Below, piece after piece: positions 1 to 64,000 of a DNA stretch of 64,000 nucleotides. Positions within the stretch are counted from its first letter, which is position 1. Every line of letters begins with the position of its first letter. Position numbers and translations under genes: made by a program. This DNA comes from an uncultured Bacilli bacterium. GTDB taxonomy: Bacteria; Bacillota_I; Bacilli_A; RF39; UBA660. The notes under the pieces were generated by a model. The model saw only the letters and a list, made by a program, of their open reading frames with translations. It did no database searches and was not told the DNA's origin. The stretch covers positions 1,257-65,256 of the forward strand of contig CANRDU010000005.1 of NCBI GenBank assembly GCA_947629445.1. Reading direction: 5' to 3'.

Positions 1-1
1 A

Positions 2-604
2 ATCTTCAATTTATTACTTCGTTATTTTGATGCTACGAAAGGAAATATTTTTATTGATGGCATTCCCATTGAATCGTTAACAGAAAATTCTTTAAGAAGT
101 AATCTATCGATTATTAGGCAAGCACCATTTTTATTCAATTTAAGTATCATGGAAAATTTTAAAATTGTAAAAAAAGACGTTACCTTAGAAGAAGTGAGAG
201 ATGTTTGTAGGAAGGCATATATTGATGATTATATTATGAGTTTACCAAATCAATATGAAACAATTATTGGAGAGGGTGGTGTTAATTTATCTGGTGGACA
301 AAAGCAGCGAATTGCGATTGCTAGAACACTACTTATTAATACCAAGATTATTCTATTTGATGAAGCTACTAGTGCCTTAGATAATGAAAGTCAAGAATAT
401 ATTAAGAAAACAATAGATAACCTTGTAAAAGACCATACTGTTGTCATTGTTGCACATAGGCTTTCTACTATTATTGATGCTGATGTTATTCATATGATAG
501 ATGATGGAAAGTTGGTAGCTTCTGGTGTTCATTCTGATTTATTAAGAACATCAGAATTATATCGTAATCTATATATGACGGAATCCTCTAGTATGATTGA
601 ATAG
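2..604 (+). CDS. ABC transporter ATP-binding domain; C-terminal part of an exporter whose 5' end lies outside the window
   Basis: Frame is open from nt 2 (IFNLLLRYFDATKGNIFIDGIPIESL...). ABC signature LSGGQKQRIAIAR, Walker B ILFDEATSALD, H-loop VVIVAHRLS. Confidence 0.9.
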   Translation: MFNLLLRYFDATKGNIFIDGIPIESLTENSLRSNLSIIRQAPFLFNLSIMENFKIVKKDVTLEEVRDVCRKAYIDDYIMSLPNQYETIIGEGGVNLSGGQKQRIAIARTLLINTKIILFDEATSALDNESQEYIKKTIDNLVKDHTVVIVAHRLSTIIDADVIHMIDDGKLVASGVHSDLLRTSELYRNLYMTESSSMIE

Positions 605-613
605 GAGATATTT

Positions 614-1060
614 ATGAGAAAAGTGTTATTTGTGTGTCTTGGAAATATTTGTCGTTCTCCTATGGCAGAGATGATTTTAAAAGAGTTAGTGAGACAAAGG
701 GGGTTAGAACCCTATTTCCAAATAGCTTCTGCTGGCATTAGTGCAGAGGAAGATGGTCATGATATTTATCCTCCAGCTAAAAGAAAGTTATGGAGTGAAG
801 ATATACCTGTAGAAAGTAGAAGGGCTCGTAAAATTACCCAACAAGATATTGATGAATATCATGACATAATTGTTATGGAACATTATCAAAAGGAGAAAAT
901 ATTGAGAAATTATTCTGTTTCTCACCCAGAAAAAATTTATACTTTGTTAGATAGAGATATTGAAGATCCTTGGTATAGTGATGATTTTGATACCGTTTAT
1001 GAGGAAATATACGAAGGCTGTAAAAAGTTTTTAGAACAACAAAAAAATTATGAACAGTGA
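614..1060 (+). CDS. low-molecular-weight protein tyrosine phosphatase
   Basis: N-terminal CX5R(S) P-loop VCLGNICRSPMAE and DP loop DIEDPWY. RBS TAGGAGA upstream. About 148 aa, the typical LMW-PTP size. Confidence 0.9.
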   Translation: MRKVLFVCLGNICRSPMAEMILKELVRQRGLEPYFQIASAGISAEEDGHDIYPPAKRKLWSEDIPVESRRARKITQQDIDEYHDIIVMEHYQKEKILRNYSVSHPEKIYTLLDRDIEDPWYSDDFDTVYEEIYEGCKKFLEQQKNYEQ

Positions 1061-1074
1061 TGTGCATAATTTTT

Positions 1075-2394
1075 TTATTTTTTGTAGACAAATTCTTTCA
1101 CAATATTTTTTCTGGCAAACTGAAGATTTGTATCTTTGATAAATGCGTAATAATCGTCATTTTCTCCTGCTATATTTTCTCCAGTACAAATAAGAGAGCA
1201 AGGAATAGAACGTAATGTACGTTCGGCAACTTCTCTTTGTCTCGCTTTTACCGGAAAACAAGTCACTACCACTTGAAGATATTCGCCTCCAGTATCTGGG
1301 TGATGACCTTGGGTATTAATATGGAAAGTATATCTGGAACCGCCCCTTGCCATATCCATAAAAAAATTTGCAATATTTTCTAATTGATCCGCAATATGTC
1401 CTAAATTTCCTTGATAAGATTTACTTAGAATCATTCTATTAAAATGTATATTGAGAATTTCGGCAGTTTTCCCAAGTTCTTCTGCTATTCTTTGTATGCT
1501 AGGAGTGATTTTATTCTTTTGAAAACTTTCTGTATATATTCTTTGAAAAAAGGATTTTAATAAATGGTCATGTTCTGATGGTAGGAGAGAGATTCCTTCT
1601 TCTATCAATAGTCTATTGGCAGAGCGGAAATATTTGGCAATTGTTTCGTATTTCATCTCTAATATATCACTATTTTTAACATTGAAAATAAAGTCATTGG
1701 CATCTTCTAAAATTACTAAATGAGTATCTTGAGTAGTATTTTCACTTTCCTCTTGGTTTTGAATAAAAGTAAGATGGGAAAGAATAATACAACCATTTTG
1801 ATGGATAGATTCTCTTTGTAAGTGATAACGACAATTTCTCCAAGACTTGCATTTTATACCTTCACAACTTCTTACATGAATCTGTTCCCAATCTTCTTCT
1901 GATAGTGTAGGAAAGTCTTTCTTTTCAAACTTTTCTGGATTTTTTCTAATGTTCAATAAAACAGAGTAAAAATTATTTTTTTCTGATTTCCTAGTTTTTC
2001 CATGAAGACGTCTAAGACACAAGTAGTTTTCTGGTTCTTTTAAGACATGAATGGGAATTGCAACATCTAGTATACGGGAAATTTCTTTTACTTTTTCGAT
2101 TACTTTTTTTTGCGTTTGGGAAGACGAAGCCACAATGATGAAACGATTAAAATGAACGCTATGTTTATATGCTAGTAAAGTGGGAATTAAGTAGGCTATT
2201 TCTCTATTTTGAGAAGATTGAATGAGTAATGTTTGCTGTTCACGAATGGCATCTGCAACATCGTATAAAAATAATTCTAACTTTTCTTCTAAATGACATA
2301 GTTTTATTCCTTGCTCTAATAGTTGTTCAAAATTTATTTTCTCTAAATCTTCCGTTATTTTCATCTCATTTGGCTTTATGAAGATAGATGACAT
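1075..2394 (-). CDS. DinG/Rad3-like helicase-related protein with degenerate ATPase motifs (N-terminal half only)
   Basis: Order of DinG-like blocks: LLIQSSQNREIAYLIPTLL (where the Walker A GTGKT/S should sit), ENYLCLRRL, Cys cluster CEGIKCKSWRNCRYH, ILSHLTF, LVILEDANDF (where DEAH should sit). RBS AAGGGGGA upstream. Confidence 0.5.
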   Translation of the reverse strand: MSSIFIKPNEMKITEDLEKINFEQLLEQGIKLCHLEEKLELFLYDVADAIREQQTLLIQSSQNREIAYLIPTLLAYKHSVHFNRFIIVASSSQTQKKVIEKVKEISRILDVAIPIHVLKEPENYLCLRRLHGKTRKSEKNNFYSVLLNIRKNPEKFEKKDFPTLSEEDWEQIHVRSCEGIKCKSWRNCRYHLQRESIHQNGCIILSHLTFIQNQEESENTTQDTHLVILEDANDFIFNVKNSDILEMKYETIAKYFRSANRLLIEEGISLLPSEHDHLLKSFFQRIYTESFQKNKITPSIQRIAEELGKTAEILNIHFNRMILSKSYQGNLGHIADQLENIANFFMDMARGGSRYTFHINTQGHHPDTGGEYLQVVVTCFPVKARQREVAERTLRSIPCSLICTGENIAGENDDYYAFIKDTNLQFARKNIVKEFVYKK

Positions 2395-2443
2395 AATATT
2401 CCCCCTTAAGTTTTTTTATTATAACATGGCGATTATAGAAAGA

Positions 2444-2472
2444 CAATAAAAAAACTACATTTCTGTAGTTTT
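2444..2472 (-). terminator. intrinsic terminator of the PP2C gene
   Basis: AAAACTACA / TGTAGTTTT stem (2451-2459 / 2464-2472) with a 4-nt loop, followed on the minus strand by a T-run. Confidence 0.65.
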
Positions 2473-3328
2473 AAACATAAGAATCCATCTTAAAGTAAAG
2501 AGCAACAGTAGCGTTATCTTTTCCATTTTGTGGACAGTAGAATTCTTTTCCTTTCGGAATTCTTTTAGATGGTTTACCATATACAGCTTCTTGAATAATC
2601 GTTTGCGCTAAAGTATCTTTCTTTTTATGTACTAATTTTTCAATCTTAGAATCTGATAAGAAATCAGTAACACCATCTGTAAATAGTAACAATCCATTAT
2701 AAGAATTGTTATTTAAAATAGTAATTTGAGGTTTTGTGTTATAATCAGGTCCAATACATTTTGTGATTAATTTATTTTCTTTATGGAAACGAATTTGTTC
2801 TTTTGTTAAATTTCCTTGTTCATAATAAATCCAAACTACAGAATCATCTTTCGTAATTTGCTCGATAGAATCCTCTTTGGCAATGTAAGCTCTGGAATCA
2901 CCGATATTAGCAACTACGGTGTTTTCTTCATTTATTACTGCACAAGTTAGTGTAGTTGCACATCCAGTTCGATAAGATTTTACTACGTACAAGTAATTAT
3001 TGATGAAGCGAATAATTTTGCTCAATGATTTAGATAAAAGTTTAGTGTTATTAATTTTTCTCTCGGATTCATTCGTAAACCATTTTTCTAAAGCACGAAT
3101 CGTGAAATTAGAAGCAACTTCTCCGCTACTTCGTCCACCAACTCCATCTGCGACTGCCAAAAGTTTTAAATTTGGATTTTCTGGATGAGTGATAGTTATT
3201 ACACTATCTTCGTTGTTTGTTCTTGATAATCCAACATCACTCAGGGAATCTAAAATATCCTCTTGATTTCCTAAGCAATTCATTTGTTTATCAAATTGTT
3301 TTTTTGTTTTACTAAGAAAAGCAAACAC
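2471..3328 (-). CDS. PP2C-family Ser/Thr protein phosphatase
   Basis: PP2C motifs AVADGVGGRSSGEVAS, GDSRAY, LLFTDGVTD. Start moved to GTG 3328, which has AGGAGGG 6 nt upstream. The ATG at 3367 in the ORF track lies inside a consensus promoter. Confidence 0.85.
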   Translation of the reverse strand: MFAFLSKTKKQFDKQMNCLGNQEDILDSLSDVGLSRTNNEDSVITITHPENPNLKLLAVADGVGGRSSGEVASNFTIRALEKWFTNESERKINNTKLLSKSLSKIIRFINNYLYVVKSYRTGCATTLTCAVINEENTVVANIGDSRAYIAKEDSIEQITKDDSVVWIYYEQGNLTKEQIRFHKENKLITKCIGPDYNTKPQITILNNNSYNGLLLFTDGVTDFLSDSKIEKLVHKKKDTLAQTIIQEAVYGKPSKRIPKGKEFYCPQNGKDNATVALYFKMDSYV

Positions 3329-3357
3329 ACAAATCCCTCCTGTGAAAGACAGTTTGT

Positions 3358-3386
3358 ATGATAACATGTTTTGAAAAAATTGTCAA
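3358..3386 (-). promoter_or_regulatory. sigma-A-type promoter of the PP2C gene
   Basis: On the minus strand: TTGACA (3386-3381), 17-nt spacer, TGT-TATCAT (-10 at 3363-3358). Confidence 0.6.
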
Positions 3387-3514
3387 ATAATGAAATAAAC
3401 TCGTTAAAATCCTCTTTTTATTTAGTATTCTCTAGTTTTCTCATATTATGCAAGGATTTTTTTTAGTATTTGTGATATAATGAAAGTGATAGTAAATCTA
3501 GAAGGGAGTAAAAA

Positions 3515-4438
3515 ATGAAAAAATTTGGAAAAACATTATTTTTGCTATTAGTAGTTGCGGCTATGACTGGTTGTGTAAAACAGACTATTCATATGGATAT
3601 TAATAAAAATGGTGATGTTACTATGACAGCCATTAATGCAACTCAAAATGGAACTACTTCAGATAGTGATAAAGAGGAGTTAGAAAAGTTAGGTTATAAA
3701 GTAGAAGACTATGAAGAAGATGATTTGACTGGAATTAAATTTAGCAAGACTTATAAGTTATCAGAAATTAGTTCTAAAGAATCTAAACAAGTTGATCTTA
3801 CTACAGTAGGTACTGAAGAATTTGATAAACAACTTTCTTTCCAGAAAAAAGGAAATACTTACAAAGCTAATTTTATCTTTGATACTACGTTAAGTGATGA
3901 TTATGATGAATCTTATGCTTCTTATGCAAGTGATATGGAGATTTCTTATTCTGTAACACTACCAAATAAGCCAAAATCACACAATGCTGATACAGTATCA
4001 GAGGATGGAAAAACTCTTACTTGGAATGTAAAATATGGTGAAAAGAAAGTTATTAATTATGAGTTTAAATTAGGAAGCGATATATTAAAGTATGTTCTAA
4101 TTGGCGGAGCTATCGTTGTTATAGCAGTAGTAATAGTGGTTGTAGTAAAGAAAAATAAAAAACAAAACCCAACTGGAATGAATAATGCTATGGCTTACGC
4201 AACACCAATGCCAGCAGTTCCGAATCAAGGAATGCCACAGACACCAGTGATGCCAGAACCTACCGCTCCGGTATCTCCAGAACCAGTTGCTCCAATAACA
4301 CCAGAACCTGTCGCACCTGTAACACCGGAACCACTTCAAAATCCAGAGCCTATGAATGCTACTGATACGCCAGTTACGGAAGAAACTTCTACAACACCAG
4401 AAGAAAATGTATCACAAAATTCAAATCAAAATGAATAA
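3515..4438 (+). CDS. lipoprotein with C-terminal TM helix and Pro-rich tail
   Basis: Lipobox LLVVAAMTGC, TM GGAIVVIAVVIVVVV, Pro-rich tail. RBS GAAGGGAG upstream. Confidence 0.7.
   Translation: MKKFGKTLFLLLVVAAMTGCVKQTIHMDINKNGDVTMTAINATQNGTTSDSDKEELEKLGYKVEDYEEDDLTGIKFSKTYKLSEISSKESKQVDLTTVGTEEFDKQLSFQKKGNTYKANFIFDTTLSDDYDESYASYASDMEISYSVTLPNKPKSHNADTVSEDGKTLTWNVKYGEKKVINYEFKLGSDILKYVLIGGAIVVIAVVIVVVVKKNKKQNPTGMNNAMAYATPMPAVPNQGMPQTPVMPEPTAPVSPEPVAPITPEPVAPVTPEPLQNPEPMNATDTPVTEETSTTPEENVSQNSNQNE
4253..4351 (+). repeat. in-frame 24-nt (octapeptide PEPVAPxT) tandem repeat
   Basis: PEPTAPVS PEPVAPIT PEPVAPVT PEPLQNPEP read directly from the translation. Confidence 0.6.
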
Positions 4439-4474
4439 AATAAGAACCAATATCTTATGATATTGGTTCTTATT
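4439..4474. terminator. bidirectional terminator between convergent genes
   Basis: Perfect 16-bp stem AATAAGAACCAATATC / GATATTGGTTCTTATT with loop TTAT and A/T runs on both sides. Confidence 0.8.
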
Positions 4475-5285
4475 TTAATAAATTTAAAAGATTTTTATAT
4501 TTTAAATAGGCTTTTTCATTATTCCACAAGTTTCCATACTCATCTTTGAAGAGAGATGATTGTGGAGATTTTTTTGATTTCTTGTTTGCAGAAGCGGTCA
4601 ATACTTCGACTTCTTCTAATTCCATATTCTTTTGGGCTTGTAATTGGTCTATTAAGGTCACTTTTGTACCATTTACAATTTCTCTATTATCAAATAATTG
4701 ATAATCTAGACGCCATAGATATAGTCCAGTACCAGTATATTCCGAAATATCAACATCTCTTTTTGCCAATTGATTTTGGAATTCATCCCAATTCGATACT
4801 CCCATAGTATTTTCACCTAGCATTTTTTTTGCATATTGATGAACATATTTGAAATAGGCAGCCTCTATTTGCGAAGCATCTACTCCTTTTTCAATAGTTT
4901 CCTTTAACTCTGGTGTAATTTCTAACCATGAGACACGATAATTTTTAGAACCTAAGTAGAGTCTAACTAATAGGATATCACCTTGACCTTCTCTACTTAA
5001 AAGTTGATATTCAATAGGAACAACAGCGAATACTTCTAGTAAATTATGAGTATCGGTAGGAACTTGTAATTGTAGTGGAAAATTGATTACTAAGTCATTT
5101 TTATGGAAACCTAGTGCTTTATAAAATAAAGATTTTAAAAAGCGCTCTCTACTAATCCAATCTTTACTATTATCATAAACAGCTTGATATTCTTCTTTTG
5201 AAAGGAAGGTATCTAATGGCGATAATTTATCTAGTGCACTATCTATTTTTGCAAATACGGTTAATTGTCTGTTAGTAACAGCCAT
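4470..5285 (-). CDS. hypothetical protein
   Basis: Long ORF. The ATG at 5285 has GGGGTGAG about 6 nt upstream, so I prefer it to the GTG at 5294. No motif recognised. Confidence 0.55.
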   Translation of the reverse strand: MAVTNRQLTVFAKIDSALDKLSPLDTFLSKEEYQAVYDNSKDWISRERFLKSLFYKALGFHKNDLVINFPLQLQVPTDTHNLLEVFAVVPIEYQLLSREGQGDILLVRLYLGSKNYRVSWLEITPELKETIEKGVDASQIEAAYFKYVHQYAKKMLGENTMGVSNWDEFQNQLAKRDVDISEYTGTGLYLWRLDYQLFDNREIVNGTKVTLIDQLQAQKNMELEEVEVLTASANKKSKKSPQSSLFKDEYGNLWNNEKAYLKYKNLLNLLK

Positions 5286-5341
5286 GAAACTCACCCCATT
5301 TTATTCACTACCAGTATATCTGTCTTTCCCAAAAAAGTCAA

Positions 5342-6418
5342 TTACTTCGAGTTAGTTTCTTTATTTGTGTGTAAACTTCTAAGGAGAGATATCGAAGTAA
5401 GAAGGGGATATAAATTTGTTCCGTAACAAGAGTCTAATAGAGATAAAATAACCTTTTTCGCATCACCATAGGCATGTATAACCAGTTTATCAGAAAGTGC
5501 TAATAAGATATGACCGTTTTTATGAAGAATAGCAGGATAGGGAATCTTTTTCAATATTTCTTTTTTTTCTAATTCTGTTTTTCCTTTCAGATTTATTTTT
5601 TCTATCCCAAATACTTTTTCTAAATTTTGCGTATCTCTTGGTAATGATAGTCCAAATATGCGAAATAGGGATTGAATGAAGAAAGAGCAATCAACGCCAT
5701 CTTGAATACCTCCCCAACGATAGGGAATATTTAAAAATTTCTGAGCATATTTTAAAATATTTTTAGGAGTATATGGAAGATATCCTACGTAACAGATTTC
5801 TTTTGGAAGTCGACATATTTTGAGTCCCTGGGAAGTGGGAATTAATACCTCGTAAAAGGAAGAATGTACTCCTAGTAACGGAAATTTAGTTCCCATGTCT
5901 AAAAAAGTATTGAGAAATGGGAATAGTGGCATTGTGATAGTTATAAATTTAGGGGGATTTTCAAAAAGATTTCGTATCTGTTCAGAAATGAGAGTAACTT
6001 CTTCTTTTAAAATCCATCCTCGATAATAAGGAGTTTCTACATAATACCATAAATCATCTAAACTATGATGGAGAATTAATAGTGGGGTGGCAAAAGGAAT
6101 CACAGAAGCAATATTATTATCGACAATAGTAGAACGATAAAAACTTTCTTCGGTAGGAAGATACCGGAGTGTTGATCTCGTAATTGTAATTGCATTTTCC
6201 ACATATATTTCCTCTGTAATTTTTTTTAGATTTCGGTTTTCTAGAATGTATTTAGAGATGGGTTGGTCGGGAATGAAATCATTCTTGATTTTGTCTAATA
6301 GAGCAGTAGAAGTAATTTTTTGGGGATATCTACTCAGTAAAATTAAAGAATCGTCTTCCAGTCGCATTCGTATGTTTTCTTGTTCTATTTCCTCTTTGGT
6401 TAAAATGAGATTATTCAT
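5342..6418 (-). CDS. NlpC/P60 (C40) cell-wall peptidase with N-terminal SH3b-like region
   Basis: Catalytic Cys block YRWGGIQDGVDCSFFIQSLF with a downstream His (KNGHILLAL...VIHAYG), a YkfC-like layout. Confidence 0.7.
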   Translation of the reverse strand: MNNLILTKEEIEQENIRMRLEDDSLILLSRYPQKITSTALLDKIKNDFIPDQPISKYILENRNLKKITEEIYVENAITITRSTLRYLPTEESFYRSTIVDNNIASVIPFATPLLILHHSLDDLWYYVETPYYRGWILKEEVTLISEQIRNLFENPPKFITITMPLFPFLNTFLDMGTKFPLLGVHSSFYEVLIPTSQGLKICRLPKEICYVGYLPYTPKNILKYAQKFLNIPYRWGGIQDGVDCSFFIQSLFRIFGLSLPRDTQNLEKVFGIEKINLKGKTELEKKEILKKIPYPAILHKNGHILLALSDKLVIHAYGDAKKVILSLLDSCYGTNLYPLLTSISLLRSLHTNKETNSK

Positions 6419-6514
6419 AGCATCCTCTTTTCAATAAAAAATATGAAATAGTTATAAAAAAATGTCTAAATTGTCTTGATTTCGTGTATAATGGGGTTAG
6501 AAAGAGATGATTGC

Positions 6515-6988
6515 ATGACTTCTACAATCCGTCCTGATGAATGGGAAGAGTTAACCACACTAGAACAAATGCTAAGGGGAACGATACTAGATTTTAATAA
6601 GACGAAAGAGGAACTTGGAAAAACAACATTACGGGTTCAAATAGAATTATTATCTAGTCGATTAAAGAGATTAAAAGTTTCAATTGCCGAGATGAAAAAA
6701 ATGTTGGATGATTTTTGCATTCCTAAAGAGGCTAAGGATATTCAAAACCGTTTAGGAGAGAAGTTACAGCATAATCTTGCCCCTTATATGGGAACGGATG
6801 ACGATGGGGAATTTATCCGTAATTTTGCATGGAAGACTTATGATGTTTTAGAACAGGAAAAATACGATAATTTAAAAGGAATACAAGGTTTGGAAGAACA
6901 AGCAGAAATCAAGCAGATTTATGAAAGATATGAAAATCAGTTTTTACCATTTCTTAGACAACCAAAAAAAGAGAGTCGCACACGCTGA
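6515..6988 (+). CDS. hypothetical coiled-coil protein
   Basis: ORF with an AGAAAGAGA RBS-like tract before the ATG at 6515. The upstream TTG start at 6476 overlaps a TATAAT box. Confidence 0.5.
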   Translation: MTSTIRPDEWEELTTLEQMLRGTILDFNKTKEELGKTTLRVQIELLSSRLKRLKVSIAEMKKMLDDFCIPKEAKDIQNRLGEKLQHNLAPYMGTDDDGEFIRNFAWKTYDVLEQEKYDNLKGIQGLEEQAEIKQIYERYENQFLPFLRQPKKESRTR

Positions 6989-6999
6989 CTCTTTTTTTA
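6964..6999. terminator. bidirectional terminator
   Basis: AGAGTC / GACTCT stem flanked by an A7 run and a T7 run. It overlaps both convergent stop codons. Confidence 0.6.
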
Positions 7000-9186
7000 A
7001 GCACCTTTTTTCGTATAAATTTTATGTGTTGGTAGAATAACTATAGAGAATTGAATTTTTCGTGAAATAGGACTGGCATCTACTAATCTAGCATGAATAA
7101 AGTCTCCTATTCGTAAAGTTTCGCCCGTATCTTTATGAACTAAAGTAGTTCCTTCCTGAAGTTCATACCCTAAGGCTATTAACTCACTAGTAGGAATTGT
7201 GCCAGTTACAAAATCAGAAGTTTTAATGACGACATGATTTTTACTAATATAAGTAATCATACTGATATATTCATTTCCTTCTTTTCCAGCCATAAATTGC
7301 GCTAATTTATAATTTGTAATTTCTTGGTCTGTGGAATCTGCTATCTTTTCAACTTGCGTCGTATGTTTACATACTTTAATCATTTTTTCTCTTTCTAAAG
7401 CAGGGTCTAATTCTTGTCTAGATAAAGAAGAATATTTATTCATATTATAATGAGTTTGTAAATCAGAATACCTACGAATAGGAGAAGTAAAATGAGTATA
7501 ATTTGCTAAAGCCAAACCAAAATGACCAATATTGTCAACACTATATTTGGCTTTGGAAAGACCTCGTATCAATAAATCCGAAATAGCTGGATATGCATCT
7601 AGGGGAGCAAGAGACTCTAATAATTTTTGGAATTCTTTAGGATCTTGATAGTTTTTTTGTTCAAGTGGATATCCGCTTTTGATAAGATAATCGATTACTT
7701 CATGAATTCTTTGTGTATTTGGTAGGTCATGAATGCGATAAATGTAAGGAAGATTACACTCTTGTAAGTGTAAGTCATAGGCATATCTACCGATTACTTC
7801 ATTGGCTAATAACATGAAATTCTCAATTAGTTTTTCTGAGGACCCCCGATATCTTGGAATGATGGATACTGGCATACCTTCCTCATCTGTTTGAATTTGT
7901 ATTTCTTTATCACCGAAACTGATATAGCCTCTTTGATGTTTTTGTTGGTCTAAGATATGAGATAATTGAAACATTCTTTGAAGGGTAGGTATGAATTCTT
8001 CGTATTCAGGTAGTTTTTCCCGTTTATCAAAAATGCGGTTGACATCTTCGTATGTCATTTTTTTGCGTGAACGAATCACACTATCAAAAATGTGATAGGA
8101 AACCATTTTTCCTTCTGGTGTAATTTCAATCTCACAACTTTTTGTAAATCGCATTGTTTCTGGATTTAATGAACAAATGCCGTTGGATAGTTTAGGTGGT
8201 AACATGGGGAATACGAGATTTAGAAAATAATAACTATGTCCTCTTTTAAAAGCCTCTTTTTGTAATTCAGAACCTTCTTTTACATAATAACTAACATCAG
8301 CAATATGAACTCCTAGTATATAATTTCCCCTAGCATTGATTTCTAAGCTAATCGCATCATCTAAATCTTTTGATTTTGCCCCATCAATAGTAAAAATCAT
8401 TTTATCTAATAGGTTAATTCGTCCCCGTTTTAGTTCTAAATCTAATTCTTCTTGACTAATGGTATCTGGTATGGTTTCTACTTCTTCTAACACAGACTCA
8501 GGAAATTCAATACGAATCCCATGGGTAGCAGCAATCGTCTTCACGTCTAAATATGGATCATCCTTATGACCAATAAGACAAATAACATCGCCGTGAAAGA
8601 TTCCGTTATGGTTGATTTTATCAATTTCTACAAAGAAACGATCGCCAACAGCAAGAGCATTACGGTCTTTTTTGCTAAGGGATACTTGAAAAGAAAAAGG
8701 ATTATTATAAGGACGGAAACGTTTCCGTTTACCATCTCTGTAGCACTCAAATACGACAATGTTATTTTGTCTTTGGATAATTTTTTCAATCGTTGCACGA
8801 TTTTGTCCAAAACTCATGAATCCGTTGCGTTTAACAAGAACAATATCTCCTTTTAAGGCACCATTTAAATGGTTATCAGGAACAAATACCATATTATTAC
8901 CGACTAATACAAAAGGTCTATGTTTAGAGTCGAAACGCACTTCTCCGACTGCTAAATCGCCGTTTTTGGGAAATCGTATGTATTCCTGAGAATCATTTTC
9001 GTAAATAAATCCATCTCGTTCTAATTGTGAGAGAACTTCTTGTAATAATTGTTTTTCTGGTTCTGTTAGGTGCAGAAGGAATGTTATTTTTTCCAACGTA
9101 AGATTTTCTTCTTTTTCTAATAGTTTTTTAACTCTTTCTAGTAAATCTGCCAATGCTACCACACTCCCTATTCTCATTATACGCAA
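6997..9186 (-). CDS. rnr: ribonuclease R
   Basis: RNB-domain blocks (TIDGAKSKDLDDAISLE, HIADVSYYV, HFGLA...YTHFTSPIRRYSDL) and a C-terminal S1-like domain. About 729 aa. Confidence 0.92.
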   Translation of the reverse strand: MRIMRIGSVVALADLLERVKKLLEKEENLTLEKITFLLHLTEPEKQLLQEVLSQLERDGFIYENDSQEYIRFPKNGDLAVGEVRFDSKHRPFVLVGNNMVFVPDNHLNGALKGDIVLVKRNGFMSFGQNRATIEKIIQRQNNIVVFECYRDGKRKRFRPYNNPFSFQVSLSKKDRNALAVGDRFFVEIDKINHNGIFHGDVICLIGHKDDPYLDVKTIAATHGIRIEFPESVLEEVETIPDTISQEELDLELKRGRINLLDKMIFTIDGAKSKDLDDAISLEINARGNYILGVHIADVSYYVKEGSELQKEAFKRGHSYYFLNLVFPMLPPKLSNGICSLNPETMRFTKSCEIEITPEGKMVSYHIFDSVIRSRKKMTYEDVNRIFDKREKLPEYEEFIPTLQRMFQLSHILDQQKHQRGYISFGDKEIQIQTDEEGMPVSIIPRYRGSSEKLIENFMLLANEVIGRYAYDLHLQECNLPYIYRIHDLPNTQRIHEVIDYLIKSGYPLEQKNYQDPKEFQKLLESLAPLDAYPAISDLLIRGLSKAKYSVDNIGHFGLALANYTHFTSPIRRYSDLQTHYNMNKYSSLSRQELDPALEREKMIKVCKHTTQVEKIADSTDQEITNYKLAQFMAGKEGNEYISMITYISKNHVVIKTSDFVTGTIPTSELIALGYELQEGTTLVHKDTGETLRIGDFIHARLVDASPISRKIQFSIVILPTHKIYTKKGA

Positions 9187-9213
9187 AATTAATTTTGAAG
9201 TAAATAGACCAAT

Positions 9214-9242
9214 TTGACATCTCTAGATATTTTTGATACAAT
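9214..9242 (+). promoter_or_regulatory. near-consensus sigma-A promoter
   Basis: TTGACA (9214-9219), 17-nt spacer ending in TGA, TACAAT (9237-9242). Confidence 0.6.
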
Positions 9243-9293
9243 AGCACACGGTTTTGTAATGATTTGCTATTACAGAAATAAGATGATTGTAGT

Positions 9294-9337
9294 AAGAACA
9301 GGTTATTGTGGAACATTGTAAAAATACCTGTTCTTTT
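9294..9337 (+). promoter_or_regulatory. terminator-like hairpin inside the 5' leader of the TPR-like gene (possible attenuator)
   Basis: 10-bp stem AAGAACAGGT / ACCTGTTCTT (9294-9303 / 9326-9335) followed by TTC. It sits between the promoter and the start codon at 9368. Confidence 0.35.
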
Positions 9338-9367
9338 CATGTGAAAAAATAGAAAAAAAGGAGGTGT

Positions 9368-10723
9368 ATGATGGAAGAATCACTCGAAGAAGCCAAAAAC
9401 TTAATTTATCAGAAAAATGTTTCATTAGCAGATTTGTTATATGCTAGAAATTTGTTAGTTACCTATGGAAAAGAAGATGCAGAGTCAGAAACTGTTTGGG
9501 GATTTTTATCATTGGCAGAAGCTAGAATTTTTGCAGAGTTGATTCAAGAAGGAAGTAGTGAAGTACACATTGAAGAAGGAAAAGAGCATTTTTATAGGGC
9601 GCTTAATTTGCAAAGAGATGCTACTCTTCCTCACTACGGATTATATCAGTTAGCGGTTTTAGAAGGCGATTATGAAGAAGCTCTTTATAGATTAAGTCAA
9701 TTTGATAGAAATGATCATTTTAATTTCTCTCTTTCTTACGCTTTACTAGGAGATTTAATAGGTCAATCATACACGAATAATCGTCCCGTAGGAGATTATA
9801 TTCAAAATGTTAATATTGGGTATCTTCCTATTCGTAGTAATTATCGATTAGCGACTTCGGCATTTCAAAATCAAGAATACGACCGAGTTGTTAAACACCT
9901 AGAAGTTTGTGAGATGCTTTCGAAAACAAAAAATATCTATGCAGATTTTGCTAGTGCAGTATCTATGGCAAAAAAAGTATATGAAAATCATTTAGAAGAA
10001 AAAAAACAAGCTTTAAAAACAAAATTTGCCCAAGATAGAGGAATCGGAAATCGGATGATGACAGCACAGCAATTATTACGATTAGATACGAAAGATGCGG
10101 AAAGTTTCTTCTATGTCATGGATGCTTATTTAGAACTGAAAGTATTTACACCATTGATAAATACTTGTGAGCATATTCATAAACTTTCTCTAACGAAATC
10201 TCAAGAAGAAACCGTTGCTTTATATGAAAGAATTATTGCTGAAAAACAAATTGAAGCAACTCATTTAAAAGATATGGAAACCTATAGACATCAGGGAGAA
10301 AGTTTCGTAAATAGTGGAAATATCATCGATGCGATTGATATTTATAGGGGAGCATATCAAAGAATAGGACATCCTATTTATCACCTAGAACAGGCAAAGT
10401 TATATTATCAGAGTGAAGATTATACCAATGCCCGTATTTATATTATAAAATATATGAAAGAGGGTTTTGTACACTATCAAGAGGCAGCAACTTTGCTATA
10501 TCAAATTTGTTATCAGGAAGGAAATAAAGAGGAAGCTATGCGTATTGCGGTAGACTGTTATCGTAAAATGAGAATGAAGGAAAAGGGTTGTGCTCTTACG
10601 GAATGGTTATATCAATTACGAAGTTTAGCAGATTCCGAAAGGAGTATGTTGGGGGGCACAAATTATGGAGAAATGCCTTATCAATATACATTGGTAGATA
10701 GAAATTCTAGTATTTCAGAGTAA
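9368..10723 (+). CDS. TPR-like helical-repeat protein, function unknown
   Basis: Strong RBS AAGGAGGTG. Tandem ATGs at 9368 and 9371. Repeated A/Y/L-rich helical pairs. No enzymatic motif. Confidence 0.55.
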   Translation: MMEESLEEAKNLIYQKNVSLADLLYARNLLVTYGKEDAESETVWGFLSLAEARIFAELIQEGSSEVHIEEGKEHFYRALNLQRDATLPHYGLYQLAVLEGDYEEALYRLSQFDRNDHFNFSLSYALLGDLIGQSYTNNRPVGDYIQNVNIGYLPIRSNYRLATSAFQNQEYDRVVKHLEVCEMLSKTKNIYADFASAVSMAKKVYENHLEEKKQALKTKFAQDRGIGNRMMTAQQLLRLDTKDAESFFYVMDAYLELKVFTPLINTCEHIHKLSLTKSQEETVALYERIIAEKQIEATHLKDMETYRHQGESFVNSGNIIDAIDIYRGAYQRIGHPIYHLEQAKLYYQSEDYTNARIYIIKYMKEGFVHYQEAATLLYQICYQEGNKEEAMRIAVDCYRKMRMKEKGCALTEWLYQLRSLADSERSMLGGTNYGEMPYQYTLVDRNSSISE

Positions 10724-10776
10724 AAAAACACCTGAAAGTGAATCTTTATAAATTCACTCCAAGGTGTCTTTTTTAT
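10722..10776. terminator. bidirectional terminator (nested stems)
   Basis: ACACCT/AGGTGT and AGTGAAT/ATTCACT stems flanked by an A-run and a T-run. Confidence 0.7.
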
Positions 10777-13112
10777 TTCCAAACCCATTCTCTAACTTCT
10801 TTTAGGTCTTCTCCATATTCTTCGATATAGTGCTTATGCTCAATTAGTTTTTCTTGCATTTCTTGAATAATATAAGCACATTCTCCTTCTATTTTAGGAA
10901 CTCGTCTTACAATATCCATAACAAGGTGATATCTATCAATATGATTTTGGACACGCATATCAAATGGTGTCGTAATAGTACCTTCTTCAATATATCCTCT
11001 TACATGTAAATCTCTGTTGTTACGGTAATAGAGAAGTTCGTGAATTAAAGAAGGATAACCATGATAGGCAAATACAATTGGCTTATCGGTTGTAAATAAT
11101 TCATCATATTCTTGATCACTTAGACCATGCGGATGTTTAGATTGAGGTTGTAATTTCATTAAATCAACTACATTGATTAATCGAACTTTAATATCGATTT
11201 TCTTTTCTTTTAAAATAGTAATAGCAGCGAGGGCTTCTAAAGTTGGCGTATCTCCAGCACACGCAAGAACGACATCTGGTTCTCCACCATTATCGGTACT
11301 AGCCCATTTCCAAATACTAATTCCTTGTGTACAATGTTTAATTGCTTCATCCATTGTTAGCCACTGCGGTCTAGGATGTTTAGAAGTAACCATTACATTG
11401 ATATAGTTTCTACTTCGGATACAGTGATCAAAAACGGATAGTAAACAGTTTGTGTCGGGAGGAAGATAAATCCTTACAATATCAGCTTTTTTGGTAGCCA
11501 TATGGTCTAGGAAACCAGGATCTTGGTGCGTAAATCCATTGTGATCTTGTTGCCATACATTGGACGATAATAGATAATTTAAAGAAGCGATACTCTGTCG
11601 CCAAGGTAGTTCACTAGTTACTTTTAGCCATTTAGCATGTTGACTTGCCATAGAATCGATAATTCGAATGAAAGCTTCATAACTAGCAAATACACCGTGT
11701 CTACCCGTTAAAAGATATCCTTCTAACCATCCTTCACACATATGCTCACTAAGCATAGAATCCATTACTCTTCCGTCGCTAGCTAAAAATTCATCATTAT
11801 CAAATTTGGTAGCATTCCAAGCACGATTTGTTTTTTCAAATACTTTTGATAAACGGTTAGACATTGTTTCATCTGGACCAAAAATACGGAAGTTTTTATT
11901 TTCTTCATTGAGCGCAAAAATATCTCTAATAAATCCTCCAAGTTCTAACATATCTTGTGCTTCTATTTCACCAGGCTTCTTAAAGTCAAGAGCATAATCT
12001 TTAAAATCCGGTAATCGTAAATCTTTTAGTAATAATCCTCCATTCGCATGAGGATTAGCACCCATTCTTCTGTTCCCTTTAGGCGGAAAATTTTGTAGTC
12101 TTTCGATAAGGGTTCCATTTTCATCAAAGTAATCTTCTGGGTGATAACTTTTTAACCACTCTTCAATCATTTTTACGTGACTTTCTTTTTCCATAGAGAT
12201 AGGTACTTGATGGGCTCTAAAAGTTCCTTCAATTTCTTTATCATCGACAAATTTAGGACCAGTCCATCCTTTTTTAGACCGAAAAATAATCATAGGATAA
12301 AATGGTCTTCGATCATCATCCAACATTCTAGCATGTTTCCAAATACTTCCAATTTCAAGAACAATTCTATCGAGAGTATGTGCCATTAATTGATGCATTT
12401 CTACAATGTCATCTGCTTCAACAAAGTAAGGATGCCATCCACAGCCTTCAAAAAAACGAGCGAGTTCTTGCTTTGAAATTCTAGAAAAAATAGTAGGGTT
12501 ACTAATTTTATAGCCGTTTAAATGTAAGATGGGAAGGACAATTCCATCTTTTTTGGGATTCAAGAATTTATTAGAATGCCAAGCGGTTGCTAATGGACCC
12601 GTTTCGGCTTCTCCATCGCCAATGACACATGCAGCAATTAAATTAGGATTATCAAATACGGCTCCAAAAGCATGAGCGAGGGAATATCCTAATTCACCAC
12701 CTTCATTAATAGAACCCGGAGTTTCTGGGGCAACATGACTGGAAATTCCCCCAGGAAAAGAAAATTGCTTGAAAAGTTTTTTCATTCCTTCTTTATCTCT
12801 ACTAATATTTGGGTATATTTCACTATAGGTTCCGTCTAAATAATTTTGGGCAACCATGGCATTCCCACCATGTCCAGGACCAGAAATATAAATCATATTT
12901 AAATCATTTTTTTTAATAATACGATTTAAATGGGTATAAATAAAGTTTTGACCCGGAACCGTTCCCCAATGACCTACTATTTTCTTTTTGATATGTTCTC
13001 TTTTTAGAGGTTCTTCTAGTAGGGGGTTATCTAGTAAGTATAGTTGTCCTAGTGCTAAATAATTGGAAGCATTCCAATAATCATTTAGGGTTTTTAATTC
13101 TGTAAAATCCAT
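10773..13112 (-). CDS. xfp: xylulose-5-phosphate/fructose-6-phosphate phosphoketolase
   Basis: Signature N-terminus ([39 protein letters not shown]), EGGELGY, ThDP-type GDGEAETGP. About 780 aa. Confidence 0.95.
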
Positions 13113-13217
13113 AAAACCGCCTCTCTATTCTCATTAATATTTTACTATAAAAGTGTGTATTTATCAACGAGAAAGCATTTTTTAAACATTTTTTTCATAG
13201 GTTGTAGTGGTGATAAA

Positions 13218-13706
13218 ATGAACTGTCGAGTAGAAAAGCCTTATCCTGTTATACAAGTAGAAAAAGAAAATGTAGAATATGCCAAAATTTTATTGGAAGA
13301 TTATGCAGGAGAAGGAGGAGAAGATACTGCTATTCATGAATATTTGTATCAGAGTATTACCCAAGTAGAAATTACCAATACTTTGAAAGAAATTGCTATT
13401 GTAGAAATGCATCATTTGCGGATATTAGGAGAACTAATTTGGAAGTTAGGATATCCGCCATCCTTTTATACGATTGATAGTAATATTGGCTGTTATTTAC
13501 CATGGACGAGTTCTTATTTGAATTATTCACTCGATATTCATGAAGTTATAATGGAAGATATTGAAAGGGAAAGAAAAACTATTCAACGATATCAAAAACA
13601 TATTGAGATGATTGGTGATCACTATATTCAAGATATCCTAACAAGAATCATAGAAGATGAACAAATGCACATCACTTGTCTCCTTAAAATATGTGAAGAG
13701 TTGTAA
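13218..13706 (+). CDS. ferritin-like / Mn-catalase-family (CotJC-like) protein
   Basis: CotJC-like N-terminus (EKPYPVIQVEKENVEYAKILLEDYAGEGGE) and paired E..H metal motifs (EMHHL, EDEQMH). ATG 13218 has a GGTGAT RBS. Confidence 0.55.
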   Translation: MNCRVEKPYPVIQVEKENVEYAKILLEDYAGEGGEDTAIHEYLYQSITQVEITNTLKEIAIVEMHHLRILGELIWKLGYPPSFYTIDSNIGCYLPWTSSYLNYSLDIHEVIMEDIERERKTIQRYQKHIEMIGDHYIQDILTRIIEDEQMHITCLLKICEEL

Positions 13707-13731
13707 ATTTTTATAAAATTAATCTTGATGT

Positions 13732-13757
13732 CGAATCAATTATTTTGATTCTTTTTT
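13732..13757 (+). terminator. intrinsic terminator
   Basis: GAATCAA / TTGATTC stem followed by T7. Confidence 0.6.
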
Positions 13758-13809
13758 TGTATATTTTCTAAAAATTTATCCCAGTATAAAAATAGAAAGG
13801 AATGATGTT

Positions 13810-14025
13810 ATGAATACAGTACCAGCCATGGTATCTACGAAAGATTTATCATATTTAGAAGATATGATGAATTGGAATTTTACACTCTCTAAAAAGGCTA
13901 ATCATTATAGTACAGAAGTAACGGATGTTGTATTGAAAGAGGCATTTTCTAATTTAGCTACTACTTTAAAAAAACATTACCAAGAATTGTTAGATGCTTT
14001 ATACACAGGAGGTTCCAATGAATAA
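13810..14025 (+). CDS. small hypothetical protein, partner of the CotF-like gene
   Basis: 71-aa ORF. Its stop overlaps the start of the next gene within ATGAATAA. Confidence 0.5.
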   Translation: MNTVPAMVSTKDLSYLEDMMNWNFTLSKKANHYSTEVTDVVLKEAFSNLATTLKKHYQELLDALYTGGSNE

Positions 14026-14332
14026 TAATACTGTATCAAATCCTAAAGTAGAAGTTCCACAAACCGTATCTATGAATGATCAAGATTATCTAAATGATTT
14101 ATTAGAATGTTTAAAAAATATGGTAAATAATTATTCTTATGCTTTAAATGAAATGAGTAATCATGAATTATATGATAAGATTAAACCTATTTTTGATAAG
14201 ACTTCACAATTACAAAGATTATTTTTTGATTATGCCTTTCAAAGAGGATGGTATGAATTAGAAAAGGCAGAAGCTACTAAGATTACGCAGGCTTATCAGA
14301 AATTTAATGGTAAGGTAAATGAAATGGTTTAA
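14018..14332 (+). CDS. Coat F domain (CotF-like) spore coat protein
   Basis: DQDYLNDLLECLKNMVNNYSYALNEMSNHELYDKI matches the Coat F helix pattern. AGGAGG lies 6 nt before the ATG at 14018. Confidence 0.6.
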   Translation: MNNNTVSNPKVEVPQTVSMNDQDYLNDLLECLKNMVNNYSYALNEMSNHELYDKIKPIFDKTSQLQRLFFDYAFQRGWYELEKAEATKITQAYQKFNGKVNEMV

Positions 14333-14335
14333 AAA

Positions 14336-14357
14336 AGACGCTTTATGCGTCTATTTT
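14336..14357. terminator. bidirectional terminator
   Basis: AGACGC / GCGTCT stem with loop TTTAT, flanked by an A-run and a T-run. Confidence 0.6.
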
Positions 14358-14851
14358 TCGTTATTACCAAGTAGAGGACAAGAATATTCCGATAATAATT
14401 GATTGACCTCCATAATATTGTAAATATGTTCTTGGATACAAAAACGAATAATTAAATCAAAAATCGTATTCTTAGGAAGGGAAAAAGAGGCTTTGGTCAG
14501 TAGTTTTTCAAACTCTGAAGTTGTTAATTCTAAAGCTAGTCCTAAAGCAATAACGGTTTCTTTACTGGGATGATAATTTTCATTTCTTATTTTTGAGAAA
14601 AGTCTTCTATCTATATGTGCTTTATGGTATAAGTCAGAATCTTTCCATCCTTTTTGATCAATTAAAGAAAATAAGTAGGAGGAAAAAGAGTCCTCTTTTG
14701 CTTGATTGATAAAATCCTTTACGGATGACTTTGTTGTCACAGCTTTCTTATAAGCGAAGGTATTAAATTCATCATATAATATGTTTTTTTCTTCTTGTAA
14801 ATATTCTAAGTTTTCCTGTATATATAATCTTAATTTCTTTTGAATATCCAT
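14351..14851 (-). CDS. putative HTH-domain protein
   Basis: C-terminal XRE-like segment HIDRRLFSKIRNENYHPSKETVIALGLALELTTSEFEKLL. RBS AAGGAGA upstream. Confidence 0.5.
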   Translation of the reverse strand: MDIQKKLRLYIQENLEYLQEEKNILYDEFNTFAYKKAVTTKSSVKDFINQAKEDSFSSYLFSLIDQKGWKDSDLYHKAHIDRRLFSKIRNENYHPSKETVIALGLALELTTSEFEKLLTKASFSLPKNTIFDLIIRFCIQEHIYNIMEVNQLLSEYSCPLLGNNEK

Positions 14852-14924
14852 AAAAATGTCTCCTTCTAAGCGACCAAATAAAGTGGTTTTTCTTATATCA
14901 TTATAACATGAAAGGAAGGATTAT

Positions 14925-15515
14925 ATGAAAAAGAAAACAGAAATCGTCTTCTTGCTAGATAGAAGTGGTTCGATGGCGGGATTAGAAAGTGATACGATAG
15001 GAGGATACAATCATTTTATAGAGGAACAGAAAAAAATAAAAGGGGAAGTAAATTTAACAACTGTGTTATTTGATAATAAATATGAGCTCCTTCATGATGG
15101 GGAAGATATTCAAAAAGTAAAACCAATTACTGAAAAAGAATATTTTGTAAGAGGCACAACTGCTCTTATGGATGCTATTGGATTGACCATTACAAAGATT
15201 CAAAAAAGAGCAAAGAATAAGAAAGTCATTTTTGTTATTACTACAGACGGTATTGAAAATGCTTCTAAGGAGTATACTAAAGCAAAAATTAAGACTATGA
15301 TTTCCTCATTAAAAGAGTGGGAGTTTATTTATTTAGGCGCTAACATAGATGCTTATGCAGAGGGAATGTCTATTGGAATTTCTCAAAAAAATATTGCCAA
15401 TTACCAAGCAGACAAAACTTGTACGAAAAAGATGTACTCTTGTATTTCTAAAGCAGTAACTACTCTAGCCAATGATAATTCTTTGGAAGATAGTTGGAAA
15501 CAAGAATTAGAATAA
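14925..15515 (+). CDS. cytoplasmic von Willebrand factor A (vWA) domain protein, TerY-like size
   Basis: MIDAS DxSxS motif in VFLLDRSGSM, plus GTTALMDA and ITTDGIEN. No signal peptide. 196 aa. Confidence 0.8.
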   Translation: MKKKTEIVFLLDRSGSMAGLESDTIGGYNHFIEEQKKIKGEVNLTTVLFDNKYELLHDGEDIQKVKPITEKEYFVRGTTALMDAIGLTITKIQKRAKNKKVIFVITTDGIENASKEYTKAKIKTMISSLKEWEFIYLGANIDAYAEGMSIGISQKNIANYQADKTCTKKMYSCISKAVTTLANDNSLEDSWKQELE

Positions 15516-15523
15516 ATATTTTT

Positions 15524-15552
15524 AAAGATAGTATAAATGTACTATCTTTTTT
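15524..15552 (+). terminator. intrinsic terminator of the vWA gene
   Basis: 10-bp stem AAAGATAGTA / TACTATCTTT with loop TAAATG, followed by a T-run. Confidence 0.75.
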
Positions 15553-15560
15553 GTTATAAT
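15552..15560 (+). promoter_or_regulatory. extended -10 element (TGTTATAAT) upstream of the RT leader
   Basis: TGn-TATAAT immediately after the vWA terminator. No good -35, as is usual for extended -10 promoters. Confidence 0.5.
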
Positions 15561-15566
15561 AAAACT

Positions 15567-15705
15567 GGAAGAGATGTGGAAACACTACTTGCAGCGGGTT
15601 CAGTATATTGCACAAAAATAGGTCTTGCAAGTGACGCAATATATATAATCCTGTCATTAATCGTTACACGATTATTCAATCAGTTCTCTTCCTTGGTGGT
15701 GAGGT
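15567..15705 (+). ncRNA. candidate structured leader / RT-associated ncRNA (hypothetical)
   Basis: Stems ACTTGCA/TGCAAGT (15587-93 / 15626-32) and ATATTGC/GCAATAT (15605-11 / 15636-42) are interleaved. Hairpin TAATCGT-TAC-ACGATTA at 15658-15674. The extent assumes a TSS just after the -10. Confidence 0.3.
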
Positions 15706-16893
15706 ATGTCTGTTTTAAACAGGTTAATAGATGAAGATGCTTGGAATTCTTTTTTACAGTATAAAGAAAGCCAGTATGTACCAGAAAAAGAATGGCAAAA
15801 ACTAAAAGACTACATTCAAAATAAAAAATATTTAAAAATTGCTCAAAAAATCGTTGATGAAAATTATACATTTTCTATTCCTAATAAAAAGATCATTAAT
15901 AAAAATGGTTCCTATAAAAAAAGAATTGTTTATTCTTATTCGGAAGAAGAAACATTGATATTAAAAATGATTCACTATTTATTTTTTGAATATGATAGTT
16001 TATTAGCGCCCAACTGTTATTCTTTTCGAAAAAATATTGGTCCGAAACAAGCTTTTAAACAAGTTACCAAGGGTGTAAAAGGTTATGGATATAAGGTAGA
16101 TATCCATAACTATTTTAATAGTATTTCCGTTTCAAAATTATTAAATATCTTACAAGAAGAAGTTGATAGAAAAGATTATAATTTTTTAAAAAAGATATTA
16201 GAAAATAAAAAAGTTTTGTATAAAGGAGAAGTCACAGAGGAAGAAAAAGGGGTTATGGCAGGAACTCCTATCTCTTGCTTTTTATCCAATTTGTATCTAT
16301 CGAAACTAGACTTTGCTATGCAAGATGTTTGTTATGCAAGATATGCAGACGACATCATTATTTTTGCACCGACGCAAGAAGAATTAACGGATAAGATAAA
16401 ATATATGCATCATTACTTTGCTAGTTTAGATTTGGTAATTAATCCAGACAAGGAGTGTTATATTACTCCAGGAGAACCCTTTGAATTTTTAGGATTTTCT
16501 TATTACCATAAGGTAATAGATTTATCTTCTCATGCTAAGAAAAAAATGAAAGCGAAAATAAGGAGAAAAGCGAAGGCTTTAAGAAGATGGATGTTGCGCA
16601 AAAATCTTTCAAGTGATAAAGCAATTAAGGCTATGAATAATATTTTTAATTATAAATTTTTTTATGAGAAAAAAGGAAAAGAATTAAACTGGAGTATTTG
16701 GTATTTTCCAATATTAACAACGGATAAGGGATTAAGAGAAATTGATCATTATTTCCAAGAACAGTTACGGTATATAAAAACAGGTAATCATCACTTTTCT
16801 AATATGGGGAAAGTTCCTTATTCCTATTTGAAAGAATTAGGATATAGAAGCCTTGTACATGAGTATTATCAATTTCAAAAACATAGGGGATAG
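15706..16893 (+). CDS. reverse transcriptase (RNA-directed DNA polymerase); free-standing, group-II-intron-like fingers/palm plus basic thumb
   Basis: RT motifs in order: KKRIVYSYSEEETLILKMI, CYSFRKNIGPKQA, YKVDIHNYFNSI, GVMAGTPISCFLSNLYL, YARYADDIIIFA (YADD at nt 16342-16353), LVINPDKE, FEFLGFSY, then KKKMKAKIRRKAKALRRW. SD-like GGTGGTGAGG upstream. Confidence 0.9.
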   Translation: MSVLNRLIDEDAWNSFLQYKESQYVPEKEWQKLKDYIQNKKYLKIAQKIVDENYTFSIPNKKIINKNGSYKKRIVYSYSEEETLILKMIHYLFFEYDSLLAPNCYSFRKNIGPKQAFKQVTKGVKGYGYKVDIHNYFNSISVSKLLNILQEEVDRKDYNFLKKILENKKVLYKGEVTEEEKGVMAGTPISCFLSNLYLSKLDFAMQDVCYARYADDIIIFAPTQEELTDKIKYMHHYFASLDLVINPDKECYITPGEPFEFLGFSYYHKVIDLSSHAKKKMKAKIRRKAKALRRWMLRKNLSSDKAIKAMNNIFNYKFFYEKKGKELNWSIWYFPILTTDKGLREIDHYFQEQLRYIKTGNHHFSNMGKVPYSYLKELGYRSLVHEYYQFQKHRG

Positions 16894-16898
16894 CTGTT

Positions 16899-16927
16899 TT
16901 GACATCCTCTTTTTCTTATGATAAAAT
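16899..16927 (+). promoter_or_regulatory. near-consensus promoter between the RT gene and the next gene
   Basis: TTGACA (16899-16904), 17-nt spacer ending in TGA, TAAAAT (16922-16927). Confidence 0.55.
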
Positions 16928-16953
16928 AGGCGACTGTTAAGGGGGAATTTATA

Positions 16954-17670
16954 ATGAAAATATCATCAAAAGACAATTATAAATATTTAAAGGCAGTGGC
17001 AGAATATTTAAGAAAATATAAAAGTGGATATTCTAAGGAAGCACAATACTATATTCGTGATCATTTTTTCCATCCAGAGTCAGCTCGTAAAACACCAGAT
17101 TTAATGATGCAGATATATGCAGAGTGCGATATGTTACCAGAAGAGGAAAATTGGTATTTAGGTTTTTCCAAAATGATTGGAGAGCGTTATGGTTGGGATT
17201 ACCGTGTATTAGAGGTAGGAGGCGGATTTTTTCCAGCTTTTGCAAAATATATGGATGAAGGACAACGAGCACATGGTGCGAGAGGAACTATCACGACTTA
17301 TGATCCTAGATTAGTAACGACTAAATTAGGTGGTATTACTCTAAAAAAAGAGGAGTTCACAAGAGCAACAAATATAGAATCTTACGATATTTTAGTAGGA
17401 ATTATGCCATGTCAATTAACGAGATTAATTATTGATAAGGCAACAGAAGCTCATAAAGAATTTTTTATTGCTATGTGTGGGTGTACACATTTTACAAAGC
17501 AGGAATTACAGGAAAGATATCAAGGTATGAGAAATCCATTTTATAGTGAATGGGTTGATGAGGTTTATGATTATGCTTATGAAAAAGCCCATGATGAGTT
17601 TTTGGTTCGTTTAGAAGATTGTTCTCAATATTCTTTTCCATATCCTGTTGTTAGTACAAAGAAAAAGTAG
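16954..17670 (+). CDS. hypothetical protein with Rossmann/class-I-methyltransferase-like core (UPF0146-like)
   Basis: VLEVGGGFFPAFAKYM (G-rich loop after a beta strand), TTYDPRL, YDILVGIMPCQLTRLIIDKA...FFIAMCG. RBS AAGGGGGA upstream. Family assignment is from memory. Confidence 0.45.
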   Translation: MKISSKDNYKYLKAVAEYLRKYKSGYSKEAQYYIRDHFFHPESARKTPDLMMQIYAECDMLPEEENWYLGFSKMIGERYGWDYRVLEVGGGFFPAFAKYMDEGQRAHGARGTITTYDPRLVTTKLGGITLKKEEFTRATNIESYDILVGIMPCQLTRLIIDKATEAHKEFFIAMCGCTHFTKQELQERYQGMRNPFYSEWVDEVYDYAYEKAHDEFLVRLEDCSQYSFPYPVVSTKKK

Positions 17671-17672
17671 GA

Positions 17673-18413
17673 ATGAATATGAATAAGTATGATAAATTAT
17701 ATGATGAAATTCAAAATGGGCACTATCTTCGGGGGGAACAATTAGCAAAAACAATCATTCAAGAGGTTGAAAAACAATTAGGATTTCATTTTCAATTTCA
17801 GCAAACGGCGGATTATACTAATCAACTTCTTGCGTTAATAGCAACGAAATATCAACCGTATTTTTTGCCACTTCTGGAAAAATATGGGTATAGTTATTTT
17901 GGGGAAATGCAACATATTATTCGTAATATGGGATTTTTTCCTAATCCTCAAGGAATGATAAAGTTTCCGAATTGTTTGGGTTGTCAAATGATTCCTGGTG
18001 GATATGTTTTAGAAACTACGAGAGGGAATATTACAGTATATTATGCATCTCAATATTTTTCTAATTTGAAACCATATATTTTATTGTTTAAGTGTCATAG
18101 TGCTTGTTTGGATGTTTTACATGGTTTCGGAGGTTTGAGTGCAAGTACAGGACTAATTGATTTACCATTAGGTGGGAAACATTATCACTCTTTTATTAAT
18201 TATGGAAATGGCATTATTGATTTAGCTCACAATGCCTACTTATCGAAAGATGATTATGACCTTGCTTTTCACCCTGAGGTATTAAATACAGTTACGGCAG
18301 ATATATTAGAAGAGGAAGAAAAAAGGATTAATCAACAAGAAAGTCTATCAAAACCGAAACAACTTCTCCTTCGATTAGCACTAGATAAACAAATAAAAAA
18401 GAAAGAAACTTAA
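17673..18413 (+). CDS. hypothetical protein with possible Cys-His-Asp (transglutaminase/papain-like) signature
   Basis: LFKCHSACLDVLHGFGG ... GKHYHSFINYGNGIIDLAHN. It starts 2 nt after the previous stop (ATG 17673 or 17679). Confidence 0.4.
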   Translation: MNMNKYDKLYDEIQNGHYLRGEQLAKTIIQEVEKQLGFHFQFQQTADYTNQLLALIATKYQPYFLPLLEKYGYSYFGEMQHIIRNMGFFPNPQGMIKFPNCLGCQMIPGGYVLETTRGNITVYYASQYFSNLKPYILLFKCHSACLDVLHGFGGLSASTGLIDLPLGGKHYHSFINYGNGIIDLAHNAYLSKDDYDLAFHPEVLNTVTADILEEEEKRINQQESLSKPKQLLLRLALDKQIKKKET

Positions 18414-18464
18414 ATTGGAAGTGGTTTATTTTAAATTTCCAACGCCAAACTTAAGTTTCTTTCT
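18397..18464. terminator. large nested inverted repeat / bidirectional terminator
   Basis: Perfect 15-bp outer arms AAGAAAGAAACTTAA / TTAAGTTTCTTTCTT with an inner TTGGAA/TTCCAA stem, between convergent genes. Confidence 0.7.
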
Positions 18465-18749
18465 TTATTTTTTCTTATGAAAAGCAATTTTATAGCGAAA
18501 TCCTGATTTTTCAATGATAATGTAAGAATTTTTTTCTCGCTCATAACGAACTGGTGTTTTTTTTGTGTAGGCATTCATTAGGAGTAACTGCTCGTATTCT
18601 TCGATACCTCCAGACACGTAATAAGTGATTCTTTTGTAGGTATCTGTTTCTGTTACAATAGGACCTTTTTTGATTTTACCAGTATAGGCTGGAAATTCGC
18701 CAAATTCGATTGGTAATTGCATTTTCTTTTTTCCAAATAGTGATAGCAT
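18465..18749 (-). CDS. hypothetical small protein
   Basis: 94-aa ORF with a GAAAGGA RBS. No motif recognised. Confidence 0.45.
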   Translation of the reverse strand: MLSLFGKKKMQLPIEFGEFPAYTGKIKKGPIVTETDTYKRITYYVSGGIEEYEQLLLMNAYTKKTPVRYEREKNSYIIIEKSGFRYKIAFHKKK

Positions 18750-18855
18750 AGTTTTTGTATCCTTTCTGTTTTTAATTTTAACATAAATAAGAAATATTTA
18801 CTAGGAAGTGATTTCAAAAAAAGATTATTTTGATATAATGATTACGAGGTGGATT

Positions 18856-19587
18856 ATGAATCGAGTGGTATTAATTACAGGGGCAAGTAGAGGAATTGGA
18901 GCAAGTACTGCTTTACAATTTGCAAAGAATCATGACAAAGTCATTATCAATTATTGTCATAGCAAGGAAAGAGCAGATGCCCTTGTTCAAAAGATAGAAG
19001 AAATGGGTGAACAAGCTCTTGCAATTGCCTGTGATATTACAAAAGAAAATGAAATTCACGAAATGGTTGAAAAGGTTATTCATACTTATGGCAGAATCGA
19101 TGTTCTTGTGAATAATGCAGCGATTGATATTGGAGACTCATTCATGGATCACACGGTAGAAAATTTTAGAAAAGTAATCGATACGAATCTGATTGGAATG
19201 TTTTCTGTTAGTAGAGAAGTATCAAAATACATGTTACAGGAAAAAAAGGGTGTTATTATTAATTTGTCTTCTAATAATGGTATTGATTGTTATTCTCCTA
19301 TCAGTATCGATTATGATGCCTCTAAAGCAGCGATTATTAATTTAACGCATAATTTAGCATTACAATTTGCGCCTTATATTCGGGTGAATGCTGTCGCACC
19401 TGGATGGACAAAAACGGAATCCGTAATGGAAATGTCTCCTTCTTTTTTAGAGGAAGAAACTAAGAAAATTTTATTAGAGAGAATGGCAGAACCAGAAGAA
19501 ATTGCAAAAGTAATATTTTTCTTAGCTAGTGATGAGGCTAGTTATATAAATAGTACTGTTATTCGGATAGATGGAGGAATAAAATGA
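18856..19587 (+). CDS. SDR-family oxidoreductase (FabG-like)
   Basis: TGASRGIG cofactor motif, NNAA, catalytic YDASKAA. ATG 18856 has a GAGGTGG RBS. Confidence 0.9.
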   Translation: MNRVVLITGASRGIGASTALQFAKNHDKVIINYCHSKERADALVQKIEEMGEQALAIACDITKENEIHEMVEKVIHTYGRIDVLVNNAAIDIGDSFMDHTVENFRKVIDTNLIGMFSVSREVSKYMLQEKKGVIINLSSNNGIDCYSPISIDYDASKAAIINLTHNLALQFAPYIRVNAVAPGWTKTESVMEMSPSFLEEETKKILLERMAEPEEIAKVIFFLASDEASYINSTVIRIDGGIK

Positions 19588-20831
19588 CAAAAAAGGAATT
19601 AGAAAACTTTATCGAGGAATGTGAAGGTTCTTTAAAAGACGAATTTGCGATGATTGATAAACAGAGTTTTGAAAATAGTAGAAGAGTTTTAAAGGCTTTT
19701 CAAGATCATCATTTATCCATGGCTCATTTTGATTCTACAACGGGATATGGGTATGATGATTTAGGAAGAGATACCATCGAGAAAATATTTGCACAAGTAT
19801 TAGGTTCAGAAGATGCTCTTGTTCGTAATCAATTTATTTCGGGAAGTCATGCATTAACCGTTGCTCTTTTTGCTTATTTAAGACCAGGTGATTTGATGCT
19901 AAGTATTACAGGAACTCCCTATGACACTCTTCATGAAGTAATCGGTATCAAAGAAAATCCAAGTTCTTTAAAGTCTTTTGGAGTTTCCTATGATCAAATT
20001 GATTTAAAAGATGATGATTTTGATGAAAAACAGATTGTTGACTATTTACAAAATCACTCTGTCAAGTTGATAGAAATTCAACGCTCTAAAGGGTATTCTA
20101 CTAGAAAGAGTATTACGATAGACAAAGTAGAACATATTATAAAAACTATTAGAAAAATTGATAAAAAAGTAATAATTATGGTAGATAATTGCTACTGCGA
20201 GTTTGTCAGTGATAAAGAACCAGTAATGGTCGGGGCAGATGTCATGGTAGGGTCTCTCATCAAAAATTTAGGGGGAGGAATTGCTCCTAATGGTGCTTAT
20301 ATTGCAGGTAAAAAAGAATTAGTAGAATTAGCAGCAGAGCGTTTAACATTACCAGGCGAAGGAAGGGAAGTAGGACCTAGCCTAGGGGTAAATAAATCTT
20401 TAGCGCAAGGACTTTTTTTTGCTCCTAGTGTGGTAGCGAGTAGTTTGAAGATTGCTGTTTTAACTAGTTATGCTCTTGAAAAACTGGGTTATGAGGTAGA
20501 GCCTAAATATCAAGACAAAAGGGCAGATATTGTTCAAAATATATGTTTCCACGATGCGGATAAACTAATTCGTTATTGTCAAGGAATTCAAAAAGGATCC
20601 CCAATTGATGCTTTTGCTGTTCCAGAACCATGGGATATGCCAGGATATAGTGACAAAGTGATTATGGCGGCTGGTGCTTTTACACAGGGATCTTCTATTG
20701 AACTATCTTGCGATGGACCTATTAGAGAACCTTTTATTGCTTATCAACAAGGGGGACTTACCTATGAATATGGGAAGTTAGGACTACTTTCTGCATTAGA
20801 AGAGTTAGAAAAGTGCAAAGGTGATGAATAG
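19584..20831 (+). CDS. methionine gamma-lyase-family PLP protein (YnbB / aluminium-resistance-like)
   Basis: Characteristic N-terminus (FENSRRVLKAFQDHHLSMAHFDSTTGYGYDDLGRD). 4-nt overlap with the SDR gene. Confidence 0.75.
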   Translation: MTKKELENFIEECEGSLKDEFAMIDKQSFENSRRVLKAFQDHHLSMAHFDSTTGYGYDDLGRDTIEKIFAQVLGSEDALVRNQFISGSHALTVALFAYLRPGDLMLSITGTPYDTLHEVIGIKENPSSLKSFGVSYDQIDLKDDDFDEKQIVDYLQNHSVKLIEIQRSKGYSTRKSITIDKVEHIIKTIRKIDKKVIIMVDNCYCEFVSDKEPVMVGADVMVGSLIKNLGGGIAPNGAYIAGKKELVELAAERLTLPGEGREVGPSLGVNKSLAQGLFFAPSVVASSLKIAVLTSYALEKLGYEVEPKYQDKRADIVQNICFHDADKLIRYCQGIQKGSPIDAFAVPEPWDMPGYSDKVIMAAGAFTQGSSIELSCDGPIREPFIAYQQGGLTYEYGKLGLLSALEELEKCKGDE

Positions 20832-20908
20832 TTGGTAGTATTATGAAAATATGACAACAAGTTTTGCAAGAATATTTTGTTATTAGAAAAGATATTAAAG
20901 GGAAATGA

Positions 20909-20940
20909 GTTATGGACAAAAAAGTGCGTAACTTTTTTGA
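20909..20940 (+). repeat. degenerate copy of the adhesin-gene terminator (direct repeat partner of 28672-28703)
   Basis: GTTATGGACAAAAAAGTGCGTAACTTTTTTGA versus GTTATGGACAAAAAGTTCATAACTTTTTTTGA: 2 mismatches plus 2 single-nt indels. Confidence 0.7.
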
Positions 20941-21008
20941 TGTTCTGATGCGAAAAAAAGAATCTTTTTTGAACTTCTTTTTTTAAATTTATTTTTAAAA
21001 AATTTTAA

Positions 21009-21026
21009 TTTTTTTTTTTTTTTTTT
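21009..21026 (+). repeat. T18 homopolymer upstream of the giant surface-protein gene
   Basis: 18 consecutive T counted directly in the sequence. Confidence 0.95.
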
Positions 21027-21083
21027 GTGATATCTTTACTATGATAGATGTATAAGTAAAAAGGATAATGGGAGTAAAAAGTT

Positions 21084-21113
21084 TTGACTACAGACCATTG
21101 TTAAAAATATTAT
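21084..21113 (+). promoter_or_regulatory. candidate promoter of the surface-protein gene
   Basis: TTGACT, 18-nt spacer, TATTAT. An alternative -10, TATGAT at 21040-21045, would place the T-tract over the -35 and spacer. Confidence 0.4.
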
Positions 21114-21141
21114 CAAAAAAAACTAGTAGAGGTGAACGATT

Positions 21142-24100
21142 TTGAAAAAAATAAAATTTTCTAAAAGAGCAATTAGAAAAATGAAAAATATAAGTAAAAA
21201 GTGTGTACTACTTCTGTTAGTAGTTTCAGTATTTTTGCTTGAAATAGAATGGGGAATTTCTACAAGGATAGTAGGAGGAATTGTTTCTTTGTTAGGGGGA
21301 ACTTCAAACTCTAGTGAAGTCCAATCTATTTTAGCAAATTCAAAATCTTATGTAGCTGATAATAATACTATGGATAACTATATTAATTTCTTTAATCTAG
21401 CAAATAATTCTCGTGCTGCGGGTAGAGTTTGGGCTGATAAAACGGTTTCTAAAGGAGCTATTACTTTGGATATGGCAACAGATGGCTATGATGGCACTAT
21501 TACGAATAATAGCGAGTTTTTGCACGTTTATAGTTTATTAGGAAGTAGCCAAGTAGATAATACGACAGAAAGCATTCCGATGGATGTTATATTTGTTATT
21601 GACGTTTCTGCTTCCATGGGAGGAAGTGCAACTAGTTCAACAGGGAAGACAAAGGCAGATTCTCGTATTGGAAAAGTTGTCCAATCTATGAACGAAGGAA
21701 TTGACTATTTAATGAAAATTAATGGTGGTCAAAATCGGGTTGGAATTGTTGTTTATGGCTCTTATGCTGCAGAACTTTTACCTTTGGGACACTATACAGC
21801 AAATTCTGGTAACGAGTATATTACATTGACAAGTGATACTGGTGGAGATTGGAGACCGGGGGTTGGAAGCACCCAACATTTTAAATTAGGCACCAATGTT
21901 AAAGAAATTTCTGAAGCAAAAGAAGTTACCAATTGTGGCTCTAATACCAATCCACAATCAGGAATTTGGATGGGATTAAAACAGTTGTTTACTGCTGAAA
22001 ATACCGTATATACGACCTTTACTACCAAGACGAAAATTAGTAGACAGCCTATTCTTTTATTCTTTAGTGATGGTGGTGCTAATGCTATCTCTAAAGGAGA
22101 ATGGTATAATCCAAATGATACAGGATATGGAGCAGATGGTGGTAGTAGTAATCATAATGATGACTTACATCAAACTTTATTTGAAGCGAACACTGATACT
22201 AATCACAGCGCTGAGAATGGATCTACTGCTATTTTGCAAACTTTAATGACTGCTTCTTATGCAAAGTCCCGTGTTGAACATCATTATGCGGAGGAAGCTC
22301 AAAAAGCAGGAATTAGTGATGCACCAGTTTTAGACGTGTATTCTTTTGGAATTGATACGGCATCTATTCGCGCTTTAAATACGTCTAATTCAGGTGATAG
22401 AGGTGCTTGGGCAACTCCACGATTAAATGCTATTATGGACCCAAGTCGTTATTTTCAAGCTACGGATACGTATACCTATCCAAATAATATGACTTCACAA
22501 GCAAAGGCATCTACAGAAAATGTTATTGCCAATGCTTATAGTCAGTGGCAAAATTGGATTAATAATCAAACTGCGAGTTTACAATATCACCCAGGACGTT
22601 CTACGAGTTCATTATCTACTCTTGAATTTCCGCAACTTCCTAGTGATAACTACAATGGTGTTTCTAAGAGTGACATTATTAAAAATATTAATTTTGTTCC
22701 ATTAGATCATTTTCATGAAGTAGAATCTGAAAATTTATCGACTTTATTTAGTGAAATCTTACAAAAATTTTCTAGTGCTTGGTTTAAACCAGTAGCGGGT
22801 AATAATGATGCTGGTTTTAAAGAAGCGGTATCCTATATTGATCCCGTTGGTAAATATATGGAAGTGAAAGATGTTAGAAATGTTTTACTATTTGGAACTC
22901 TCTATAACGTCAAAAAAGATAAAATTGTTTATTATACGGAACAAGTAGATGGTCAAGTAACGGAATCAGAAACCAAACCTGAGCAATATAGTTATAGTCG
23001 TCAATATTATAAAATTGAATCAAGTAATAATGAAATTGAAAATCCTTGTTACAATTTAAAAGAAGGAGGAGAAAAAGTCACCTTCAAATTAAGTGAGATT
23101 GATATATATGTGGAGAAAACAAATGGTCATGCTGATACGGAGATTGGAAAAGGGATTGAATCAGATTCCCATTATGATGAAGCTTTACATATTAATGTTC
23201 CAACGAATGCTATTCCTCTTCAAGTAGCTACTATAGAGGTAAATACTCAGGGAAATGTTTCTTCTTATACAACCAATGTTAACAGTCCAACAATGTCTAC
23301 CCCTTTACGGGTATTCTATGATGTTGGGATTGCGGATGAATTTTTAACAGAAGATCGTTTAGATATCGATCTTGGAAAGTTAAGCGAAGAATATATCGAA
23401 GCGAATAAGGATAGTAATGGGGATTTATATTTTTATTCAAACTGGTATGTTAAAGATAAAAAATATGAGGGATATTCTACAGCAGGACCTCAAGAATATG
23501 GAGACACTGTTGTAAGTTTTTCTCCTAGTATTGATAATCGGTTCTATGTATTTCAACGGGCCTTACCTCTTTATGAGATGAGTAATCCTAGTGAAAGATA
23601 TTCAGAAATAGATTTAGAGGATGAGGCTACTTATCAAGCATGGATTAATAGTCATCAGCAAATTACCGATCCTTCTAAGATTAATTCTGATAGTTGGTAT
23701 TATATTGTTATTGATTATTATAAAGCAGGATCTTCTAAGCCTGTCCATGTAGCAGTTGCGAGAAAAGGAAATGAATTTGGTTCTGCTATTGCTGGAGATG
23801 ATGTAAAATCTGGAGAGTATTTATGCTGGTATAGTGCTCAAGCCAATGACTGGGAGCCGTATTCTAGTACTAAGCCATCTAAAGACGGAATTAATGACTG
23901 GGTAGTGGCAACAAAACCAGGTGGAATTCGTGTTGGAAATATGGCTAATAGTATTCAAGTAAAAAGTACGAACCCAACAAGAACTTCTAGAAATTATTAT
24001 GTTCCAACAATCAGTAATTCTACTAAGCCAGGAGATCAGGCACAAATTGTTATTAATAATTATTTAGGAAATAATGGTAGATTGAGTATATCTGATGCGA

Positions 24101-27100
24101 CTTTGATGTTAACCAAGGAAGTTACTTCTTCTACTACCAATATTCCAAAAGAAGAATTTAATTATACTTTAAATGTAGAAACAAAAGAGGGGGATTTTAA
24201 AGCAATTCTTCTTAGAAAGCATGAGGAACATTGGGATTATTTGTTTGATAATGTAACAGTTATGCTAGATACAGAGGGATTCTTACTTTCTCATAGTGGC
24301 AATCGTGTAGAAACTACTTATAATGGTAAAACGGTTTATATGAAGTATTCAGGGAATCAGGATATTCAAAATCAGTCTGTATTGGCTACTGAAAAAGATG
24401 GAGATATTCAAGAGTTTGAAGTTCCTGTCAAATATTATGAAAAAGTAGGATATGCCGATGCGGATGACAAACCTATTACTGATACTATTTTTCAAGCAGT
24501 TGTATGGAAGACAGCAGTTGGGGAAAGTGAAAACGGAGAATCTAATCAATATGCAGACTTGTACTGGACAAATTCTACTTTTAAAACAGTTGATATTAAA
24601 TTTGGTTATAGTGAAGAAACAAAAGCTAGATTAGGTAATAAACCAGATGGTTGGACAGACGAAGAGTGGAATTTACCGGCTCATACTGCAAAAATTAAGA
24701 TAAAAGGAAATGAAGGTATTCTAATCAATGGAATTACAGTTGGAGCAAAGTATACTGTAGAAGAAGAGGAAACTACTGAAAATAATGATCATGGATTTTA
24801 TTTTGAAAAAGTAGAAGGAAGTACAATTAACGGATTACAAATTGAAGGAAAAAAAGCATCTGGAACCATCAGCAGTAATGTAAGAGATGAAGTGCATTAT
24901 ACAAATCGGTATATTTCTCCTGTTGACTTGACTATTACGAAAACAATTAGAGGAGAAGAAGGAGATCGAAATCGAGATTGGCAATTTACTCTTACGCTAA
25001 CTCCTCCTGCTGGAAAAACTTTAGAAACTTCATACAATTATACTGGAACACGTAGTGGAACATTGAATTTCACAAAAAATCAGTCAGGAACTTATACGGC
25101 AACATTTACTTTGAAAGATAGTGAAACAATTACGATACAAGATTTACCAAATGGAACGGAATATGACGTAGAAGAAAATGGGGCAAATCAAGAAGGATAT
25201 GTAACAACGTTTACCAATAACAAAGGAACATTAACAGAAGATAAAACAGTAGCTTTTTATAATACCAAGTATTCTCTTCACAATTTAATTATTAGTAAGC
25301 AAGTAACTGGCGATTTAGGAGAAACCAATAAGGATTTTACGTTTGTTGTAACACTTACTCCTGCTAGTGATGTTAGTCTTAATTCAACTTATCATTATAC
25401 AGGCTCAAAAAATGGAGATATGACATTTAATCGTCAAGAGGACGGAAGTTATACTGGAGAAATTACTTTAAAATCAGGAGAAACCATCACGATAGAGAAT
25501 ATTCCAGAAAGAACGACTTATAAGGTCGAGGAAACAGAAGCTAATAAAGATGGTTATATTACGCAAGTGGATGGAAATGCAACCGGAACATTTGCTAATC
25601 AAAAAGATGAAACCATAACGTTTACGAATATTAAATATTCTCTTCATAAGTTAAAGATTAGTAAAGAAGTAACTGGAAATCAGGGCGAAAAAGAAAGAGA
25701 GTGGACGTTTAAAGTTACTCTAACCCCAGATGAAGGTGTCATTTTTGGTACAACTTATCATTATACAGGCTCAAAAAATGGAGATGTGACATTTAATCGT
25801 CAAGAGGACGGAAGTTATACTGGAGAAATTACTTTAAAATCAGGAGAAACAATAACGATAGAAGGTATTCCAGAAAGAACAAGTTATCAAGTAGAAGAAT
25901 TAAAAGCAAATCAGGATGGCTATATTACAAAAACGCAAGGTAATCCAACAGGAAAATTCACAAATCAAGAGGAAGAAGTTATTCAATTTATCAATACCAA
26001 GTATTCCCTTCATAATCTAAAAATTAGTAAAGAGGTAGTTGGAAATTGGGGAGAACAAACTAAAGATTGGAAATTTAAGATTACTCTAACGCCAGAAGAA
26101 GATGTTATTTTTGAAGAAAGTTACCATTATAGTGGTTCTAAAGAAGGAACATTGGAATTCACAAAACAAGGTGACGAAAGTTATGTTGGAGAAATTACTT
26201 TAAAATCAGGAGAGACAATAACGATAGAAGGAATTCCAGAAAGAACAAGTTATCAAGTAGAAGAAGTAGAAGCAAATCAAGATGGTTATACTACAAAAAC
26301 GCAAGGTCATTCAACGGGAAAATTTACAAATCAAGAGGAAGAATCTATTCAATTTACAAATACAAAATATTCTCTTCATGATTTAAAAATCAGTAAACAA
26401 GTAGCTGGTGATTTAGGGGAAAGAAATAAAGATTTTACGTTTGTTGTAACACTTACTCCTGCTATTGATGTTAGCCTTAATCAAACTTATCATTATACAG
26501 GATCTAAAGAGGGAACAATAGAATTTAAAAAACAAGAAAATGCAAGTTATATTGGTAAGATTACTTTAAAATCAGGGGAAACTATCACAATAGAGGATAT
26601 TCCAGAAAGAACGACTTATAAGGTAGAAGAAGTAGAAGCAAATCAAAATGGTTATATTACGCAAGTGAATGGAAATGCAACAGGAACTTTTACTAGCCAA
26701 AATGAAGAAACGATAACTTTTACGAATACGAAATATTCTCTTCACAAATTAAGCATTAGTAAAGAAGTAATTGGAAATCAAGGCGAAAAAGAAAAAGATT
26801 GGACATTTAAAGTAACGTTAAAGCCAGAAGAAGATGTTATTTTTGGCACAACTTATCGCTATAGTGGTTCTAAAGAAGGAACATTGGAATTCACAAAACA
26901 AGGTGACGGAAGTTATATTGGTGAAATCACTTTAAAATCAGGGGAAAGTGTGGCGATAGAAGGAATTCCAGAAAGAACAACTTATAAGGTAGAAGAAGTA
27001 GAAGCAAATCAAGATGGCTATATTACGCAAGTGAATGGAAATGCAACAGGAAAATTTGATAGTCAAAGCGGAGAAAATATTAAGTTTACAAATATTAGAT

Positions 27101-28668
27101 ATTCCCTTCATAATCTAAAAATTAGTAAAGAAGTAACAGGAAATCTTGGAGAAAAAGATAAAAAATGGACATTCAAAGTAACGTTAAAGCCAGAAGAAGA
27201 TGTTATTTTTGAAGAAAGTTACCATTATAGTGGTTCTAAAGAGGGAACATTGGGATTTAAAAAACAGAATGACGGAAGTTATATTGGAGAAATCACTTTA
27301 AAATCAGGAGAAACTATCACGATAGAGGATATCCCAGAAAGAACGAGTTATAAGGTAGAAGAGGTAGAAGCAAATCAAAATGGCTATATTACGCAAGTGA
27401 ATGGAAATACAACTGGAAAATTTAATAGTCAATCTATTGAAAGTTTACAATATGTAAATATTAGATATTCTCTTCACAATTTAAATATTCGTAAAGAGGT
27501 AGTTGGAAACTTAGGGGAAAAAGATAAAAACTGGACATTTAAAGTAACGTTAAAGCCAGAATCAGATGTTATTTTTGGTACAACTTATCGTTATAGTGGT
27601 TCTAAAGAAGGAACATTGGAATTTAAAAAACAAAATGATGGAAGCTATATCGGCGAAATCACTTTAAAATCAGGAGAAACTATCACGATAGAAGATATCC
27701 CAGAGAGAACGACTTATAAGGTAGAAGAGGTAGAAGCAAATCAAAATGGTTATATTACGCAAGTAACAGGAAATACAACTGGAAAATTCAATACTCAAAG
27801 TACAGAAAGCATATATTTTACCAACATCAAATATTCTCTCCATGATTTAAATATTCGTAAAGAGGTAGTTGGAAATCTAGGAGAGCAAGATAGAGACTTT
27901 GTGTTTAAAGTTACTTTAATCCCAGAAGCAGATGTTATATTTGGAACAACTTACCATTATAGTGGTTCTAAAGAGGGAATATTGAAATTAAAAAAGCAAG
28001 CGGATGGAAGTTATATCGGTGAAATCACTTTAAAATCAGGAGAAACTATTACAATCGAAAATATTCCAGAAAGAACAACCTATAAAGTCGAGGAAATAGG
28101 CGCAAATCAAGAAGGTTATATAACGAAAGCAACTAATGAATCTGGAAAATTAGAAGATGATATCACAGATGTATCTTTTGTCAATGCAAAATATACAACA
28201 AATAACTTAAGCATTGAAAAAATTGTTAGTGGAAATCTGGGATCTAATGCACAAAAGTGGACTTTTGAAATTACTTTGAAGCCAACACATGATGTTATGA
28301 TGAGTGAAAGTTACCACTATGTTGGTTCTAAAGAGGGAGATTTAATTTTTACGAAACATGATGATGGGACTTATACAAGTTCAGTAGTACTATCAGGTGG
28401 AGAAAAAATTACTATTCAAAATATTCCATATGGTACAGAGTATTCTGTTAAAGAATTAGAAGAAAATACAGATGGATATTTTACAAGTTATCAAAATGCT
28501 CAAGGAGTAATAACTGAAAACGAAATGATAGTATCCGTTGAGAATAATCGAGACGGAAATATCCCTAATACTAATGATGATATTAGGATACACATAATTC
28601 TACTATTGGTATCCCTTGTCAATATGGCAGCAGTAATTCGGTATTTACTTAAAGAGAAAGCATGTTAA
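21142..28668 (+). CDS. giant cell-surface adhesin: signal peptide, vWA domain, long beta-rich region, 10 pilin-type (isopeptide/CnaB-like) repeats, sorting-signal-like C-terminus
   Basis: TTG start with a GAGGTG RBS. Signal/TM KKCVLLLLVVSVFLL. MIDAS VIFVIDVSASMGG. Ten repeats of about 122 aa. C-terminal IPNTN plus hydrophobic helix plus KEK. Confidence 0.9.
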   Translation: MKKIKFSKRAIRKMKNISKKCVLLLLVVSVFLLEIEWGISTRIVGGIVSLLGGTSNSSEVQSILANSKSYVADNNTMDNYINFFNLANNSRAAGRVWADKTVSKGAITLDMATDGYDGTITNNSEFLHVYSLLGSSQVDNTTESIPMDVIFVIDVSASMGGSATSSTGKTKADSRIGKVVQSMNEGIDYLMKINGGQNRVGIVVYGSYAAELLPLGHYTANSGNEYITLTSDTGGDWRPGVGSTQHFKLGTNVKEISEAKEVTNCGSNTNPQSGIWMGLKQLFTAENTVYTTFTTKTKISRQPILLFFSDGGANAISKGEWYNPNDTGYGADGGSSNHNDDLHQTLFEANTDTNHSAENGSTAILQTLMTASYAKSRVEHHYAEEAQKAGISDAPVLDVYSFGIDTASIRALNTSNSGDRGAWATPRLNAIMDPSRYFQATDTYTYPNNMTSQAKASTENVIANAYSQWQNWINNQTASLQYHPGRSTSSLSTLEFPQLPSDNYNGVSKSDIIKNINFVPLDHFHEVESENLSTLFSEILQKFSSAWFKPVAGNNDAGFKEAVSYIDPVGKYMEVKDVRNVLLFGTLYNVKKDKIVYYTEQVDGQVTESETKPEQYSYSRQYYKIESSNNEIENPCYNLKEGGEKVTFKLSEIDIYVEKTNGHADTEIGKGIESDSHYDEALHINVPTNAIPLQVATIEVNTQGNVSSYTTNVNSPTMSTPLRVFYDVGIADEFLTEDRLDIDLGKLSEEYIEANKDSNGDLYFYSNWYVKDKKYEGYSTAGPQEYGDTVVSFSPSIDNRFYVFQRALPLYEMSNPSERYSEIDLEDEATYQAWINSHQQITDPSKINSDSWYYIVIDYYKAGSSKPVHVAVARKGNEFGSAIAGDDVKSGEYLCWYSAQANDWEPYSSTKPSKDGINDWVVATKPGGIRVGNMANSIQVKSTNPTRTSRNYYVPTISNSTKPGDQAQIVINNYLGNNGRLSISDATLMLTKEVTSSTTNIPKEEFNYTLNVETKEGDFKAILLRKHEEHWDYLFDNVTVMLDTEGFLLSHSGNRVETTYNGKTVYMKYSGNQDIQNQSVLATEKDGDIQEFEVPVKYYEKVGYADADDKPITDTIFQAVVWKTAVGESENGESNQYADLYWTNSTFKTVDIKFGYSEETKARLGNKPDGWTDEEWNLPAHTAKIKIKGNEGILINGITVGAKYTVEEEETTENNDHGFYFEKVEGSTINGLQIEGKKASGTISSNVRDEVHYTNRYISPVDLTITKTIRGEEGDRNRDWQFTLTLTPPAGKTLETSYNYTGTRSGTLNFTKNQSGTYTATFTLKDSETITIQDLPNGTEYDVEENGANQEGYVTTFTNNKGTLTEDKTVAFYNTKYSLHNLIISKQVTGDLGETNKDFTFVVTLTPASDVSLNSTYHYTGSKNGDMTFNRQEDGSYTGEITLKSGETITIENIPERTTYKVEETEANKDGYITQVDGNATGTFANQKDETITFTNIKYSLHKLKISKEVTGNQGEKEREWTFKVTLTPDEGVIFGTTYHYTGSKNGDVTFNRQEDGSYTGEITLKSGETITIEGIPERTSYQVEELKANQDGYITKTQGNPTGKFTNQEEEVIQFINTKYSLHNLKISKEVVGNWGEQTKDWKFKITLTPEEDVIFEESYHYSGSKEGTLEFTKQGDESYVGEITLKSGETITIEGIPERTSYQVEEVEANQDGYTTKTQGHSTGKFTNQEEESIQFTNTKYSLHDLKISKQVAGDLGERNKDFTFVVTLTPAIDVSLNQTYHYTGSKEGTIEFKKQENASYIGKITLKSGETITIEDIPERTTYKVEEVEANQNGYITQVNGNATGTFTSQNEETITFTNTKYSLHKLSISKEVIGNQGEKEKDWTFKVTLKPEEDVIFGTTYRYSGSKEGTLEFTKQGDGSYIGEITLKSGESVAIEGIPERTTYKVEEVEANQDGYITQVNGNATGKFDSQSGENIKFTNIRYSLHNLKISKEVTGNLGEKDKKWTFKVTLKPEEDVIFEESYHYSGSKEGTLGFKKQNDGSYIGEITLKSGETITIEDIPERTSYKVEEVEANQNGYITQVNGNTTGKFNSQSIESLQYVNIRYSLHNLNIRKEVVGNLGEKDKNWTFKVTLKPESDVIFGTTYRYSGSKEGTLEFKKQNDGSYIGEITLKSGETITIEDIPERTTYKVEEVEANQNGYITQVTGNTTGKFNTQSTESIYFTNIKYSLHDLNIRKEVVGNLGEQDRDFVFKVTLIPEADVIFGTTYHYSGSKEGILKLKKQADGSYIGEITLKSGETITIENIPERTTYKVEEIGANQEGYITKATNESGKLEDDITDVSFVNAKYTTNNLSIEKIVSGNLGSNAQKWTFEITLKPTHDVMMSESYHYVGSKEGDLIFTKHDDGTYTSSVVLSGGEKITIQNIPYGTEYSVKELEENTDGYFTSYQNAQGVITENEMIVSVENNRDGNIPNTNDDIRIHIILLLVSLVNMAAVIRYLLKEKAC
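24901..28548 (+). repeat. 10-unit in-frame tandem array (units 2-8 exactly 366 bp)
   Basis: Unit starts (K/R-Y-S-L-H) at 25267, 25633, 25999, 26365, 26731, 27097, 27463, 27829. Unit 9 is 360 bp. Units 1 and 10 are divergent. Confidence 0.9.
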
Positions 28669-28671
28669 AAG

Positions 28672-28703
28672 GTTATGGACAAAAAGTTCATAACTTTTTT
28701 TGA
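28672..28703 (+). terminator. intrinsic terminator of the surface-protein gene
   Basis: 9-bp stem GTTATGGAC / GTTCATAAC (one G-U pair), loop AAAAA, then T7. Confidence 0.75.
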
Positions 28704-28728
28704 CTTCCTTCTAAGTTTATGTTATGAT
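28700..28728 (+). promoter_or_regulatory. promoter for the 28773 gene
   Basis: TTGACT, 17-nt spacer ending in TGT, TATGAT. Confidence 0.55.
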
Positions 28729-28772
28729 GTTCCAATACATATTTTAAAAGGGAGAAACAAAAGAGGGACAGT

Positions 28773-29009
28773 ATGAATGAGATAGATTATGAAAAAAGAT
28801 TTTTAAAGCCTCGCAAACATGGCTTATGGCTTTCAGACGAGGAAGTAGACATTCTAAATAAGTATAGTATTCCCTATCAAGATTGTTATCAAATGACAGA
28901 ATTGTTGTATTATATTGATAGATTGTTAGAGGAAGAAGATATTGTGGAATTAGATGTTTTGGCTACTTCTCTTGCCGAACGTAATTATTATCAAAATACA
29001 AATAAGTAG
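28773..29009 (+). CDS. hypothetical small acidic protein
   Basis: 78-aa ORF with an AAGAGGGA RBS. Confidence 0.5.
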   Translation: MNEIDYEKRFLKPRKHGLWLSDEEVDILNKYSIPYQDCYQMTELLYYIDRLLEEEDIVELDVLATSLAERNYYQNTNK

Positions 29010-29016
29010 GTGAATT

Positions 29017-30153
29017 ATGTTTCAAGGAAAATTATATGAATATGATGGACAAATGGTTTCTATTAAAGTAATTGCTGGAAAGGTACATCTAGCACCTTCT
29101 ACTATTTATCGGTATTTAAATAAAGGATTGACACTTGATCAGGCTATTCATGAGGGAATCATTCAATCTTCCAAGTTATTTCAAAATCGTACAAAGACAA
29201 ATAACATGATTGCACAAAAATACCCTTGGAAGGGAGGAGAGTATACGGTTGCTGAAATAGCCGATATGGAAGGAATTTCGAGGGAACCAATTTATCGAAG
29301 ATTAAAGGATGGAGTTTCCTTAACAGAGGCGGTGTCGTCTATTAAAAGCCATGTTTCTGATAAATATCCTTTTATGCATAAAATGGTATCGCTATATCGT
29401 ATTTCTCTTATTACGGGTGTGCCGAAATCCTATCTTATGAAATATTTGACGAAAGATAGGGAGTATAAAGAAGAAGAGGTAATGTCGATTGTTGATTCTT
29501 ATCAAAAACCACCAATATTAATGGTTGGGAGTGAGAGTTTAGTCCGTTATTGCATTAATCATCAAATTAATTATAATGTCATTTATTATTTAATAAAAAG
29601 CCGTTCTATGACGGTAGAGAATGCTATCTCTTACTATCAAGTTCATGGTCAAGGAAAAGGATTGCGATATCAATTTGTCTTAGGAGAAGTACTACTTTAT
29701 CATTTTCTCATTTTGGAAAAGATTGATAGCCGATATACCTCAGATCGTATGAACAAGGGAGATTCCGAAATAGAAGCTATTCAAGCTGCCGTTTTTTTGA
29801 GTAAAGAAGATTATAAGACGAGAAATGAACGCATGAAACTTTATCGCCTCTATCAACAATACGGGATAGATGCTATTTTGCAAATTCCCTTAGAAGAAGA
29901 GGACCAAAATTTTATCCGAGAGAAGCATGAAAGAATAGAGAAAGTTCTCTATGATTATCGTATCTTTGAAGTTATGGAACTTCTTCCTACTGCTCAAAGT
30001 GAAGAAGAACGAAAATATTTGTTAGACTCTGTAGGTCTTACCCTCGAAGATATTTTAGAGAAGAATGAACAATTATTAACACAATTTGAGGAAATTCATT
30101 CTCGCAAAGAAAATGAACAAATTCGTTATATATGGAAGGGATATCAAGCATAG
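29017..30153 (+). CDS. protein with about five tandem degenerate HTH-like modules
   Basis: Repeating pattern Y..G...S...IA...G(I/V)s...(I/L)YR(Y/R)L..G.(S/T)L..A(I/V), for example VSIKVIAGKVHLAPSTIYRYLNKGLTLDQAI and YTVAEIADMEGISREPIYRRLKDGVSLTEAV. Confidence 0.5.
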   Translation: MFQGKLYEYDGQMVSIKVIAGKVHLAPSTIYRYLNKGLTLDQAIHEGIIQSSKLFQNRTKTNNMIAQKYPWKGGEYTVAEIADMEGISREPIYRRLKDGVSLTEAVSSIKSHVSDKYPFMHKMVSLYRISLITGVPKSYLMKYLTKDREYKEEEVMSIVDSYQKPPILMVGSESLVRYCINHQINYNVIYYLIKSRSMTVENAISYYQVHGQGKGLRYQFVLGEVLLYHFLILEKIDSRYTSDRMNKGDSEIEAIQAAVFLSKEDYKTRNERMKLYRLYQQYGIDAILQIPLEEEDQNFIREKHERIEKVLYDYRIFEVMELLPTAQSEEERKYLLDSVGLTLEDILEKNEQLLTQFEEIHSRKENEQIRYIWKGYQA

Positions 30154-30184
30154 GGAGATGTCTCTTCTTTTTTGTTCTATTTTT

Positions 30185-30193
30185 TGGTATAAT
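30185..30193 (+). promoter_or_regulatory. extended -10 (TGGTATAAT) upstream of the glucan-synthase-like gene
   Basis: TGn-TATAAT located 37 nt upstream of ATG 30230. Confidence 0.5.
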
Positions 30194-30229
30194 GAAATGG
30201 GAAAATATTTTGGGATAGGAGGAATCAAG

Positions 30230-33200
30230 ATGAGAAAATATCAAAAAAATTTTAATAAAAATAAGAAAATTATTGCTTCCTATTATAATACATTGACAAG
30301 TTTGACACAGGATCATTACTATATTGGCACTGTGAATGAGTGGATTGTTGACAACTACTATTTGTTAGTTGAACAAGAAAAGAACGCTAAAAATTTCTTA
30401 AAAAATAGAAAGGCATATCGTCATGCTTTTCGTGGAGAAGTCAATCTATTTGAAATGATGCGGAAAGTTTTAAAACGTAATAAGTTTAAAATAGATATAG
30501 ATACTTTGATTAAAGAGTTGAATCGTTATCAGGATAATTTTAACCATAATTTTACTTATCATGAAATTAATGCTATAGGGATAGTGACTTATCTAGTATT
30601 GATGGATGAACTAGTGAAGGTATGCAAAAAAGAAGAAGAAAAATTAAAAGAAGAGTTTGCTGTAAAAGAACTCATTGAAGCGATTGAAAATGACATTCAT
30701 AAGTATCATGAAGTAAATTTACAAGATTATATTAATCTCGACGAAAATATTGTCCATAGACCAGTCTACTTAGAACGTTTAAATGCTGGGTTAAAAGAAT
30801 TGGGACAATTATCTAATGAAGTGTTTAAACAACTAAATGAGATATTAGATAGAAAACAAATTAATTTAAATGAGTTAATTGAAAATGTTTATCAGGAGTC
30901 TGCCCAAACAAATATGTTAGTATCTAACATTTTCAATAGTATTGTAAAAATTAATAAGATTGAAATCGAAGTTCTTTATCGTAAGGTAAGTAAAACAGAG
31001 TATGTATTATTGATGGATTCTTACTATGGTCAGATGACGAAAGAAACAAAGGCATACTATCGGCAAAGAGTATTAGAATGTGCGAATAAAAAACATATTT
31101 CAGAATATGAGTATGTCAAAGAATTGATTGCTGTTGCAACGAAAGAAAATAAACATATTGGTTTTTATTTACAAAAAAGAGAGCCAGTACAGGCAAGAGC
31201 GGTTATCTATGTATTGTTGGTTGCTTTTTTGACATTTGCTTTATCTATCTTTTTAGCTCAATTTTTTATTGGAATGAAGATATTAGGAACCCTTGTTTTA
31301 CTAGTACCTGTTAGTGAGATAGTAATAGAGATTTTAAATAGATGTTATTTAAAATTTTATGGACCGACACCCATCCCAAAATTAGATTTTAGTGATGGTA
31401 TTCCTAAGAGTGCTGCTACGATGACCGTTATTGTTACGATTGTGAAAACAGTAGAAAAAGTAGAGAAGATGTTTGATACATTAGAGTCCTATTATCTAGC
31501 AAATAAATCAGATAATTTATATTTTACACTGCTAGGAGATTGCTCTTCTTCTGATCATCAAATTGAACCATTCGATGATGAAATCTTAGAAGCAGGGAAG
31601 AAAAGAGCTGAGAAGTTAAATCAAAAATATGGAAAAGACATTTTTTATTTTGCTTATCGTAAAAGAGTATTTAATGAATCAGAAGGTGAATGGTTAGGAC
31701 ATGAGAGAAAAAGAGGAGCATTAGAACATTTCAATCGTTTGCTATTAGGAAAATTACCAGAAGCAGAACAACGACAATATTACATGGGACATACCTTTGC
31801 TAACTTCGATAAAAAAATTAAGTATGTAATTACTTTAGATCAAGATACACAACTTATTTTAGGGGCAGCTTTCTCTTTAGTAGGAGCAATGGCCCATCCT
31901 TTAAATCGACCAGTACTGAATGAAGAACATACGAAAGTTATCAAGGGTTATGGAATTATGCAACCTCGTGTAAGTGTTGATGTTGAATCTACTAATCAAT
32001 CTCTTTATACGCAAATATATGCAGGTATTGGGGGATATGATATCTATAATAAAGTAGTTCCTAATTTTTATCAGGATGTCTTTAAAGAAGGTAGTTTCTG
32101 GGGCAAAGGTATTTATGACTTAGAAGTATTTGATCAAGTTTTAACAGGATTATTTCCAAATAATCAAATTCTTAGTCACGATTTATTAGAGGGTAACTAC
32201 ATTCGTTGTGCCTTTTTATCCGATGTTGAGGTAATTGATGATTTTCCTTCTACCTTTTTAGTAGATTCTACACGAAGACATAGATGGGCAAGGGGAGATA
32301 TGCAAATTGCAAGTTGGTTAAATCCAAAGAAATCTCCACTTACTTTAATAGAACGTTGGAAAATATTTGATAATATTAGAAGAGGATTATTAGATGCATC
32401 TTTACTTTTGGTATTAATTTTGGCTTTTCTATTTGGAACTTCTCTTCCGGCATGGTGGATTTTGTTTGTAACGGCTGTTTTAATTTTACCAATTTTATTC
32501 TACATTAAAGATAAATTAAAAATTCAAAAAGAACGTACTTTAAAAATAAAGCATTATCAAAATATAGCTTATGGATTTAAAGCTGTATTCATTCGAACTT
32601 TTTCTATTTTTAGTGCATTACCATACAATGCGAAATTATATTTAGATGCTTTTATTCGAGCTTGGTATCGTCTTCATGTTAGTCATAAACATTTACTTGC
32701 TTGGATTACAGCAGATGATGCTAGTAAAAATACGAAAAATACCTTTATTTCTTACTTAGTAAATTTTAAAGTAAATTATTTTGTATCGGCTATTCTTATC
32801 GTTCTTGTTTATATCTTTAGAAGGGAATATAGTTCTTTAGCGTTTGCGATTAGTTTAGTTTTCTTTATCAGTAGTCTTATATTTTATCTCATTAGTAAAG
32901 ATATTGTTCGTAACAGTAAGAAACTTGCGAAGAAAGAAACGGATGATTTAAGACAAATTGCCAAAGATACATGGGATTTTTATGAAACCTTTTTGACCGA
33001 AGAAAACAATTATCTCATTATTGATAATTATCAGTTAAATAGGGAAATTAAGGAGGATGTAAAAACATCTCCAACTAATATTGGTTTTTCTCTTATGGCT
33101 GCTATTAGTGCGGCTGAATTAAAATTTATTTCTTATGAAGAAGCAGTATATACGATTGAAAAAATCATTGAAACAGTAGAAAGATTAGAAAAATGGCATG

Positions 33201-36200
33201 GACATTTATATAATTGGTATAATGTAAAAACATTAGAAAGAATGTGGCCACCAACGATTTCTACGGTAGATAGTGGAAACTTTGTTGCTTCCTTAATGGT
33301 TACGAAATCCTTTATCAAAAAATATGGAAATGAAAATTTAAAAAATCGTATTGAAAATTTAATTCGTCAAACAAACTTTAAATATTTATTCAACAAGAAT
33401 GAAATGGTATTTAGTTGTGGATACGATGCTTATAGTGAACAACTGATTCCTTTTCACTATAATAAATTTGCAAGTGAATCTAGATTAACAAGCTTTGTTG
33501 CTATCGCCAAAGGGGATGTCAAAAAGAGTCACTGGTTCTTACTGGATAAAACACTAACTACTTATCAAGGAAGAAAAGGATTATTATCGTGGTCTGGAAC
33601 TTCTTTTGAGTATTTTATGCCTTTAATTTGGATGAAAGCATATCCAAATACTCTTATGGATGAAAGTTATTATTTTGCTCATTACTGTCAGAAAGAGTAT
33701 ATGCGTTCTATTGATAGCGAAATGCCATGGGGAATTAGTGAAGCAGCATACAATTTACTGGATGATTCCCAGAATTATAAGTACAAAGCTTTTGGAACGC
33801 CTTATCTAAAATTTAGAGATAATTCAGAAGAGAGAATTGTACTTTCTCCTTATGGTTCTGTATTAGCCATTACGGAGTTTCCAAGAGATGTTTATCATAA
33901 CATCCAGAAATTTAAAAAATTAAAAATGTATGGTCAATTTGGATTTTTTGAATCCTATGATTATGAAGATAAAACTCCTATTTTCTCTTATTTTGCACAT
34001 CATCAAGGAATGATATTGTGTTCTCTTACCAATTATCTAGCAGGGAATGCTATTCAAAATTATTTCTATGATGATATACGGGTTCAATCTTTTGATGTAT
34101 TGAATAAAGAAAAAGTTCAAATTGAACCAATGATTGATTTGAAGATTGTTAAGTATAAGAAATATGATTATGAGAAAGAAATCTTTGAGAATGATATTCG
34201 TGAATACTCTTACTTATCGCAAAGACCAGAGGTTTCGGTTTTATCGAATTCCCGTTATTGCATTCTCTTAAATGATAGAGGAGCAGGCTTTAGTAGATAT
34301 AAAACGATTCAGTTAAATCGTTATCGCAAAATTACAGAACAGGAATACGGTAATTTCTTATACATTCGTGATTTAGAAAATAATAAAGTTTGGAGTAATA
34401 CTTATGTTCCTACGAATGTAAAACCAGATCGTTATCATGTTGTTTTCGCACTTGACCGTATTCGGTATATGAGGGTGGATAATGACATTGTAACAAATTC
34501 TGAAATTATCGTTACAAAGAGACATAATGCGGAAATTAGAAAAATTAGTTTCCGAAATGTATCTTCTAAAACGAAAAAACTGGAATTAACGACATACACT
34601 GAACCAATTCTATGTGAGAGAGATGCGGATATTGGACATCGTGTATTTAATAATTTATTTGTAAAATCTATGTATGATAATGATACGAATTCCCTTATTT
34701 TAAGTCGTCGTATCCGTGGCACTAGAGATCGTTTCTATATGGTTAATAGATTATGGATTGAAAAGCCATTAGATGACTATAGTTATGAAACGGAAAGAAG
34801 TCATTTTATTGATAAGGAAAATGGATATCATAATCCTTTAGGTCTTCATAAAAAGTTAAGCAATTATGTAGGGGAAAATATTGATCCGATTGCTAGTATT
34901 CGTAATCGTATTGAGATTCCTCCTCAAAAAGAAGTAACGATTTATATGATTAGTGGCTTTGGAAAATCAGAAGAGCAGGTATTATCGATAGTAAATGCTT
35001 ATGCCAATGAAGAAATGATTGAGGAAGCTTTCTCTCTTGCAACGATTATGGTAAATTCTGCTACTAAAAAATTAGGAGTTACGGGTTCTGATGTTCACCT
35101 ATATAACACCATGTTAAATTATCTATATCAGACTAGTCGTATCAACTTAAACGATACTAGAAAAAAACTTCTATCTCAAAATTCTTTAGGTCAAGATACT
35201 CTATGGAGTTTTGGTATTAGTGGAGATAGACCGATTATCCTAGTAGAGATGAATGATATCAGTTCTGTTTCCCTTGCTCAAGAACTTTTAAAAGCATTTG
35301 AATATTATAAGAGTAAATGTATATTTGTTGATCTTGTTATTATTAATAGTGAGGATAAAGCTTCTTCCAAAACGATTGCTAAAATTGTAAATGATGAACT
35401 TTATCGTATGTATGCTGTTAACAGTTTCTCAAATACCCCAGGACGGGTGGTATTAATTGAGAAAAGTAAAATGACAGAGGATCAGTTAAATTTATTTAGA
35501 AGTATTGCTCGTCTTTCTTTTAATACGATTTATAATAACTCTTTAAGAGAACAGATTGATATATTACAAAGAGAAAATCAAATTAATGATTACGAAGAAA
35601 AAGAATATTTAACAAGTGAAAATACCAATACGGATGAAGAACTCATCTATGATAATGGGTATGGTGGATTTACAAAAGATGGAAAAGAGTATCATATCAC
35701 CAATCCAAATACACCTCTTCCATGGTCAAATGTTTTAACGAATGGTTCATTTGGTAGTATTATTACGAACAATGATAATGGCTTTACCTATGCCCATAAC
35801 AGTCGTGAATATAAAATTACGAGTTGGACAAATGATACTTTAGTAGATGATAAATCAGAGGGAATTAAAATTAATGACCGTCAAGTCAATTGGTATGATG
35901 CGATTCATGGCATTGGCTATAGTACGTTTAAATTTAAAAACAAAGAAATGAAGATGGAAGTTACCTACTTTGTTCCTCCTGATGAGAATGTAAAAATTGC
36001 TATTTACACTATTAAAAATATTGCTAATAAAGATTTAGATTTAGATATTTGTTATTGGATAAATCCTGTATTAGGGGTATCTGAAGAAAAGACAGTAAGG
36101 CATCTTGTTTGCAATCATTATGAATTGAATAATTTCTTGACCATTCAAAATAAGTATGCAATGAATTTTAAAGATAATATTGTCTACATGACTAGTACCG

Positions 36201-37897
36201 ATCCTATTAAAAATGTAGATACGGGTTCTATTTTATCCAAAAGCATTCATATCGATAAACATATTGCTAAGAAAGAGACCGTTACGTTTGCTTTCATGTT
36301 AGGATGTGAAACTTCTTTAGAGGAAATTCGTAGACATGCAGATAGTTATCGTGATTTAGAATATGTCGAGAGAAAATATCAAGAGACCATTCGTTGGTGG
36401 GATGATAAATTAGGAAAGATTCAAGTAAGTACTCCAGATGATTCCTTCAACTTTATGGTAAATCATTGGTATTTATACCAGACGTTCGCATCTCGTATTA
36501 TGGCGAAATCAGGATTCTATCAAGTAGGAGGTGCTTTTGGATTTAGGGATCAATTACAAGACTCTATGAATGTTTGCTTATTGGATTCAGAAGCAACTCG
36601 TAAACAAATATTGATTTGTGCAAAACATCAGTTTAAAGAAGGAGACGTTCTCCATTGGTGGCATTCTGAAAATCATTTCGGACTTCGTTCTCGTTATAAA
36701 GACGATTATTTATGGTTGATATATGCTACGTTAGAATATGTAAGAATTACGGAAGATTATTCTATATTAGAAGAGCAAGTACCATTTGTAGTGGGAGATT
36801 TATTAGCGGATGATGAAGAAGAAAGAGGAATGACTTTCACTTATAGTGAAGAAACAGAAAGCTTATTTGATCATCTTAAAATTATCATGAATAGATTACT
36901 AGATTCTTTAGGAGATAATGGACTTCCACTTATCGGTGGTGGCGATTGGAACGATGGTATGAATCATGTTGGTATTCAAGGAAAGGGTACTAGTGTATGG
37001 CTTGGTTTCTTTGCTTATGAAGTAGTGGATAGATTTATAGAACTTGCTTCTCATCAAAAGGAAGATACAGCCATTTATCAAAAATTTAATGAAAATTTAA
37101 AAAATTCTTTACGCACCAATGCTTGGGATGGGGAATATTATCTACGTGCTTTCTTCGATAATGGCGACAAATTAGGAAGCAAAGATAATGAAGAATGCCA
37201 GATAGATTTAATCTCACAGAGTTGGGCAATTCTTACAGATATTGCTGATAATAATCAAATAAAGTCTATTGTTAAAAATGTGGAAAAATCCCTAGTCGAT
37301 GAAGAGCATGGTCTTATTAAACTATTGACACCGGCCTTCTCTAATTCTAAAAATAATCCAGGATATATTAAAGATTATGCGAAGGGAATTCGTGAAAATG
37401 GTGGTCAGTATACCCATTCTACCGCATGGTGGATTATGGCCCTTATTAAGTTAGGAATGAATGATCAAGCTTATCGTTACTATCAAATGATTAACCCTAT
37501 TCAACATACATTGACGAAGAAAAAGGTAGAAGAATATCAAGTAGAACCGTATGTCATTGCTGCAGATATTTATAGTAATCCGCATTTCCTAGGACATGGT
37601 GGATGGACTTGGTATACAGGTTCTAGTGGATGGTACTATCGTGTTGCGATTAATGATATTTTGGGCTTCCACAAAGTTGGTAATAAACTTTATTTATTGC
37701 CATCCATCCCTCTTAAATGGGAGAACTGTAAAATTACTTATCGTTATGAAGATACAACTTATATCATTAATATCAATAATTATAAAGCCAAATATGAACT
37801 TCGTTTAGATGGAAAAGTAGTCAAAGAAATTCCATTAGTAAACGATAAAAAGGTACACAATATTAACGTCAATATAGCTAAAAGAGGTGTAAAATGA
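30230..37897 (+). CDS. cyclic beta-1,2-glucan synthase-like multidomain protein (GT84-like glycosyltransferase, TM segments, glucoamylase-like middle domain, GH94 phosphorylase-like C-terminus)
   Basis: Start ATG 30230 follows AGGAGG. GT block VITLDQDTQL (nt 31838-52), HDLLEGNY, RRHRWARGDMQ. Multiple TM helices. PWGISEAAYN. GH94-type GGGDWNDGMN (DWND at nt 36944-55) and RENGGQYTHSTAWW. Confidence 0.8.
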   Translation: MRKYQKNFNKNKKIIASYYNTLTSLTQDHYYIGTVNEWIVDNYYLLVEQEKNAKNFLKNRKAYRHAFRGEVNLFEMMRKVLKRNKFKIDIDTLIKELNRYQDNFNHNFTYHEINAIGIVTYLVLMDELVKVCKKEEEKLKEEFAVKELIEAIENDIHKYHEVNLQDYINLDENIVHRPVYLERLNAGLKELGQLSNEVFKQLNEILDRKQINLNELIENVYQESAQTNMLVSNIFNSIVKINKIEIEVLYRKVSKTEYVLLMDSYYGQMTKETKAYYRQRVLECANKKHISEYEYVKELIAVATKENKHIGFYLQKREPVQARAVIYVLLVAFLTFALSIFLAQFFIGMKILGTLVLLVPVSEIVIEILNRCYLKFYGPTPIPKLDFSDGIPKSAATMTVIVTIVKTVEKVEKMFDTLESYYLANKSDNLYFTLLGDCSSSDHQIEPFDDEILEAGKKRAEKLNQKYGKDIFYFAYRKRVFNESEGEWLGHERKRGALEHFNRLLLGKLPEAEQRQYYMGHTFANFDKKIKYVITLDQDTQLILGAAFSLVGAMAHPLNRPVLNEEHTKVIKGYGIMQPRVSVDVESTNQSLYTQIYAGIGGYDIYNKVVPNFYQDVFKEGSFWGKGIYDLEVFDQVLTGLFPNNQILSHDLLEGNYIRCAFLSDVEVIDDFPSTFLVDSTRRHRWARGDMQIASWLNPKKSPLTLIERWKIFDNIRRGLLDASLLLVLILAFLFGTSLPAWWILFVTAVLILPILFYIKDKLKIQKERTLKIKHYQNIAYGFKAVFIRTFSIFSALPYNAKLYLDAFIRAWYRLHVSHKHLLAWITADDASKNTKNTFISYLVNFKVNYFVSAILIVLVYIFRREYSSLAFAISLVFFISSLIFYLISKDIVRNSKKLAKKETDDLRQIAKDTWDFYETFLTEENNYLIIDNYQLNREIKEDVKTSPTNIGFSLMAAISAAELKFISYEEAVYTIEKIIETVERLEKWHGHLYNWYNVKTLERMWPPTISTVDSGNFVASLMVTKSFIKKYGNENLKNRIENLIRQTNFKYLFNKNEMVFSCGYDAYSEQLIPFHYNKFASESRLTSFVAIAKGDVKKSHWFLLDKTLTTYQGRKGLLSWSGTSFEYFMPLIWMKAYPNTLMDESYYFAHYCQKEYMRSIDSEMPWGISEAAYNLLDDSQNYKYKAFGTPYLKFRDNSEERIVLSPYGSVLAITEFPRDVYHNIQKFKKLKMYGQFGFFESYDYEDKTPIFSYFAHHQGMILCSLTNYLAGNAIQNYFYDDIRVQSFDVLNKEKVQIEPMIDLKIVKYKKYDYEKEIFENDIREYSYLSQRPEVSVLSNSRYCILLNDRGAGFSRYKTIQLNRYRKITEQEYGNFLYIRDLENNKVWSNTYVPTNVKPDRYHVVFALDRIRYMRVDNDIVTNSEIIVTKRHNAEIRKISFRNVSSKTKKLELTTYTEPILCERDADIGHRVFNNLFVKSMYDNDTNSLILSRRIRGTRDRFYMVNRLWIEKPLDDYSYETERSHFIDKENGYHNPLGLHKKLSNYVGENIDPIASIRNRIEIPPQKEVTIYMISGFGKSEEQVLSIVNAYANEEMIEEAFSLATIMVNSATKKLGVTGSDVHLYNTMLNYLYQTSRINLNDTRKKLLSQNSLGQDTLWSFGISGDRPIILVEMNDISSVSLAQELLKAFEYYKSKCIFVDLVIINSEDKASSKTIAKIVNDELYRMYAVNSFSNTPGRVVLIEKSKMTEDQLNLFRSIARLSFNTIYNNSLREQIDILQRENQINDYEEKEYLTSENTNTDEELIYDNGYGGFTKDGKEYHITNPNTPLPWSNVLTNGSFGSIITNNDNGFTYAHNSREYKITSWTNDTLVDDKSEGIKINDRQVNWYDAIHGIGYSTFKFKNKEMKMEVTYFVPPDENVKIAIYTIKNIANKDLDLDICYWINPVLGVSEEKTVRHLVCNHYELNNFLTIQNKYAMNFKDNIVYMTSTDPIKNVDTGSILSKSIHIDKHIAKKETVTFAFMLGCETSLEEIRRHADSYRDLEYVERKYQETIRWWDDKLGKIQVSTPDDSFNFMVNHWYLYQTFASRIMAKSGFYQVGGAFGFRDQLQDSMNVCLLDSEATRKQILICAKHQFKEGDVLHWWHSENHFGLRSRYKDDYLWLIYATLEYVRITEDYSILEEQVPFVVGDLLADDEEERGMTFTYSEETESLFDHLKIIMNRLLDSLGDNGLPLIGGGDWNDGMNHVGIQGKGTSVWLGFFAYEVVDRFIELASHQKEDTAIYQKFNENLKNSLRTNAWDGEYYLRAFFDNGDKLGSKDNEECQIDLISQSWAILTDIADNNQIKSIVKNVEKSLVDEEHGLIKLLTPAFSNSKNNPGYIKDYAKGIRENGGQYTHSTAWWIMALIKLGMNDQAYRYYQMINPIQHTLTKKKVEEYQVEPYVIAADIYSNPHFLGHGGWTWYTGSSGWYYRVAINDILGFHKVGNKLYLLPSIPLKWENCKITYRYEDTTYIININNYKAKYELRLDGKVVKEIPLVNDKKVHNINVNIAKRGVK

Positions 37898-39075
37898 TTA
37901 CTTTTGATTTAAAAACGTATCAATATAAAAAATTGAATGACTTTGATTTATCAAACATAAAAGAAACATTTTTGAAAGATCATCCGATGGGTGGATGGTA
38001 TGATTTAAGGAAAGATGATATCAAGGAAATTCAAGAAGTTGCCAGTACCATTCGTAAGAGTTGTGAGGTATTCTTAGTCATAGGGATTGGCGGATCTTAT
38101 ATGGGTGCGAAAGCAGTTATTGATGCGATGATGCCTTACTATGGAAAAAAGCCGGTAGAAGTAATTTTTGCTGGATATCAATTATCAACGGATTATCTTT
38201 TAGAACTAAAAGAGTATTTAAAAGATAAAGAGGTAATGGTTAACGTTATTTCCAAAAGTGGAACTACTTTAGAACCAGCCATTGCTTTTCAAGAAGTACT
38301 ATCATGGATGGAAGAAAAATATGGCGAAGGTGCTAAAGATAGAATCTTTGCTACCACCGATGCCAAAACAGGGACACTTCTTGCTTTAGCGAAAGAAAAA
38401 GGATTTAAAACATTTGTGGTACCAGATGATATTGGAGGACGGTTTTCCGTTCTGACACCAGTTGGACTTCTTCCTATTGCTGTTGCTGGCTTTGATATCG
38501 AAGAATTATTTATAGGTGCTTCTAAGGCGAAAGAAAATTTGGAAGATTGTTATTATTATAGTAAGTTACGTGATGAATTATATCAGGAAGGAAAAGTAGT
38601 GGAATCTTTTGATTTCTATGAACCGAAATTAGCATCCTTTGCCGAATGGCTAAAACAATTATTTGGAGAATCTCAAGGAAAAGAAGGAAAGGGAATTCTA
38701 CCTGTTTCTACCATCAATACGAGAGATCTTCATTCATTAGGGCAATATTACCAAGAAGGAAAGGATATTTTGTTTTCTACTTGTATCTTTGCTCATTCCA
38801 ATCAATCATTATATTTGGAGGAATATCATAAAACCTTGGATGAGGTAAATGAATTAGCGATGGAAAGTGTTGCGCAAGCACACTATGAAGGTCATTTACC
38901 AACTTCTATTATTCGCATGGATAAAATTTCTTTGGAGAATTTAGGATATTTAATTTTCTTCTTTGAAATGAGTGCGATGTTGGGAGGATATTTATTAAAT
39001 ATTCGATATTATGATCAACCAGGGGTGAATGGATATAAAGATATTCTTCATAAAAAAATAAAAGAAGATAGATAG
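37894..39075 (+). CDS. pgi: glucose-6-phosphate isomerase (short form, 393 aa)
   Basis: VIGIGGSYMGAKAV, ISKSGTTLEP, GGRFSVLTPVGLLP, DQPGVNGYK. Its ATG overlaps the upstream stop (ATGA). Confidence 0.9.
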   Translation: MITFDLKTYQYKKLNDFDLSNIKETFLKDHPMGGWYDLRKDDIKEIQEVASTIRKSCEVFLVIGIGGSYMGAKAVIDAMMPYYGKKPVEVIFAGYQLSTDYLLELKEYLKDKEVMVNVISKSGTTLEPAIAFQEVLSWMEEKYGEGAKDRIFATTDAKTGTLLALAKEKGFKTFVVPDDIGGRFSVLTPVGLLPIAVAGFDIEELFIGASKAKENLEDCYYYSKLRDELYQEGKVVESFDFYEPKLASFAEWLKQLFGESQGKEGKGILPVSTINTRDLHSLGQYYQEGKDILFSTCIFAHSNQSLYLEEYHKTLDEVNELAMESVAQAHYEGHLPTSIIRMDKISLENLGYLIFFFEMSAMLGGYLLNIRYYDQPGVNGYKDILHKKIKEDR

Positions 39076-39089
39076 TTATCTTCTTTTTT
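39062..39089 (+). terminator. intrinsic terminator of pgi
   Basis: AAGAAGATA / TATCTTCTT stem followed by a T-run. It overlaps the pgi stop codon. Confidence 0.7.
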
Positions 39090-39097
39090 GATATAAT
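39089..39097 (+). promoter_or_regulatory. extended -10 (TGATATAAT)
   Basis: TGn-TATAAT upstream of the nitroreductase gene. Confidence 0.5.
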
Positions 39098-39169
39098 GAT
39101 AATAGAAGTGAGATAGATATTCGACAAAAAGTATCGATTTCTACTGATATGATGAAATTAGGTGATATT

Positions 39170-39697
39170 ATGGAATTACAAGAAGCGATAGCAGCAAGAA
39201 GAAGTATTCGTAAGTATGAAAAAAAAGATGTTCCAGAAGATTTACTAGAGAAACTCATTTATGCGGCTACTTTAGCGCCTTCTGGACACAATCGTCAACC
39301 TTGGCAATTTCAAATTATTAAAGGCGAATTAAAGGATAAAATAGCGGATACTTTGCTTAAGAAGACCGAAAATATTCCTGCTTCTACCGCACCCCATACA
39401 GCCGGTATTATAAAAGAAGCTCCCGTATTAATTGCGGTTTATTTAACCGAGAATAATGAAGAAAATTATTTATATGATATTCTTTCTATCGGTGGAGCGA
39501 TTGAGAATATGCTTCTTACGGCTACCAGTTTAGGATTAGGAAGTTTGTGGATTGGAAATACCAGTCATATTGAGGAAGAATTAAAAGATATATTACATAC
39601 GGATTATCGGGTTGCTTCTACCGTTGCAATTGGTTATCCTTTGCAGAATCCTCATGCGAGACCTAGAAAACCATTAGAAGAAGTATTACGAAAGTAA
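39170..39697 (+). CDS. nitroreductase-family protein
   Basis: MELQEAIAARRSIRKY N-terminal signature, PSGHNRQPW, and the C-terminal pattern GLGSLWIG...VAIGYP. Confidence 0.85.
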   Translation: MELQEAIAARRSIRKYEKKDVPEDLLEKLIYAATLAPSGHNRQPWQFQIIKGELKDKIADTLLKKTENIPASTAPHTAGIIKEAPVLIAVYLTENNEENYLYDILSIGGAIENMLLTATSLGLGSLWIGNTSHIEEELKDILHTDYRVASTVAIGYPLQNPHARPRKPLEEVLRK

Positions 39698-39723
39698 ATT
39701 GGAAAAGAAAGGGATGAATTTTC

Positions 39724-40383
39724 ATGGAAATGAATATCTTAACGTTGAAGGATGATAAAACAAAATCAAGATATTTAGAAGTCAAAACAAGACCTAAAAA
39801 TAAACAAGTGAGTCTTGCTTGTTCTTCCATGTTAGTATCTTTAGCTTGTATCAATATTTCTAAAGAAAAACAGTCATTTCAAGGCTTTGTACAAGACTTT
39901 TTAGAAGCCCTAGGAAGTTGCAAGGATGAAAAAGATTTGGAAGAGTTACGTTCCTTCATGCAAGAATTATCTCAAACTATGGAGGTTGCCCGTGAATTTT
40001 ATCAACAGTTTGAGAAGACTATCTCTTTAAAAGGGATAGAGTTTGCTCGTCAAAAATTAAGAGAAATCTCTAAACAATATGATACTTTTGAAGAAGAAAA
40101 GAAACCTTTAGAAGTGGTAGTAGAATTCGAACAAAAATTACAAAAATGCACTTTAGAATTGCAGGATATAGAGCAATCTTTAATCTTGGAAGAAGATACT
40201 CTTTATGATTTACTATATTGTTTTAGAAATTTGGAAAAAAATTTACAAGAGATTCGACCTCCTGCCGTAAATAGGGAAAGGTACCTTGAATATCAAAATC
40301 AGATTCAACAGTCTCTTCAAAAACTAAAAAAATGGATTGCTTCAATCGATGGAGTAGAAGGTTCACTTGCTAAAGCTTTTTAG
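39724..40383 (+). CDS. hypothetical coiled-coil protein
   Basis: ORF with an AAAGGGATGA RBS. E/K/Q/L-rich heptad-like sequence. Confidence 0.5.
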   Translation: MEMNILTLKDDKTKSRYLEVKTRPKNKQVSLACSSMLVSLACINISKEKQSFQGFVQDFLEALGSCKDEKDLEELRSFMQELSQTMEVAREFYQQFEKTISLKGIEFARQKLREISKQYDTFEEEKKPLEVVVEFEQKLQKCTLELQDIEQSLILEEDTLYDLLYCFRNLEKNLQEIRPPAVNRERYLEYQNQIQQSLQKLKKWIASIDGVEGSLAKAF

Positions 40384-40570
40384 CAAGTTTTTTAATTCGT
40401 TTGTAAAGTGTGAATGGATATATTTTATGAATTTATTACTTATTGATATTATAAAATAAATAAATATAAGGCTTGTAAAAAATAGAGTAAACATACAATT
40501 TGACATCGCTAATAGATTATGTTACGATAGGACTTGCTTTCCCAAAACAAGAAGGATGAGGTGACTTATA

Positions 40571-41239
40571 GTGAAAGCAAGCCTAAGGGTAATAGCAATT
40601 ACTGCTTTAACAGTAGCGGATGTTATTATCGGAGGAATTATTATTAATGACGATATTCGTAAGGATTCTAAAATGCAAAATAGAGCCGTCATGCCTATCG
40701 TCGAGCCATTAGAACTAGCCGAAGTAGATCTAGTGGTAGCAAAAGAGGCAAATATTGAAGAGGAGGAACCAAAAGAAATAGAATCTACCCCTGAGGAATT
40801 ACCGGTTGTAGAGGAAAAGGAAGAAGAAAAAGTTGTCTATGCAGGGATGACTTTGCAAGAATTAGGTGATAAGTTAGATCGCTCCTTAAATGATACGATA
40901 GCGGGTAAAGGATATTTAATTGCTTCTTATGCATTAGAAAAAAAGGTAGATCCTTATATCGCAACAGCTATTATGTTGTTGGAAACAGGATGTACTTGGC
41001 ATTGTAGTAATTTAGTCACAAAATGTAATAATGTCGGTGGTCAAGTAGGATCAGGATGTGGATCTTATCGATCTTTTCCAACATTAGAAGCTGGAATTAA
41101 AGGATTTATTGATAACCTATCCAAAAATTATTTTGCAAAAGGACTAGATACGCCAGAAGAAATTAACAAAAAATATGCTACCGATAAAAGTTGGTACAAA
41201 AAAGTTAATTCTTACATAAAAAAAATAAAGAATAAATAA
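40571..41239 (+). CDS. membrane-anchored glucosaminidase-domain peptidoglycan hydrolase
   Basis: GTG start with a GAGGTGA RBS. N-terminal TM. Acidic linker. IATAIMLLETGCTWHCSNLVTKCNNVGG matches the glucosaminidase/FlgJ-type catalytic block. Confidence 0.65.
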   Translation: MKASLRVIAITALTVADVIIGGIIINDDIRKDSKMQNRAVMPIVEPLELAEVDLVVAKEANIEEEEPKEIESTPEELPVVEEKEEEKVVYAGMTLQELGDKLDRSLNDTIAGKGYLIASYALEKKVDPYIATAIMLLETGCTWHCSNLVTKCNNVGGQVGSGCGSYRSFPTLEAGIKGFIDNLSKNYFAKGLDTPEEINKKYATDKSWYKKVNSYIKKIKNK

Positions 41240-41248
41240 GAGAACGTA

Positions 41249-41275
41249 AGTAGTGGCATTAGCCACTACTTTTTA
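41249..41275 (+). terminator. intrinsic terminator
   Basis: AAGTAGTGGC / GCCACTACTT stem with loop ATTA, followed by a T-run. Confidence 0.8.
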
Positions 41276-41329
41276 GTGAGGGAACTATCTTAATACCTGA
41301 TTTTTTGTTATAATAATAATGGTGATAGT

Positions 41330-41887
41330 ATGAGTTGGTTTAAGACAAAGCAAGAAATAAACTCGCAGACAATGACTTCTATGGTTTACCAATCTGTAAG
41401 AGTAAGAACAGGGGAAATGGAGCCACTTTTAGATAGAGCAGGAGTAGTTTATGATCCACTAGAAAATCAATTGGTTATTATGGGAATTAATTATGAAATT
41501 CTTCATTGGGAGTTAAAAAAAGGAAATCCGAAAGATGTAGTAGAAAAAGTAATAGAGGGGGCATATCAGAGGTTTTATAGTTCTTTAAATATTGATCAGA
41601 CAAGAATTTTAGAATATCAACAGATTATGAACAATGCCAAAAAGAAAGCGGATGATATTTTATTTGTCCACTTTGGTCAAAAAGTTCCGAAAAATGTTTT
41701 AATTTTTAAGTTGCTTTTGGAATTAGAAGATATCAATGAAAGCATTATCGATCCTTCTAGTAGAAAAGAGATGGAACTATTGATAGATGGCTGGTTTCAG
41801 GTTGCGAAAGCTATTAATGATGAATATAAAATTGTGGATACGAAAGATGATTTAGAAAGAAACAAACCAATTGACTTTGATTTTTAG
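41330..41887 (+). CDS. hypothetical protein
   Basis: 185-aa ORF with a GGTGAT RBS. No motif recognised. Confidence 0.5.
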   Translation: MSWFKTKQEINSQTMTSMVYQSVRVRTGEMEPLLDRAGVVYDPLENQLVIMGINYEILHWELKKGNPKDVVEKVIEGAYQRFYSSLNIDQTRILEYQQIMNNAKKKADDILFVHFGQKVPKNVLIFKLLLELEDINESIIDPSSRKEMELLIDGWFQVAKAINDEYKIVDTKDDLERNKPIDFDF

Positions 41888-41915
41888 GAAAAAACTATAT
41901 TTTCCTTAAAAAATA

Positions 41916-41924
41916 TGCTATAAT
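41916..41924 (+). promoter_or_regulatory. extended -10 (TGCTATAAT)
   Basis: It overlaps the ATG at 41923 in the ORF track, which argues for the downstream start at 41950. Confidence 0.5.
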
Positions 41925-41949
41925 GTGGATAATAATGGAGGTTATCGTA

Positions 41950-42348
41950 ATGCATGAGTCATTAAAGAATGTAGAATTTGAGGTATTATGGGAAGGAAAG
42001 CCATCTGGATTGTGGCAGAGATTCCTAACAATGATTCATTTAAATTTTACTACGTACCAAATAACGAAAGATGAACTAATAACAACTACGGGTTTCTTTA
42101 GAAAAAAAACAAATACCGTAGAACTATATATGCTAAAAGATCCTGACTCAACAGAATCTTTATATCAAAGAATTTTAGGAATTGGAACTATTTCAGTAGT
42201 CGTGGATACTCATGGTACTACGGAAAGACAGGGAACCAAGGTTTGGCTTAGGAATGTAACGGAACCGGCCAAAGTAAGAAAACTATTACGTGATGCAATA
42301 GAAGCAGATGTTATGGAAAGAAAGATAACTTATTTCGATAAAATATAA
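41950..42348 (+). CDS. bacterial PH-domain (bPH_2/YdbS-like) protein, soluble
   Basis: YQITKDELITTTGFFRKKTNTVELYMLKDPDSTESLYQRILGIGTISV matches the bPH pattern. GGAGG lies 8 nt before ATG 41950. Confidence 0.6.
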   Translation: MHESLKNVEFEVLWEGKPSGLWQRFLTMIHLNFTTYQITKDELITTTGFFRKKTNTVELYMLKDPDSTESLYQRILGIGTISVVVDTHGTTERQGTKVWLRNVTEPAKVRKLLRDAIEADVMERKITYFDKI

Positions 42349-42365
42349 GATAGTTGGTGATATTT

Positions 42366-42701
42366 ATGGGTAGAAAGGCAGAAGCAGTAGAATTAATTAA
42401 TAAAAAATTGGCAGGTCAAAGTTTTTTGTCATACCAAGAAATTGCCACTATTACGGGATATCACCCAAAATATATTTTAAAATTGAAGAAAGAAATTCTT
42501 CACAATGAGATTCATTTAGAACATGGAAATAAAAATAGGAAACCAGTTAATACCATAACAGAGCAAGAAAAAAAATATATCGTGGATTTATATAGAAGAT
42601 CAAATGTCAGCATCCGCAAATTTTGTAAATTCTATGGGAAACGTAGTTATTCTTGCATCTATAATGTATTAAAAGAGGCGGATTTAATTCATCGAAATTA
42701 A
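42366..42701 (+). CDS. small putative HTH protein
   Basis: SYQEIATITGYHPKYILKLKKE and SIRKFCKFYGKRSYSCIYNVLKE HTH-like segments. GGTGAT RBS. Confidence 0.45.
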   Translation: MGRKAEAVELINKKLAGQSFLSYQEIATITGYHPKYILKLKKEILHNEIHLEHGNKNRKPVNTITEQEKKYIVDLYRRSNVSIRKFCKFYGKRSYSCIYNVLKEADLIHRN

Positions 42702-42729
42702 AGATTTCTTTTAAGAAATCTTTTTTTAT
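42701..42729 (+). terminator. intrinsic terminator
   Basis: AAGATTTCTT / AAGAAATCTT stem followed by T6. Confidence 0.65.
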
Positions 42730-42739
42730 AGGAGGTATT

Positions 42740-44269
42740 ATGAATACTTATTTAGAACAGTTAAAACAAAAAATTCTTTCGGAAGTGAATCCTGAATGGA
42801 ATAAAGATGAGATATTACGTTTCGTTTATATTAGAGCAGGAAAAAAGTTGCAAAAAAATTTTGTCTTCTTCTATAGTTTAGGTGGAAGATTACAAGATCA
42901 AGGTCTTAGTTACGAAGAATTGAGAAGAAAATATGAATACGATGAAGTAGAAGCGAATGAAATGATTTGTAAATCCACTACTTATTTTTTAAAGAGTATT
43001 TATGATGAACTAGGGATAGAAACAAAGGTAATGCAGTCTACTATCTTTCAAAAAATTTCGGATACAGATACGAACCAATCTTTTGATTTATATCATTATT
43101 TTTTATGTGCAACGGGCGAGGAAGGAAAAAAGTATTTTTTAACGTTATCTTCTGATTTTATGAATATTCAAAATAATTTTCAAACGCAACATTTTGCAAG
43201 TAAATTGGACTATCAACAGCGTCCTATTAATGGTGTATCATCCATTGCTTATCAAGGAGAAGAAATTCATGAGACAGTACTTAGTAATGATGAATTAGCG
43301 GCATTAGATAGAAAAATTGGATATCTACCTAGGTTTCGCAATATCGGTTCTTCAACAATGACCATATCCGATTTTGTCTATTACGAAAATGGAGTAATTT
43401 TAGAATCTATCGCACTAGAAAATAGTCCTTATATCTATGAAAAAATACGTAGTGAAATGACTACACCGAGAGGATATATACAGTATTTAGCGCGGAATTC
43501 TGAATTTTATCAAGAGTCTTTTACATTTGTGAATTCTAAAGGGAAACAAATTTCTTTTAATGAGACAAAATTGAGTGAATGCACAGAAGAAGATTTAGAA
43601 GATTGGCGTCATTACATGGATGAAAGAATTACATTACAAGATTCAAAACAAAAGCAGGATTGCTTTATGAGAATTAACATTATGTATCACCATTTTCTAG
43701 AAATTCGCAATATTTGTCTACAAATTGAGAATATGCCTCCTTCTAAAGAGAGAAATAAAAAAATGGCAGAAGTAAAACGGAAACGTACCTCAGCCTATAA
43801 ATTGTTAGAGATGATATCGTATTATTTTGTAGATGATGATTTGAAAGATAAGAAAAAAGACATGGAGTATACAACGAAATATTTACAACACCGTTTCGAA
43901 ACAATTTTTGCCGATTTTATGATGTTTAATAAAGAAGAACCTTCCATGCTATCTAGGTGTAATGGGGTTGCGGAAAAAATAGAATTAATTGATAAAGTGT
44001 TAATAGATTTTTTTGGTGGTAATATTTTTTCTAAAAGAGATAGAGATGCTCATTTAGGCAGAAGTGTTTCCTATAATCCAGAGACAAGAGAATATCAACT
44101 ATTCTTTCATATTAATTCAGAAATATATTACCTTTTAAACTTAGATACAGGGAAATTAGAAATTGTTCCGGATGTATTAGAGACAATCTCTAATCAACCT
44201 CATATCTTTGTAGATGAAATTTTTAGGAATCAAATTTTAGATATTGAGGAAAGTTCCTTTCAAAAATAA
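42740..44269 (+). CDS. hypothetical protein, possible transglutaminase-like N-terminal core
   Basis: TAGGAGGT RBS. EMICKSTTYFLKSIYDELGIETKV ... DLYHYFLCATGEEGKKYFLTLSSD (Cys, His and Asp spacing). Confidence 0.4.
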   Translation: MNTYLEQLKQKILSEVNPEWNKDEILRFVYIRAGKKLQKNFVFFYSLGGRLQDQGLSYEELRRKYEYDEVEANEMICKSTTYFLKSIYDELGIETKVMQSTIFQKISDTDTNQSFDLYHYFLCATGEEGKKYFLTLSSDFMNIQNNFQTQHFASKLDYQQRPINGVSSIAYQGEEIHETVLSNDELAALDRKIGYLPRFRNIGSSTMTISDFVYYENGVILESIALENSPYIYEKIRSEMTTPRGYIQYLARNSEFYQESFTFVNSKGKQISFNETKLSECTEEDLEDWRHYMDERITLQDSKQKQDCFMRINIMYHHFLEIRNICLQIENMPPSKERNKKMAEVKRKRTSAYKLLEMISYYFVDDDLKDKKKDMEYTTKYLQHRFETIFADFMMFNKEEPSMLSRCNGVAEKIELIDKVLIDFFGGNIFSKRDRDAHLGRSVSYNPETREYQLFFHINSEIYYLLNLDTGKLEIVPDVLETISNQPHIFVDEIFRNQILDIEESSFQK

Positions 44270-44279
44270 ACTACAAGTA

Positions 44280-44315
44280 AAAAGATTGTACTTTGCGTGT
44301 CTAGTACAATCTTTT
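44280..44315. terminator. bidirectional terminator
   Basis: 12-bp stem AAAAGATTGTAC / GTACAATCTTTT. Confidence 0.75.
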
Positions 44316-44336
44316 ATTATGTATTCATAGAATTTT

Positions 44337-44612
44337 TTACCTTTTTGATAAAATTTGTTGTTTGGGAGGTTGTTCTGATTTAGAGAAAATTAAGTTCTGT
44401 ATTAGCAATTGTTCATTTTCGTCCAATGTGCAAGGTTGAACATTTACGTTTCCTTGTTGTGTTAAAAAATGGAATACATTCTCTACGGGTGTAATAGTTT
44501 TAGCAGCTTTGCTATATAAAAAATAGTCGCTAATAAAATCAGATTTACGAAGGACAACGATGATGGTATCTTTTTTTCGTGAATTTACATAGTACTTTAA
44601 TGGACCTAGCAT
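44337..44612 (-). CDS. hypothetical small protein
   Basis: 91-aa ORF with an upstream GGGGAGG RBS (minus strand). Confidence 0.45.
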   Translation of the reverse strand: MLGPLKYYVNSRKKDTIIVVLRKSDFISDYFLYSKAAKTITPVENVFHFLTQQGNVNVQPCTLDENEQLLIQNLIFSKSEQPPKQQILSKR

Positions 44613-44744
44613 TTCCTATACCTCCCCATCAATTAACTGTATTGTATTATAAATCAATGGAAAAGTCAATTTATCGTTTTTTGTCATGAAAAAAAATAAA
44701 AAATGGAAAGAAAGATGAATATATTCTCATTAGGAGGGTATACT

Positions 44745-47258
44745 ATGAAGAAGGAATTGGGATTAACCGAAGAAGAAGTAGTACAAAATAGAAAATTATA
44801 TGGAACGAATGAAATAGGAAATTATAAACAAAACAGTTTTCTTCACTTAGTATTACAATCTTTAGGAGATCCTATTATTCGTATTTTATTAATTGCATTA
44901 GCGGTTAAAATGCTTTTTTTGATGAGAAGTTTTGATTGGTATGAAACCATAGGTATTGTTTTAGCAATCTTTATGGCTTCCTTTATCTCTAGCATTTCCG
45001 AATATGGAAGTGATAAAGCATTTGCTAAACTGATGGAAGAATCAGCGAAAATGAAGTGTCGTGTCAAACGAAATGGAAAAAAAATAGAGATTCCTATTCA
45101 GGAAGTAGTTAAGGGAGATCTGGTTTATTTAGAAAGTGGAGATAAAGTTCCGGCTGATGGTAAAATATTAAAAGGCAGTATTCATGTCGATGAATCTAGT
45201 TTAAATGGAGAAAGTAAAGAAGTGAAAAAGAGTATTGCTAATGAAGTATTGCGAGGAAGTGTCGTTGTACTTGGGGAAGCTATTATGGAAGTCCAAAATG
45301 TGGGAATCAATACGTTCTATGGAAAAATGGCGAGTGAATTAAAGATAGAACAACCCATGAGTCCTTTAAAATTACGTTTAACGGGACTAGCCTCTCTTAT
45401 TAGTAAAATTGGATATGCAAGTGCTTTTATTATTTTGATATCCTATTTACTTTTAAATGGTCTCACGTTAGAAAATGTTTTTTATGCTTTAACATTATCG
45501 GTTACGATTATCATTGTATGTGTTCCAGAGGGATTGCCTATGATGGTTACGTTAGTTCTTTCTTCTAATATGAAAAGAATGCTAAAAGATAATGTATTAG
45601 TACGTAAACTAGTAGGTATTGAAACCGCTGGTAGTCTAAATATCTTATTTACGGATAAAACAGGGACTTTAACAAAAGGAGAATTAGAAGTAGTAAAATA
45701 TGTAGCTGGCAATTTAAAGGAATACACCTATGAAGAAGTAAGTAAAACAAAATTATCACGAATTGTCCATATTTCTTGTGCGATAAATAATGCCAGTAGT
45801 TTTGATCAAGGAAAAATAATTGGCGGTAATATTACGGATAAAGCTATCTTAAAATTCGTCAAAAGTAATCCTTATTCTATCTATAAAGAAAAGGTAATTC
45901 CTTTTTCTAGTAAAGATAAATATGCTATTACAACGATTGAAGATGGAAAAAGAATTCATTTAATTAAAGGAGCTCCTGAAAAAATATTGCCTTATTGTAA
46001 GTATTATTATAATGAACTAGGAAAGACGGATTATGTAAATCGCACTAAAATAACCAAATATATACAAGAAAAGGCAAGTGAAGGGATTCGTATTTTGGCA
46101 TTAGCTACTTCTACGCAAAAAGAAGTATTACCTTTTCAGAATTTAACACTCGTTGGTTTTTTATTAATTAAAGATGATATCAGACCACACGTTGTCGAAG
46201 GATTAGAATTGGTTAAAAAAGCTCATGTTCAAACCGTTATGTTAACAGGAGATAATAAAGAGACAGCGATATCCATTGCTCAAGAATTAAAAATATTAGA
46301 ACCTGGAGATATTGTTTTGACAAGTGAGGATTTAAACAAACTAGATGATGTAGAGTTAAAAGGGTTATTACCAAAATTAAAAGTAGTAGCGAGAATGTTA
46401 CCACATGATAAAAGTAGATTAATTCGTATTTGTCAAGAATTAGACCTAGTAGTGGGTATGACAGGAGATGGAGTGAATGATGCTCCTGCTTTAAAAAGGG
46501 CAGATGTAGGATTTAGTATGGGAAGTGGAACAGAAGTTGCCAAAGAGGCGAGTGATATTGTTATTTTAGATAATAATTTTTTATCGATTAGTAAAGCAAT
46601 TCTCTATGGAAGGACTATTTTTAAAAGTATTCGAAAATTTATTATTCTACAATTAACCATCAATTTATGTGCATTAAGTTTAAGTATTATTGGACCATTT
46701 GTTGGAATTGATACACCAGTTACGGTTGTGCAAATGTTATGGATTAATATGGTTATGGATACTTTAGCAGGACTTGCTTTTGCTTTTGAGCCACCTCTTT
46801 TAGAATATATGGAAGAAAAACCAAAAGACAAAAATGAAGCAATTATGAATTCTTATATGTATAGTGAAATATTATGGACCGGTCTATTATCTTCTTTCCT
46901 CTGCTTTTTCTTTTTAAAGTCAGATTGGATTCGTTCTTTTTATACTTCGGATGCTTCTTTGCTCTCAGCCTTTTTTGGTCTCTTTATTTTTATTGATATT
47001 TTTAATAGTTTTAATGCTCGTACACAGCGTTTAAATTTACTGGCTAATATTTTAAAAAATAAAGTATTTATTGCCATTATTTCTTTTATAGTGATTATTC
47101 AGTTGTTGCTCATCTATTTTGGTGGAAGTGCTTTCCGAACGATTGGACTTACTTTCCCTGAATTAGAAATGATGATTTTAATAGCTTTTTTAGTAATCCC
47201 AATCGATTGGATTCGCAAATTTTATTTAAAATCTAAAAATGAAAATCACGGTGTATAA
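44745..47258 (+). CDS. calcium-translocating P-type ATPase (type IIA, YloB/PMCA-like)
   Basis: LTEEEVVQNRKLYGTNE, TGES, PEGLP, phosphorylation site DKTGTLT, TGDNKETA, GDGVNDAPALK. AGGAGGG RBS before ATG 44745. Confidence 0.9.
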   Translation: MKKELGLTEEEVVQNRKLYGTNEIGNYKQNSFLHLVLQSLGDPIIRILLIALAVKMLFLMRSFDWYETIGIVLAIFMASFISSISEYGSDKAFAKLMEESAKMKCRVKRNGKKIEIPIQEVVKGDLVYLESGDKVPADGKILKGSIHVDESSLNGESKEVKKSIANEVLRGSVVVLGEAIMEVQNVGINTFYGKMASELKIEQPMSPLKLRLTGLASLISKIGYASAFIILISYLLLNGLTLENVFYALTLSVTIIIVCVPEGLPMMVTLVLSSNMKRMLKDNVLVRKLVGIETAGSLNILFTDKTGTLTKGELEVVKYVAGNLKEYTYEEVSKTKLSRIVHISCAINNASSFDQGKIIGGNITDKAILKFVKSNPYSIYKEKVIPFSSKDKYAITTIEDGKRIHLIKGAPEKILPYCKYYYNELGKTDYVNRTKITKYIQEKASEGIRILALATSTQKEVLPFQNLTLVGFLLIKDDIRPHVVEGLELVKKAHVQTVMLTGDNKETAISIAQELKILEPGDIVLTSEDLNKLDDVELKGLLPKLKVVARMLPHDKSRLIRICQELDLVVGMTGDGVNDAPALKRADVGFSMGSGTEVAKEASDIVILDNNFLSISKAILYGRTIFKSIRKFIILQLTINLCALSLSIIGPFVGIDTPVTVVQMLWINMVMDTLAGLAFAFEPPLLEYMEEKPKDKNEAIMNSYMYSEILWTGLLSSFLCFFFLKSDWIRSFYTSDASLLSAFFGLFIFIDIFNSFNARTQRLNLLANILKNKVFIAIISFIVIIQLLLIYFGGSAFRTIGLTFPELEMMILIAFLVIPIDWIRKFYLKSKNENHGV

Positions 47259-47298
47259 AATGATGCTTTTTACCCAAACTATTAAGGGAGGGGATAAA

Positions 47299-47829
47299 GT
47301 GAAAAAGTGGCTTATTAGTTTTCTTTGTATATTCGCACTCGTTGGATGTTCTATCGGAACCGATATGACAAATACACCAACCAAAAAAGTAGAAGCTTAT
47401 ATGGATGGTTATCAAAAGTTAGATGATTCTGTAGTCAATGACATCGATGCACTTGTCAATAATACCAAATATACAGTAGAGCAAAAAACTCGCTATAAAG
47501 AATTAATGAAAAAACATTATAAAGATTTAAAATATGAAATTAAAGAAGAAAAAATAAATGGCGACAAAGCAACTGTAGAAGTAGAGGTAGAAGTAAAAGA
47601 CTATAGTAAGGTTTTATCATCTAATGTTATTCCAGACGAGATTAAAGACGAAGAAGGAAACTATAGTGAAGAAGCTTACTACGATTATCAATTAACACAA
47701 ATGGAACAAGTTAAAGAAACTGCTAAATATACCATTACATTTTATTTAACGAAAACAAATGATGAATGGAAAATTGATGATTTAAGCGAAGCTACAAAGC
47801 AAAAAATACACGGTATATACATATACTAA
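47299..47829 (+). CDS. lipoprotein, unknown function
   Basis: GTG 47299 follows AAGGGAGGGG. Lipobox FALVGC. Confidence 0.65.
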   Translation: MKKWLISFLCIFALVGCSIGTDMTNTPTKKVEAYMDGYQKLDDSVVNDIDALVNNTKYTVEQKTRYKELMKKHYKDLKYEIKEEKINGDKATVEVEVEVKDYSKVLSSNVIPDEIKDEEGNYSEEAYYDYQLTQMEQVKETAKYTITFYLTKTNDEWKIDDLSEATKQKIHGIYIY

Positions 47830-47840
47830 GTGTATTTTTT

Positions 47841-47849
47841 TTGGTATAA
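47841..47849 (+). promoter_or_regulatory. extended -10 (TGGTATAAT)
   Basis: Located 25 nt upstream of the AGGAGG RBS of gene 47874. Confidence 0.5.
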
Positions 47850-47873
47850 TAAAAGCATAATTAGGAGGTTATT

Positions 47874-48116
47874 ATGGAGTTTGAAGTAGGTAAAGTAGCA
47901 TCTTATGATGGTTATTGTGGGACAGTGATATCCCAAAATGGAAAATATATGTTTTTAAATGAGGATATTGTAGAAGAGAAAAATCTTGAGGAAGGTCAAT
48001 TAGTAGCTTTTCGAGGAGAAGAAGTACAAGGGGAGAAAAGAGCATATTTTATTAGGAACCTTGAAAAAGTTTTAAATGGTAAAGAAAAGCAAAAAAGTTT
48101 AGAAGATAGAAGGTAG
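47874..48116 (+). CDS. small cold-shock-domain-like (OB-fold) protein
   Basis: GKVASYDGYCGTVISQNGKYMFLNEDIV...LEEGQLVAF...KRAYFI parallels the CspA strand pattern G.V.W....G.GFI...G.DVF.H...I....L.EGQ.V.F. Confidence 0.45.
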   Translation: MEFEVGKVASYDGYCGTVISQNGKYMFLNEDIVEEKNLEEGQLVAFRGEEVQGEKRAYFIRNLEKVLNGKEKQKSLEDRR

Positions 48117-48119
48117 TTT

Positions 48120-51100
48120 ATGAATTTATATTGGACATTTGAAAAAGAGAAACAAGATTTACAAGATAAATTTTCGAAAGGGGATTTACACCTTACAGAC
48201 TTGGAGAAGTATGTCTTAGAGCATGATGAAGATGTCTTCTATGCATTTCTTCAAGTTGTTATGGATCATGCCGATTCCTTGCCTCCGGAAATAGACGATT
48301 TACTAACGTATGAGCTTGGAGACATTCAAATTGATTTGGAAAGGGTACCAAAAGGATTCTTCTATGAATATGCGAGTTCTTCTTTAGCCAAGGGAAAGGT
48401 GGAACTAGAGGAGTATACTGATTTTTTAACACCAGAAGAAATGTCATCCCTATGGGGAAAATTAAAAGAGCATTTACAAGATCCAAACTACCATTTAGCG
48501 ATTCGAACGAAAATGGATTCGTATGAGGCTGCAGATGCTATTTTGGAATCTGGAAGATTTGACTTATTGGAACCTCTAAGCGATGTAAAATTAGTGATTA
48601 ACGATAAAAATAGAGAATTAATAGAGGACTATCTATCTACACATTTAGTTCCCAATTATTTATTTGCTTATCGAAAAGAGTTAGATATTCATTTAACTCG
48701 CTTTAAACTGGAAACTTTAATACAGTCTTTTTATACGGTTAGTAATGATGAAAAAGCACAAATAATGGATATAGTATGGCGAGTATTAAGAGATCCTACT
48801 ACGGATTTAGAATCTATAAAAAATAGAGTTTCTTTTGAAAATTGTTTTGAGTATTTACCGGATGATCAAAAAGAATCGTTTTTAAATCTGTTAGTAGATA
48901 GAGGTTGTATTTATAAGATGGCAATTTATGTTCCCAGTAACTTATGCCCAAGAGATGATAGTTTCTTTGAAAGAGTAGCAACTTCTATTCAAAATGGTTC
49001 TATCGTTTTTGATTCCCGTGATATGAATTTTGGATTCTTTAACAATAGTAAAGAAATTTGGTTGAACAAGCCTAATATCATGTCTGCGTTAATAGAGAGT
49101 GGTCAAATTAAATTTGCCAAGAGTAGCCCGTTATATCCAGAATATCTTCCTCGGATTATTGAAAATATTAAGAATCATAATCCTAATTATCACTTGGACG
49201 AATTTCCACATATTTATGTTGAAGAATCGAAAGAACTTGCTCAATTGCTACTACAACCGGAATATTTAATGGAAAACTTTTCCTTTGATCAATTCCATGA
49301 CGATATGAAAAGTCTCATTATTAAACGAGTAAAAGAAGGATATGTTTTCTATGCACTAGGCGATATGGATGTTATTAATCAAGCAATAGAATATGGAAAT
49401 TTTGAATTCTTTTTAAAGAACTCTTCTACCAACGGTATTTTATCGGAACGTGCTTGTGAAATTCTTCTAGAAAAAATAAAAAGTGATTTTCACTTTGCTA
49501 CTAGGATATCTCATCGTATAGAATTAATGGGTCAAAATCCAAAAATATTACATTTTTATCTCACTTCTTGTGAGGAATTCATTGAAGATATATTAGATAA
49601 AATTAGTCATAGACAGGATGCTCAAAAATTTTATACAGAAGAAACATATGCTGTCTTACGAGAATATTTTGCCCATACCTATGAGCTTCCAATTGAACAC
49701 TTGGATAAGTTAGAAAAACGTTTTGGTCCTTATATTACTGGTTATATTCAAAATGGAACGATTCAGGAGATTTTAAAATTAAATGATGATGCTTTTGAAA
49801 AATTATTAACCCTTTTTCCAGAAGAACCTTTTACGATGGATTTGGTAAATGCGTATTATGATTCTTTAAAACAATATGCTTTTGGTAAAACGGAAGAGGA
49901 TGTTATACAAATTTTTGTAAGATTGAAAAATGCAGCGATTGACCATACGGATGTTACTCCAGAAGATTTTAATCAATTAGCTTCTGTTATGGATGATGAA
50001 TTTTATCGTAGAGTGATGAGTAGTTATCCACAATATATTGATATTTGTCGCCATAATCCGATAGTTTTTTTACAGAAACTTATGGAAGGCATTGGGTCAG
50101 GACATCCTAAACTTCAGCAAGAGTCTTTAGAAATTTTACATACGATTACGGATTATTATATAGCGCAAAAAAGAGAACAATACCGTTCTAAGAATGATAT
50201 GTATAAAGAATTAAAAATTCCTTACTCTATTGACCCTAAGGAATTGGAACGAAAATGGATGATTTATGCATTGCAGGAAAGACATATTTTTCAAAAAGAA
50301 TCGCAATTTATTTCGGTTTATGATATGGTAATCAATAAATTAAAAGATTGCGGAATGGATGATTCTTTAGCCCAGGATGTTTTAGCATACTACTTGAAAG
50401 AAGATAAAACTTATCTTCATACGGAATCAGAAATAAAACCTAGATTGAGAGAAGTATCTAAAGTTTTAAAAGAAAGCAGTCAGTTTCTTTTTAAGGGTAT
50501 GAATCCAAAGAAGGATAATTTGGTGGAAAGGTTAGATAGAGACTCTTTACTGAAAAGGGTTTATGAAATTCCTGATGCAGCATGTGATTATTATCAGTTT
50601 TTAGCGACGTTACGACCAGATTCCCTCGTAAAAAATGTTTTTGCTAATGAAGAGGTTTATCAATCTTTACGAGGAATTATGAAAAAGTACCGTGTTCATA
50701 AAATGCCAGATTTTTTCCAATCCTTATTATCTTCATCAGATGTTCAGATATCTGGGGATATTTCGAATCTTGCCGGTTTTATGTCCTACTTTCACCAAAT
50801 CTATGAAGATGAGCAAAAACGTCTTCAAAGTTTAGGAAAAGATAGTTCTAAAATTACATTGACGCTTCCTTCTATTTTACGTACGGCTGAAATTTATGCC
50901 TCAGTTTCAAGCGTTTATCAGCAATTTTTAGGCTTTGAAGATGCTCGTCTTGTCCAACAGAATAAAGGACCGAACGAGGCACATAGAAAAGTTTCTAAGA
51001 ATGAAAGATTAAATTGTGCTCTCGAATATACTCTTTCTAACTTTAGACGGACGGGGGTTACTGTTCCCTCTATGAATGAAGTTTTAACTTTGCCATCTGA

Positions 51101-51932
51101 GAAAAAAATGAGAGTGATTGTTGGAAATTTTACTCATCCAAGCAATATTACTCATGGTGAGAGAACAGGAGCCTGTATGCGTATTGGTGGTGTAGGAGAC
51201 AGTTTATATGATTTCTGTTTAAAAAACGTTAATGGATTTCACATTCGTTTTGAAAATCCAACAACAAGAGAATATATATCGAGAGTATCAGGATTCCGTA
51301 ATGGAAATACAGTCTTTTTAAACGAACTAAGATATAGTTGTAATACTAAGGCTTATGCGAATCAAGATATAATAGATGCTTGTCAGGAAATTGCCAAATT
51401 ACTGATTGAAAGAAGTAAGGATAGTTCTTGTCCTATTCAAAATGTGGTTGTTCATCAAGCTTATGCAACCCAGGGTTTAGAAGAAATTCCTCTTGGTATT
51501 TCTAGTTGTAAAACAGGTCTTCCTTATTTCTATTCGGATATTTCGACTACGGGGATTTTACTTGCTTCTGCAACTGGTTCTTTAGTTCCAATTGATTTTA
51601 ATAAAGAAAATGTCCCTACGTATTTGCCTGCTAGAGAAGTTCCATTAGAATTTTCTGATAAGAATCAATTTGCTAACGGCGTTAATCGTGTTCATGCTAT
51701 TCGTTATGCTTTAGAAAACGAAAATGCGGAATATGTAGAGCCTTTAAACATTGAAGACAATATTGCCTACGGCATTTTATCGCAAGATTGGTATGTGTAT
51801 ATGGATTACGAAGGAGTTATACATGAAGAATATATTTCGATTGATGCAAGAGCAAAAGCAGAGTTAGAAGAAGCACGCAAAATGGTTTCACAATACCAAC
51901 TTCCGCAATTAGAAGAAGGTTATCAAATGTAA
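48120..51932 (+). CDS. 1270-aa hypothetical protein (no recognised domain)
   Basis: Uninterrupted ORF. It starts 3 nt after the stop of the 80-aa gene. No P-loop, HExxH or other catalytic motif seen. Conserved-looking C-terminal block THGERTGACMRIGGVGDSLYDFC...GFRNGNTVFLNELR. Confidence 0.7.
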   Translation: MNLYWTFEKEKQDLQDKFSKGDLHLTDLEKYVLEHDEDVFYAFLQVVMDHADSLPPEIDDLLTYELGDIQIDLERVPKGFFYEYASSSLAKGKVELEEYTDFLTPEEMSSLWGKLKEHLQDPNYHLAIRTKMDSYEAADAILESGRFDLLEPLSDVKLVINDKNRELIEDYLSTHLVPNYLFAYRKELDIHLTRFKLETLIQSFYTVSNDEKAQIMDIVWRVLRDPTTDLESIKNRVSFENCFEYLPDDQKESFLNLLVDRGCIYKMAIYVPSNLCPRDDSFFERVATSIQNGSIVFDSRDMNFGFFNNSKEIWLNKPNIMSALIESGQIKFAKSSPLYPEYLPRIIENIKNHNPNYHLDEFPHIYVEESKELAQLLLQPEYLMENFSFDQFHDDMKSLIIKRVKEGYVFYALGDMDVINQAIEYGNFEFFLKNSSTNGILSERACEILLEKIKSDFHFATRISHRIELMGQNPKILHFYLTSCEEFIEDILDKISHRQDAQKFYTEETYAVLREYFAHTYELPIEHLDKLEKRFGPYITGYIQNGTIQEILKLNDDAFEKLLTLFPEEPFTMDLVNAYYDSLKQYAFGKTEEDVIQIFVRLKNAAIDHTDVTPEDFNQLASVMDDEFYRRVMSSYPQYIDICRHNPIVFLQKLMEGIGSGHPKLQQESLEILHTITDYYIAQKREQYRSKNDMYKELKIPYSIDPKELERKWMIYALQERHIFQKESQFISVYDMVINKLKDCGMDDSLAQDVLAYYLKEDKTYLHTESEIKPRLREVSKVLKESSQFLFKGMNPKKDNLVERLDRDSLLKRVYEIPDAACDYYQFLATLRPDSLVKNVFANEEVYQSLRGIMKKYRVHKMPDFFQSLLSSSDVQISGDISNLAGFMSYFHQIYEDEQKRLQSLGKDSSKITLTLPSILRTAEIYASVSSVYQQFLGFEDARLVQQNKGPNEAHRKVSKNERLNCALEYTLSNFRRTGVTVPSMNEVLTLPSEKKMRVIVGNFTHPSNITHGERTGACMRIGGVGDSLYDFCLKNVNGFHIRFENPTTREYISRVSGFRNGNTVFLNELRYSCNTKAYANQDIIDACQEIAKLLIERSKDSSCPIQNVVVHQAYATQGLEEIPLGISSCKTGLPYFYSDISTTGILLASATGSLVPIDFNKENVPTYLPAREVPLEFSDKNQFANGVNRVHAIRYALENENAEYVEPLNIEDNIAYGILSQDWYVYMDYEGVIHEEYISIDARAKAELEEARKMVSQYQLPQLEEGYQM

Positions 51933-51957
51933 AAAGTCCGCATATTGCGGATTTTTT
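51931..51957 (+). terminator. intrinsic terminator
   Basis: TCCGCA / TGCGGA stem extended by A/T pairs, followed by T6. Confidence 0.65.
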
Positions 51958-52024
51958 CATGGTTCCCTGGTGAAGAAATGGACTAAAATAAAAGCTTGTT
52001 TCATATAGTGGATTAGGTGATAAC

Positions 52025-53083
52025 ATGAACAAATGGTGGGTGTTATTTTTTTCCATTTTATTAGTAGTACCTAGTTCTGCTGGAGCAATCACAACAAGTG
52101 CGCAAAGTGCGATATTAATGGATATGGATTCTAAGAGAATTTTGTATGCTAAAAATATACATGAAGTAAGAAGTGTTGCTAGTATTTCCAAAATCATGAC
52201 AGCAGTACTTGCCATTGAATCTGGTAAATTAGATGATACCGTAGTCATTGGGGATGAAATTGATCAAAGTTATGGCTCTGGTATTTATATTCAAAAAGGG
52301 GAAGAAATGACTTTACGAGATTTGGTATACGGTTTGATGCTTAGAAGTGGTAATGATGCTTCTTATGCCATTGCCAAATATGTAGGGGGAGATTCTTTTG
52401 TGGATATGATGAATGAAAAAGCTAAGGAAATTGGAATGACGGAAACGGCTTTTCATAATCCGAATGGCTTAGATGAAGAGGAAGGAAATTATTCCAGTGC
52501 TTATGATATGGCGCTTCTTGCCAGTTATGCTATGCAACTAGAGGAGTACCGGAAAATTGTGGGAACGAAAACGCACAGAGTAAAAACGAATAAGAATACG
52601 TATTATTGGATAAATAAACATAAATTATTATTTCAATATGAAGATATGTTGGGTGGAAAAACAGGATACACTCAAAAGGCAAAAAGGACATTGGTATCTT
52701 CTGCTTCCAGAGATAATTTAAATTTAGTGGTTGTTACTTTAAACGATGGAAATGATTTCGTTGATCATGTCGCTTTATTTGAATATGGATTTAATAATTA
52801 TAAAAGTTTTCCTATTTTAGAAAAGGGGGTTTTATCTATCTATGACAAATTATATTATGGAAATTATGTTTTAAGTATCCCTAAAAATTTTTCCTATCCG
52901 ATTGCGGAAGGGGAAGATATTACTATTAAGTTTGAATTAGCAGATGAACCAAAAGAGGGAAATGTGGGTTTTGCAAAAGTTTATTTGGATAATGAAGAAG
53001 TCTATAGAGAGACAATTGTCTCACAGAAGACGCTTGTTTATCATAAAGAATTATTAGGATGGTTTCATACCAATGGTAAGTAA
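52025..53083 (+). CDS. dacB: D-alanyl-D-alanine carboxypeptidase (S11, sporulation-type)
   Basis: Signal peptide, SxxK (ASISKIMT), SGN (RSGND), KTG (GKTGYT). Followed by spmA-spmB, as in Bacillus. Confidence 0.88.
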   Translation: MNKWWVLFFSILLVVPSSAGAITTSAQSAILMDMDSKRILYAKNIHEVRSVASISKIMTAVLAIESGKLDDTVVIGDEIDQSYGSGIYIQKGEEMTLRDLVYGLMLRSGNDASYAIAKYVGGDSFVDMMNEKAKEIGMTETAFHNPNGLDEEEGNYSSAYDMALLASYAMQLEEYRKIVGTKTHRVKTNKNTYYWINKHKLLFQYEDMLGGKTGYTQKAKRTLVSSASRDNLNLVVVTLNDGNDFVDHVALFEYGFNNYKSFPILEKGVLSIYDKLYYGNYVLSIPKNFSYPIAEGEDITIKFELADEPKEGNVGFAKVYLDNEEVYRETIVSQKTLVYHKELLGWFHTNGK

Positions 53084-53654
53084 AATCTGGGGATATTTTA
53101 TTATCATAGGAATTGTTTTTAGTTTAATCAGTGGAAATGCTGTTAAAATTAATGAGACAATTCTTATGAGTACCAAAACAAGTTTAGAACTATTACTGCA
53201 AATTTTCCCTGTTATTGCCCTTTGGTTAGGAATTGCCAATATTGCTACGGTAAGCGGACTACTAGAAAAATTAGCAAAATCTCTGACAAAGGTTTTAGGT
53301 CCACTTTTTCCAGAAATTCCTAAAAATCACATTTCTCTAAGTTACATTGCTAGTAATATTATTGCTAACGTATTTGGTTTAGGAAATGCAGCGACTCCCT
53401 TTGGCTTAAAAGCGATGAGTAGTTTACAAGAGTTAAATACCGATAAGAGTAAAGCTAGTAGAAGTATGATAACTTTTACGACTATCAATACGAGTGGGGT
53501 CACGATTGTGCCGACTACAATTATTGCTCTAAGAATCCTTTATGGAAGTAGTAATCCGACTGCTACAGTCGTATCTACATTAATTGCGACTTCTTTAGCA
53601 ACTTTAGCAGGCTTACTATTTGATTATTTGTTTGCTCGGAGGTCTCATGAGTAA
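53073..53654 (+). CDS. spmA: spore maturation protein A
   Basis: Nucleoside-recognition/Gate-type membrane protein. It overlaps the dacB end by 11 nt. Synteny with dacB and spmB. Confidence 0.8.
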   Translation: MVSKIWGYFIIIGIVFSLISGNAVKINETILMSTKTSLELLLQIFPVIALWLGIANIATVSGLLEKLAKSLTKVLGPLFPEIPKNHISLSYIASNIIANVFGLGNAATPFGLKAMSSLQELNTDKSKASRSMITFTTINTSGVTIVPTTIIALRILYGSSNPTATVVSTLIATSLATLAGLLFDYLFARRSHE

Positions 53655-54150
53655 TTACATTCTTCCTTTCATGGTATTAGGAATTGTGGCATATGGTCTA
53701 GTCAAAAAAATAGACCTGTATGATACTTTTTTAGAAGGTAGTAAAGAAAGTTTTAAAATGTGTCTGACGATTTTTCCAAACTTACTTGCTATGATTATTA
53801 GTGTTAATATTTTGATTGACAGTGGTATTCTTGAATTTTTGATTAACTTACTTTTGCCTCTTTTAAAAGTACCGATTGAAGTAATCTCGCTTGCTATCAT
53901 GCGACCGATTAGTGGGAATGCTACACTAGCTCTTTTAAACACGATTTACACCAAATATGGAGTAGATCATTTCTATAGTTTGTTAGCATCTACTATACAG
54001 GGGTGTACCGATACTACCTTATACGTCATCGCTCTTTATTATGGAAGTATTGGGATTAAAAAGACTAGATATGCCCTAAAGGCAAGTTTACTTGCCGATG
54101 TAGTAGGAATTACAGCCAGTATTCTAGTATGTCACTTCTTATTCGGTTGA
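53647..54150 (+). CDS. spmB: spore maturation protein B
   Basis: Membrane protein. ATG 53647 overlaps the spmA stop. Conserved dacB-spmA-spmB order. Confidence 0.8.
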   Translation: MSNYILPFMVLGIVAYGLVKKIDLYDTFLEGSKESFKMCLTIFPNLLAMIISVNILIDSGILEFLINLLLPLLKVPIEVISLAIMRPISGNATLALLNTIYTKYGVDHFYSLLASTIQGCTDTTLYVIALYYGSIGIKKTRYALKASLLADVVGITASILVCHFLFG

Positions 54151-54195
54151 AATTTTTAGGGTTGTTTGATATAATGAACGAGGAGGAAGATAACT

Positions 54196-54621
54196 ATGAA
54201 AAAACTTAGTTTAATAGTTCTTGCCAGTTTATTTTTATTAACTGGATGTGGAAAAAATCGTTTAGTTTGTACTTATGAAGAGAGTGGAGCAGGGTTTGAA
54301 TCTAAAACCACTTATACATTTACCTTTACAGATGAAAAAGTCAAAAAAGCTATGATGAAGACTACTACAACATTGCTTGATGATAATAACAATAAAGAGT
54401 CTATTGAAGCTTATAAGGAACTTGCTGAATCATCTGCTAATGACTACAATAAAGAAGAAGGGGTTTCTGCTAAGGTTTCTAATAATAAAAATAAAATAAC
54501 CATTACCGTAGAAATAGAAGCAGCCAAATTATCATTGGAAGCACTTAATAATTATGGGTTAGATTATGGTAAAGAAGATTTAACAGGAGAATTGGAGAAT
54601 ATGGGATATTCTTGTAAGTAA
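54196..54621 (+). CDS. small lipoprotein
   Basis: GAGGAGGA RBS. Lipobox LFLLTGCG. Confidence 0.7.
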   Translation: MKKLSLIVLASLFLLTGCGKNRLVCTYEESGAGFESKTTYTFTFTDEKVKKAMMKTTTTLLDDNNNKESIEAYKELAESSANDYNKEEGVSAKVSNNKNKITITVEIEAAKLSLEALNNYGLDYGKEDLTGELENMGYSCK

Positions 54622-54649
54622 TATCCTTTTTCTTTTATAGAGGTTTAAG

Positions 54650-55372
54650 ATGGAAAGATTACAGAAAGTAATTGCGCAATATGGTTATTGTTCAAGGAGA
54701 AAAGCAGAAGAATTTATTCAACAGGGAAAAGTAAAAGTAAATGGCAAAGTGATTAGCGAACTAGGTACGAAAGTCAATTATGAAGATACGATTATGGTAG
54801 AGGGAAATGTACTAGCAAAAAAGGAAGAAAAGGTATATTATCTTTTAAATAAACCAAGAAATGTAGTATCTACGGTATCTGATGAACATGGAAGAAAAAC
54901 GGTATTAGATCTATTAGACACGCCTATTCGTGTTTATCCTGTTGGTAGACTTGACTATGATACAACAGGAGTACTCTTGCTTACAAATGATGGAGAACTC
55001 ACGAATTTACTCACTCATCCTAAAAATCATGTAGAAAAGACATACATTGCCAAAATAGAGGGAATTATGCAAAAGAGGGATTTAGAGAAATTGTGTGCTG
55101 GTGTTATCATAGATGGCAAGAAAACAAGTAAAGCACAGGCTAGAATTAAAAAAATTGATAAGAAAAAAAATACTTCTTTGGTTGAAGTATGTATCCACGA
55201 AGGAAGAAATCATCAAGTCAAGAAAATGTTTGAAGCCATTGGATATAGTGTATCAAAACTCAAAAGAGAAAAATTTAGTTTTCTAACTACAGTAGGATTA
55301 AAATCCGGTGAATATAGAATGCTTAATACCAAAGAAGTAAAAAAATTATATAACGAAGTGAAGGGTAATTAA
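54650..55372 (+). CDS. rluB: 23S rRNA pseudouridine synthase, RsuA/RluB family
   Basis: S4 domain (MERLQKVIAQYGYCSRRKAEEFI), catalytic GRLDYDTTGVLLLTNDG, and REGRNHQVKKMF. Confidence 0.9.
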   Translation: MERLQKVIAQYGYCSRRKAEEFIQQGKVKVNGKVISELGTKVNYEDTIMVEGNVLAKKEEKVYYLLNKPRNVVSTVSDEHGRKTVLDLLDTPIRVYPVGRLDYDTTGVLLLTNDGELTNLLTHPKNHVEKTYIAKIEGIMQKRDLEKLCAGVIIDGKKTSKAQARIKKIDKKKNTSLVEVCIHEGRNHQVKKMFEAIGYSVSKLKREKFSFLTTVGLKSGEYRMLNTKEVKKLYNEVKGN

Positions 55373-55375
55373 AAA

Positions 55376-55948
55376 ATGAAAAAGAATATTGTAATTTTAG
55401 AGATTTTTCTATGGTTATTTTTATTAACGGGATGTGGCGATAAGAAGGAAACTACAAAGGAATCTAATACTAATGCTAATTCTCACTCTGATAAATCTAT
55501 TATTTGTGAATATAGTAGGGAAGATTCTAATCTTGAAGGGGGTATTTCCCTTTATGAAGCTTATGCATTACGTTATGAGGGGGATACCCTATTATCTTCT
55601 CATTATCTTCAAAAATACATTTATGATGTAGATAGTTGGGATGAGAAAAAAGAGGGGAATATCGATGATAATTTCAATGAATTGGTAAGTGAGTTAGAAG
55701 CTTCAGCACCTGATCAAACTTCTTCTCAAACCTTTGCAACTGCAACAGTTGTGCCTGATTCAGAAAATTATATCTGTACTACTAATTTGACTTATGATGC
55801 TACCAAAATGACCGCAGAGGATGCTAGTTATTTAGAACGCTTTGGAGAGGATAATTTCCAATTTAAAGATGGAAAATATATCGTAGATATTGAGAAATTT
55901 CAACAGATGATGGAAACAGAATATCAAGCTACTTGTACAATAGAATAA
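55376..55948 (+). CDS. lipoprotein, unknown function
   Basis: Lipobox LFLLTGCG. It starts 3 nt after the rluB stop. Confidence 0.65.
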   Translation: MKKNIVILEIFLWLFLLTGCGDKKETTKESNTNANSHSDKSIICEYSREDSNLEGGISLYEAYALRYEGDTLLSSHYLQKYIYDVDSWDEKKEGNIDDNFNELVSELEASAPDQTSSQTFATATVVPDSENYICTTNLTYDATKMTAEDASYLERFGEDNFQFKDGKYIVDIEKFQQMMETEYQATCTIE

Positions 55949-55959
55949 TGATTTTAAAG

Positions 55960-55989
55960 ACTTAGATGCTATTTCATCTAAGTTTTTTT
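55960..55989. terminator. bidirectional terminator
   Basis: ACTTAGATG / CATCTAAGT stem followed by T7, then an A-run facing the other way. Confidence 0.7.
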
Positions 55990-56003
55990 ATAAAAAAAAC
56001 AGC

Positions 56004-56216
56004 TTATGCTGCTTCTTCTAATTCCTCTTGTGGATCATAAATAGCACTTACAGGACATCCCTCTAAGGCGTCTTTAGCGTCCTCTTCAAATTGCTCGTTT
56101 ACTTGTTCTTCAATTTCTTGAGCAACCCCATCATCTGTCATTTTAAAAACATCAGGTGCAACAGCTTGGCAAGCTCCGCAACCGATACAAACATCTTGGT
56201 TAACTTTAACTTTCAT
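56004..56216 (-). CDS. 4Fe-4S ferredoxin (single-cluster type)
   Basis: MKVKVNQDVCIGCGACQAVAPDVF ... GCPVSAI. AGGAGG lies 6 nt before ATG 56216. Confidence 0.85.
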   Translation of the reverse strand: MKVKVNQDVCIGCGACQAVAPDVFKMTDDGVAQEIEEQVNEQFEEDAKDALEGCPVSAIYDPQEELEEAA

Positions 56217-56317
56217 AACAATCCTCCTATAAGAATTATAAAGAAATAATAGAAAAAATGCAACCAAAATCTTCAAAAAAAAACGATTTTATGATATAGT
56301 TAATACTAGGTGATACT

Positions 56318-57112
56318 ATGGCAAGTAGAATGGATAGATACCACGATCGGGAAGAGAGAAGTTCTCGTAACGAATCTCTTTATCGCAGTATTGAAAATTT
56401 AGATAATTATTCCAATATTGAAGGTGTAGTTGAAATTGATAAAACGAATGAAATTGATTTATCGAGAGTAAAAGCTTTAATCCAAAGTAGAGAAGGGTAT
56501 CAACAAGAAAAGAAATATCGCCAATTAGTATCTGAAGAAAAGGAAACAGAAGAACCTACCGCTATCGAAGAGGAAGAAGAGAGAACTTATGATATTAGGG
56601 ATGTACTTACGAAAGCGAAAGAAACAAGACCAGAGCAAGAAGAAGATTATAGAAGCTTAAAAAATACAAGTTATGATATTGTCGAAAGATTAAATCTAAA
56701 ACGACCAACAGTAGAAGAGGCAGAAGCACTAAAAGAGTTAATTGATACCATTACTATTCATGAATCCAAGGAATTAGTTACTCCTCCTACGGAAGATGGG
56801 GGACTCTTGGATGAATTAAAATCTGATACTATGGTTGGAGATGCTGGTTCTATTAAGAAGATTATTGATGAGGCTAAACAAGAGGAGGAAAAACAAGAAG
56901 AAGAAAAAAGATTGGATAATACCAATCTTGAAAACATAGATACTACTTTCTATACTTCTAGTATGGGATTTACGGATAGTGATTTTGAAGATTTAAAAAA
57001 TTTAGAAGCTAATATCAAAAAACATAATATTTTACTTAGAATCGTTTTGGTTGGAATAGTTCTAATTGGAATCGGTCTTATCATCACTTTAATTGTTCAT
57101 TTTATGAATTAA
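56318..57112 (+). CDS. acidic protein with C-terminal TM anchor, unknown function
   Basis: E/K-rich sequence. C-terminal TM LLRIVLVGIVLIGIGLIITLIV. TAGGTGAT RBS. Confidence 0.5.
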   Translation: MASRMDRYHDREERSSRNESLYRSIENLDNYSNIEGVVEIDKTNEIDLSRVKALIQSREGYQQEKKYRQLVSEEKETEEPTAIEEEEERTYDIRDVLTKAKETRPEQEEDYRSLKNTSYDIVERLNLKRPTVEEAEALKELIDTITIHESKELVTPPTEDGGLLDELKSDTMVGDAGSIKKIIDEAKQEEEKQEEEKRLDNTNLENIDTTFYTSSMGFTDSDFEDLKNLEANIKKHNILLRIVLVGIVLIGIGLIITLIVHFMN

Positions 57113-58152
57113 GAGGAGAGTTTTCTCCTTTTTTTATAGAAAGTTTTTACCCATAATAACAGTAATATCATCGTTAAAATAAGTGGTATTATCCAACTGA
57201 TATAGTGTTCTAGGATAGAATTTGCAATTGTATTATCTTTAAAGATATAAATAGAAGAAATGAGCATGATAGCAGGAAGAATATAGGATACAATTCCTTT
57301 ATTCCATCCTACTAGTTCATTACACCCTTTTAAACTCACGGTAGCAAAAACAAAGATATCAAAAAGAAATTGAATAGAAAGCATATTTTCCATCCGGTAA
57401 GTTAAAACCCCTTGATAAGCCCTTTTTAAAATATGAAATTCGGGATATTGATAGATTAAAGAAAGTTCCACTCCTAAAACGCCAATGATGGTAACAATCA
57501 TAATCCATGAAGTAATTGAGGATAGAATATATCCTTTTTTTAAACTGGGAATCATTTCTGGTTGTGGAAATAAGAGTAAGAGAAAAAGGGGAAATACTTG
57601 AAAACCCAAAAAAGGAATAATGGGTTTCTCTAAAGAATTTTGCATCATAGGGGTAAAATTATCAAAACGGAATTGAAAAATTAAGCCGATAAAACTGATG
57701 ATAAATAAAATAATACTGATATAGAATAAAATAAGAGATACTCGTGCGATGATTTTAGGTTCCTTGTTTAAAAGTAATAAGAGAGGAATGAAAAAAGAAA
57801 TAGCAATTACAAATTTAGGAGTTTTATTTAAAAACTGGCTAGTAATTAAATTGGATAGATTCCAAAAACTAATGGTTGCTAAAAAAAGAAAGACAAGAGC
57901 GGTAATTATCCTTAATAAGAGATTGATTTTCGGAAATAAAAGTACATATTTCTCTTTTAAACTTGCTTCTGGATGATAAGAGGCAATATATTCAATCAAA
58001 AGAACAATTGTAAATCCAATAAAGAAAGCAATAAGAAACGATAACCATGCATCTTGTTTGGAATGTTTTACAAATAGAGAAAACATAGCACCTATAAAGA
58101 AAGCTCTACATAAAAAATATGCTATGGATATAAAAGATAATTGTTGTCTCAT
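57109..58152 (-). CDS. spore germination protein, GerAB/permease-type subunit
   Basis: Polytopic membrane protein of about 10 TM helices, in an operon with GerAA- and GerAC-type genes. 4-nt overlap with the upstream gene. Confidence 0.8.
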   Translation of the reverse strand: MRQQLSFISIAYFLCRAFFIGAMFSLFVKHSKQDAWLSFLIAFFIGFTIVLLIEYIASYHPEASLKEKYVLLFPKINLLLRIITALVFLFLATISFWNLSNLITSQFLNKTPKFVIAISFFIPLLLLLNKEPKIIARVSLILFYISIILFIISFIGLIFQFRFDNFTPMMQNSLEKPIIPFLGFQVFPLFLLLLFPQPEMIPSLKKGYILSSITSWIMIVTIIGVLGVELSLIYQYPEFHILKRAYQGVLTYRMENMLSIQFLFDIFVFATVSLKGCNELVGWNKGIVSYILPAIMLISSIYIFKDNTIANSILEHYISWIIPLILTMILLLLWVKTFYKKRRKLSS

Positions 58153-59294
58153 TTTTTGTCCCTTTCTAAACTTTGTTCTAAAGCCCCTTTACGGGTATAT
58201 TGAAATGATACTTCTATTTCTACTGGATAAGTTGTAAAAAAGTGATTCCAGTCTTTTATTTTTTGAAAATCCTTGGGATATTTTTTATAGTATTTTGATC
58301 CAAATCCAAAAATATCGGTTTCATATTGTTTAGCCTTTTGAATTCCATTTACCATATACTTTCGCATTTCTTTTTCAGCGGCTTGCTCTAATTTGACAAT
58401 TTCTCTTTCCTCTTCTAAATTGATGTTACATCCCATTTCGCGAAGGGTTCCTGTTGCTTCTGCTTTAATTTTTACTTTGTCTTTTTGAATATCATACGAT
58501 ACTTTATAGTCATTGGAAAGTGTTACGGCATAACCATTATCACATGGAACATTAAAGTAGAATGTGCCAATTTCTCCCAGTATTAAATCAATGCCGGTAC
58601 TTTCTTCTTGCGTAGTCCAGCCTACTAGTTTATCCCCTTGGAATAGCGCTAAACTATCTAGTTTGGTATAGGCATCTTGCTTAATTTTCTCTTGATTATC
58701 GGCCATTTGCCCTTGCTTGGTATCGCCAACAATGATGATGCTATTCATGATAGGTTCAAACCCTTCTTCTAGATATTTTTCCATAAATAGGTTGAAACTA
58801 GCATCACTAATTTTTCCTTGTAGTTTAGAGGAATTGGTAATATTAGAAGTAATATTTTGGGAAGGGTAATCCGCTAGGGGAGAGAGAATCGATAACGTAT
58901 CGGAAGCCTTGGTATCTTTTGCCATTAAAAGATAAAAATTTTGATGTGCTTGTGGTTCTCTAAGGAGAAAATCTAAGATATGAGAAATTCCTATTTTAGC
59001 AGTATCTTCCGATAAAATAATAACGGATAGATGACTCAAATAAATTTCTTTGGGGCTAGTTAAACTGATATCTTTAATCGCACTATAGATAGTATCTCCT
59101 TCGCCTGATAATAAACTAGTTTTTGTCCCTTCTGCTTCTGTTTTATTCCCATTGGCAACGAGTACGGATACTTGATATTTATTATCCTTATAATCGATAG
59201 CCATCCCTGTTACAATGGCATACTCGTTTAACTCTTGATAATTCCAACAACCGCTTAGTACCAAAACAAGTAAGAGTAAAAAAATTTTTTTCAT
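58149..59294 (-). CDS. Ger(x)C-family germination lipoprotein
   Basis: Lipobox LVLSGCW and the typical N-terminal GerAC block NYQELNEYAIVTGMAIDY. Confidence 0.85.
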   Translation of the reverse strand: MKKIFLLLLVLVLSGCWNYQELNEYAIVTGMAIDYKDNKYQVSVLVANGNKTEAEGTKTSLLSGEGDTIYSAIKDISLTSPKEIYLSHLSVIILSEDTAKIGISHILDFLLREPQAHQNFYLLMAKDTKASDTLSILSPLADYPSQNITSNITNSSKLQGKISDASFNLFMEKYLEEGFEPIMNSIIIVGDTKQGQMADNQEKIKQDAYTKLDSLALFQGDKLVGWTTQEESTGIDLILGEIGTFYFNVPCDNGYAVTLSNDYKVSYDIQKDKVKIKAEATGTLREMGCNINLEEEREIVKLEQAAEKEMRKYMVNGIQKAKQYETDIFGFGSKYYKKYPKDFQKIKDWNHFFTTYPVEIEVSFQYTRKGALEQSLERDKK

Positions 59295-60712
59295 GACTTT
59301 TTCACCCTCCTTTTATTATTGGTAAGATAGTCTGGTCTTTTTACTCGTTTATTGGATGGTTTTAAGAAAATGCTATCTTCCATACCAGAAGAATTAAAAG
59401 GACTGTAAGGAATAAGATAAGGAACGTTTAATGGTTCTAGTGCCGATAACTTAATAATTAAAACGAGCCCAGCGACAACAATCCCAATAATACCAGTAAA
59501 AATAGTAGATAGAATAAATAAAAGTCGCCACTGTCTAATCGCATTAATAAAATCCATATCCGTAAATACTAGTTCACAAATAGAAGTAATCGCTACAACA
59601 ATGACAACAAAAGGAGAGACAATTCCCGCCGTAACAGCAGCATCTCCTAATATCAAAGCTCCGACAATACTCATACTTGCGCCACTGGCACTAGGCGATT
59701 TAATATCGGCTTCTCTTAAAATTTCAAAGAGAATGACAAAGATAATGACTTCCATAAAAGTGGGAAAGGGAACTTGACTTCGCTGTGTTGCTAGAGAAAT
59801 TAAAAGTTGGTCAGGAATCATTTCTTGATTAAATGTCATGAGAGCAATATAAAGAGCAGGAGTAATGATGGTAACAAAAAAAGCGATGACTTTTAATACT
59901 CGGCTGAAGGAACTACTGACATGTGTTTGATAGTAATCTTCAGAAGATTTAAAAAAATCTACTAAAATAGCGGGAGTAATTAAAACAAAAGGACTATTTT
60001 CTACCATAATGACAATTTTACCATTTAAAATACTTTGACAGGCATAATCAGGACGTTCGGTACTAATCATTTTAGGAAAGAAAGAGTGCTCATTGGTTTC
60101 TAAGAAATCTCTTAAATACCCTGTATCTAAAATGGCATCAATATCAATTTCTGCAATAGCGCTTTCTAGTGTTTTAACATTTTTTTCTTTGGCGATTCCT
60201 TCAATATAGATAAGAGATACTTTACTGTTTGTGCGTCTTCCAACTTTTTGTTCTTTAATGCGAAGTTTAGGATCTTTAATTCTTTTTCGAATAAGTCCTA
60301 AATTGATAGCGTTATTTTCTGTAAAACTATCTTTTGGACCCCTAATTAGTGGTTCAGAAGTAGATTCCGATATTCCTCTATCTAACTTTGCTTTAGTTTC
60401 GATAGCAAGATATTTTTTGTCACGATTAATGAATAGACAAGTATAACCAGAAGCAAGATAGTAGTAACAGTCATTTAATTCTTCTAGAATCTCAATATGA
60501 CTGTTATCAAGTGTTTTTTTTAATACCTCCATTGTACTTGGAATATCTTTTAAATTTGTAATACTTTTTAAAAGAAAGTCACTAATTTTATCGTCACTAC
60601 TAACACTTTCTAGAAAGATATAGGATAAATCTTCTGTTAAATTTCTAACGATAATATCAGAACTATTCCCCATTTCTTTTTGGATGGTATTTATTCTATC
60701 TTGATTTGTCAT
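59291..60712 (-). CDS. spore germination protein, GerAA-type subunit
   Basis: GerA family blocks (SDIIVRNL, ESTSEPLIRGPKDSFTEN, ISTERPD, C-terminal TM cluster). Confidence 0.9.
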   Translation of the reverse strand: MTNQDRINTIQKEMGNSSDIIVRNLTEDLSYIFLESVSSDDKISDFLLKSITNLKDIPSTMEVLKKTLDNSHIEILEELNDCYYYLASGYTCLFINRDKKYLAIETKAKLDRGISESTSEPLIRGPKDSFTENNAINLGLIRKRIKDPKLRIKEQKVGRRTNSKVSLIYIEGIAKEKNVKTLESAIAEIDIDAILDTGYLRDFLETNEHSFFPKMISTERPDYACQSILNGKIVIMVENSPFVLITPAILVDFFKSSEDYYQTHVSSSFSRVLKVIAFFVTIITPALYIALMTFNQEMIPDQLLISLATQRSQVPFPTFMEVIIFVILFEILREADIKSPSASGASMSIVGALILGDAAVTAGIVSPFVVIVVAITSICELVFTDMDFINAIRQWRLLFILSTIFTGIIGIVVAGLVLIIKLSALEPLNVPYLIPYSPFNSSGMEDSIFLKPSNKRVKRPDYLTNNKRRVKKS

Positions 60713-60823
60713 ACAATCACCATTTTTAGTATGTAAAAAAAGTTATTTTTTATGCGATAAATTCTTATCGTTATTTTGTGATTTTTTTCAAAAAAGATGA
60801 TATGATAATAGATAGGTGATAGA

Positions 60824-62206
60824 ATGAGAAATTTAAGCGCTAGTGCTTACTTTGAAGAAATTTTAAATATTCCAAGACCATCTGGACATGAAGATCAAAT
60901 TGCTGGCTATTTGGTTCATTTTGCCCAAATGCATCATTTAGAATATGAGGTAGATGAATATTCTAATGTAATTATCAAAAAAGAAGGAACACATCCTTAC
61001 AAATCAGACCCTATTATTTTACAAGCACATACCGATATGGTATGTACGAGTATTATTGCTTCTTATGATTTTTTAAAAAAGGGAATTCCTTGGACGATAA
61101 AAGATGGGTATTATGAAACGAAGGGAACTAGTCTTGGCGGGGATAACGGTGCGGGAATGGCGGTTATCTTAGCAATATTAGCAGATACCTCCCTAGAGCA
61201 TCCTCCTATTGAAGCAGTATTTACAACCCAAGAAGAAACAACGATGAATGGTGCGAAAAATTTAAATTATAAACATATTAAAGGTAAGAGATTAATTAGT
61301 TTAGATGGTACAGAAGAGAATAAAATAGAGGTATCTTGTGCAGGAATGGCAAGTATGCATATCACCCTTCCTTACCAAACGGTAACGAGTACCAAAAATT
61401 CTTATCAGTTATCCATTTCTGGATTATTAGGTGGACATTCTGGAGTAGATATTAATAAAAATAGAGGGAATGCTATTAAAATGCTAGCGAATATGCTAAA
61501 GGATATAGAAGATATTGAAATTGTATCTATAGATGGTGGTTCTAAAGAAAATGTCATTCCTAGTGATATCAAATGTATTTTTAATACGAACTATGATTTG
61601 AGTGGAGAATATCAATTTTTTAAAAATTTCTATCAAACAGAATATGAGAATATGAAGATGGATTTTAGAAGAATAAAACAGAGAGAAATTGCTATTCGCA
61701 ATGTAGATAGTAGACATTTAATGCAATTTTTATATGAGATAGAAGATGGCGTTCTTATTACGAATGATGTAAATTTTCCTCTTACTTCTAGTAATTTAGG
61801 AGTTGTTCGTACTTTGGAAAAAGAAATAGAGATTGCTCTTAGCATTCGAAGTTCGATAGTAGGCTATGAAGATTTCTATGTTAGTAGGGCAGAGAGAGTC
61901 GCTAGAAAATATCGTTTAAAATTTGTTTTGGAAGATAAAAAACCGTTTTTTACGTTTCGTGAAGAATCCCCTTTACGTCAATTATTAGTTGACACCTATG
62001 AGAAGTTATTTAATAAAAATATTACTTTAGAAGACGTACATGCAGGACTTGAGGGAGGAATCTTTGCTGGCAATATCAAGAATTTAGATATCTGTGTGAT
62101 TGGCGTTAATCTTTTCGATATTCATTCTATTCATGAAAAAGCCGAAAAAGAATCCTTAGAGAGAGTATTTACTTGGTTAAAGGAAACTTTGAAAAATATG
62201 CCATAA
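60824..62206 (+). CDS. pepD: aminoacyl-histidine dipeptidase (M20C, PepD-like)
   Basis: FEEILNIPRPSGHE, LQAHTDMV, LGGDNGAGMA, TTQEETTMNGA, GGHSG. Confidence 0.85.
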   Translation: MRNLSASAYFEEILNIPRPSGHEDQIAGYLVHFAQMHHLEYEVDEYSNVIIKKEGTHPYKSDPIILQAHTDMVCTSIIASYDFLKKGIPWTIKDGYYETKGTSLGGDNGAGMAVILAILADTSLEHPPIEAVFTTQEETTMNGAKNLNYKHIKGKRLISLDGTEENKIEVSCAGMASMHITLPYQTVTSTKNSYQLSISGLLGGHSGVDINKNRGNAIKMLANMLKDIEDIEIVSIDGGSKENVIPSDIKCIFNTNYDLSGEYQFFKNFYQTEYENMKMDFRRIKQREIAIRNVDSRHLMQFLYEIEDGVLITNDVNFPLTSSNLGVVRTLEKEIEIALSIRSSIVGYEDFYVSRAERVARKYRLKFVLEDKKPFFTFREESPLRQLLVDTYEKLFNKNITLEDVHAGLEGGIFAGNIKNLDICVIGVNLFDIHSIHEKAEKESLERVFTWLKETLKNMP

Positions 62207-62232
62207 AAAAAGCCTTATTTTAAGGCTTTTTT
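62204..62232. terminator. bidirectional terminator
   Basis: A7-GCCTTA / TAAGGC-T7. Confidence 0.75.
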
Positions 62233-62234
62233 TG

Positions 62235-63884
62235 TTAGAATAAACCAGTAATAATACCGGATTCATCAATATCCATTTTCTCATAAGCAGGCGTTTTGGA
62301 TAATCCTGGCATTGTCATAATACTTCCCATATAAGCAACCACAAAACCTGCTCCAGCACAATATTTGATATCTCTTACGGTTACTTGGAAGCCCTTTGGG
62401 TGTCCTAATTTTTGGGGATCATCCGATAGAGAATATTGTGTTTTCGCAATGCATACTGGCACATTTTTAACCCCTAGTTTTTCTATTTTCTTTAAATTTT
62501 CCTTGGCTTCTTCTAAGTAGATGACGTCATCTGCTCGGTAAATTTCTTTGGCTACTTTTTCTATTTTTGTTTGAATATCTTCTTTTAGAGAATAGATAGG
62601 CTTAAATGTACTTTCTTCTTCACATAGTTTAATGATTTCTTTTGCTAGGGAGATGGACCCTTTACCTCCTTCCGCAAAAGCTTTTGATACGTGGAAAGGA
62701 ACACCCATTTCCATGACGTGATTTCTTACAAATTCTACCTCTTTATCGGTATCTTTGTAGAAGTGGTTCAAGCAGACAATAACATGATTACAAATTTTTT
62801 TCATGTTTTCAATATGTACATCTAAGTTGACAATTCCTTTTTCTAAATATTTTAAATTTTCTTTAGTGAGTTCCTCTTTTGGACATAAACCGTTGTGTTT
62901 CATACTACGAATGGTAACATTGACAACGATAACATCTGGTTTTAGATGTCCTAATTGACATTTTAAATCCAAAAATTTTTCTGCTCCTAAGTCACTTCCA
63001 AAACCTGCTTCTGTGACAACATAATCAGCAAGACCTAAAGAAAGTTTGGTGGCTATTAAAGAATTACATCCGTGAGCGATATTCGCAAATGGACCACCAT
63101 GAATAATCGCTGGATTGCCTTCTAATGTCTGTACTAAATTGGGTTTGATAGCATCTTTTAGAAGGAGGGTAAGAGCACCTGCTATTTTTAAATCTTTCGC
63201 ATATACTGGTTCTCCTTTTTTGCTATAGGCAATAAGAATATTTCCTAGTCTTTTCTTTAAATCTTTTAAATCTTTCGCAAGACAAAAAATGGCCATAATT
63301 TCTGATGCTACGGTGATGACAAAAGAATCTTTTCTTTCAAAATTATTTTTGCCTTGTCCAACTGTAATTTTTCTTAGGGCTCGATCATTCATATCCATGG
63401 CTCTTGGAAAACGAATAGAATTCTCATCAATTTCTAAAGCATTTCCTTGGAAGAGATGATTATCAATCGCTGCGCATAATAGATTGTTACAAGCTGTGAT
63501 AGCATGAATATCTCCGGTAAAATGAAGATTAATATCTTCCATAGGAACGACTTGGGCATATCCGCCCCCAGTAGCGCCTCCCTTCATACCAAATACAGGA
63601 CCTAAAGAGGGTTCTCTTAACGTAACAACGGTTTTCTTTTTTAATTTCCAAAGAGCATCTGCAATACCGATACTCATGGTCGTTTTTCCTTCTCCATAAG
63701 GGGTAGGATTTGTTGACGTTACTAGAATTAATTTGCCATTTTCCTCTAAATTTCGTTGAATATTCAATTTTGCTTTGGCATCTCCAAAATATTCTAATTC
63801 TTCTTTTTCAATTCCTAACTTTTTAGCGACTTTTACAATAGGTAGTCGTTTTGTTTCTTGAGCAATTTCAATATCTGTCTTCAT
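62235..63884 (-). CDS. fhs: formate--tetrahydrofolate ligase
   Basis: MKTDIEIAQE..., PTPYGEGKTT P-loop, EPSLGPVFGMKGGATGGGYAQV. About 549 aa. Confidence 0.95.
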   Translation of the reverse strand: MKTDIEIAQETKRLPIVKVAKKLGIEKEELEYFGDAKAKLNIQRNLEENGKLILVTSTNPTPYGEGKTTMSIGIADALWKLKKKTVVTLREPSLGPVFGMKGGATGGGYAQVVPMEDINLHFTGDIHAITACNNLLCAAIDNHLFQGNALEIDENSIRFPRAMDMNDRALRKITVGQGKNNFERKDSFVITVASEIMAIFCLAKDLKDLKKRLGNILIAYSKKGEPVYAKDLKIAGALTLLLKDAIKPNLVQTLEGNPAIIHGGPFANIAHGCNSLIATKLSLGLADYVVTEAGFGSDLGAEKFLDLKCQLGHLKPDVIVVNVTIRSMKHNGLCPKEELTKENLKYLEKGIVNLDVHIENMKKICNHVIVCLNHFYKDTDKEVEFVRNHVMEMGVPFHVSKAFAEGGKGSISLAKEIIKLCEEESTFKPIYSLKEDIQTKIEKVAKEIYRADDVIYLEEAKENLKKIEKLGVKNVPVCIAKTQYSLSDDPQKLGHPKGFQVTVRDIKYCAGAGFVVAYMGSIMTMPGLSKTPAYEKMDIDESGIITGLF

Positions 63885-64000
63885 ATTTTCACCTCTAGTT
63901 AAATTATAACATATAAACTGTAATTTTTACACATCAATATTTTTTTGCCCTCGTCATGACAAGTTTTTTCTTTACTTTTATCATTACAATTATTATAATA

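What the first reader, a model, noticed from the sequence alone, without database searches (positions are those of the whole stretch)
15516..18413. Orphan reverse transcriptase locus: candidate RT-based (defence-type) system
A 395-aa RT with all seven RT motifs and an intact catalytic triad (D132 in VDIHNYF, YADD at 16342-16353) sits alone in a housekeeping and sporulation neighbourhood. It does not fit the usual RT contexts:
- Group II intron: no domain V-like sequence, no GUGYG 5' end, no En/HNH domain, no split host gene.
- Retron: motif 7 is FLGF rather than VTG.
- DGR: motif 5 is GTPISCFLSN, and I saw no TR/VR repeat pair.
- CRISPR: no cas genes or array.
- Mobile element: no integrase or transposase.
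The gene follows its own extended -10 promoter and a leader of about 140 nt with conserved-looking stems. Two co-oriented genes of unknown function follow it. Stand-alone RT plus upstream ncRNA is the layout of the DRT/UG class of antiphage RTs, but I cannot assign this protein to a known UG/DRT group from sequence alone.
Basis: partly seen in the sequence, partly recalled or inferred. Interest (0 to 1): 0.8.

Follow-up and report, generated by a model that had tools for sequence, protein, structure and literature searches.

The report
UG26 reverse transcriptase with RT-5 RNA
This is a real, intact reverse transcriptase with its own structured RNA just upstream, but both parts belong to catalogued families (UG26 enzymes, Rfam RT-5 RNA) whose function has never been tested, so it is a new member of a known but uncharacterised kind.

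Summary
A 395-aa reverse transcriptase (RT; 15706-16893) with intact catalytic motifs follows an extended -10 promoter and a ~127-nt structured leader.

The "unassignable" RT matches the PADLOC RT_UG26 profile end to end (E 1.8e-142). The leader is Rfam RF03026 "RT-5 RNA", above its gathering score. In 44 related loci the RNA occurs once per RT gene.

I extended the RNA model:
- a 6-bp pseudoknot, 100% paired, with compensatory changes at every pair;
- a small 5' hairpin;
- a purine/pyrimidine closing helix of 7-19 bp, mostly outside the Rfam model.

Most UG26 loci in other clades read: small COG2852-like protein, RNA, RT. The window's clade (uncultured gut Bacilli) lacks that protein. There the RT+RNA pair sits at one syntenic chromosomal site, diverges in step with its neighbours, and is under purifying selection (dN/dS 0.10-0.35).

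The two downstream genes (a methyltransferase-fold protein and a 246-aa unknown) are not dependable partners.

Best reading: a two-part RT-RNA particle that copies part of its own RNA, as the characterised class-2 UG RTs (DRT2, DRT9, DRT10) do. A defence role is plausible but unproven, and the genomic context argues mildly against it.

The parts
15552..15560 (+). Extended -10 promoter (TG-n-TATAAT) driving the RNA and the RT
   Evidence: Read directly from the sequence. The same TGnTATAAT lies 7-8 nt upstream of the RNA 5' strand in L001-L005, L048 and L052. The generic promoter scan did not list it because there is no good -35. The start site near G15567 is inferred, not shown.
15567..15693 (+). 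Structured ncRNA / 5' leader: Rfam RT-5 RNA extended by a closing helix and a 5' hairpin
   Evidence: Rfam RF03026 hit at 15583-15687, 48.6 bits (gathering 45.7), E 3.6e-7, full model. My covariance model R1 hits 15569-15706 at 95.9 bits, the only hit in the 64-kb window. The MFE fold is -34.1 kcal/mol, z -3.9, and reproduces the comparative structure.
15567..15574 (+). Closing helix, purine-rich 5' strand (GGAAGAGA); pairs with 15685-15692
   Evidence: Duplex search in 44 loci finds 7-19 bp helices at the same place, with clade-specific sequences. Own-locus versus cross-locus test on 33 non-redundant loci: -17.2 vs -11.1 kcal/mol, longest helix 11.8 vs 9.0 bp, permutation p < 1/5000.
15576..15585 (+). 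P0: small hairpin GUG-GAAA-CAC (GNRA loop), 5' of where the Rfam model starts
   Evidence: Found independently by RNAalifold. 82% of cells paired, and all 4 pairs show changes on both sides. Also present in the MFE fold.
15587..15592 (+). Pseudoknot, 5' strand (ACUUGC); pairs with apical-loop nucleotides 15627-15632
   Evidence: Alignment A3 columns 38-43 with 83-88: 100% of cells paired in 39 sequences, and 6 of 6 pairs show changes on both sides. The helix was not part of the model the alignment was fitted to.
15596..15651 (+). P1: long three-part hairpin (15596-15600/15647-15651; 15603-15611/15636-15644; 15622-15624/15633-15635). Its apical loop carries the pseudoknot 3' strand GCAAGU (15627-15632).
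   Evidence: RNAalifold: 18 of 21 predicted pairs show compensatory changes. Pair counts of 90.7%, 91.4% and 96.8% paired for the three segments; whole structure 92.4% paired, against 30-45% when the partners are slid by 1-3 columns. The G-U pair at A3 columns 55/141 is invariant in 43 of 43 sequences.
15658..15674 (+). P3: 7-bp hairpin of variable sequence, followed by a conserved UCAA-type motif
   Evidence: Present in the Rfam consensus and in the MFE fold. A hairpin is found at this place in nearly all loci when each is folded on its own.
15685..15692 (+). Closing helix, pyrimidine-rich 3' strand (UCUCUUCC), 13 nt before the RT start codon
15706..16893 (+). UG26-family (class 2 UG/Abi) reverse transcriptase, 395 aa
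   Evidence: PADLOC RT_UG26 E 1.8e-142, residues 1-392 on profile 1-397/398. Catalytic residues invariant. AlphaFold2 pLDDT 93.1. Nearest solved folds are group II intron RT GsI-IIC (TM 0.73-0.77), G2L4 (0.70) and DRT9 (0.63-0.65). dN/dS 0.10-0.35 within the clade.

Best explanation
The locus is a two-part unit. One part is a UG26-family reverse transcriptase (class 2 of the UG/Abi lineage). The other is its cognate structured RNA, encoded immediately upstream and transcribed with it from an extended -10 promoter.

The RNA is about 127 nt and is the Rfam RT-5 motif. Its elements are:
- a purine/pyrimidine closing helix;
- a small GNRA hairpin;
- a single strand that forms a 6-bp pseudoknot with the apical loop of a long hairpin;
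- a second hairpin of variable sequence.

Shown:
- the family membership of both parts;
- the strict one-RNA-per-RT association across two phyla;
- the RNA architecture;
- purifying selection on the RT, and compensatory change in the RNA, within this clade.

Inferred:
- The RT binds this RNA to form a ribonucleoprotein and uses a segment of it as template for cDNA synthesis. This is the way every characterised class-2 UG RT works (DRT2, DRT9, DRT10).
- The closing helix and pseudoknot fix the RNA in the enzyme and bound the template.
- Because the 3' strand of the closing helix ends 13 nt before the start codon, particle formation could also limit RT translation.

The most likely biological role is antiphage defence, as for the tested relatives. 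This lineage lacks the small COG2852-like protein that precedes the RNA in most other UG26 loci. Here the RT-RNA pair would therefore have to act alone, as DRT2 and DRT9 do, or through an unlinked host factor.

My confidence by level:
- identity as UG26 + RT-5: about 0.95;
- self-templated cDNA synthesis by an RT-RNA particle: about 0.55;
- antiphage role for this particular copy: about 0.4.
For: RT identity:
- RT_UG26 E 1.8e-142, full length; the next groups are UG27 and UG4 at about 1e-35.

RNA identity and association:
- RF03026 above its gathering score in the window and in 10 of 11 diverse relatives.
- My model finds the RNA in 44 of 51 sources, once per RT locus. It finds none in the RT-less locus L050.

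RNA structure:
- 92.4% of cells paired against 72% for shuffles and 30-45% for slid controls. Covariation score 0.631 against 0.265, reached by 0 of 500 shuffles.
- Pseudoknot 100% paired, with changes on both sides at all 6 pairs.
- Closing helix own-locus vs cross-locus p < 1/5000.
- The single-sequence fold agrees, z -3.9.
- Within the window's own clade L005 shows a compensatory pseudoknot change (ACUGGU/GCCAGU against ACUUGC/GCAAGU).

Selection on the RT:
- dN/dS 0.10-0.35. All catalytic residues retained. Confident RT fold.

Mechanistic analogy:
- Class-2 UG RTs use ncRNA templates for repetitive cDNA synthesis (PMC12632851; abstracts).
- Mestre et al. 2022 place UG26 in their section on class 2 UG/Abi RTs and list a COG2852 accessory protein for 9 of 35 members (PMC9226505).
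Against: - No experiment exists for any UG26 member. Literature search found only Mestre et al. 2022 and a cold-seep virome survey.
- Mestre et al. scored UG26 'inconclusive' for defence association.
- This copy is not in a defence island or mobile element. It sits at one syntenic site between CotF-type spore-coat genes and an SDR/Met-gamma-lyase pair in all relatives. It diverges in step with those neighbours.
- No empty site was found among the few genomes carrying the flanking 94-aa gene. That pattern is unusual for defence genes.
- No effector is present: the c1 profile finds nothing in the 64-kb window.
- I could not identify a template. A DRT10-style A-B-A' repeat is not supported (own-locus 5.25 vs cross-locus 5.13, p 0.2).
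- Neighbours of UG26 loci in other clades are mostly housekeeping genes. Only one subgroup lies next to a Type IIG R-M gene.
Confidence: 0.55

Rival explanations
1. A domesticated, non-defence RT-RNA particle. In this Bacilli lineage the UG26 RT and its RNA were acquired once without the accessory protein. They have since been kept as an ordinary chromosomal gene for a cellular task, for example DNA repair or gap filling (as proposed for the group II-like RT G2L4) or synthesis of a cellular DNA or RNA-DNA product.
For: - Same syntenic position in every relative found.
- RT divergence (61-67% identity) lies within the range of the flanking chromosomal genes (53-87%), and L004 is the most distant for all of them.
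- Purifying selection.
- No empty site among carriers of the flanking 94-aa gene.
- No UG26 relatives on plasmids, phages or IMG/VR contigs.
- No effector.
- The fold is closest to group II intron RTs and G2L4.
Against: - The sample of this lineage is small (about a dozen genomes), and the first loci were found by searching with the RT itself.
- L013 carries a 5'-truncated RT remnant without the RNA at the same site, so the gene is dispensable in at least one member.
- Across the wider family the RT is scattered over Bacteroidales and several Bacillota families in unrelated contexts. That looks like horizontal spread.
- All tested class-2 UG RTs are antiphage.
Confidence: 0.2
2. A retron-like element. 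The closing helix plays the part of the a1/a2 repeats. The RT primes from a 2'-OH of a conserved G near the 5' strand and copies the variable P3 hairpin region into a small multicopy single-stranded DNA. That DNA holds an effector in check.
For: - The RNA is enclosed by a long-range helix whose sequence covaries.
- P3 is a hairpin of variable sequence at the position an msd stem would occupy.
- In other clades the layout of small protein, RNA, RT is tripartite like a retron.
- Weinberg et al. speculated that many RT motifs are retron RNAs (PMC5737381).
Against: - The RT scores far below retron thresholds: NCBIfam retron_St85_RT 61.6 bits against a cut-off of 235. PADLOC retron-type RT models score far below UG26.
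- Motif 7 is FLGF, not the retron VTG.
- Retron RTs are poorer structural matches (TM about 0.43-0.49) than group II RTs or DRT9.
- No effector is present here.
- A pseudoknot is not a retron msr feature, to my knowledge.
Confidence: 0.1
3. One reading: the RT, the 238-aa methyltransferase-fold protein and the 246-aa protein form one functional system, with the downstream proteins acting as effectors or modifiers.
For: - The 238-aa gene follows the RT in the window, L001, L003, L004, L005, L048 and L052-L057.
- Its family is tiny (22 clusters in 5.8 billion proteins) and is largely co-extensive with this RT clade.
- All three genes are on the same strand with short gaps.
Against: - L002 has the RT and RNA but no 238-aa gene.
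- The most distant 238-aa homologue sits next to rpsB and tsf with no RT nearby (L050/L051).
- None of the 41 loci of the other clades has it.
- The 246-aa gene lies 3 kb upstream, beside the HTH and vWA genes, in L004. It is replaced by an unrelated gene in L001-L003.
- A near-consensus promoter-like site (TTGACA-17-TAAAAT with TG) lies between the RT stop and the 238-aa gene.
- The adjacency cannot be separated from the general synteny of the whole block.
- Neither protein hits PADLOC, Pfam, NCBIfam or PHROGs.
Confidence: 0.1
4. A relic: a remnant of a group II intron or other retroelement with no present function.
For: - The best NCBIfam and structural similarities outside the UG models are to group II intron RTs.
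- One relative has a truncated copy (L013).
Against: - The ORF is intact, with invariant catalytic residues.
- dN/dS is 0.10-0.35.
- The RNA is conserved, with compensatory changes, across two phyla and inside this clade.
- No intron RNA domains at E<=1.
- Single copy, same site in all relatives.
Confidence: 0.03

Closest known systems
UG26 group of the UG/Abi reverse transcriptases (Mestre et al. 2022, NAR 50:6084; PADLOC model PDLC03764 RT_UG26)
   Same: Full-length profile match at E 1.8e-142. About 400 aa with no fused domain, treated by Mestre et al. under class 2. Hosts are gut and rumen Bacillota and Bacteroidota.
   Different: This copy and its clade lack the COG2852-like accessory protein (PADLOC RTasCOG2852). 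In my sample that protein precedes the RNA in 36 other loci: 35 by clustering plus L009 by profile search; weak PADLOC match. The published description mentions no ncRNA for UG26. The family is also far larger than the 35 members described: the best 120 database hits all score at least 362 bits.
Rfam RF03026, RT-5 RNA motif (Weinberg et al. 2017, NAR 45:10811)
   Same: Matches the whole model above its gathering score. Lies next to an RT gene, as the motif was defined.
   Different: The functional RNA is larger than the 104-position model. It has an extra 5' hairpin and a 7-19 bp purine/pyrimidine closing helix outside the model. I also show a pseudoknot. I could not check whether Rfam already annotates that pseudoknot, because cmscan output does not display pseudoknots and the paper's supplement is not held.
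DRT10 (UG17): RT + ncRNA + SLATT, protein-primed tandem-repeat cDNA synthesis, telomerase-like (PMC12632851)
   Same: Class-2 UG RT with a structured ncRNA encoded beside it. In most UG26 loci the layout is likewise tripartite (small protein, RNA, RT). The RNA has a stem-loop directly 5' of a single strand, a pseudoknot and an enclosing helix. These element types are discussed for telomerase and DRT10 RNAs.
   Different: The RT scores only 99.7 bits on the UG17 profile against 472.8 on UG26. There is no SLATT protein. The A-B-A' template signature was not found. Priming residue and product are unknown.
DRT2 (UG2) and DRT9 (UG28): two-component RT + upstream ncRNA defence systems
   Same: Same minimal layout as the window: promoter, ncRNA, RT, no separate effector gene. 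DRT9 is the second-best structural class (TM 0.63-0.65).
   Different: Weak profile scores: Drt2 58 bits and Drt9 73 bits. The RNA is unrelated in sequence and structure. The window RNA has no poly-U template loop of the DRT9 kind; the U/C-rich tract here is base-paired in the closing helix.
Group II intron RTs (GsI-IIC RT, PDB 6AR1/6AR3/7K9Y) and group II-like RT G2L4 (9D4S)
   Same: Best structural matches, TM 0.69-0.77 over the whole protein including the C-terminal helical region. Best NCBIfam hit is group_II_RT_mat.
   Different: 114 bits against a cut-off of 300. No intron RNA domains. No endonuclease domain. Single copy at a fixed site.
Retrons (msr-msd RNA + RT + effector)
   Same: RNA enclosed by a long-range helix, a hairpin of variable sequence, and the RT encoded beside the RNA.
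   Different: RT profile below threshold. FLGF instead of VTG. A pseudoknot is present. No effector here. The gene order in other clades is protein-RNA-RT, whereas retrons are, to my knowledge, usually RNA-RT-effector.

Membership tests
UG26 (class 2 UG/Abi RT) | Full-length match to the UG26 profile, clearly better than to any other RT group | tested here: met
   RT_UG26 472.8 bits, E 1.8e-142, residues 1-392 on profile 1-397/398. Next best are UG27 at 121.3, UG4 at 120.8 and UG17 at 99.7 bits.
UG26 (class 2 UG/Abi RT) | Intact RT catalytic core (motif A Asp, motif C YxDD) | tested here: met
   D132 and Y213-A-D215-D216 are invariant in 32 family members. RVT_1 E 6e-20.
UG26 (class 2 UG/Abi RT) | Class 2 criterion: RT not fused to any other known domain | tested here: met
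   RVT_1 is the only Pfam hit in 395 aa. The model shows an RT core plus a helical C-terminal region that aligns with group II RT thumb/D regions.
UG26 (class 2 UG/Abi RT) | Co-located COG2852-like accessory protein (Mestre cluster 1531; reported for 9 of 35 members, so accessory and not defining) | tested here: not met
   A profile of 35 c1 proteins finds nothing in the six-frame translation of the 64-kb window or of L001-L005.
UG26 (class 2 UG/Abi RT) | Antiphage function (the meaning of a DRT label) | not testable with these tools
   No experimental report for UG26. Defence association scored 'inconclusive' by Mestre et al..
Rfam RF03026 RT-5 RNA | Covariance-model score at or above the curated gathering score | tested here: met
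   48.6 bits against 45.7, whole model 1-104.
Rfam RF03026 RT-5 RNA | Conserved secondary structure supported by covariation, next to an RT gene | tested here: met
   44 loci, 92.4% of cells paired, 25 of 27 pairs with changes on both sides, slid controls 30-45%. The RNA lies upstream of the RT on the same strand in every locus that has a hit.
Mobile group II intron | Intron ribozyme domains flanking the RT ORF | tested here: not met
   No Rfam group II family at E<=1 in 12000-22000. The RNA lies on one side only and is about 127 nt.
Mobile group II intron | RT/maturase reaching the family threshold | tested here: not met
   TIGR04416 114.4 bits against a cut-off of 300.
Retron | Retron-type RT (profile threshold; VTG in motif 7) | tested here: not met
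   retron_St85_RT 61.6 bits against 235. FLGF at residues 261-264.
Retron | msr-msd RNA with a1/a2 repeats and a branching G | tested here: inconclusive
   A closing helix exists, but no branching G can be inferred from sequence. The pseudoknotted architecture differs from that of known msr RNAs.
Diversity-generating retroelement | Template/variable repeat pair near the RT | tested here: not met
   Only four chance-level direct repeats of 25-34 nt at 71-81% identity in 11000-21100.
DRT10 (UG17) | UG17 RT, SLATT partner, A-B-A' template loop | tested here: not met
   UG17 profile 99.7 bits against 472.8 for UG26. No SLATT among the neighbours. A-B-A' test p = 0.2.
DRT2 / DRT9 | Membership of UG2 or UG28 by profile | tested here: not met
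   Drt2 58 bits and Drt9 73.3 bits. NCBIfam Drt2 60.9 bits against a cut-off of 390.

The most novel reading that the evidence does not exclude
The UG26/RT-5 particle is a repeat-synthesising enzyme of the DRT10/telomerase type. Its RNA core consists of an enclosing helix, a boundary hairpin, a single strand and a pseudoknot, and it defines a short template. In this gut Bacilli lineage the particle has lost its COG2852-like partner and been fixed as a vertically inherited chromosomal gene. It therefore either acts as a self-sufficient immune module or has been taken over for a cellular, non-defence task.
Probability: 0.15. Interest if true: 0.75.

Novelty: new member of a known kind. Interest (0 to 1): 0.4.

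Why it matters
Every class-2 UG reverse transcriptase studied so far has shown an unexpected way of making DNA: DRT2 by de novo gene synthesis, DRT9 by poly-dA synthesis, DRT10 by telomerase-like repeats. UG26 has not been tested.

This work gives an experimenter a complete, compact construct: promoter, a 127-nt RNA with defined helices and a pseudoknot to mutate and restore, and a 395-aa RT. It links two database entries, PADLOC RT_UG26 and Rfam RT-5, that I found connected in no paper. It shows that the COG2852-like protein is a near-universal partner outside this clade.

It also identifies a lineage in which the RT-RNA pair persists alone at a fixed chromosomal site under purifying selection. 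That lineage is a natural test of whether the pair can function without the partner protein. The locus itself, however, belongs to known families and is not a new kind of system.

Tried and rejected
1. DRT10-style A-B-A' template repeat around hairpin P3. By eye several loci looked convincing. Own-locus vs cross-locus similarity was 5.25 vs 5.13 identities in the best 8-nt window, permutation p 0.2. Rejected. The reverse-complement signal in the same test (p 0.008) is probably trivial, because the 12-nt probe overlaps the P3 3' strand in some loci.
2. A hidden c1/COG2852 homologue in the window or in L001-L005: none found.
3. UG26 on mobile elements. Two IMG/VR scans found nothing. tblastn against 72,556 plasmids and 50,697 phages gave only hits at 28% identity or lower to other RT families. 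The host taxa are poorly represented in those collections, so this absence is weak evidence.
4. Empty-site test through the metagenome contig collection. I replaced it with a search for the flanking 94-aa protein and look-ups of its contigs. These found no empty site but covered only about ten protein clusters.
5. Sequence-level identification of c1 and the 238-aa protein against PDB: no significant hits. Only fold comparison placed the 238-aa protein among SAM-methyltransferase-like folds.
6. Weinberg 2017 supplement for an RT-5 drawing or pseudoknot annotation: not held.
7. DGR, CRISPR, tRNA-linked island and group II intron readings were rejected.
8. Anti-Shine-Dalgarno pairing of the pyrimidine tract with the RT ribosome-binding site. 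I checked it by hand on the window sequence and the pairing is poor. The tract is better explained as the closing-helix strand.

Full report
**1. What is there**

- The window carries an ORF at 15706..16893 (+) of 395 aa.
- It matches Pfam RVT_1 (E 6e-20).
- In a 32-member family alignment the catalytic residues are invariant: D132, Y213-A-D215-D216 (nt 16342-16353) and F261-L262-G263.
- Upstream lies TG(15552-15553)-n-TATAAT(15555-15560).
- Between that promoter and the start codon is a leader that folds much better than shuffled sequence: -34.1 kcal/mol, z -3.9.
- Two co-oriented ORFs follow, at 16954-17670 and 17673-18413.
  - No Rfam family other than the one below reaches E<=1 in 12-22 kb, so there are no group II intron domains.
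  - There are no TR/VR-like or array-like repeats.
  - There are no tRNAs.
  - No cas, integrase or transposase appears among the neighbours.

**2. Both parts belong to catalogued families**

- The RT matches the PADLOC RT_UG26 profile over its whole length (472.8 bits, E 1.8e-142). The next groups, UG27, UG4 and UG17, score 100-121 bits.
- It stays below the NCBIfam cut-offs for group II intron RT (114 vs 300), retron RT (62 vs 235), Drt2 and Drt3a.
- The leader at 15583-15687 matches Rfam RF03026 "RT-5 RNA" over the whole model at 48.6 bits (gathering score 45.7).
- RT-5 is one of 19 "RT motifs" that Weinberg et al. 2017 found next to RT genes and did not assign a function (PMC5737381).
- Mestre et al. 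2022 describe UG26 in their section on class 2 UG/Abi RTs (PMC9226505):
  - 35 members.
  - 9 of them lie next to a COG2852 (YcjD/Vsr-like) protein.
  - Defence association is "inconclusive".
  - No ncRNA is mentioned, and "RT-5" does not occur in the paper.
- Apart from a cold-seep virome survey I found no other relevant paper that mentions UG26.

**3. The family context**

- A scan of one genome per species returned 47 loci with RT homologues at 37-67% identity. All are gut or rumen Bacillota and Bacteroidota MAGs.
- The deep protein search shows the family is much larger than 35 members. The 120 best hits all score at least 362 bits.
- I clustered the ORFs of all loci. A small protein (cluster c1, 92-260 aa, mostly 130-205) lies upstream of the RT on the same strand in 35 loci. 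L009 is added by a profile search.
- The loci without c1, apart from the window's clade, mostly have the RT at a contig edge.
- c1 gives weak hits to the PADLOC model RTasCOG2852 (E 1.7e-9 and 1.3e-3), so it is Mestre's accessory cluster.
- c1 is very divergent (24% mean column identity). It has an N-terminal MGxF motif, a low-complexity linker and a C-terminal domain of about 100 aa.
- The window and its closest relatives (L001-L005, "uncultured Bacilli") have no c1. A c1 profile finds nothing in the six frames of the 64-kb window.

**4. The RNA**

- RF03026 is found above threshold in 10 of 11 diverse loci, always on the RT strand and upstream of it.
- A covariance model built from ten sequences finds the RNA in 44 of 51 sources, once per RT locus. 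It finds none in the RT-less locus L050, and there is only one hit in the window, at 15569-15706.
- The order is c1, RNA, RT.
  - In L008 and L009, trkA and trkH lie between the RNA and the RT.
  - In L040, L042 and L043 a 155-aa ORF lies there.
  - The RNA therefore need not be the RT's own leader.
- RNAalifold independently recovers the long hairpin P1 (18 of 21 pairs with compensatory changes) and a small hairpin P0 that lies 5' of the Rfam model.
- The conserved 5' tail is complementary to the apical loop of P1. Counted on the 44-sequence alignment, this 6-bp pseudoknot is paired in 100% of cells, and every pair changes on both sides. Examples are GCCUGC/GCAGGC, GCCCGU/ACGGGC, AUCCGC/GCGGAU and, in the window, ACUUGC/GCAAGU. 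The helix was not part of the model the alignment was fitted to.
- For the whole structure 92.4% of cells pair, against 72% for shuffles and 30-45% when partners are slid by 1-3 columns. The covariation score is 0.631 against 0.265.
- A purine-rich strand just 5' of P0 pairs with the pyrimidine-rich tract 3' of hairpin P3 over 7-19 bp. The strands are:
  - GGGGA/UCCCC in Bacteroidales.
  - AGAAAGAGAA/UUCUCUUUCU in many Clostridia.
  - GGACAGGC/GCCUGUCC in L034.
  - GGAAGAGA (15567-15574) with UCUCUUCC (15685-15692) in the window.
- Own-locus pairs are stronger than cross-locus pairs: -17.2 vs -11.1 kcal/mol, and 11.8 vs 9.0 bp. Permutation gives p < 1/5000 on 33 non-redundant loci.
- The single-sequence fold of 15567-15693 gives exactly this architecture.
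- Caveats:
  - The sequences are related, so shuffle counts are not probabilities. The slid and cross-locus controls are the more telling ones.
  - P0 and P1 were part of the fitted model.
  - I could not check whether Rfam already annotates the pseudoknot.

**5. The window's clade**

- In the window, L001-L005, L048 and L052-L057 the RT lies in one syntenic block:
  - CotF-type genes.
  - A variable gene or two.
  - RNA + RT.
  - The 238-aa gene.
  - A variable gene.
  - A 94-aa gene on the opposite strand.
  - An SDR.
  - A Met-gamma-lyase-family gene.
- RT identity to the window (61-67%) lies inside the range of the flanking genes (53-87%), and L004 is the most distant for every gene. This fits vertical co-inheritance.
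- dN/dS for the RT is 0.10-0.35. dS is near saturation, so the values are rough.
- L005 shows a compensatory pseudoknot change within the clade.
- The flanking 94-aa protein has only ten clusters in the database. Every contig long enough to judge also carries the RT, so I found no empty site.
- L013 has a 5'-truncated RT without the RNA at the same place. Loss can therefore occur.
- No UG26 relative was found in IMG/VR, plasmid or phage collections.
- UG26 neighbours in other clades are mostly housekeeping genes. One subgroup lies next to a Type IIG R-M gene.

**6. The downstream genes**

- The 238-aa protein has a confident model (pLDDT 92.1) with a class I SAM-methyltransferase-like fold (best TM 0.45-0.5, E about 1e-5). 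It carries motif I LEVGGG and an invariant C-G-C-x-H.
- Its family has 22 clusters.
- It is absent from L002, which has the RT. Its most distant homologue lies next to rpsB and tsf with no RT.
- The 246-aa protein has no family hit. In L004 it lies 3 kb upstream, beside the HTH and vWA genes.
- A near-consensus promoter-like site (TTGACA-17-TAAAAT with TG, 16899-16927) follows the RT stop.
- I therefore do not count these genes as parts of the system, although a lineage-specific link cannot be excluded.

**7. How it most likely works**

- Shown: an RT and an RNA that always travel together, both under selection.
- Inferred from the characterised class-2 UG RTs (DRT2, DRT9, DRT10): the RT binds the RNA and copies a segment of it.
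- The RT model (pLDDT 93.1) is closest to group II intron RT GsI-IIC (TM 0.73-0.77), G2L4 (0.70) and DRT9 (0.63-0.65). DRT2 (0.53) and retron RTs (0.43-0.49) are poorer matches.
- The RNA's enclosing helix, 5' hairpin, single strand and pseudoknot are element types discussed for telomerase and DRT10 RNAs. This is a resemblance and not a test, and a DRT10-style A-B-A' template signature was not found.
- The template, the primer and the product remain unknown.
- A defence role is the default by family. For this copy it is weakened by the fixed syntenic position and the missing partner protein.

**8. Verdict**

- The finding is real and well described.
- The locus is a member of known, uncharacterised families (UG26 and RT-5), not an unclassifiable orphan. 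Its extent is 15552-16893, not 15516-18413.
- New here:
  - The UG26 to RT-5 link.
  - The enlarged RNA architecture.
  - The near-universal c1 partner in other clades.
  - A partner-less, vertically inherited clade.
- Interest is moderate.

Noticed in passing
window 14925-15515 (+), 14351-14851 (-), 17673-18413 (+); L004 2901-4820: The vWA protein just upstream of the RNA matches phage family phrog_7371 at E 2.4e-56. The divergent HTH protein matches phrog_4031 weakly. In L004 the 246-aa gene, the HTH gene and the vWA gene lie side by side. These three may form a small module of their own that has been split by the RT in the window.
   Followed up: partly
window 16899-16927 (+): Near-consensus sigma-70-type site (TTGACA, 17 nt, TAAAAT, with TG) directly after the RT stop codon. 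It is the best promoter-like match in 14-19.5 kb and suggests the 238-aa gene is transcribed on its own.
   Followed up: no
window 16954-17670 (+): The 238-aa protein has a SAM-methyltransferase-like fold and an invariant C175-G-C177-x-H179 motif. Its family has only 22 clusters in 5.8 billion proteins. A distant member sits next to rpsB and tsf without any RT (L050/L051).
   Followed up: partly
L006-L047, gene immediately upstream of the RNA (e.g. L017 5416-5808, L008 2257-2829): The UG26 partner protein c1 (PADLOC RTasCOG2852) is extremely divergent. It has an N-terminal MGxF, a low-complexity linker and a C-terminal domain in which no acidic residue is conserved; the nearly invariant positions are one N, one Y and one R. 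The published 'Vsr-type endonuclease' label may therefore not describe an active nuclease.
   Followed up: partly
L008 2871-6001 and L009 2817-6001: trkA and trkH potassium-uptake genes lie between the c1-RNA pair and the RT. The RNA and the RT are therefore 3 kb apart and the RNA would have to act in trans. In L040, L042 and L043 a 155-aa ORF of unknown function occupies the same place.
   Followed up: partly
L013 1-1303: A 5'-truncated RT (starting near residue 103), with no RT-5 RNA, sits next to the conserved 94-aa gene. It is a decayed copy at the same syntenic site.
   Followed up: partly
L002 4923-5825, L003 4873-5826, L004 4949-5815, L048 2699-3565, L052 2694-3560: A 288-317-aa protein with a weak match to a PADLOC Ser/Thr-kinase model (STK_OB, E 2.2e-6) lies directly upstream of the RNA in several close relatives. 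It is absent from the window and from L001.
   Followed up: no
L038 7223-10012, L040, L041, L043 (downstream of the RT, opposite strand): An MmeI-type Type IIG restriction-modification gene lies next to the UG26 RT in one Bacteroidales subgroup. It is the only clear defence neighbour seen in the 47 loci.
   Followed up: no
window 21142-28668 (+): A 2508-aa ORF with an N-terminal signal-like segment, a vWA-like region and about a dozen tandem repeats of roughly 95 aa. It is probably a cell-surface adhesin (translation).
   Followed up: no
alignment A3, columns 55/141 and 49/148 (window G15603-U15644 and G15597-C15650): A G-U wobble pair at the base of the middle P1 segment is invariant in 43 of 43 sequences, and one G-C pair in P1a is also invariant. 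These are candidates for direct recognition by the RT.
   Followed up: no

Follow-up and report, generated by a model that had tools for sequence, protein, structure and literature searches.

RT-5 RNA and a UG26 reverse transcriptase: a newly found instance of a catalogued RNA paired with an enzyme in an uncultured Bacilli bacterium

Class 2 UG reverse transcriptases make DNA by gene synthesis or in the form of homopolymers, telomere-like repeats, or hairpin cDNAs. To our knowledge, all characterized members of the class (DRT2, DRT9, DRT10, and UG27) bind an adjacent noncoding RNA (ncRNA) and copy part of it. The ncRNA units of UG27 template short cDNAs that are hairpins of 50-100 nt (bioRxiv 10.64898/2026.09.22.753630). 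UG26 is a class 2 UG/Abi group for which the prediction of a defense role was inconclusive and no ncRNA was reported; a YcjD/Vsr-like neighbor accompanies 9 of its 35 members (Mestre et al. 2022, PMC9226505). RT-5 belongs to a set of 19 "RT" motifs discovered in the vicinity of reverse transcriptase genes, and the function of these motifs was proposed no further than "perhaps retrons" (Weinberg et al. 2017, PMC5737381). Among the papers searched, none links RT-5 (RF03026) with UG26 or reports a UG26 ncRNA or product.

The locus described here lies in a 64,000-nt stretch of DNA from an uncultured Bacilli bacterium (contig CANRDU010000005.1); this whole stretch is referred to as the window. Its reverse transcriptase gene is preceded by a leader in which an earlier note, made from the letters of the window, had pointed out interleaved stems and a possible template for the enzyme. 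The element is identified here as a newly found instance of a pairing whose two members, the RNA and the reverse transcriptase, are already catalogued. UG26, a class 2 UG group without prior study, is now firmly tied to a catalogued orphan RNA motif; also new are the extension of RT-5 by an enclosing helix and a hairpin, and a pseudoknot that is backed by covariation.

The UG26 Enzyme and Its Upstream RNA

Profile searches assign the gene downstream of the leader to a full-length UG26 reverse transcriptase of the class 2 UG/Abi enzymes. The PADLOC model RT_UG26 matches the protein at 472.8 bits (E 1.8e-142), with residues 1-392 aligned to profile positions 1-397 of 398, and the catalytic YxDD is intact in the translation as YADD. 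The next-best PADLOC models are UG27 (121 bits) and UG4 and UG17 (about 100-121 bits; 99.7 for UG17), and UG26 and UG27 are mutual nearest neighbors within PADLOC. The Drt2 models score 58 and 47 bits on the enzyme and the PADLOC retron models at most 60 bits, and the NCBIfam model retron_St85_RT gives 61.6 bits against a cutoff of 235. The best NCBIfam similarity is to the group II intron RT/maturase, at 114 bits, far below the cutoff of 300. No close relative was found among solved structures, where the best matches are generic reverse transcriptase domains (E 2e-13 or weaker).

Within positions 14800-18600, Rfam RF03026 (RT-5 RNA) matches at 15583-15687 on the plus strand, with 48.6 bits (gathering score 45.7), an E value of 1.4e-7, and model positions 1-104 of 104 covered. 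A search of the whole genome gives the same match, and this is the single RT-5 copy in it. The position upstream of a reverse transcriptase gene is common to the family and the window, as are helices P3 and P4 (Table 1); the window RNA is AT-rich and its score lies near the threshold. One of two interleaved helices recorded in the earlier note (15605-11 with 15636-42) is the main stem of the Rfam model, the hairpin at 15658-74 is its second hairpin, and the other interleaved helix (15587-93 with 15626-32) pairs the model's 5' tail with the apical loop of the long hairpin. No pseudoknot is marked in the matched region; the consensus letters at the sites of the two pseudoknot strands (GCCUGC and GCAGGC) are nonetheless complementary, and they differ from those of the window. 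The model spans 15583-15687 only and is without the enclosing helix P1 and the hairpin P2, both of which are kept in all homologues.

An extended covariance model, R1, matches the window at 15565-15694 over its full length (E 9e-12). R1 was built from a segment-anchored, N-padded alignment of 40 distinct RNAs (A2), and its stored structure holds the nested helices without the pseudoknot. The minimum-energy fold of the exact RNA, 15567-15692, has an energy of -32.9 kcal/mol (z -3.51; 0 of 200 shuffles fold as well) and contains P1, P2, P3, and P4 as they stand in the covariation model. The leader can be assigned to a real, pseudoknotted ncRNA of the catalogued Rfam family RT-5, an identity that the earlier note did not recognize; it also missed the enclosing helix (15567-74 with 15685-92) that is present in the homologues.

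The association of RNA and enzyme extends well beyond the window. Among 47 UG26 loci (37-67% identity) from gut and rumen genomes of Bacilli, Clostridia, and Bacteroidales, 40 carry an RT-5 match above the gathering score that lies upstream of the enzyme gene and on its strand, and R1 finds full-length matches in 41, including locus L006, which Rfam misses. Most of the remaining UG26 loci are cut within 300 nt upstream. These counts uphold the proposed tie between a structured leader and the reverse transcriptase. RT-5 is absent from the other 400 genomes sampled from the class, and occurs in 8 of 20 genomes (species) of its own genus and 0 of 21 outside it. Since RT-5 is found in UG26 loci and in none of the other sampled genomes, the RNA is considered specific to UG26 loci, with a patchy distribution.

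We therefore regard 15567-15692, with a probability of about three in four, as an RT-5 RNA of about 126 nt that is the dedicated partner of the downstream UG26 enzyme and probably serves it as scaffold and partial template. The enzyme probably binds this RNA and copies part of it, because all studied class 2 UG enzymes treat their RNAs in this way.

Structure and Covariation of the RNA

From 5' to 3', the elements of the RNA are P1, U15575, P2, a pseudoknot strand, P3, P4, J4/1, and the 3' strand of P1. P1 encloses P2, P3, and P4, and the apical loop of P3 pairs with the strand just 3' of P2.

Table 1. Features of the leader and the adjoining gene, numbered from the first letter of the window
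Feature	Position	Strand	Basis or remark
Terminator-like hairpin of the upstream vWA gene, followed by a T run	15524..15552	+	Sequence; hairpin 15524-15549
Extended -10, TGTTATAAT	15552..15560	+	Conserved in the window and L001-L005
Whole ncRNA, RT-5 extended by P1 and P2, ~126 nt	15567..15692	+	Rfam match, R1 match, fold
P1 5' strand, GGAAGAGA, all purine; partner 15685-15692	15567..15574	+	94.5% paired (parser-placed columns)
P2 hairpin GUG(GAAA)CAC, after the single pyrimidine U15575	15576..15585	+	Homologue comparison
Pseudoknot 5' strand, ACUUGCA; partner 15626-15632	15587..15593	+	Covariation
P3, long hairpin	15595..15652	+	Rfam consensus structure, covariation
P3a	15596-97/15650-51	+	Part of P3
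P3a2	15599-600/15647-48	+	Part of P3
P3b	15603-10/15637-44	+	Part of P3
P3 asymmetric loop, 7-10 nt	15611-20	+	Part of P3
P3c	15622-24/15633-35	+	Part of P3
P3 apical loop	15625-32	+	Part of P3
Pseudoknot 3' strand, UGCAAGU, within the P3 apical loop	15626..15632	+	Sequence, covariation
P4 hairpin, 7 bp, loop UAC	15658..15674	+	98.8% paired (parser-placed columns); Rfam model
J4/1, single-stranded junction UUCAAUCAGU, ~10 nt	15675..15684	+	AA 15678-79 invariant in alignments A1 and A2
P1 3' strand, UCUCUUCC, all pyrimidine	15685..15692	+	Homologue comparison
RBS of the reverse transcriptase gene, GGUGGUGAGG	15695..15704	+	Kept in L001-L003
UG26 reverse transcriptase, 395 aa, motif YADD	15706..16893	+	PADLOC RT_UG26, Pfam RVT_1

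Two alignments of the homologous RNAs were used. A plain MAFFT alignment (A1), in which the flanks and P4 are misaligned, is the source of the pseudoknot and P3 columns. In A2, where the columns of P1, P2, and P4 were placed by a helix-seeking parser and their pairing percentages are inflated relative to those of the pseudoknot and P3, 93.9% of cells hold standard pairs, compared with 70.0% when the 3' letters are shuffled and 41.5-48.3% when partners are slid by 1-3 columns. Changes on both sides of a pair are seen in 40 of the 46 pairs of A2, and an alignment derived from R1, with the nested helices counted, gives the same picture. Covariation of the stems among homologous leaders, which the earlier note had named as a check, is thus present, and every helix is shown by these sequence comparisons to be supported by it. 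With the match to the Rfam model, the compensatory changes, and a fold z of -3.5, the helices are judged to be more than chance.

P1 comprises 8-21 perfect pairs in the homologues, and 9 of its 10 pairs in the 40-RNA alignment change on both sides. Across 41 RNAs purines make up 96% of its 5' strand and pyrimidines 96% of its 3' strand, as against 43-64% purine in the other helices. Covariation in P1 swaps A-U for G-C and almost never flips the orientation of a pair; P1 is therefore constrained by more than pairing. At the site of P2 a hairpin of 2-6 bp is present in 41 of 41 RNAs; the 100% pairing of P2 carries less weight, as the alignment was fitted to this hairpin. The 5' strand of P1 is followed by A-Y-G (A in 40 of 40 RNAs, Y in 39, and G in 38), and the G, G15576, forms the first pair of P2.

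An enclosing helix with such a conserved trinucleotide recalls retrons, whose msr-msd RNAs have closing terminal inverted repeats and lie directly upstream of the reverse transcriptase gene, as the window RNA does. On a retron-like scheme, P1 would correspond to a1/a2, the 2'-OH of G15576 would prime synthesis, and branched msDNA would be copied from the RNA that lies 5' of the P1 3' strand. The terminal inverted repeat that encloses the RNA in all homologues and the A-Y-G are consistent with such a scheme, and retrons were the setting in which RT motifs were speculated to occur (Weinberg et al. 2017, PMC5737381). It is nevertheless improbable that this RNA works as a retron. The enzyme is not of the retron type (at most 60 bits on retron models vs 472.8 on UG26), and neither a VTG nor an NAxxH motif was seen by eye in its translation; G15576 is paired in P2 and offers no free branch point; the RNA has no long msd-type template hairpin; and no retron effector gene was found nearby with Pfam and PADLOC.

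The pseudoknot is supported by columns that were not fitted to it: in the MAFFT columns, 99.6% of cells are paired, and compensatory changes are seen in 6 of its 7 pairs. Both interleaved 7-bp helices of the earlier note are borne out, ACTTGCA at 15587-93 being the exact complement of TGCAAGT at 15626-32, and ATATTGC at 15605-11 that of GCAATAT at 15636-42. That note had left it undecided whether they form a pseudoknot or mutually exclusive folds; both helices covary, so nothing forces the exclusive reading, and the pseudoknot is the alternative that stands. A single nucleotide, U15625, separates the 5' strand of P3c from the 3' strand of the pseudoknot, and there are 0 nt between the latter and the 3' strand of P3c. 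Coaxial stacking, with a short loop crossing the deep groove, is the standard geometry of H-type pseudoknots. Given this established geometry, the pseudoknot can stack on P3c: the strand 15626-15635 would form one continuous helix with its partners 15587-93 and 15622-24, the pseudoknot lying coaxially on P3c, and U15625 would span the deep groove of the pseudoknot helix, which is 7 bp long. The CTTGCA direct repeat reported at 15588 and 15624 exists in the window and is absent from most homologues, which have GCCUGCG with UGCAGGC in its place; it is a by-product of the local loop CUUGCAAG, which reads as its own reverse complement, and is judged to be no more than chance.

Elsewhere in P3, the wobble pair G15603.U15644 is invariant (40 of 40), as are the bases GG 15596-97 and C15650. 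P4 shows compensatory changes in all six counted pairs (6/6) and is the hairpin that had been read from the window as TAATCGT (15658-64), loop TAC, and ACGATTA (15668-74).

Transcript, Reading Frames, and Neighboring Genes

The leader is bounded upstream by the hairpin of the vWA gene (AAAGATAGTA, loop TAAATG, TACTATCTTT). Its 2 G-C pairs were too few for a terminator scan to pick it up; L001-L004 have equivalent hairpins ahead of the -10. The extended -10 pointed out earlier is indeed present at 15552-60 and lies 6 nt before P1 in 6 of 6 genomes of the clade; the window and L001-L005 share the arrangement TGnTATAAT, 6 nt, then (G)GAAGAGA. Because it has no -35 element, it is missing from the results of a two-hexamer scan. 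Transcription from the extended -10 is predicted to start at about 15567, the first base of P1. The sequencing runs found comprise metagenomic DNA and one metatranscriptome, the contigs of which lie on flanking genes only.

Downstream, the window and L001-L003 have the RBS of the reverse transcriptase gene 2 nt after P1, with no terminator between, and in the window 13 nt separate the end of the RNA from the ATG. In the genus of the window, the RNA and the reverse transcriptase gene are predicted to share one transcript, uninterrupted by a terminator. Where the window has its RBS, 26 of 41 RNAs, from other lineages, have a run of at least 5 U after P1. The distance from the RNA to the reverse transcriptase gene is usually 5-100 nt, and it is 560-660 nt in L040, L042, and L043 and about 3 kb in L008 and L009. 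These positions show, at the level of sequence, that the RNA is not tied to the start codon of the reverse transcriptase.

The close spacing of P1 and RBS in the window and L001-L003 would suit a leader that is cis-regulatory only, bound by the enzyme as a control on its own translation or transcript stability, with no copying. Group II intron proteins control their own translation or stability at domain IVa, and the group II intron RT/maturase is the best NCBIfam similarity of the enzyme, at the subthreshold score given above. A purely regulatory role is unlikely all the same. Set against it are the U run after P1 in 26 of 41 loci and the five loci with the RNA 0.56-3 kb from the enzyme gene, in which it still lies 3-98 nt behind an accessory gene; an operator, moreover, would need less than a pseudoknotted fold of seven helices in which single-stranded bases are invariant, and the ncRNAs of the class 2 UG enzymes studied so far all act as templates.

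The accessory gene encodes a protein of about 180 aa and is found 3-98 nt upstream of the RNA in 35 of 47 loci, which is every non-Bacilli locus with enough upstream DNA; in the five loci just mentioned it keeps its place beside the RNA, away from the reverse transcriptase. The protein has an MGLF start, a disordered linker, and a conserved C-terminal domain, and it matches no Pfam or NCBIfam family. Its AlphaFold model is confident (pLDDT 81), and Foldseek matches to it are weak (E above 0.1) and fall on nucleases of the PD-(D/E)xK fold, such as TnsA, Hjc, and EndA. A nuclease fold is accordingly a lead taken from a predicted model, in loose agreement with the YcjD/Vsr-like neighbor of UG26 (Mestre et al. 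2022, PMC9226505). No copy of the accessory protein is encoded in the window, in L001-L005, or anywhere in the 79%-complete genome. Gene content across the loci describes a three-part cassette of accessory protein, RNA, and enzyme, of which the window lacks the accessory part. In the clade of the window, the RNA and reverse transcriptase occupy a syntenic chromosomal site, with identities of 61-67% among the reverse transcriptases and 54-89% among the flanking genes, and in 5 of 6 clade genomes the next gene after the reverse transcriptase is a 238-aa gene of no known family.

The long stop-free frames of the leader had suggested a further comparison, with DRT2, which likewise joins a class 2 UG enzyme to an upstream leader ncRNA (10.1101/2024.05.08.593200). 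If the window worked in the manner of DRT2, rolling-circle copying of a stop-free unit would yield a concatemeric gene. Both frames exist in the window as 65-aa ORFs, at 15537-15734 (+) and 15460-15657 (-), but they are not conserved. When stops were counted in six frames, from P1 to P1, in 41 homologous RNAs, 16 had no open frame, and an aligned frame was open in at most 12 of 41. Among the closest relatives, every frame is interrupted in L003, L004, and L005, and the frames that stay open in L001 and L002 are not the same. The earlier note had held out absence of these frames from orthologous leaders as an argument against its own idea, and absence is what the 16 RNAs show. Within 15567-15692 itself a single frame is open, and about 28% of shuffles have at least one. 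The earlier observations that the plus-frame ATG (15537) lies inside the vWA terminator hairpin (15524-15549) and that chance open stretches occur elsewhere in the window both hold, the latter with 118 stop-free runs of at least 195 nt. The enzyme, too, is distant from Drt2 (58 bits vs 472.8 for UG26). The stop-free frames are read as a coincidence of the window sequence, and a DRT2-type open template is very improbable here. Open frames in the leader of a reverse transcriptase are no evidence for such a mechanism unless they are conserved, and a tempting false lead is thereby removed.

Proposed Role and Related Systems

In the preferred reading, in which the RNA is the dedicated partner of the enzyme, UG26 would probably bind RT-5 as a scaffold and copy a defined part of it into DNA, by analogy with its class 2 relatives. 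Sequence analysis of the RNA identified no template, priming site, or cDNA. The asymmetric loop was also compared with a telomerase-like template loop, which has A-B-A' microhomology: among 35 distinct loops, 13 contain direct repeats of at least 3 nt, compared with 7.8 expected (P 0.017), and the A-B-A' pattern is weakly enriched (P about 0.02-0.03); these values are post hoc and uncorrected, also for relatedness. It is possible, though on balance doubtful, that UG26 with RT-5 constitutes a further mechanistic type of ncRNA-templated class 2 UG enzyme, in which a short fixed template would be positioned by the stacking of the pseudoknot on P3c, by the invariant G.U pair, and by the strictly purine/pyrimidine P1. 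Candidates for such a template would be the asymmetric loop (15611-20) or, alternatively, J4/1 and the pyrimidine strand of P1 taken together. If so, the genus of the window would present the minimal form of the type (one transcript and no accessory protein), the simplest to reconstitute. With a length of about 1.35 kb, the two-component variant lends itself to direct cloning for cDNA sequencing.

Among related systems, UG27 (bioRxiv 10.64898/2026.09.22.753630) resembles the window in that the RNA adjoins the reverse transcriptase gene, and its units, about 150 nt long, are like the window RNA in combining a basal helix with a pseudoknot and with a main hairpin that an internal loop interrupts; its many-unit arrays, two essential accessory proteins, and phage location are unlike it. 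Homology of RT-5 to the UG27 units was considered and rejected: R1, run with filters off on the 1.35 kb of array in L049, a verified UG27 phage locus, returned noise only (at most 9.7 bits). In the same locus, the published AUC-N7-UANAG motif has no more matches than expected by chance. RT-5 models do not detect the UG27 array, and the analogy with UG27 is therefore one of enzyme kinship alone. DRT10 (UG17; 10.1101/2025.10.16.682844) has a related enzyme, the UG17 model scoring 99.7 bits on that of the window. Its own RNA is pseudo-symmetric with two template loops, unlike the window RNA, and no SLATT effector gene was found among the neighboring genes of the window with Pfam and PADLOC. DRT10 and telomerase RNA (10.1101/2025.10.16.682844) are like the RNA of the window in their general architecture: all are compact and combine an enclosing helix with a pseudoknot and with a short single-stranded loop that adjoins a helix.

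The P1 strands of the RT-5 RNA

The RT-5 RNA (Rfam RF03026), which lies upstream of the UG26 reverse transcriptase gene, is enclosed by a helix, P1, whose two strands differ strongly in composition. In the window and all homologues, the 5' strand is 96% purine and the 3' strand is 96% pyrimidine. Pairs change from A-U to G-C, and flips almost never occur. This bias and the near absence of pair flips point to a constraint on P1 that goes further than pairing itself, for example use of a strand as template or as polypurine primer, or triplex formation.

Features of the window and of related loci (L, fetched loci encoding UG26 relatives; G414, a genome from the window's own genus)
Feature	Location
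P1, 5' and 3' strands	window 15567-15574 / 15685-15692
238-aa gene of no known family, 3' of the reverse transcriptase gene	window 16954-17670
~180-aa accessory protein gene, example	L010:3299-3847
RT-5 RNAs with a hairpin inserted in P3	L026:3804-3936; L031 and L037:3712-3837; L039:3833-3958
RT-5 RNA of G414	G414:C20:15708-15812
Accessory-like ORF	L018:3653-3933
~3-kb segment	L008:989-4000; L009:935-4000
Clostridiales-1 RNA and THF riboswitch	L044:513-667 and L044:7365-7460

Variants and possible loss of the RNA

Some RT-5 RNAs carry additional elements. A hairpin of ~20-25 nt is inserted into the asymmetric loop of the long hairpin P3 in four loci (see table), and the L004 RNA carries an additional AT-rich hairpin after P4, before the J4/1 junction. 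The G414 RNA matches the RT-5 model at 71 bits, well above the others of its genus at 49-57 bits; it may represent a second subtype that was acquired separately. Neither the Rfam model nor the extended covariance model R1 found an RT-5 RNA in L018, where the accessory-like ORF is just 92 aa long and stops 2 nt short of the start of the reverse transcriptase gene, and the RNA may have been deleted from this locus.

Genes in and around the cassette

In L008 and L009, a segment with two ORFs (444 and 512 aa) separates the RNA from the reverse transcriptase gene and appears to have been inserted into the cassette. Three other loci (L040, L042, and L043) have an additional terminator hairpin in the same interval, together with an ORF for a 155-aa protein whose lipoprotein-like signal reads LGTVSC. 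The 238-aa gene follows the reverse transcriptase gene in five of the six syntenic genomes of the window's clade (45-54% identity; L002 is without it), and may or may not be part of the reverse transcriptase module. The L005 contig, labeled Muribaculaceae in its record, is syntenic with this Bacilli clade, encodes a reverse transcriptase 65% identical, and was probably binned into the wrong genome. The Clostridiales-1 RNA and THF riboswitch flank the UG26 locus of L044.

A ~180-aa accessory protein is encoded 3-98 nt 5' of the RT-5 RNA in 35 of the 47 UG26 loci; the window's genome lacks it. Its gene keeps adjoining the RNA even where 3 kb separates the RNA from the reverse transcriptase gene. 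No family in Pfam or NCBIfam matches the protein. An MGLF motif at its N terminus is followed by a disordered linker and then by a C-terminal domain that is conserved, and its weak fold matches are PD-(D/E)xK nucleases.
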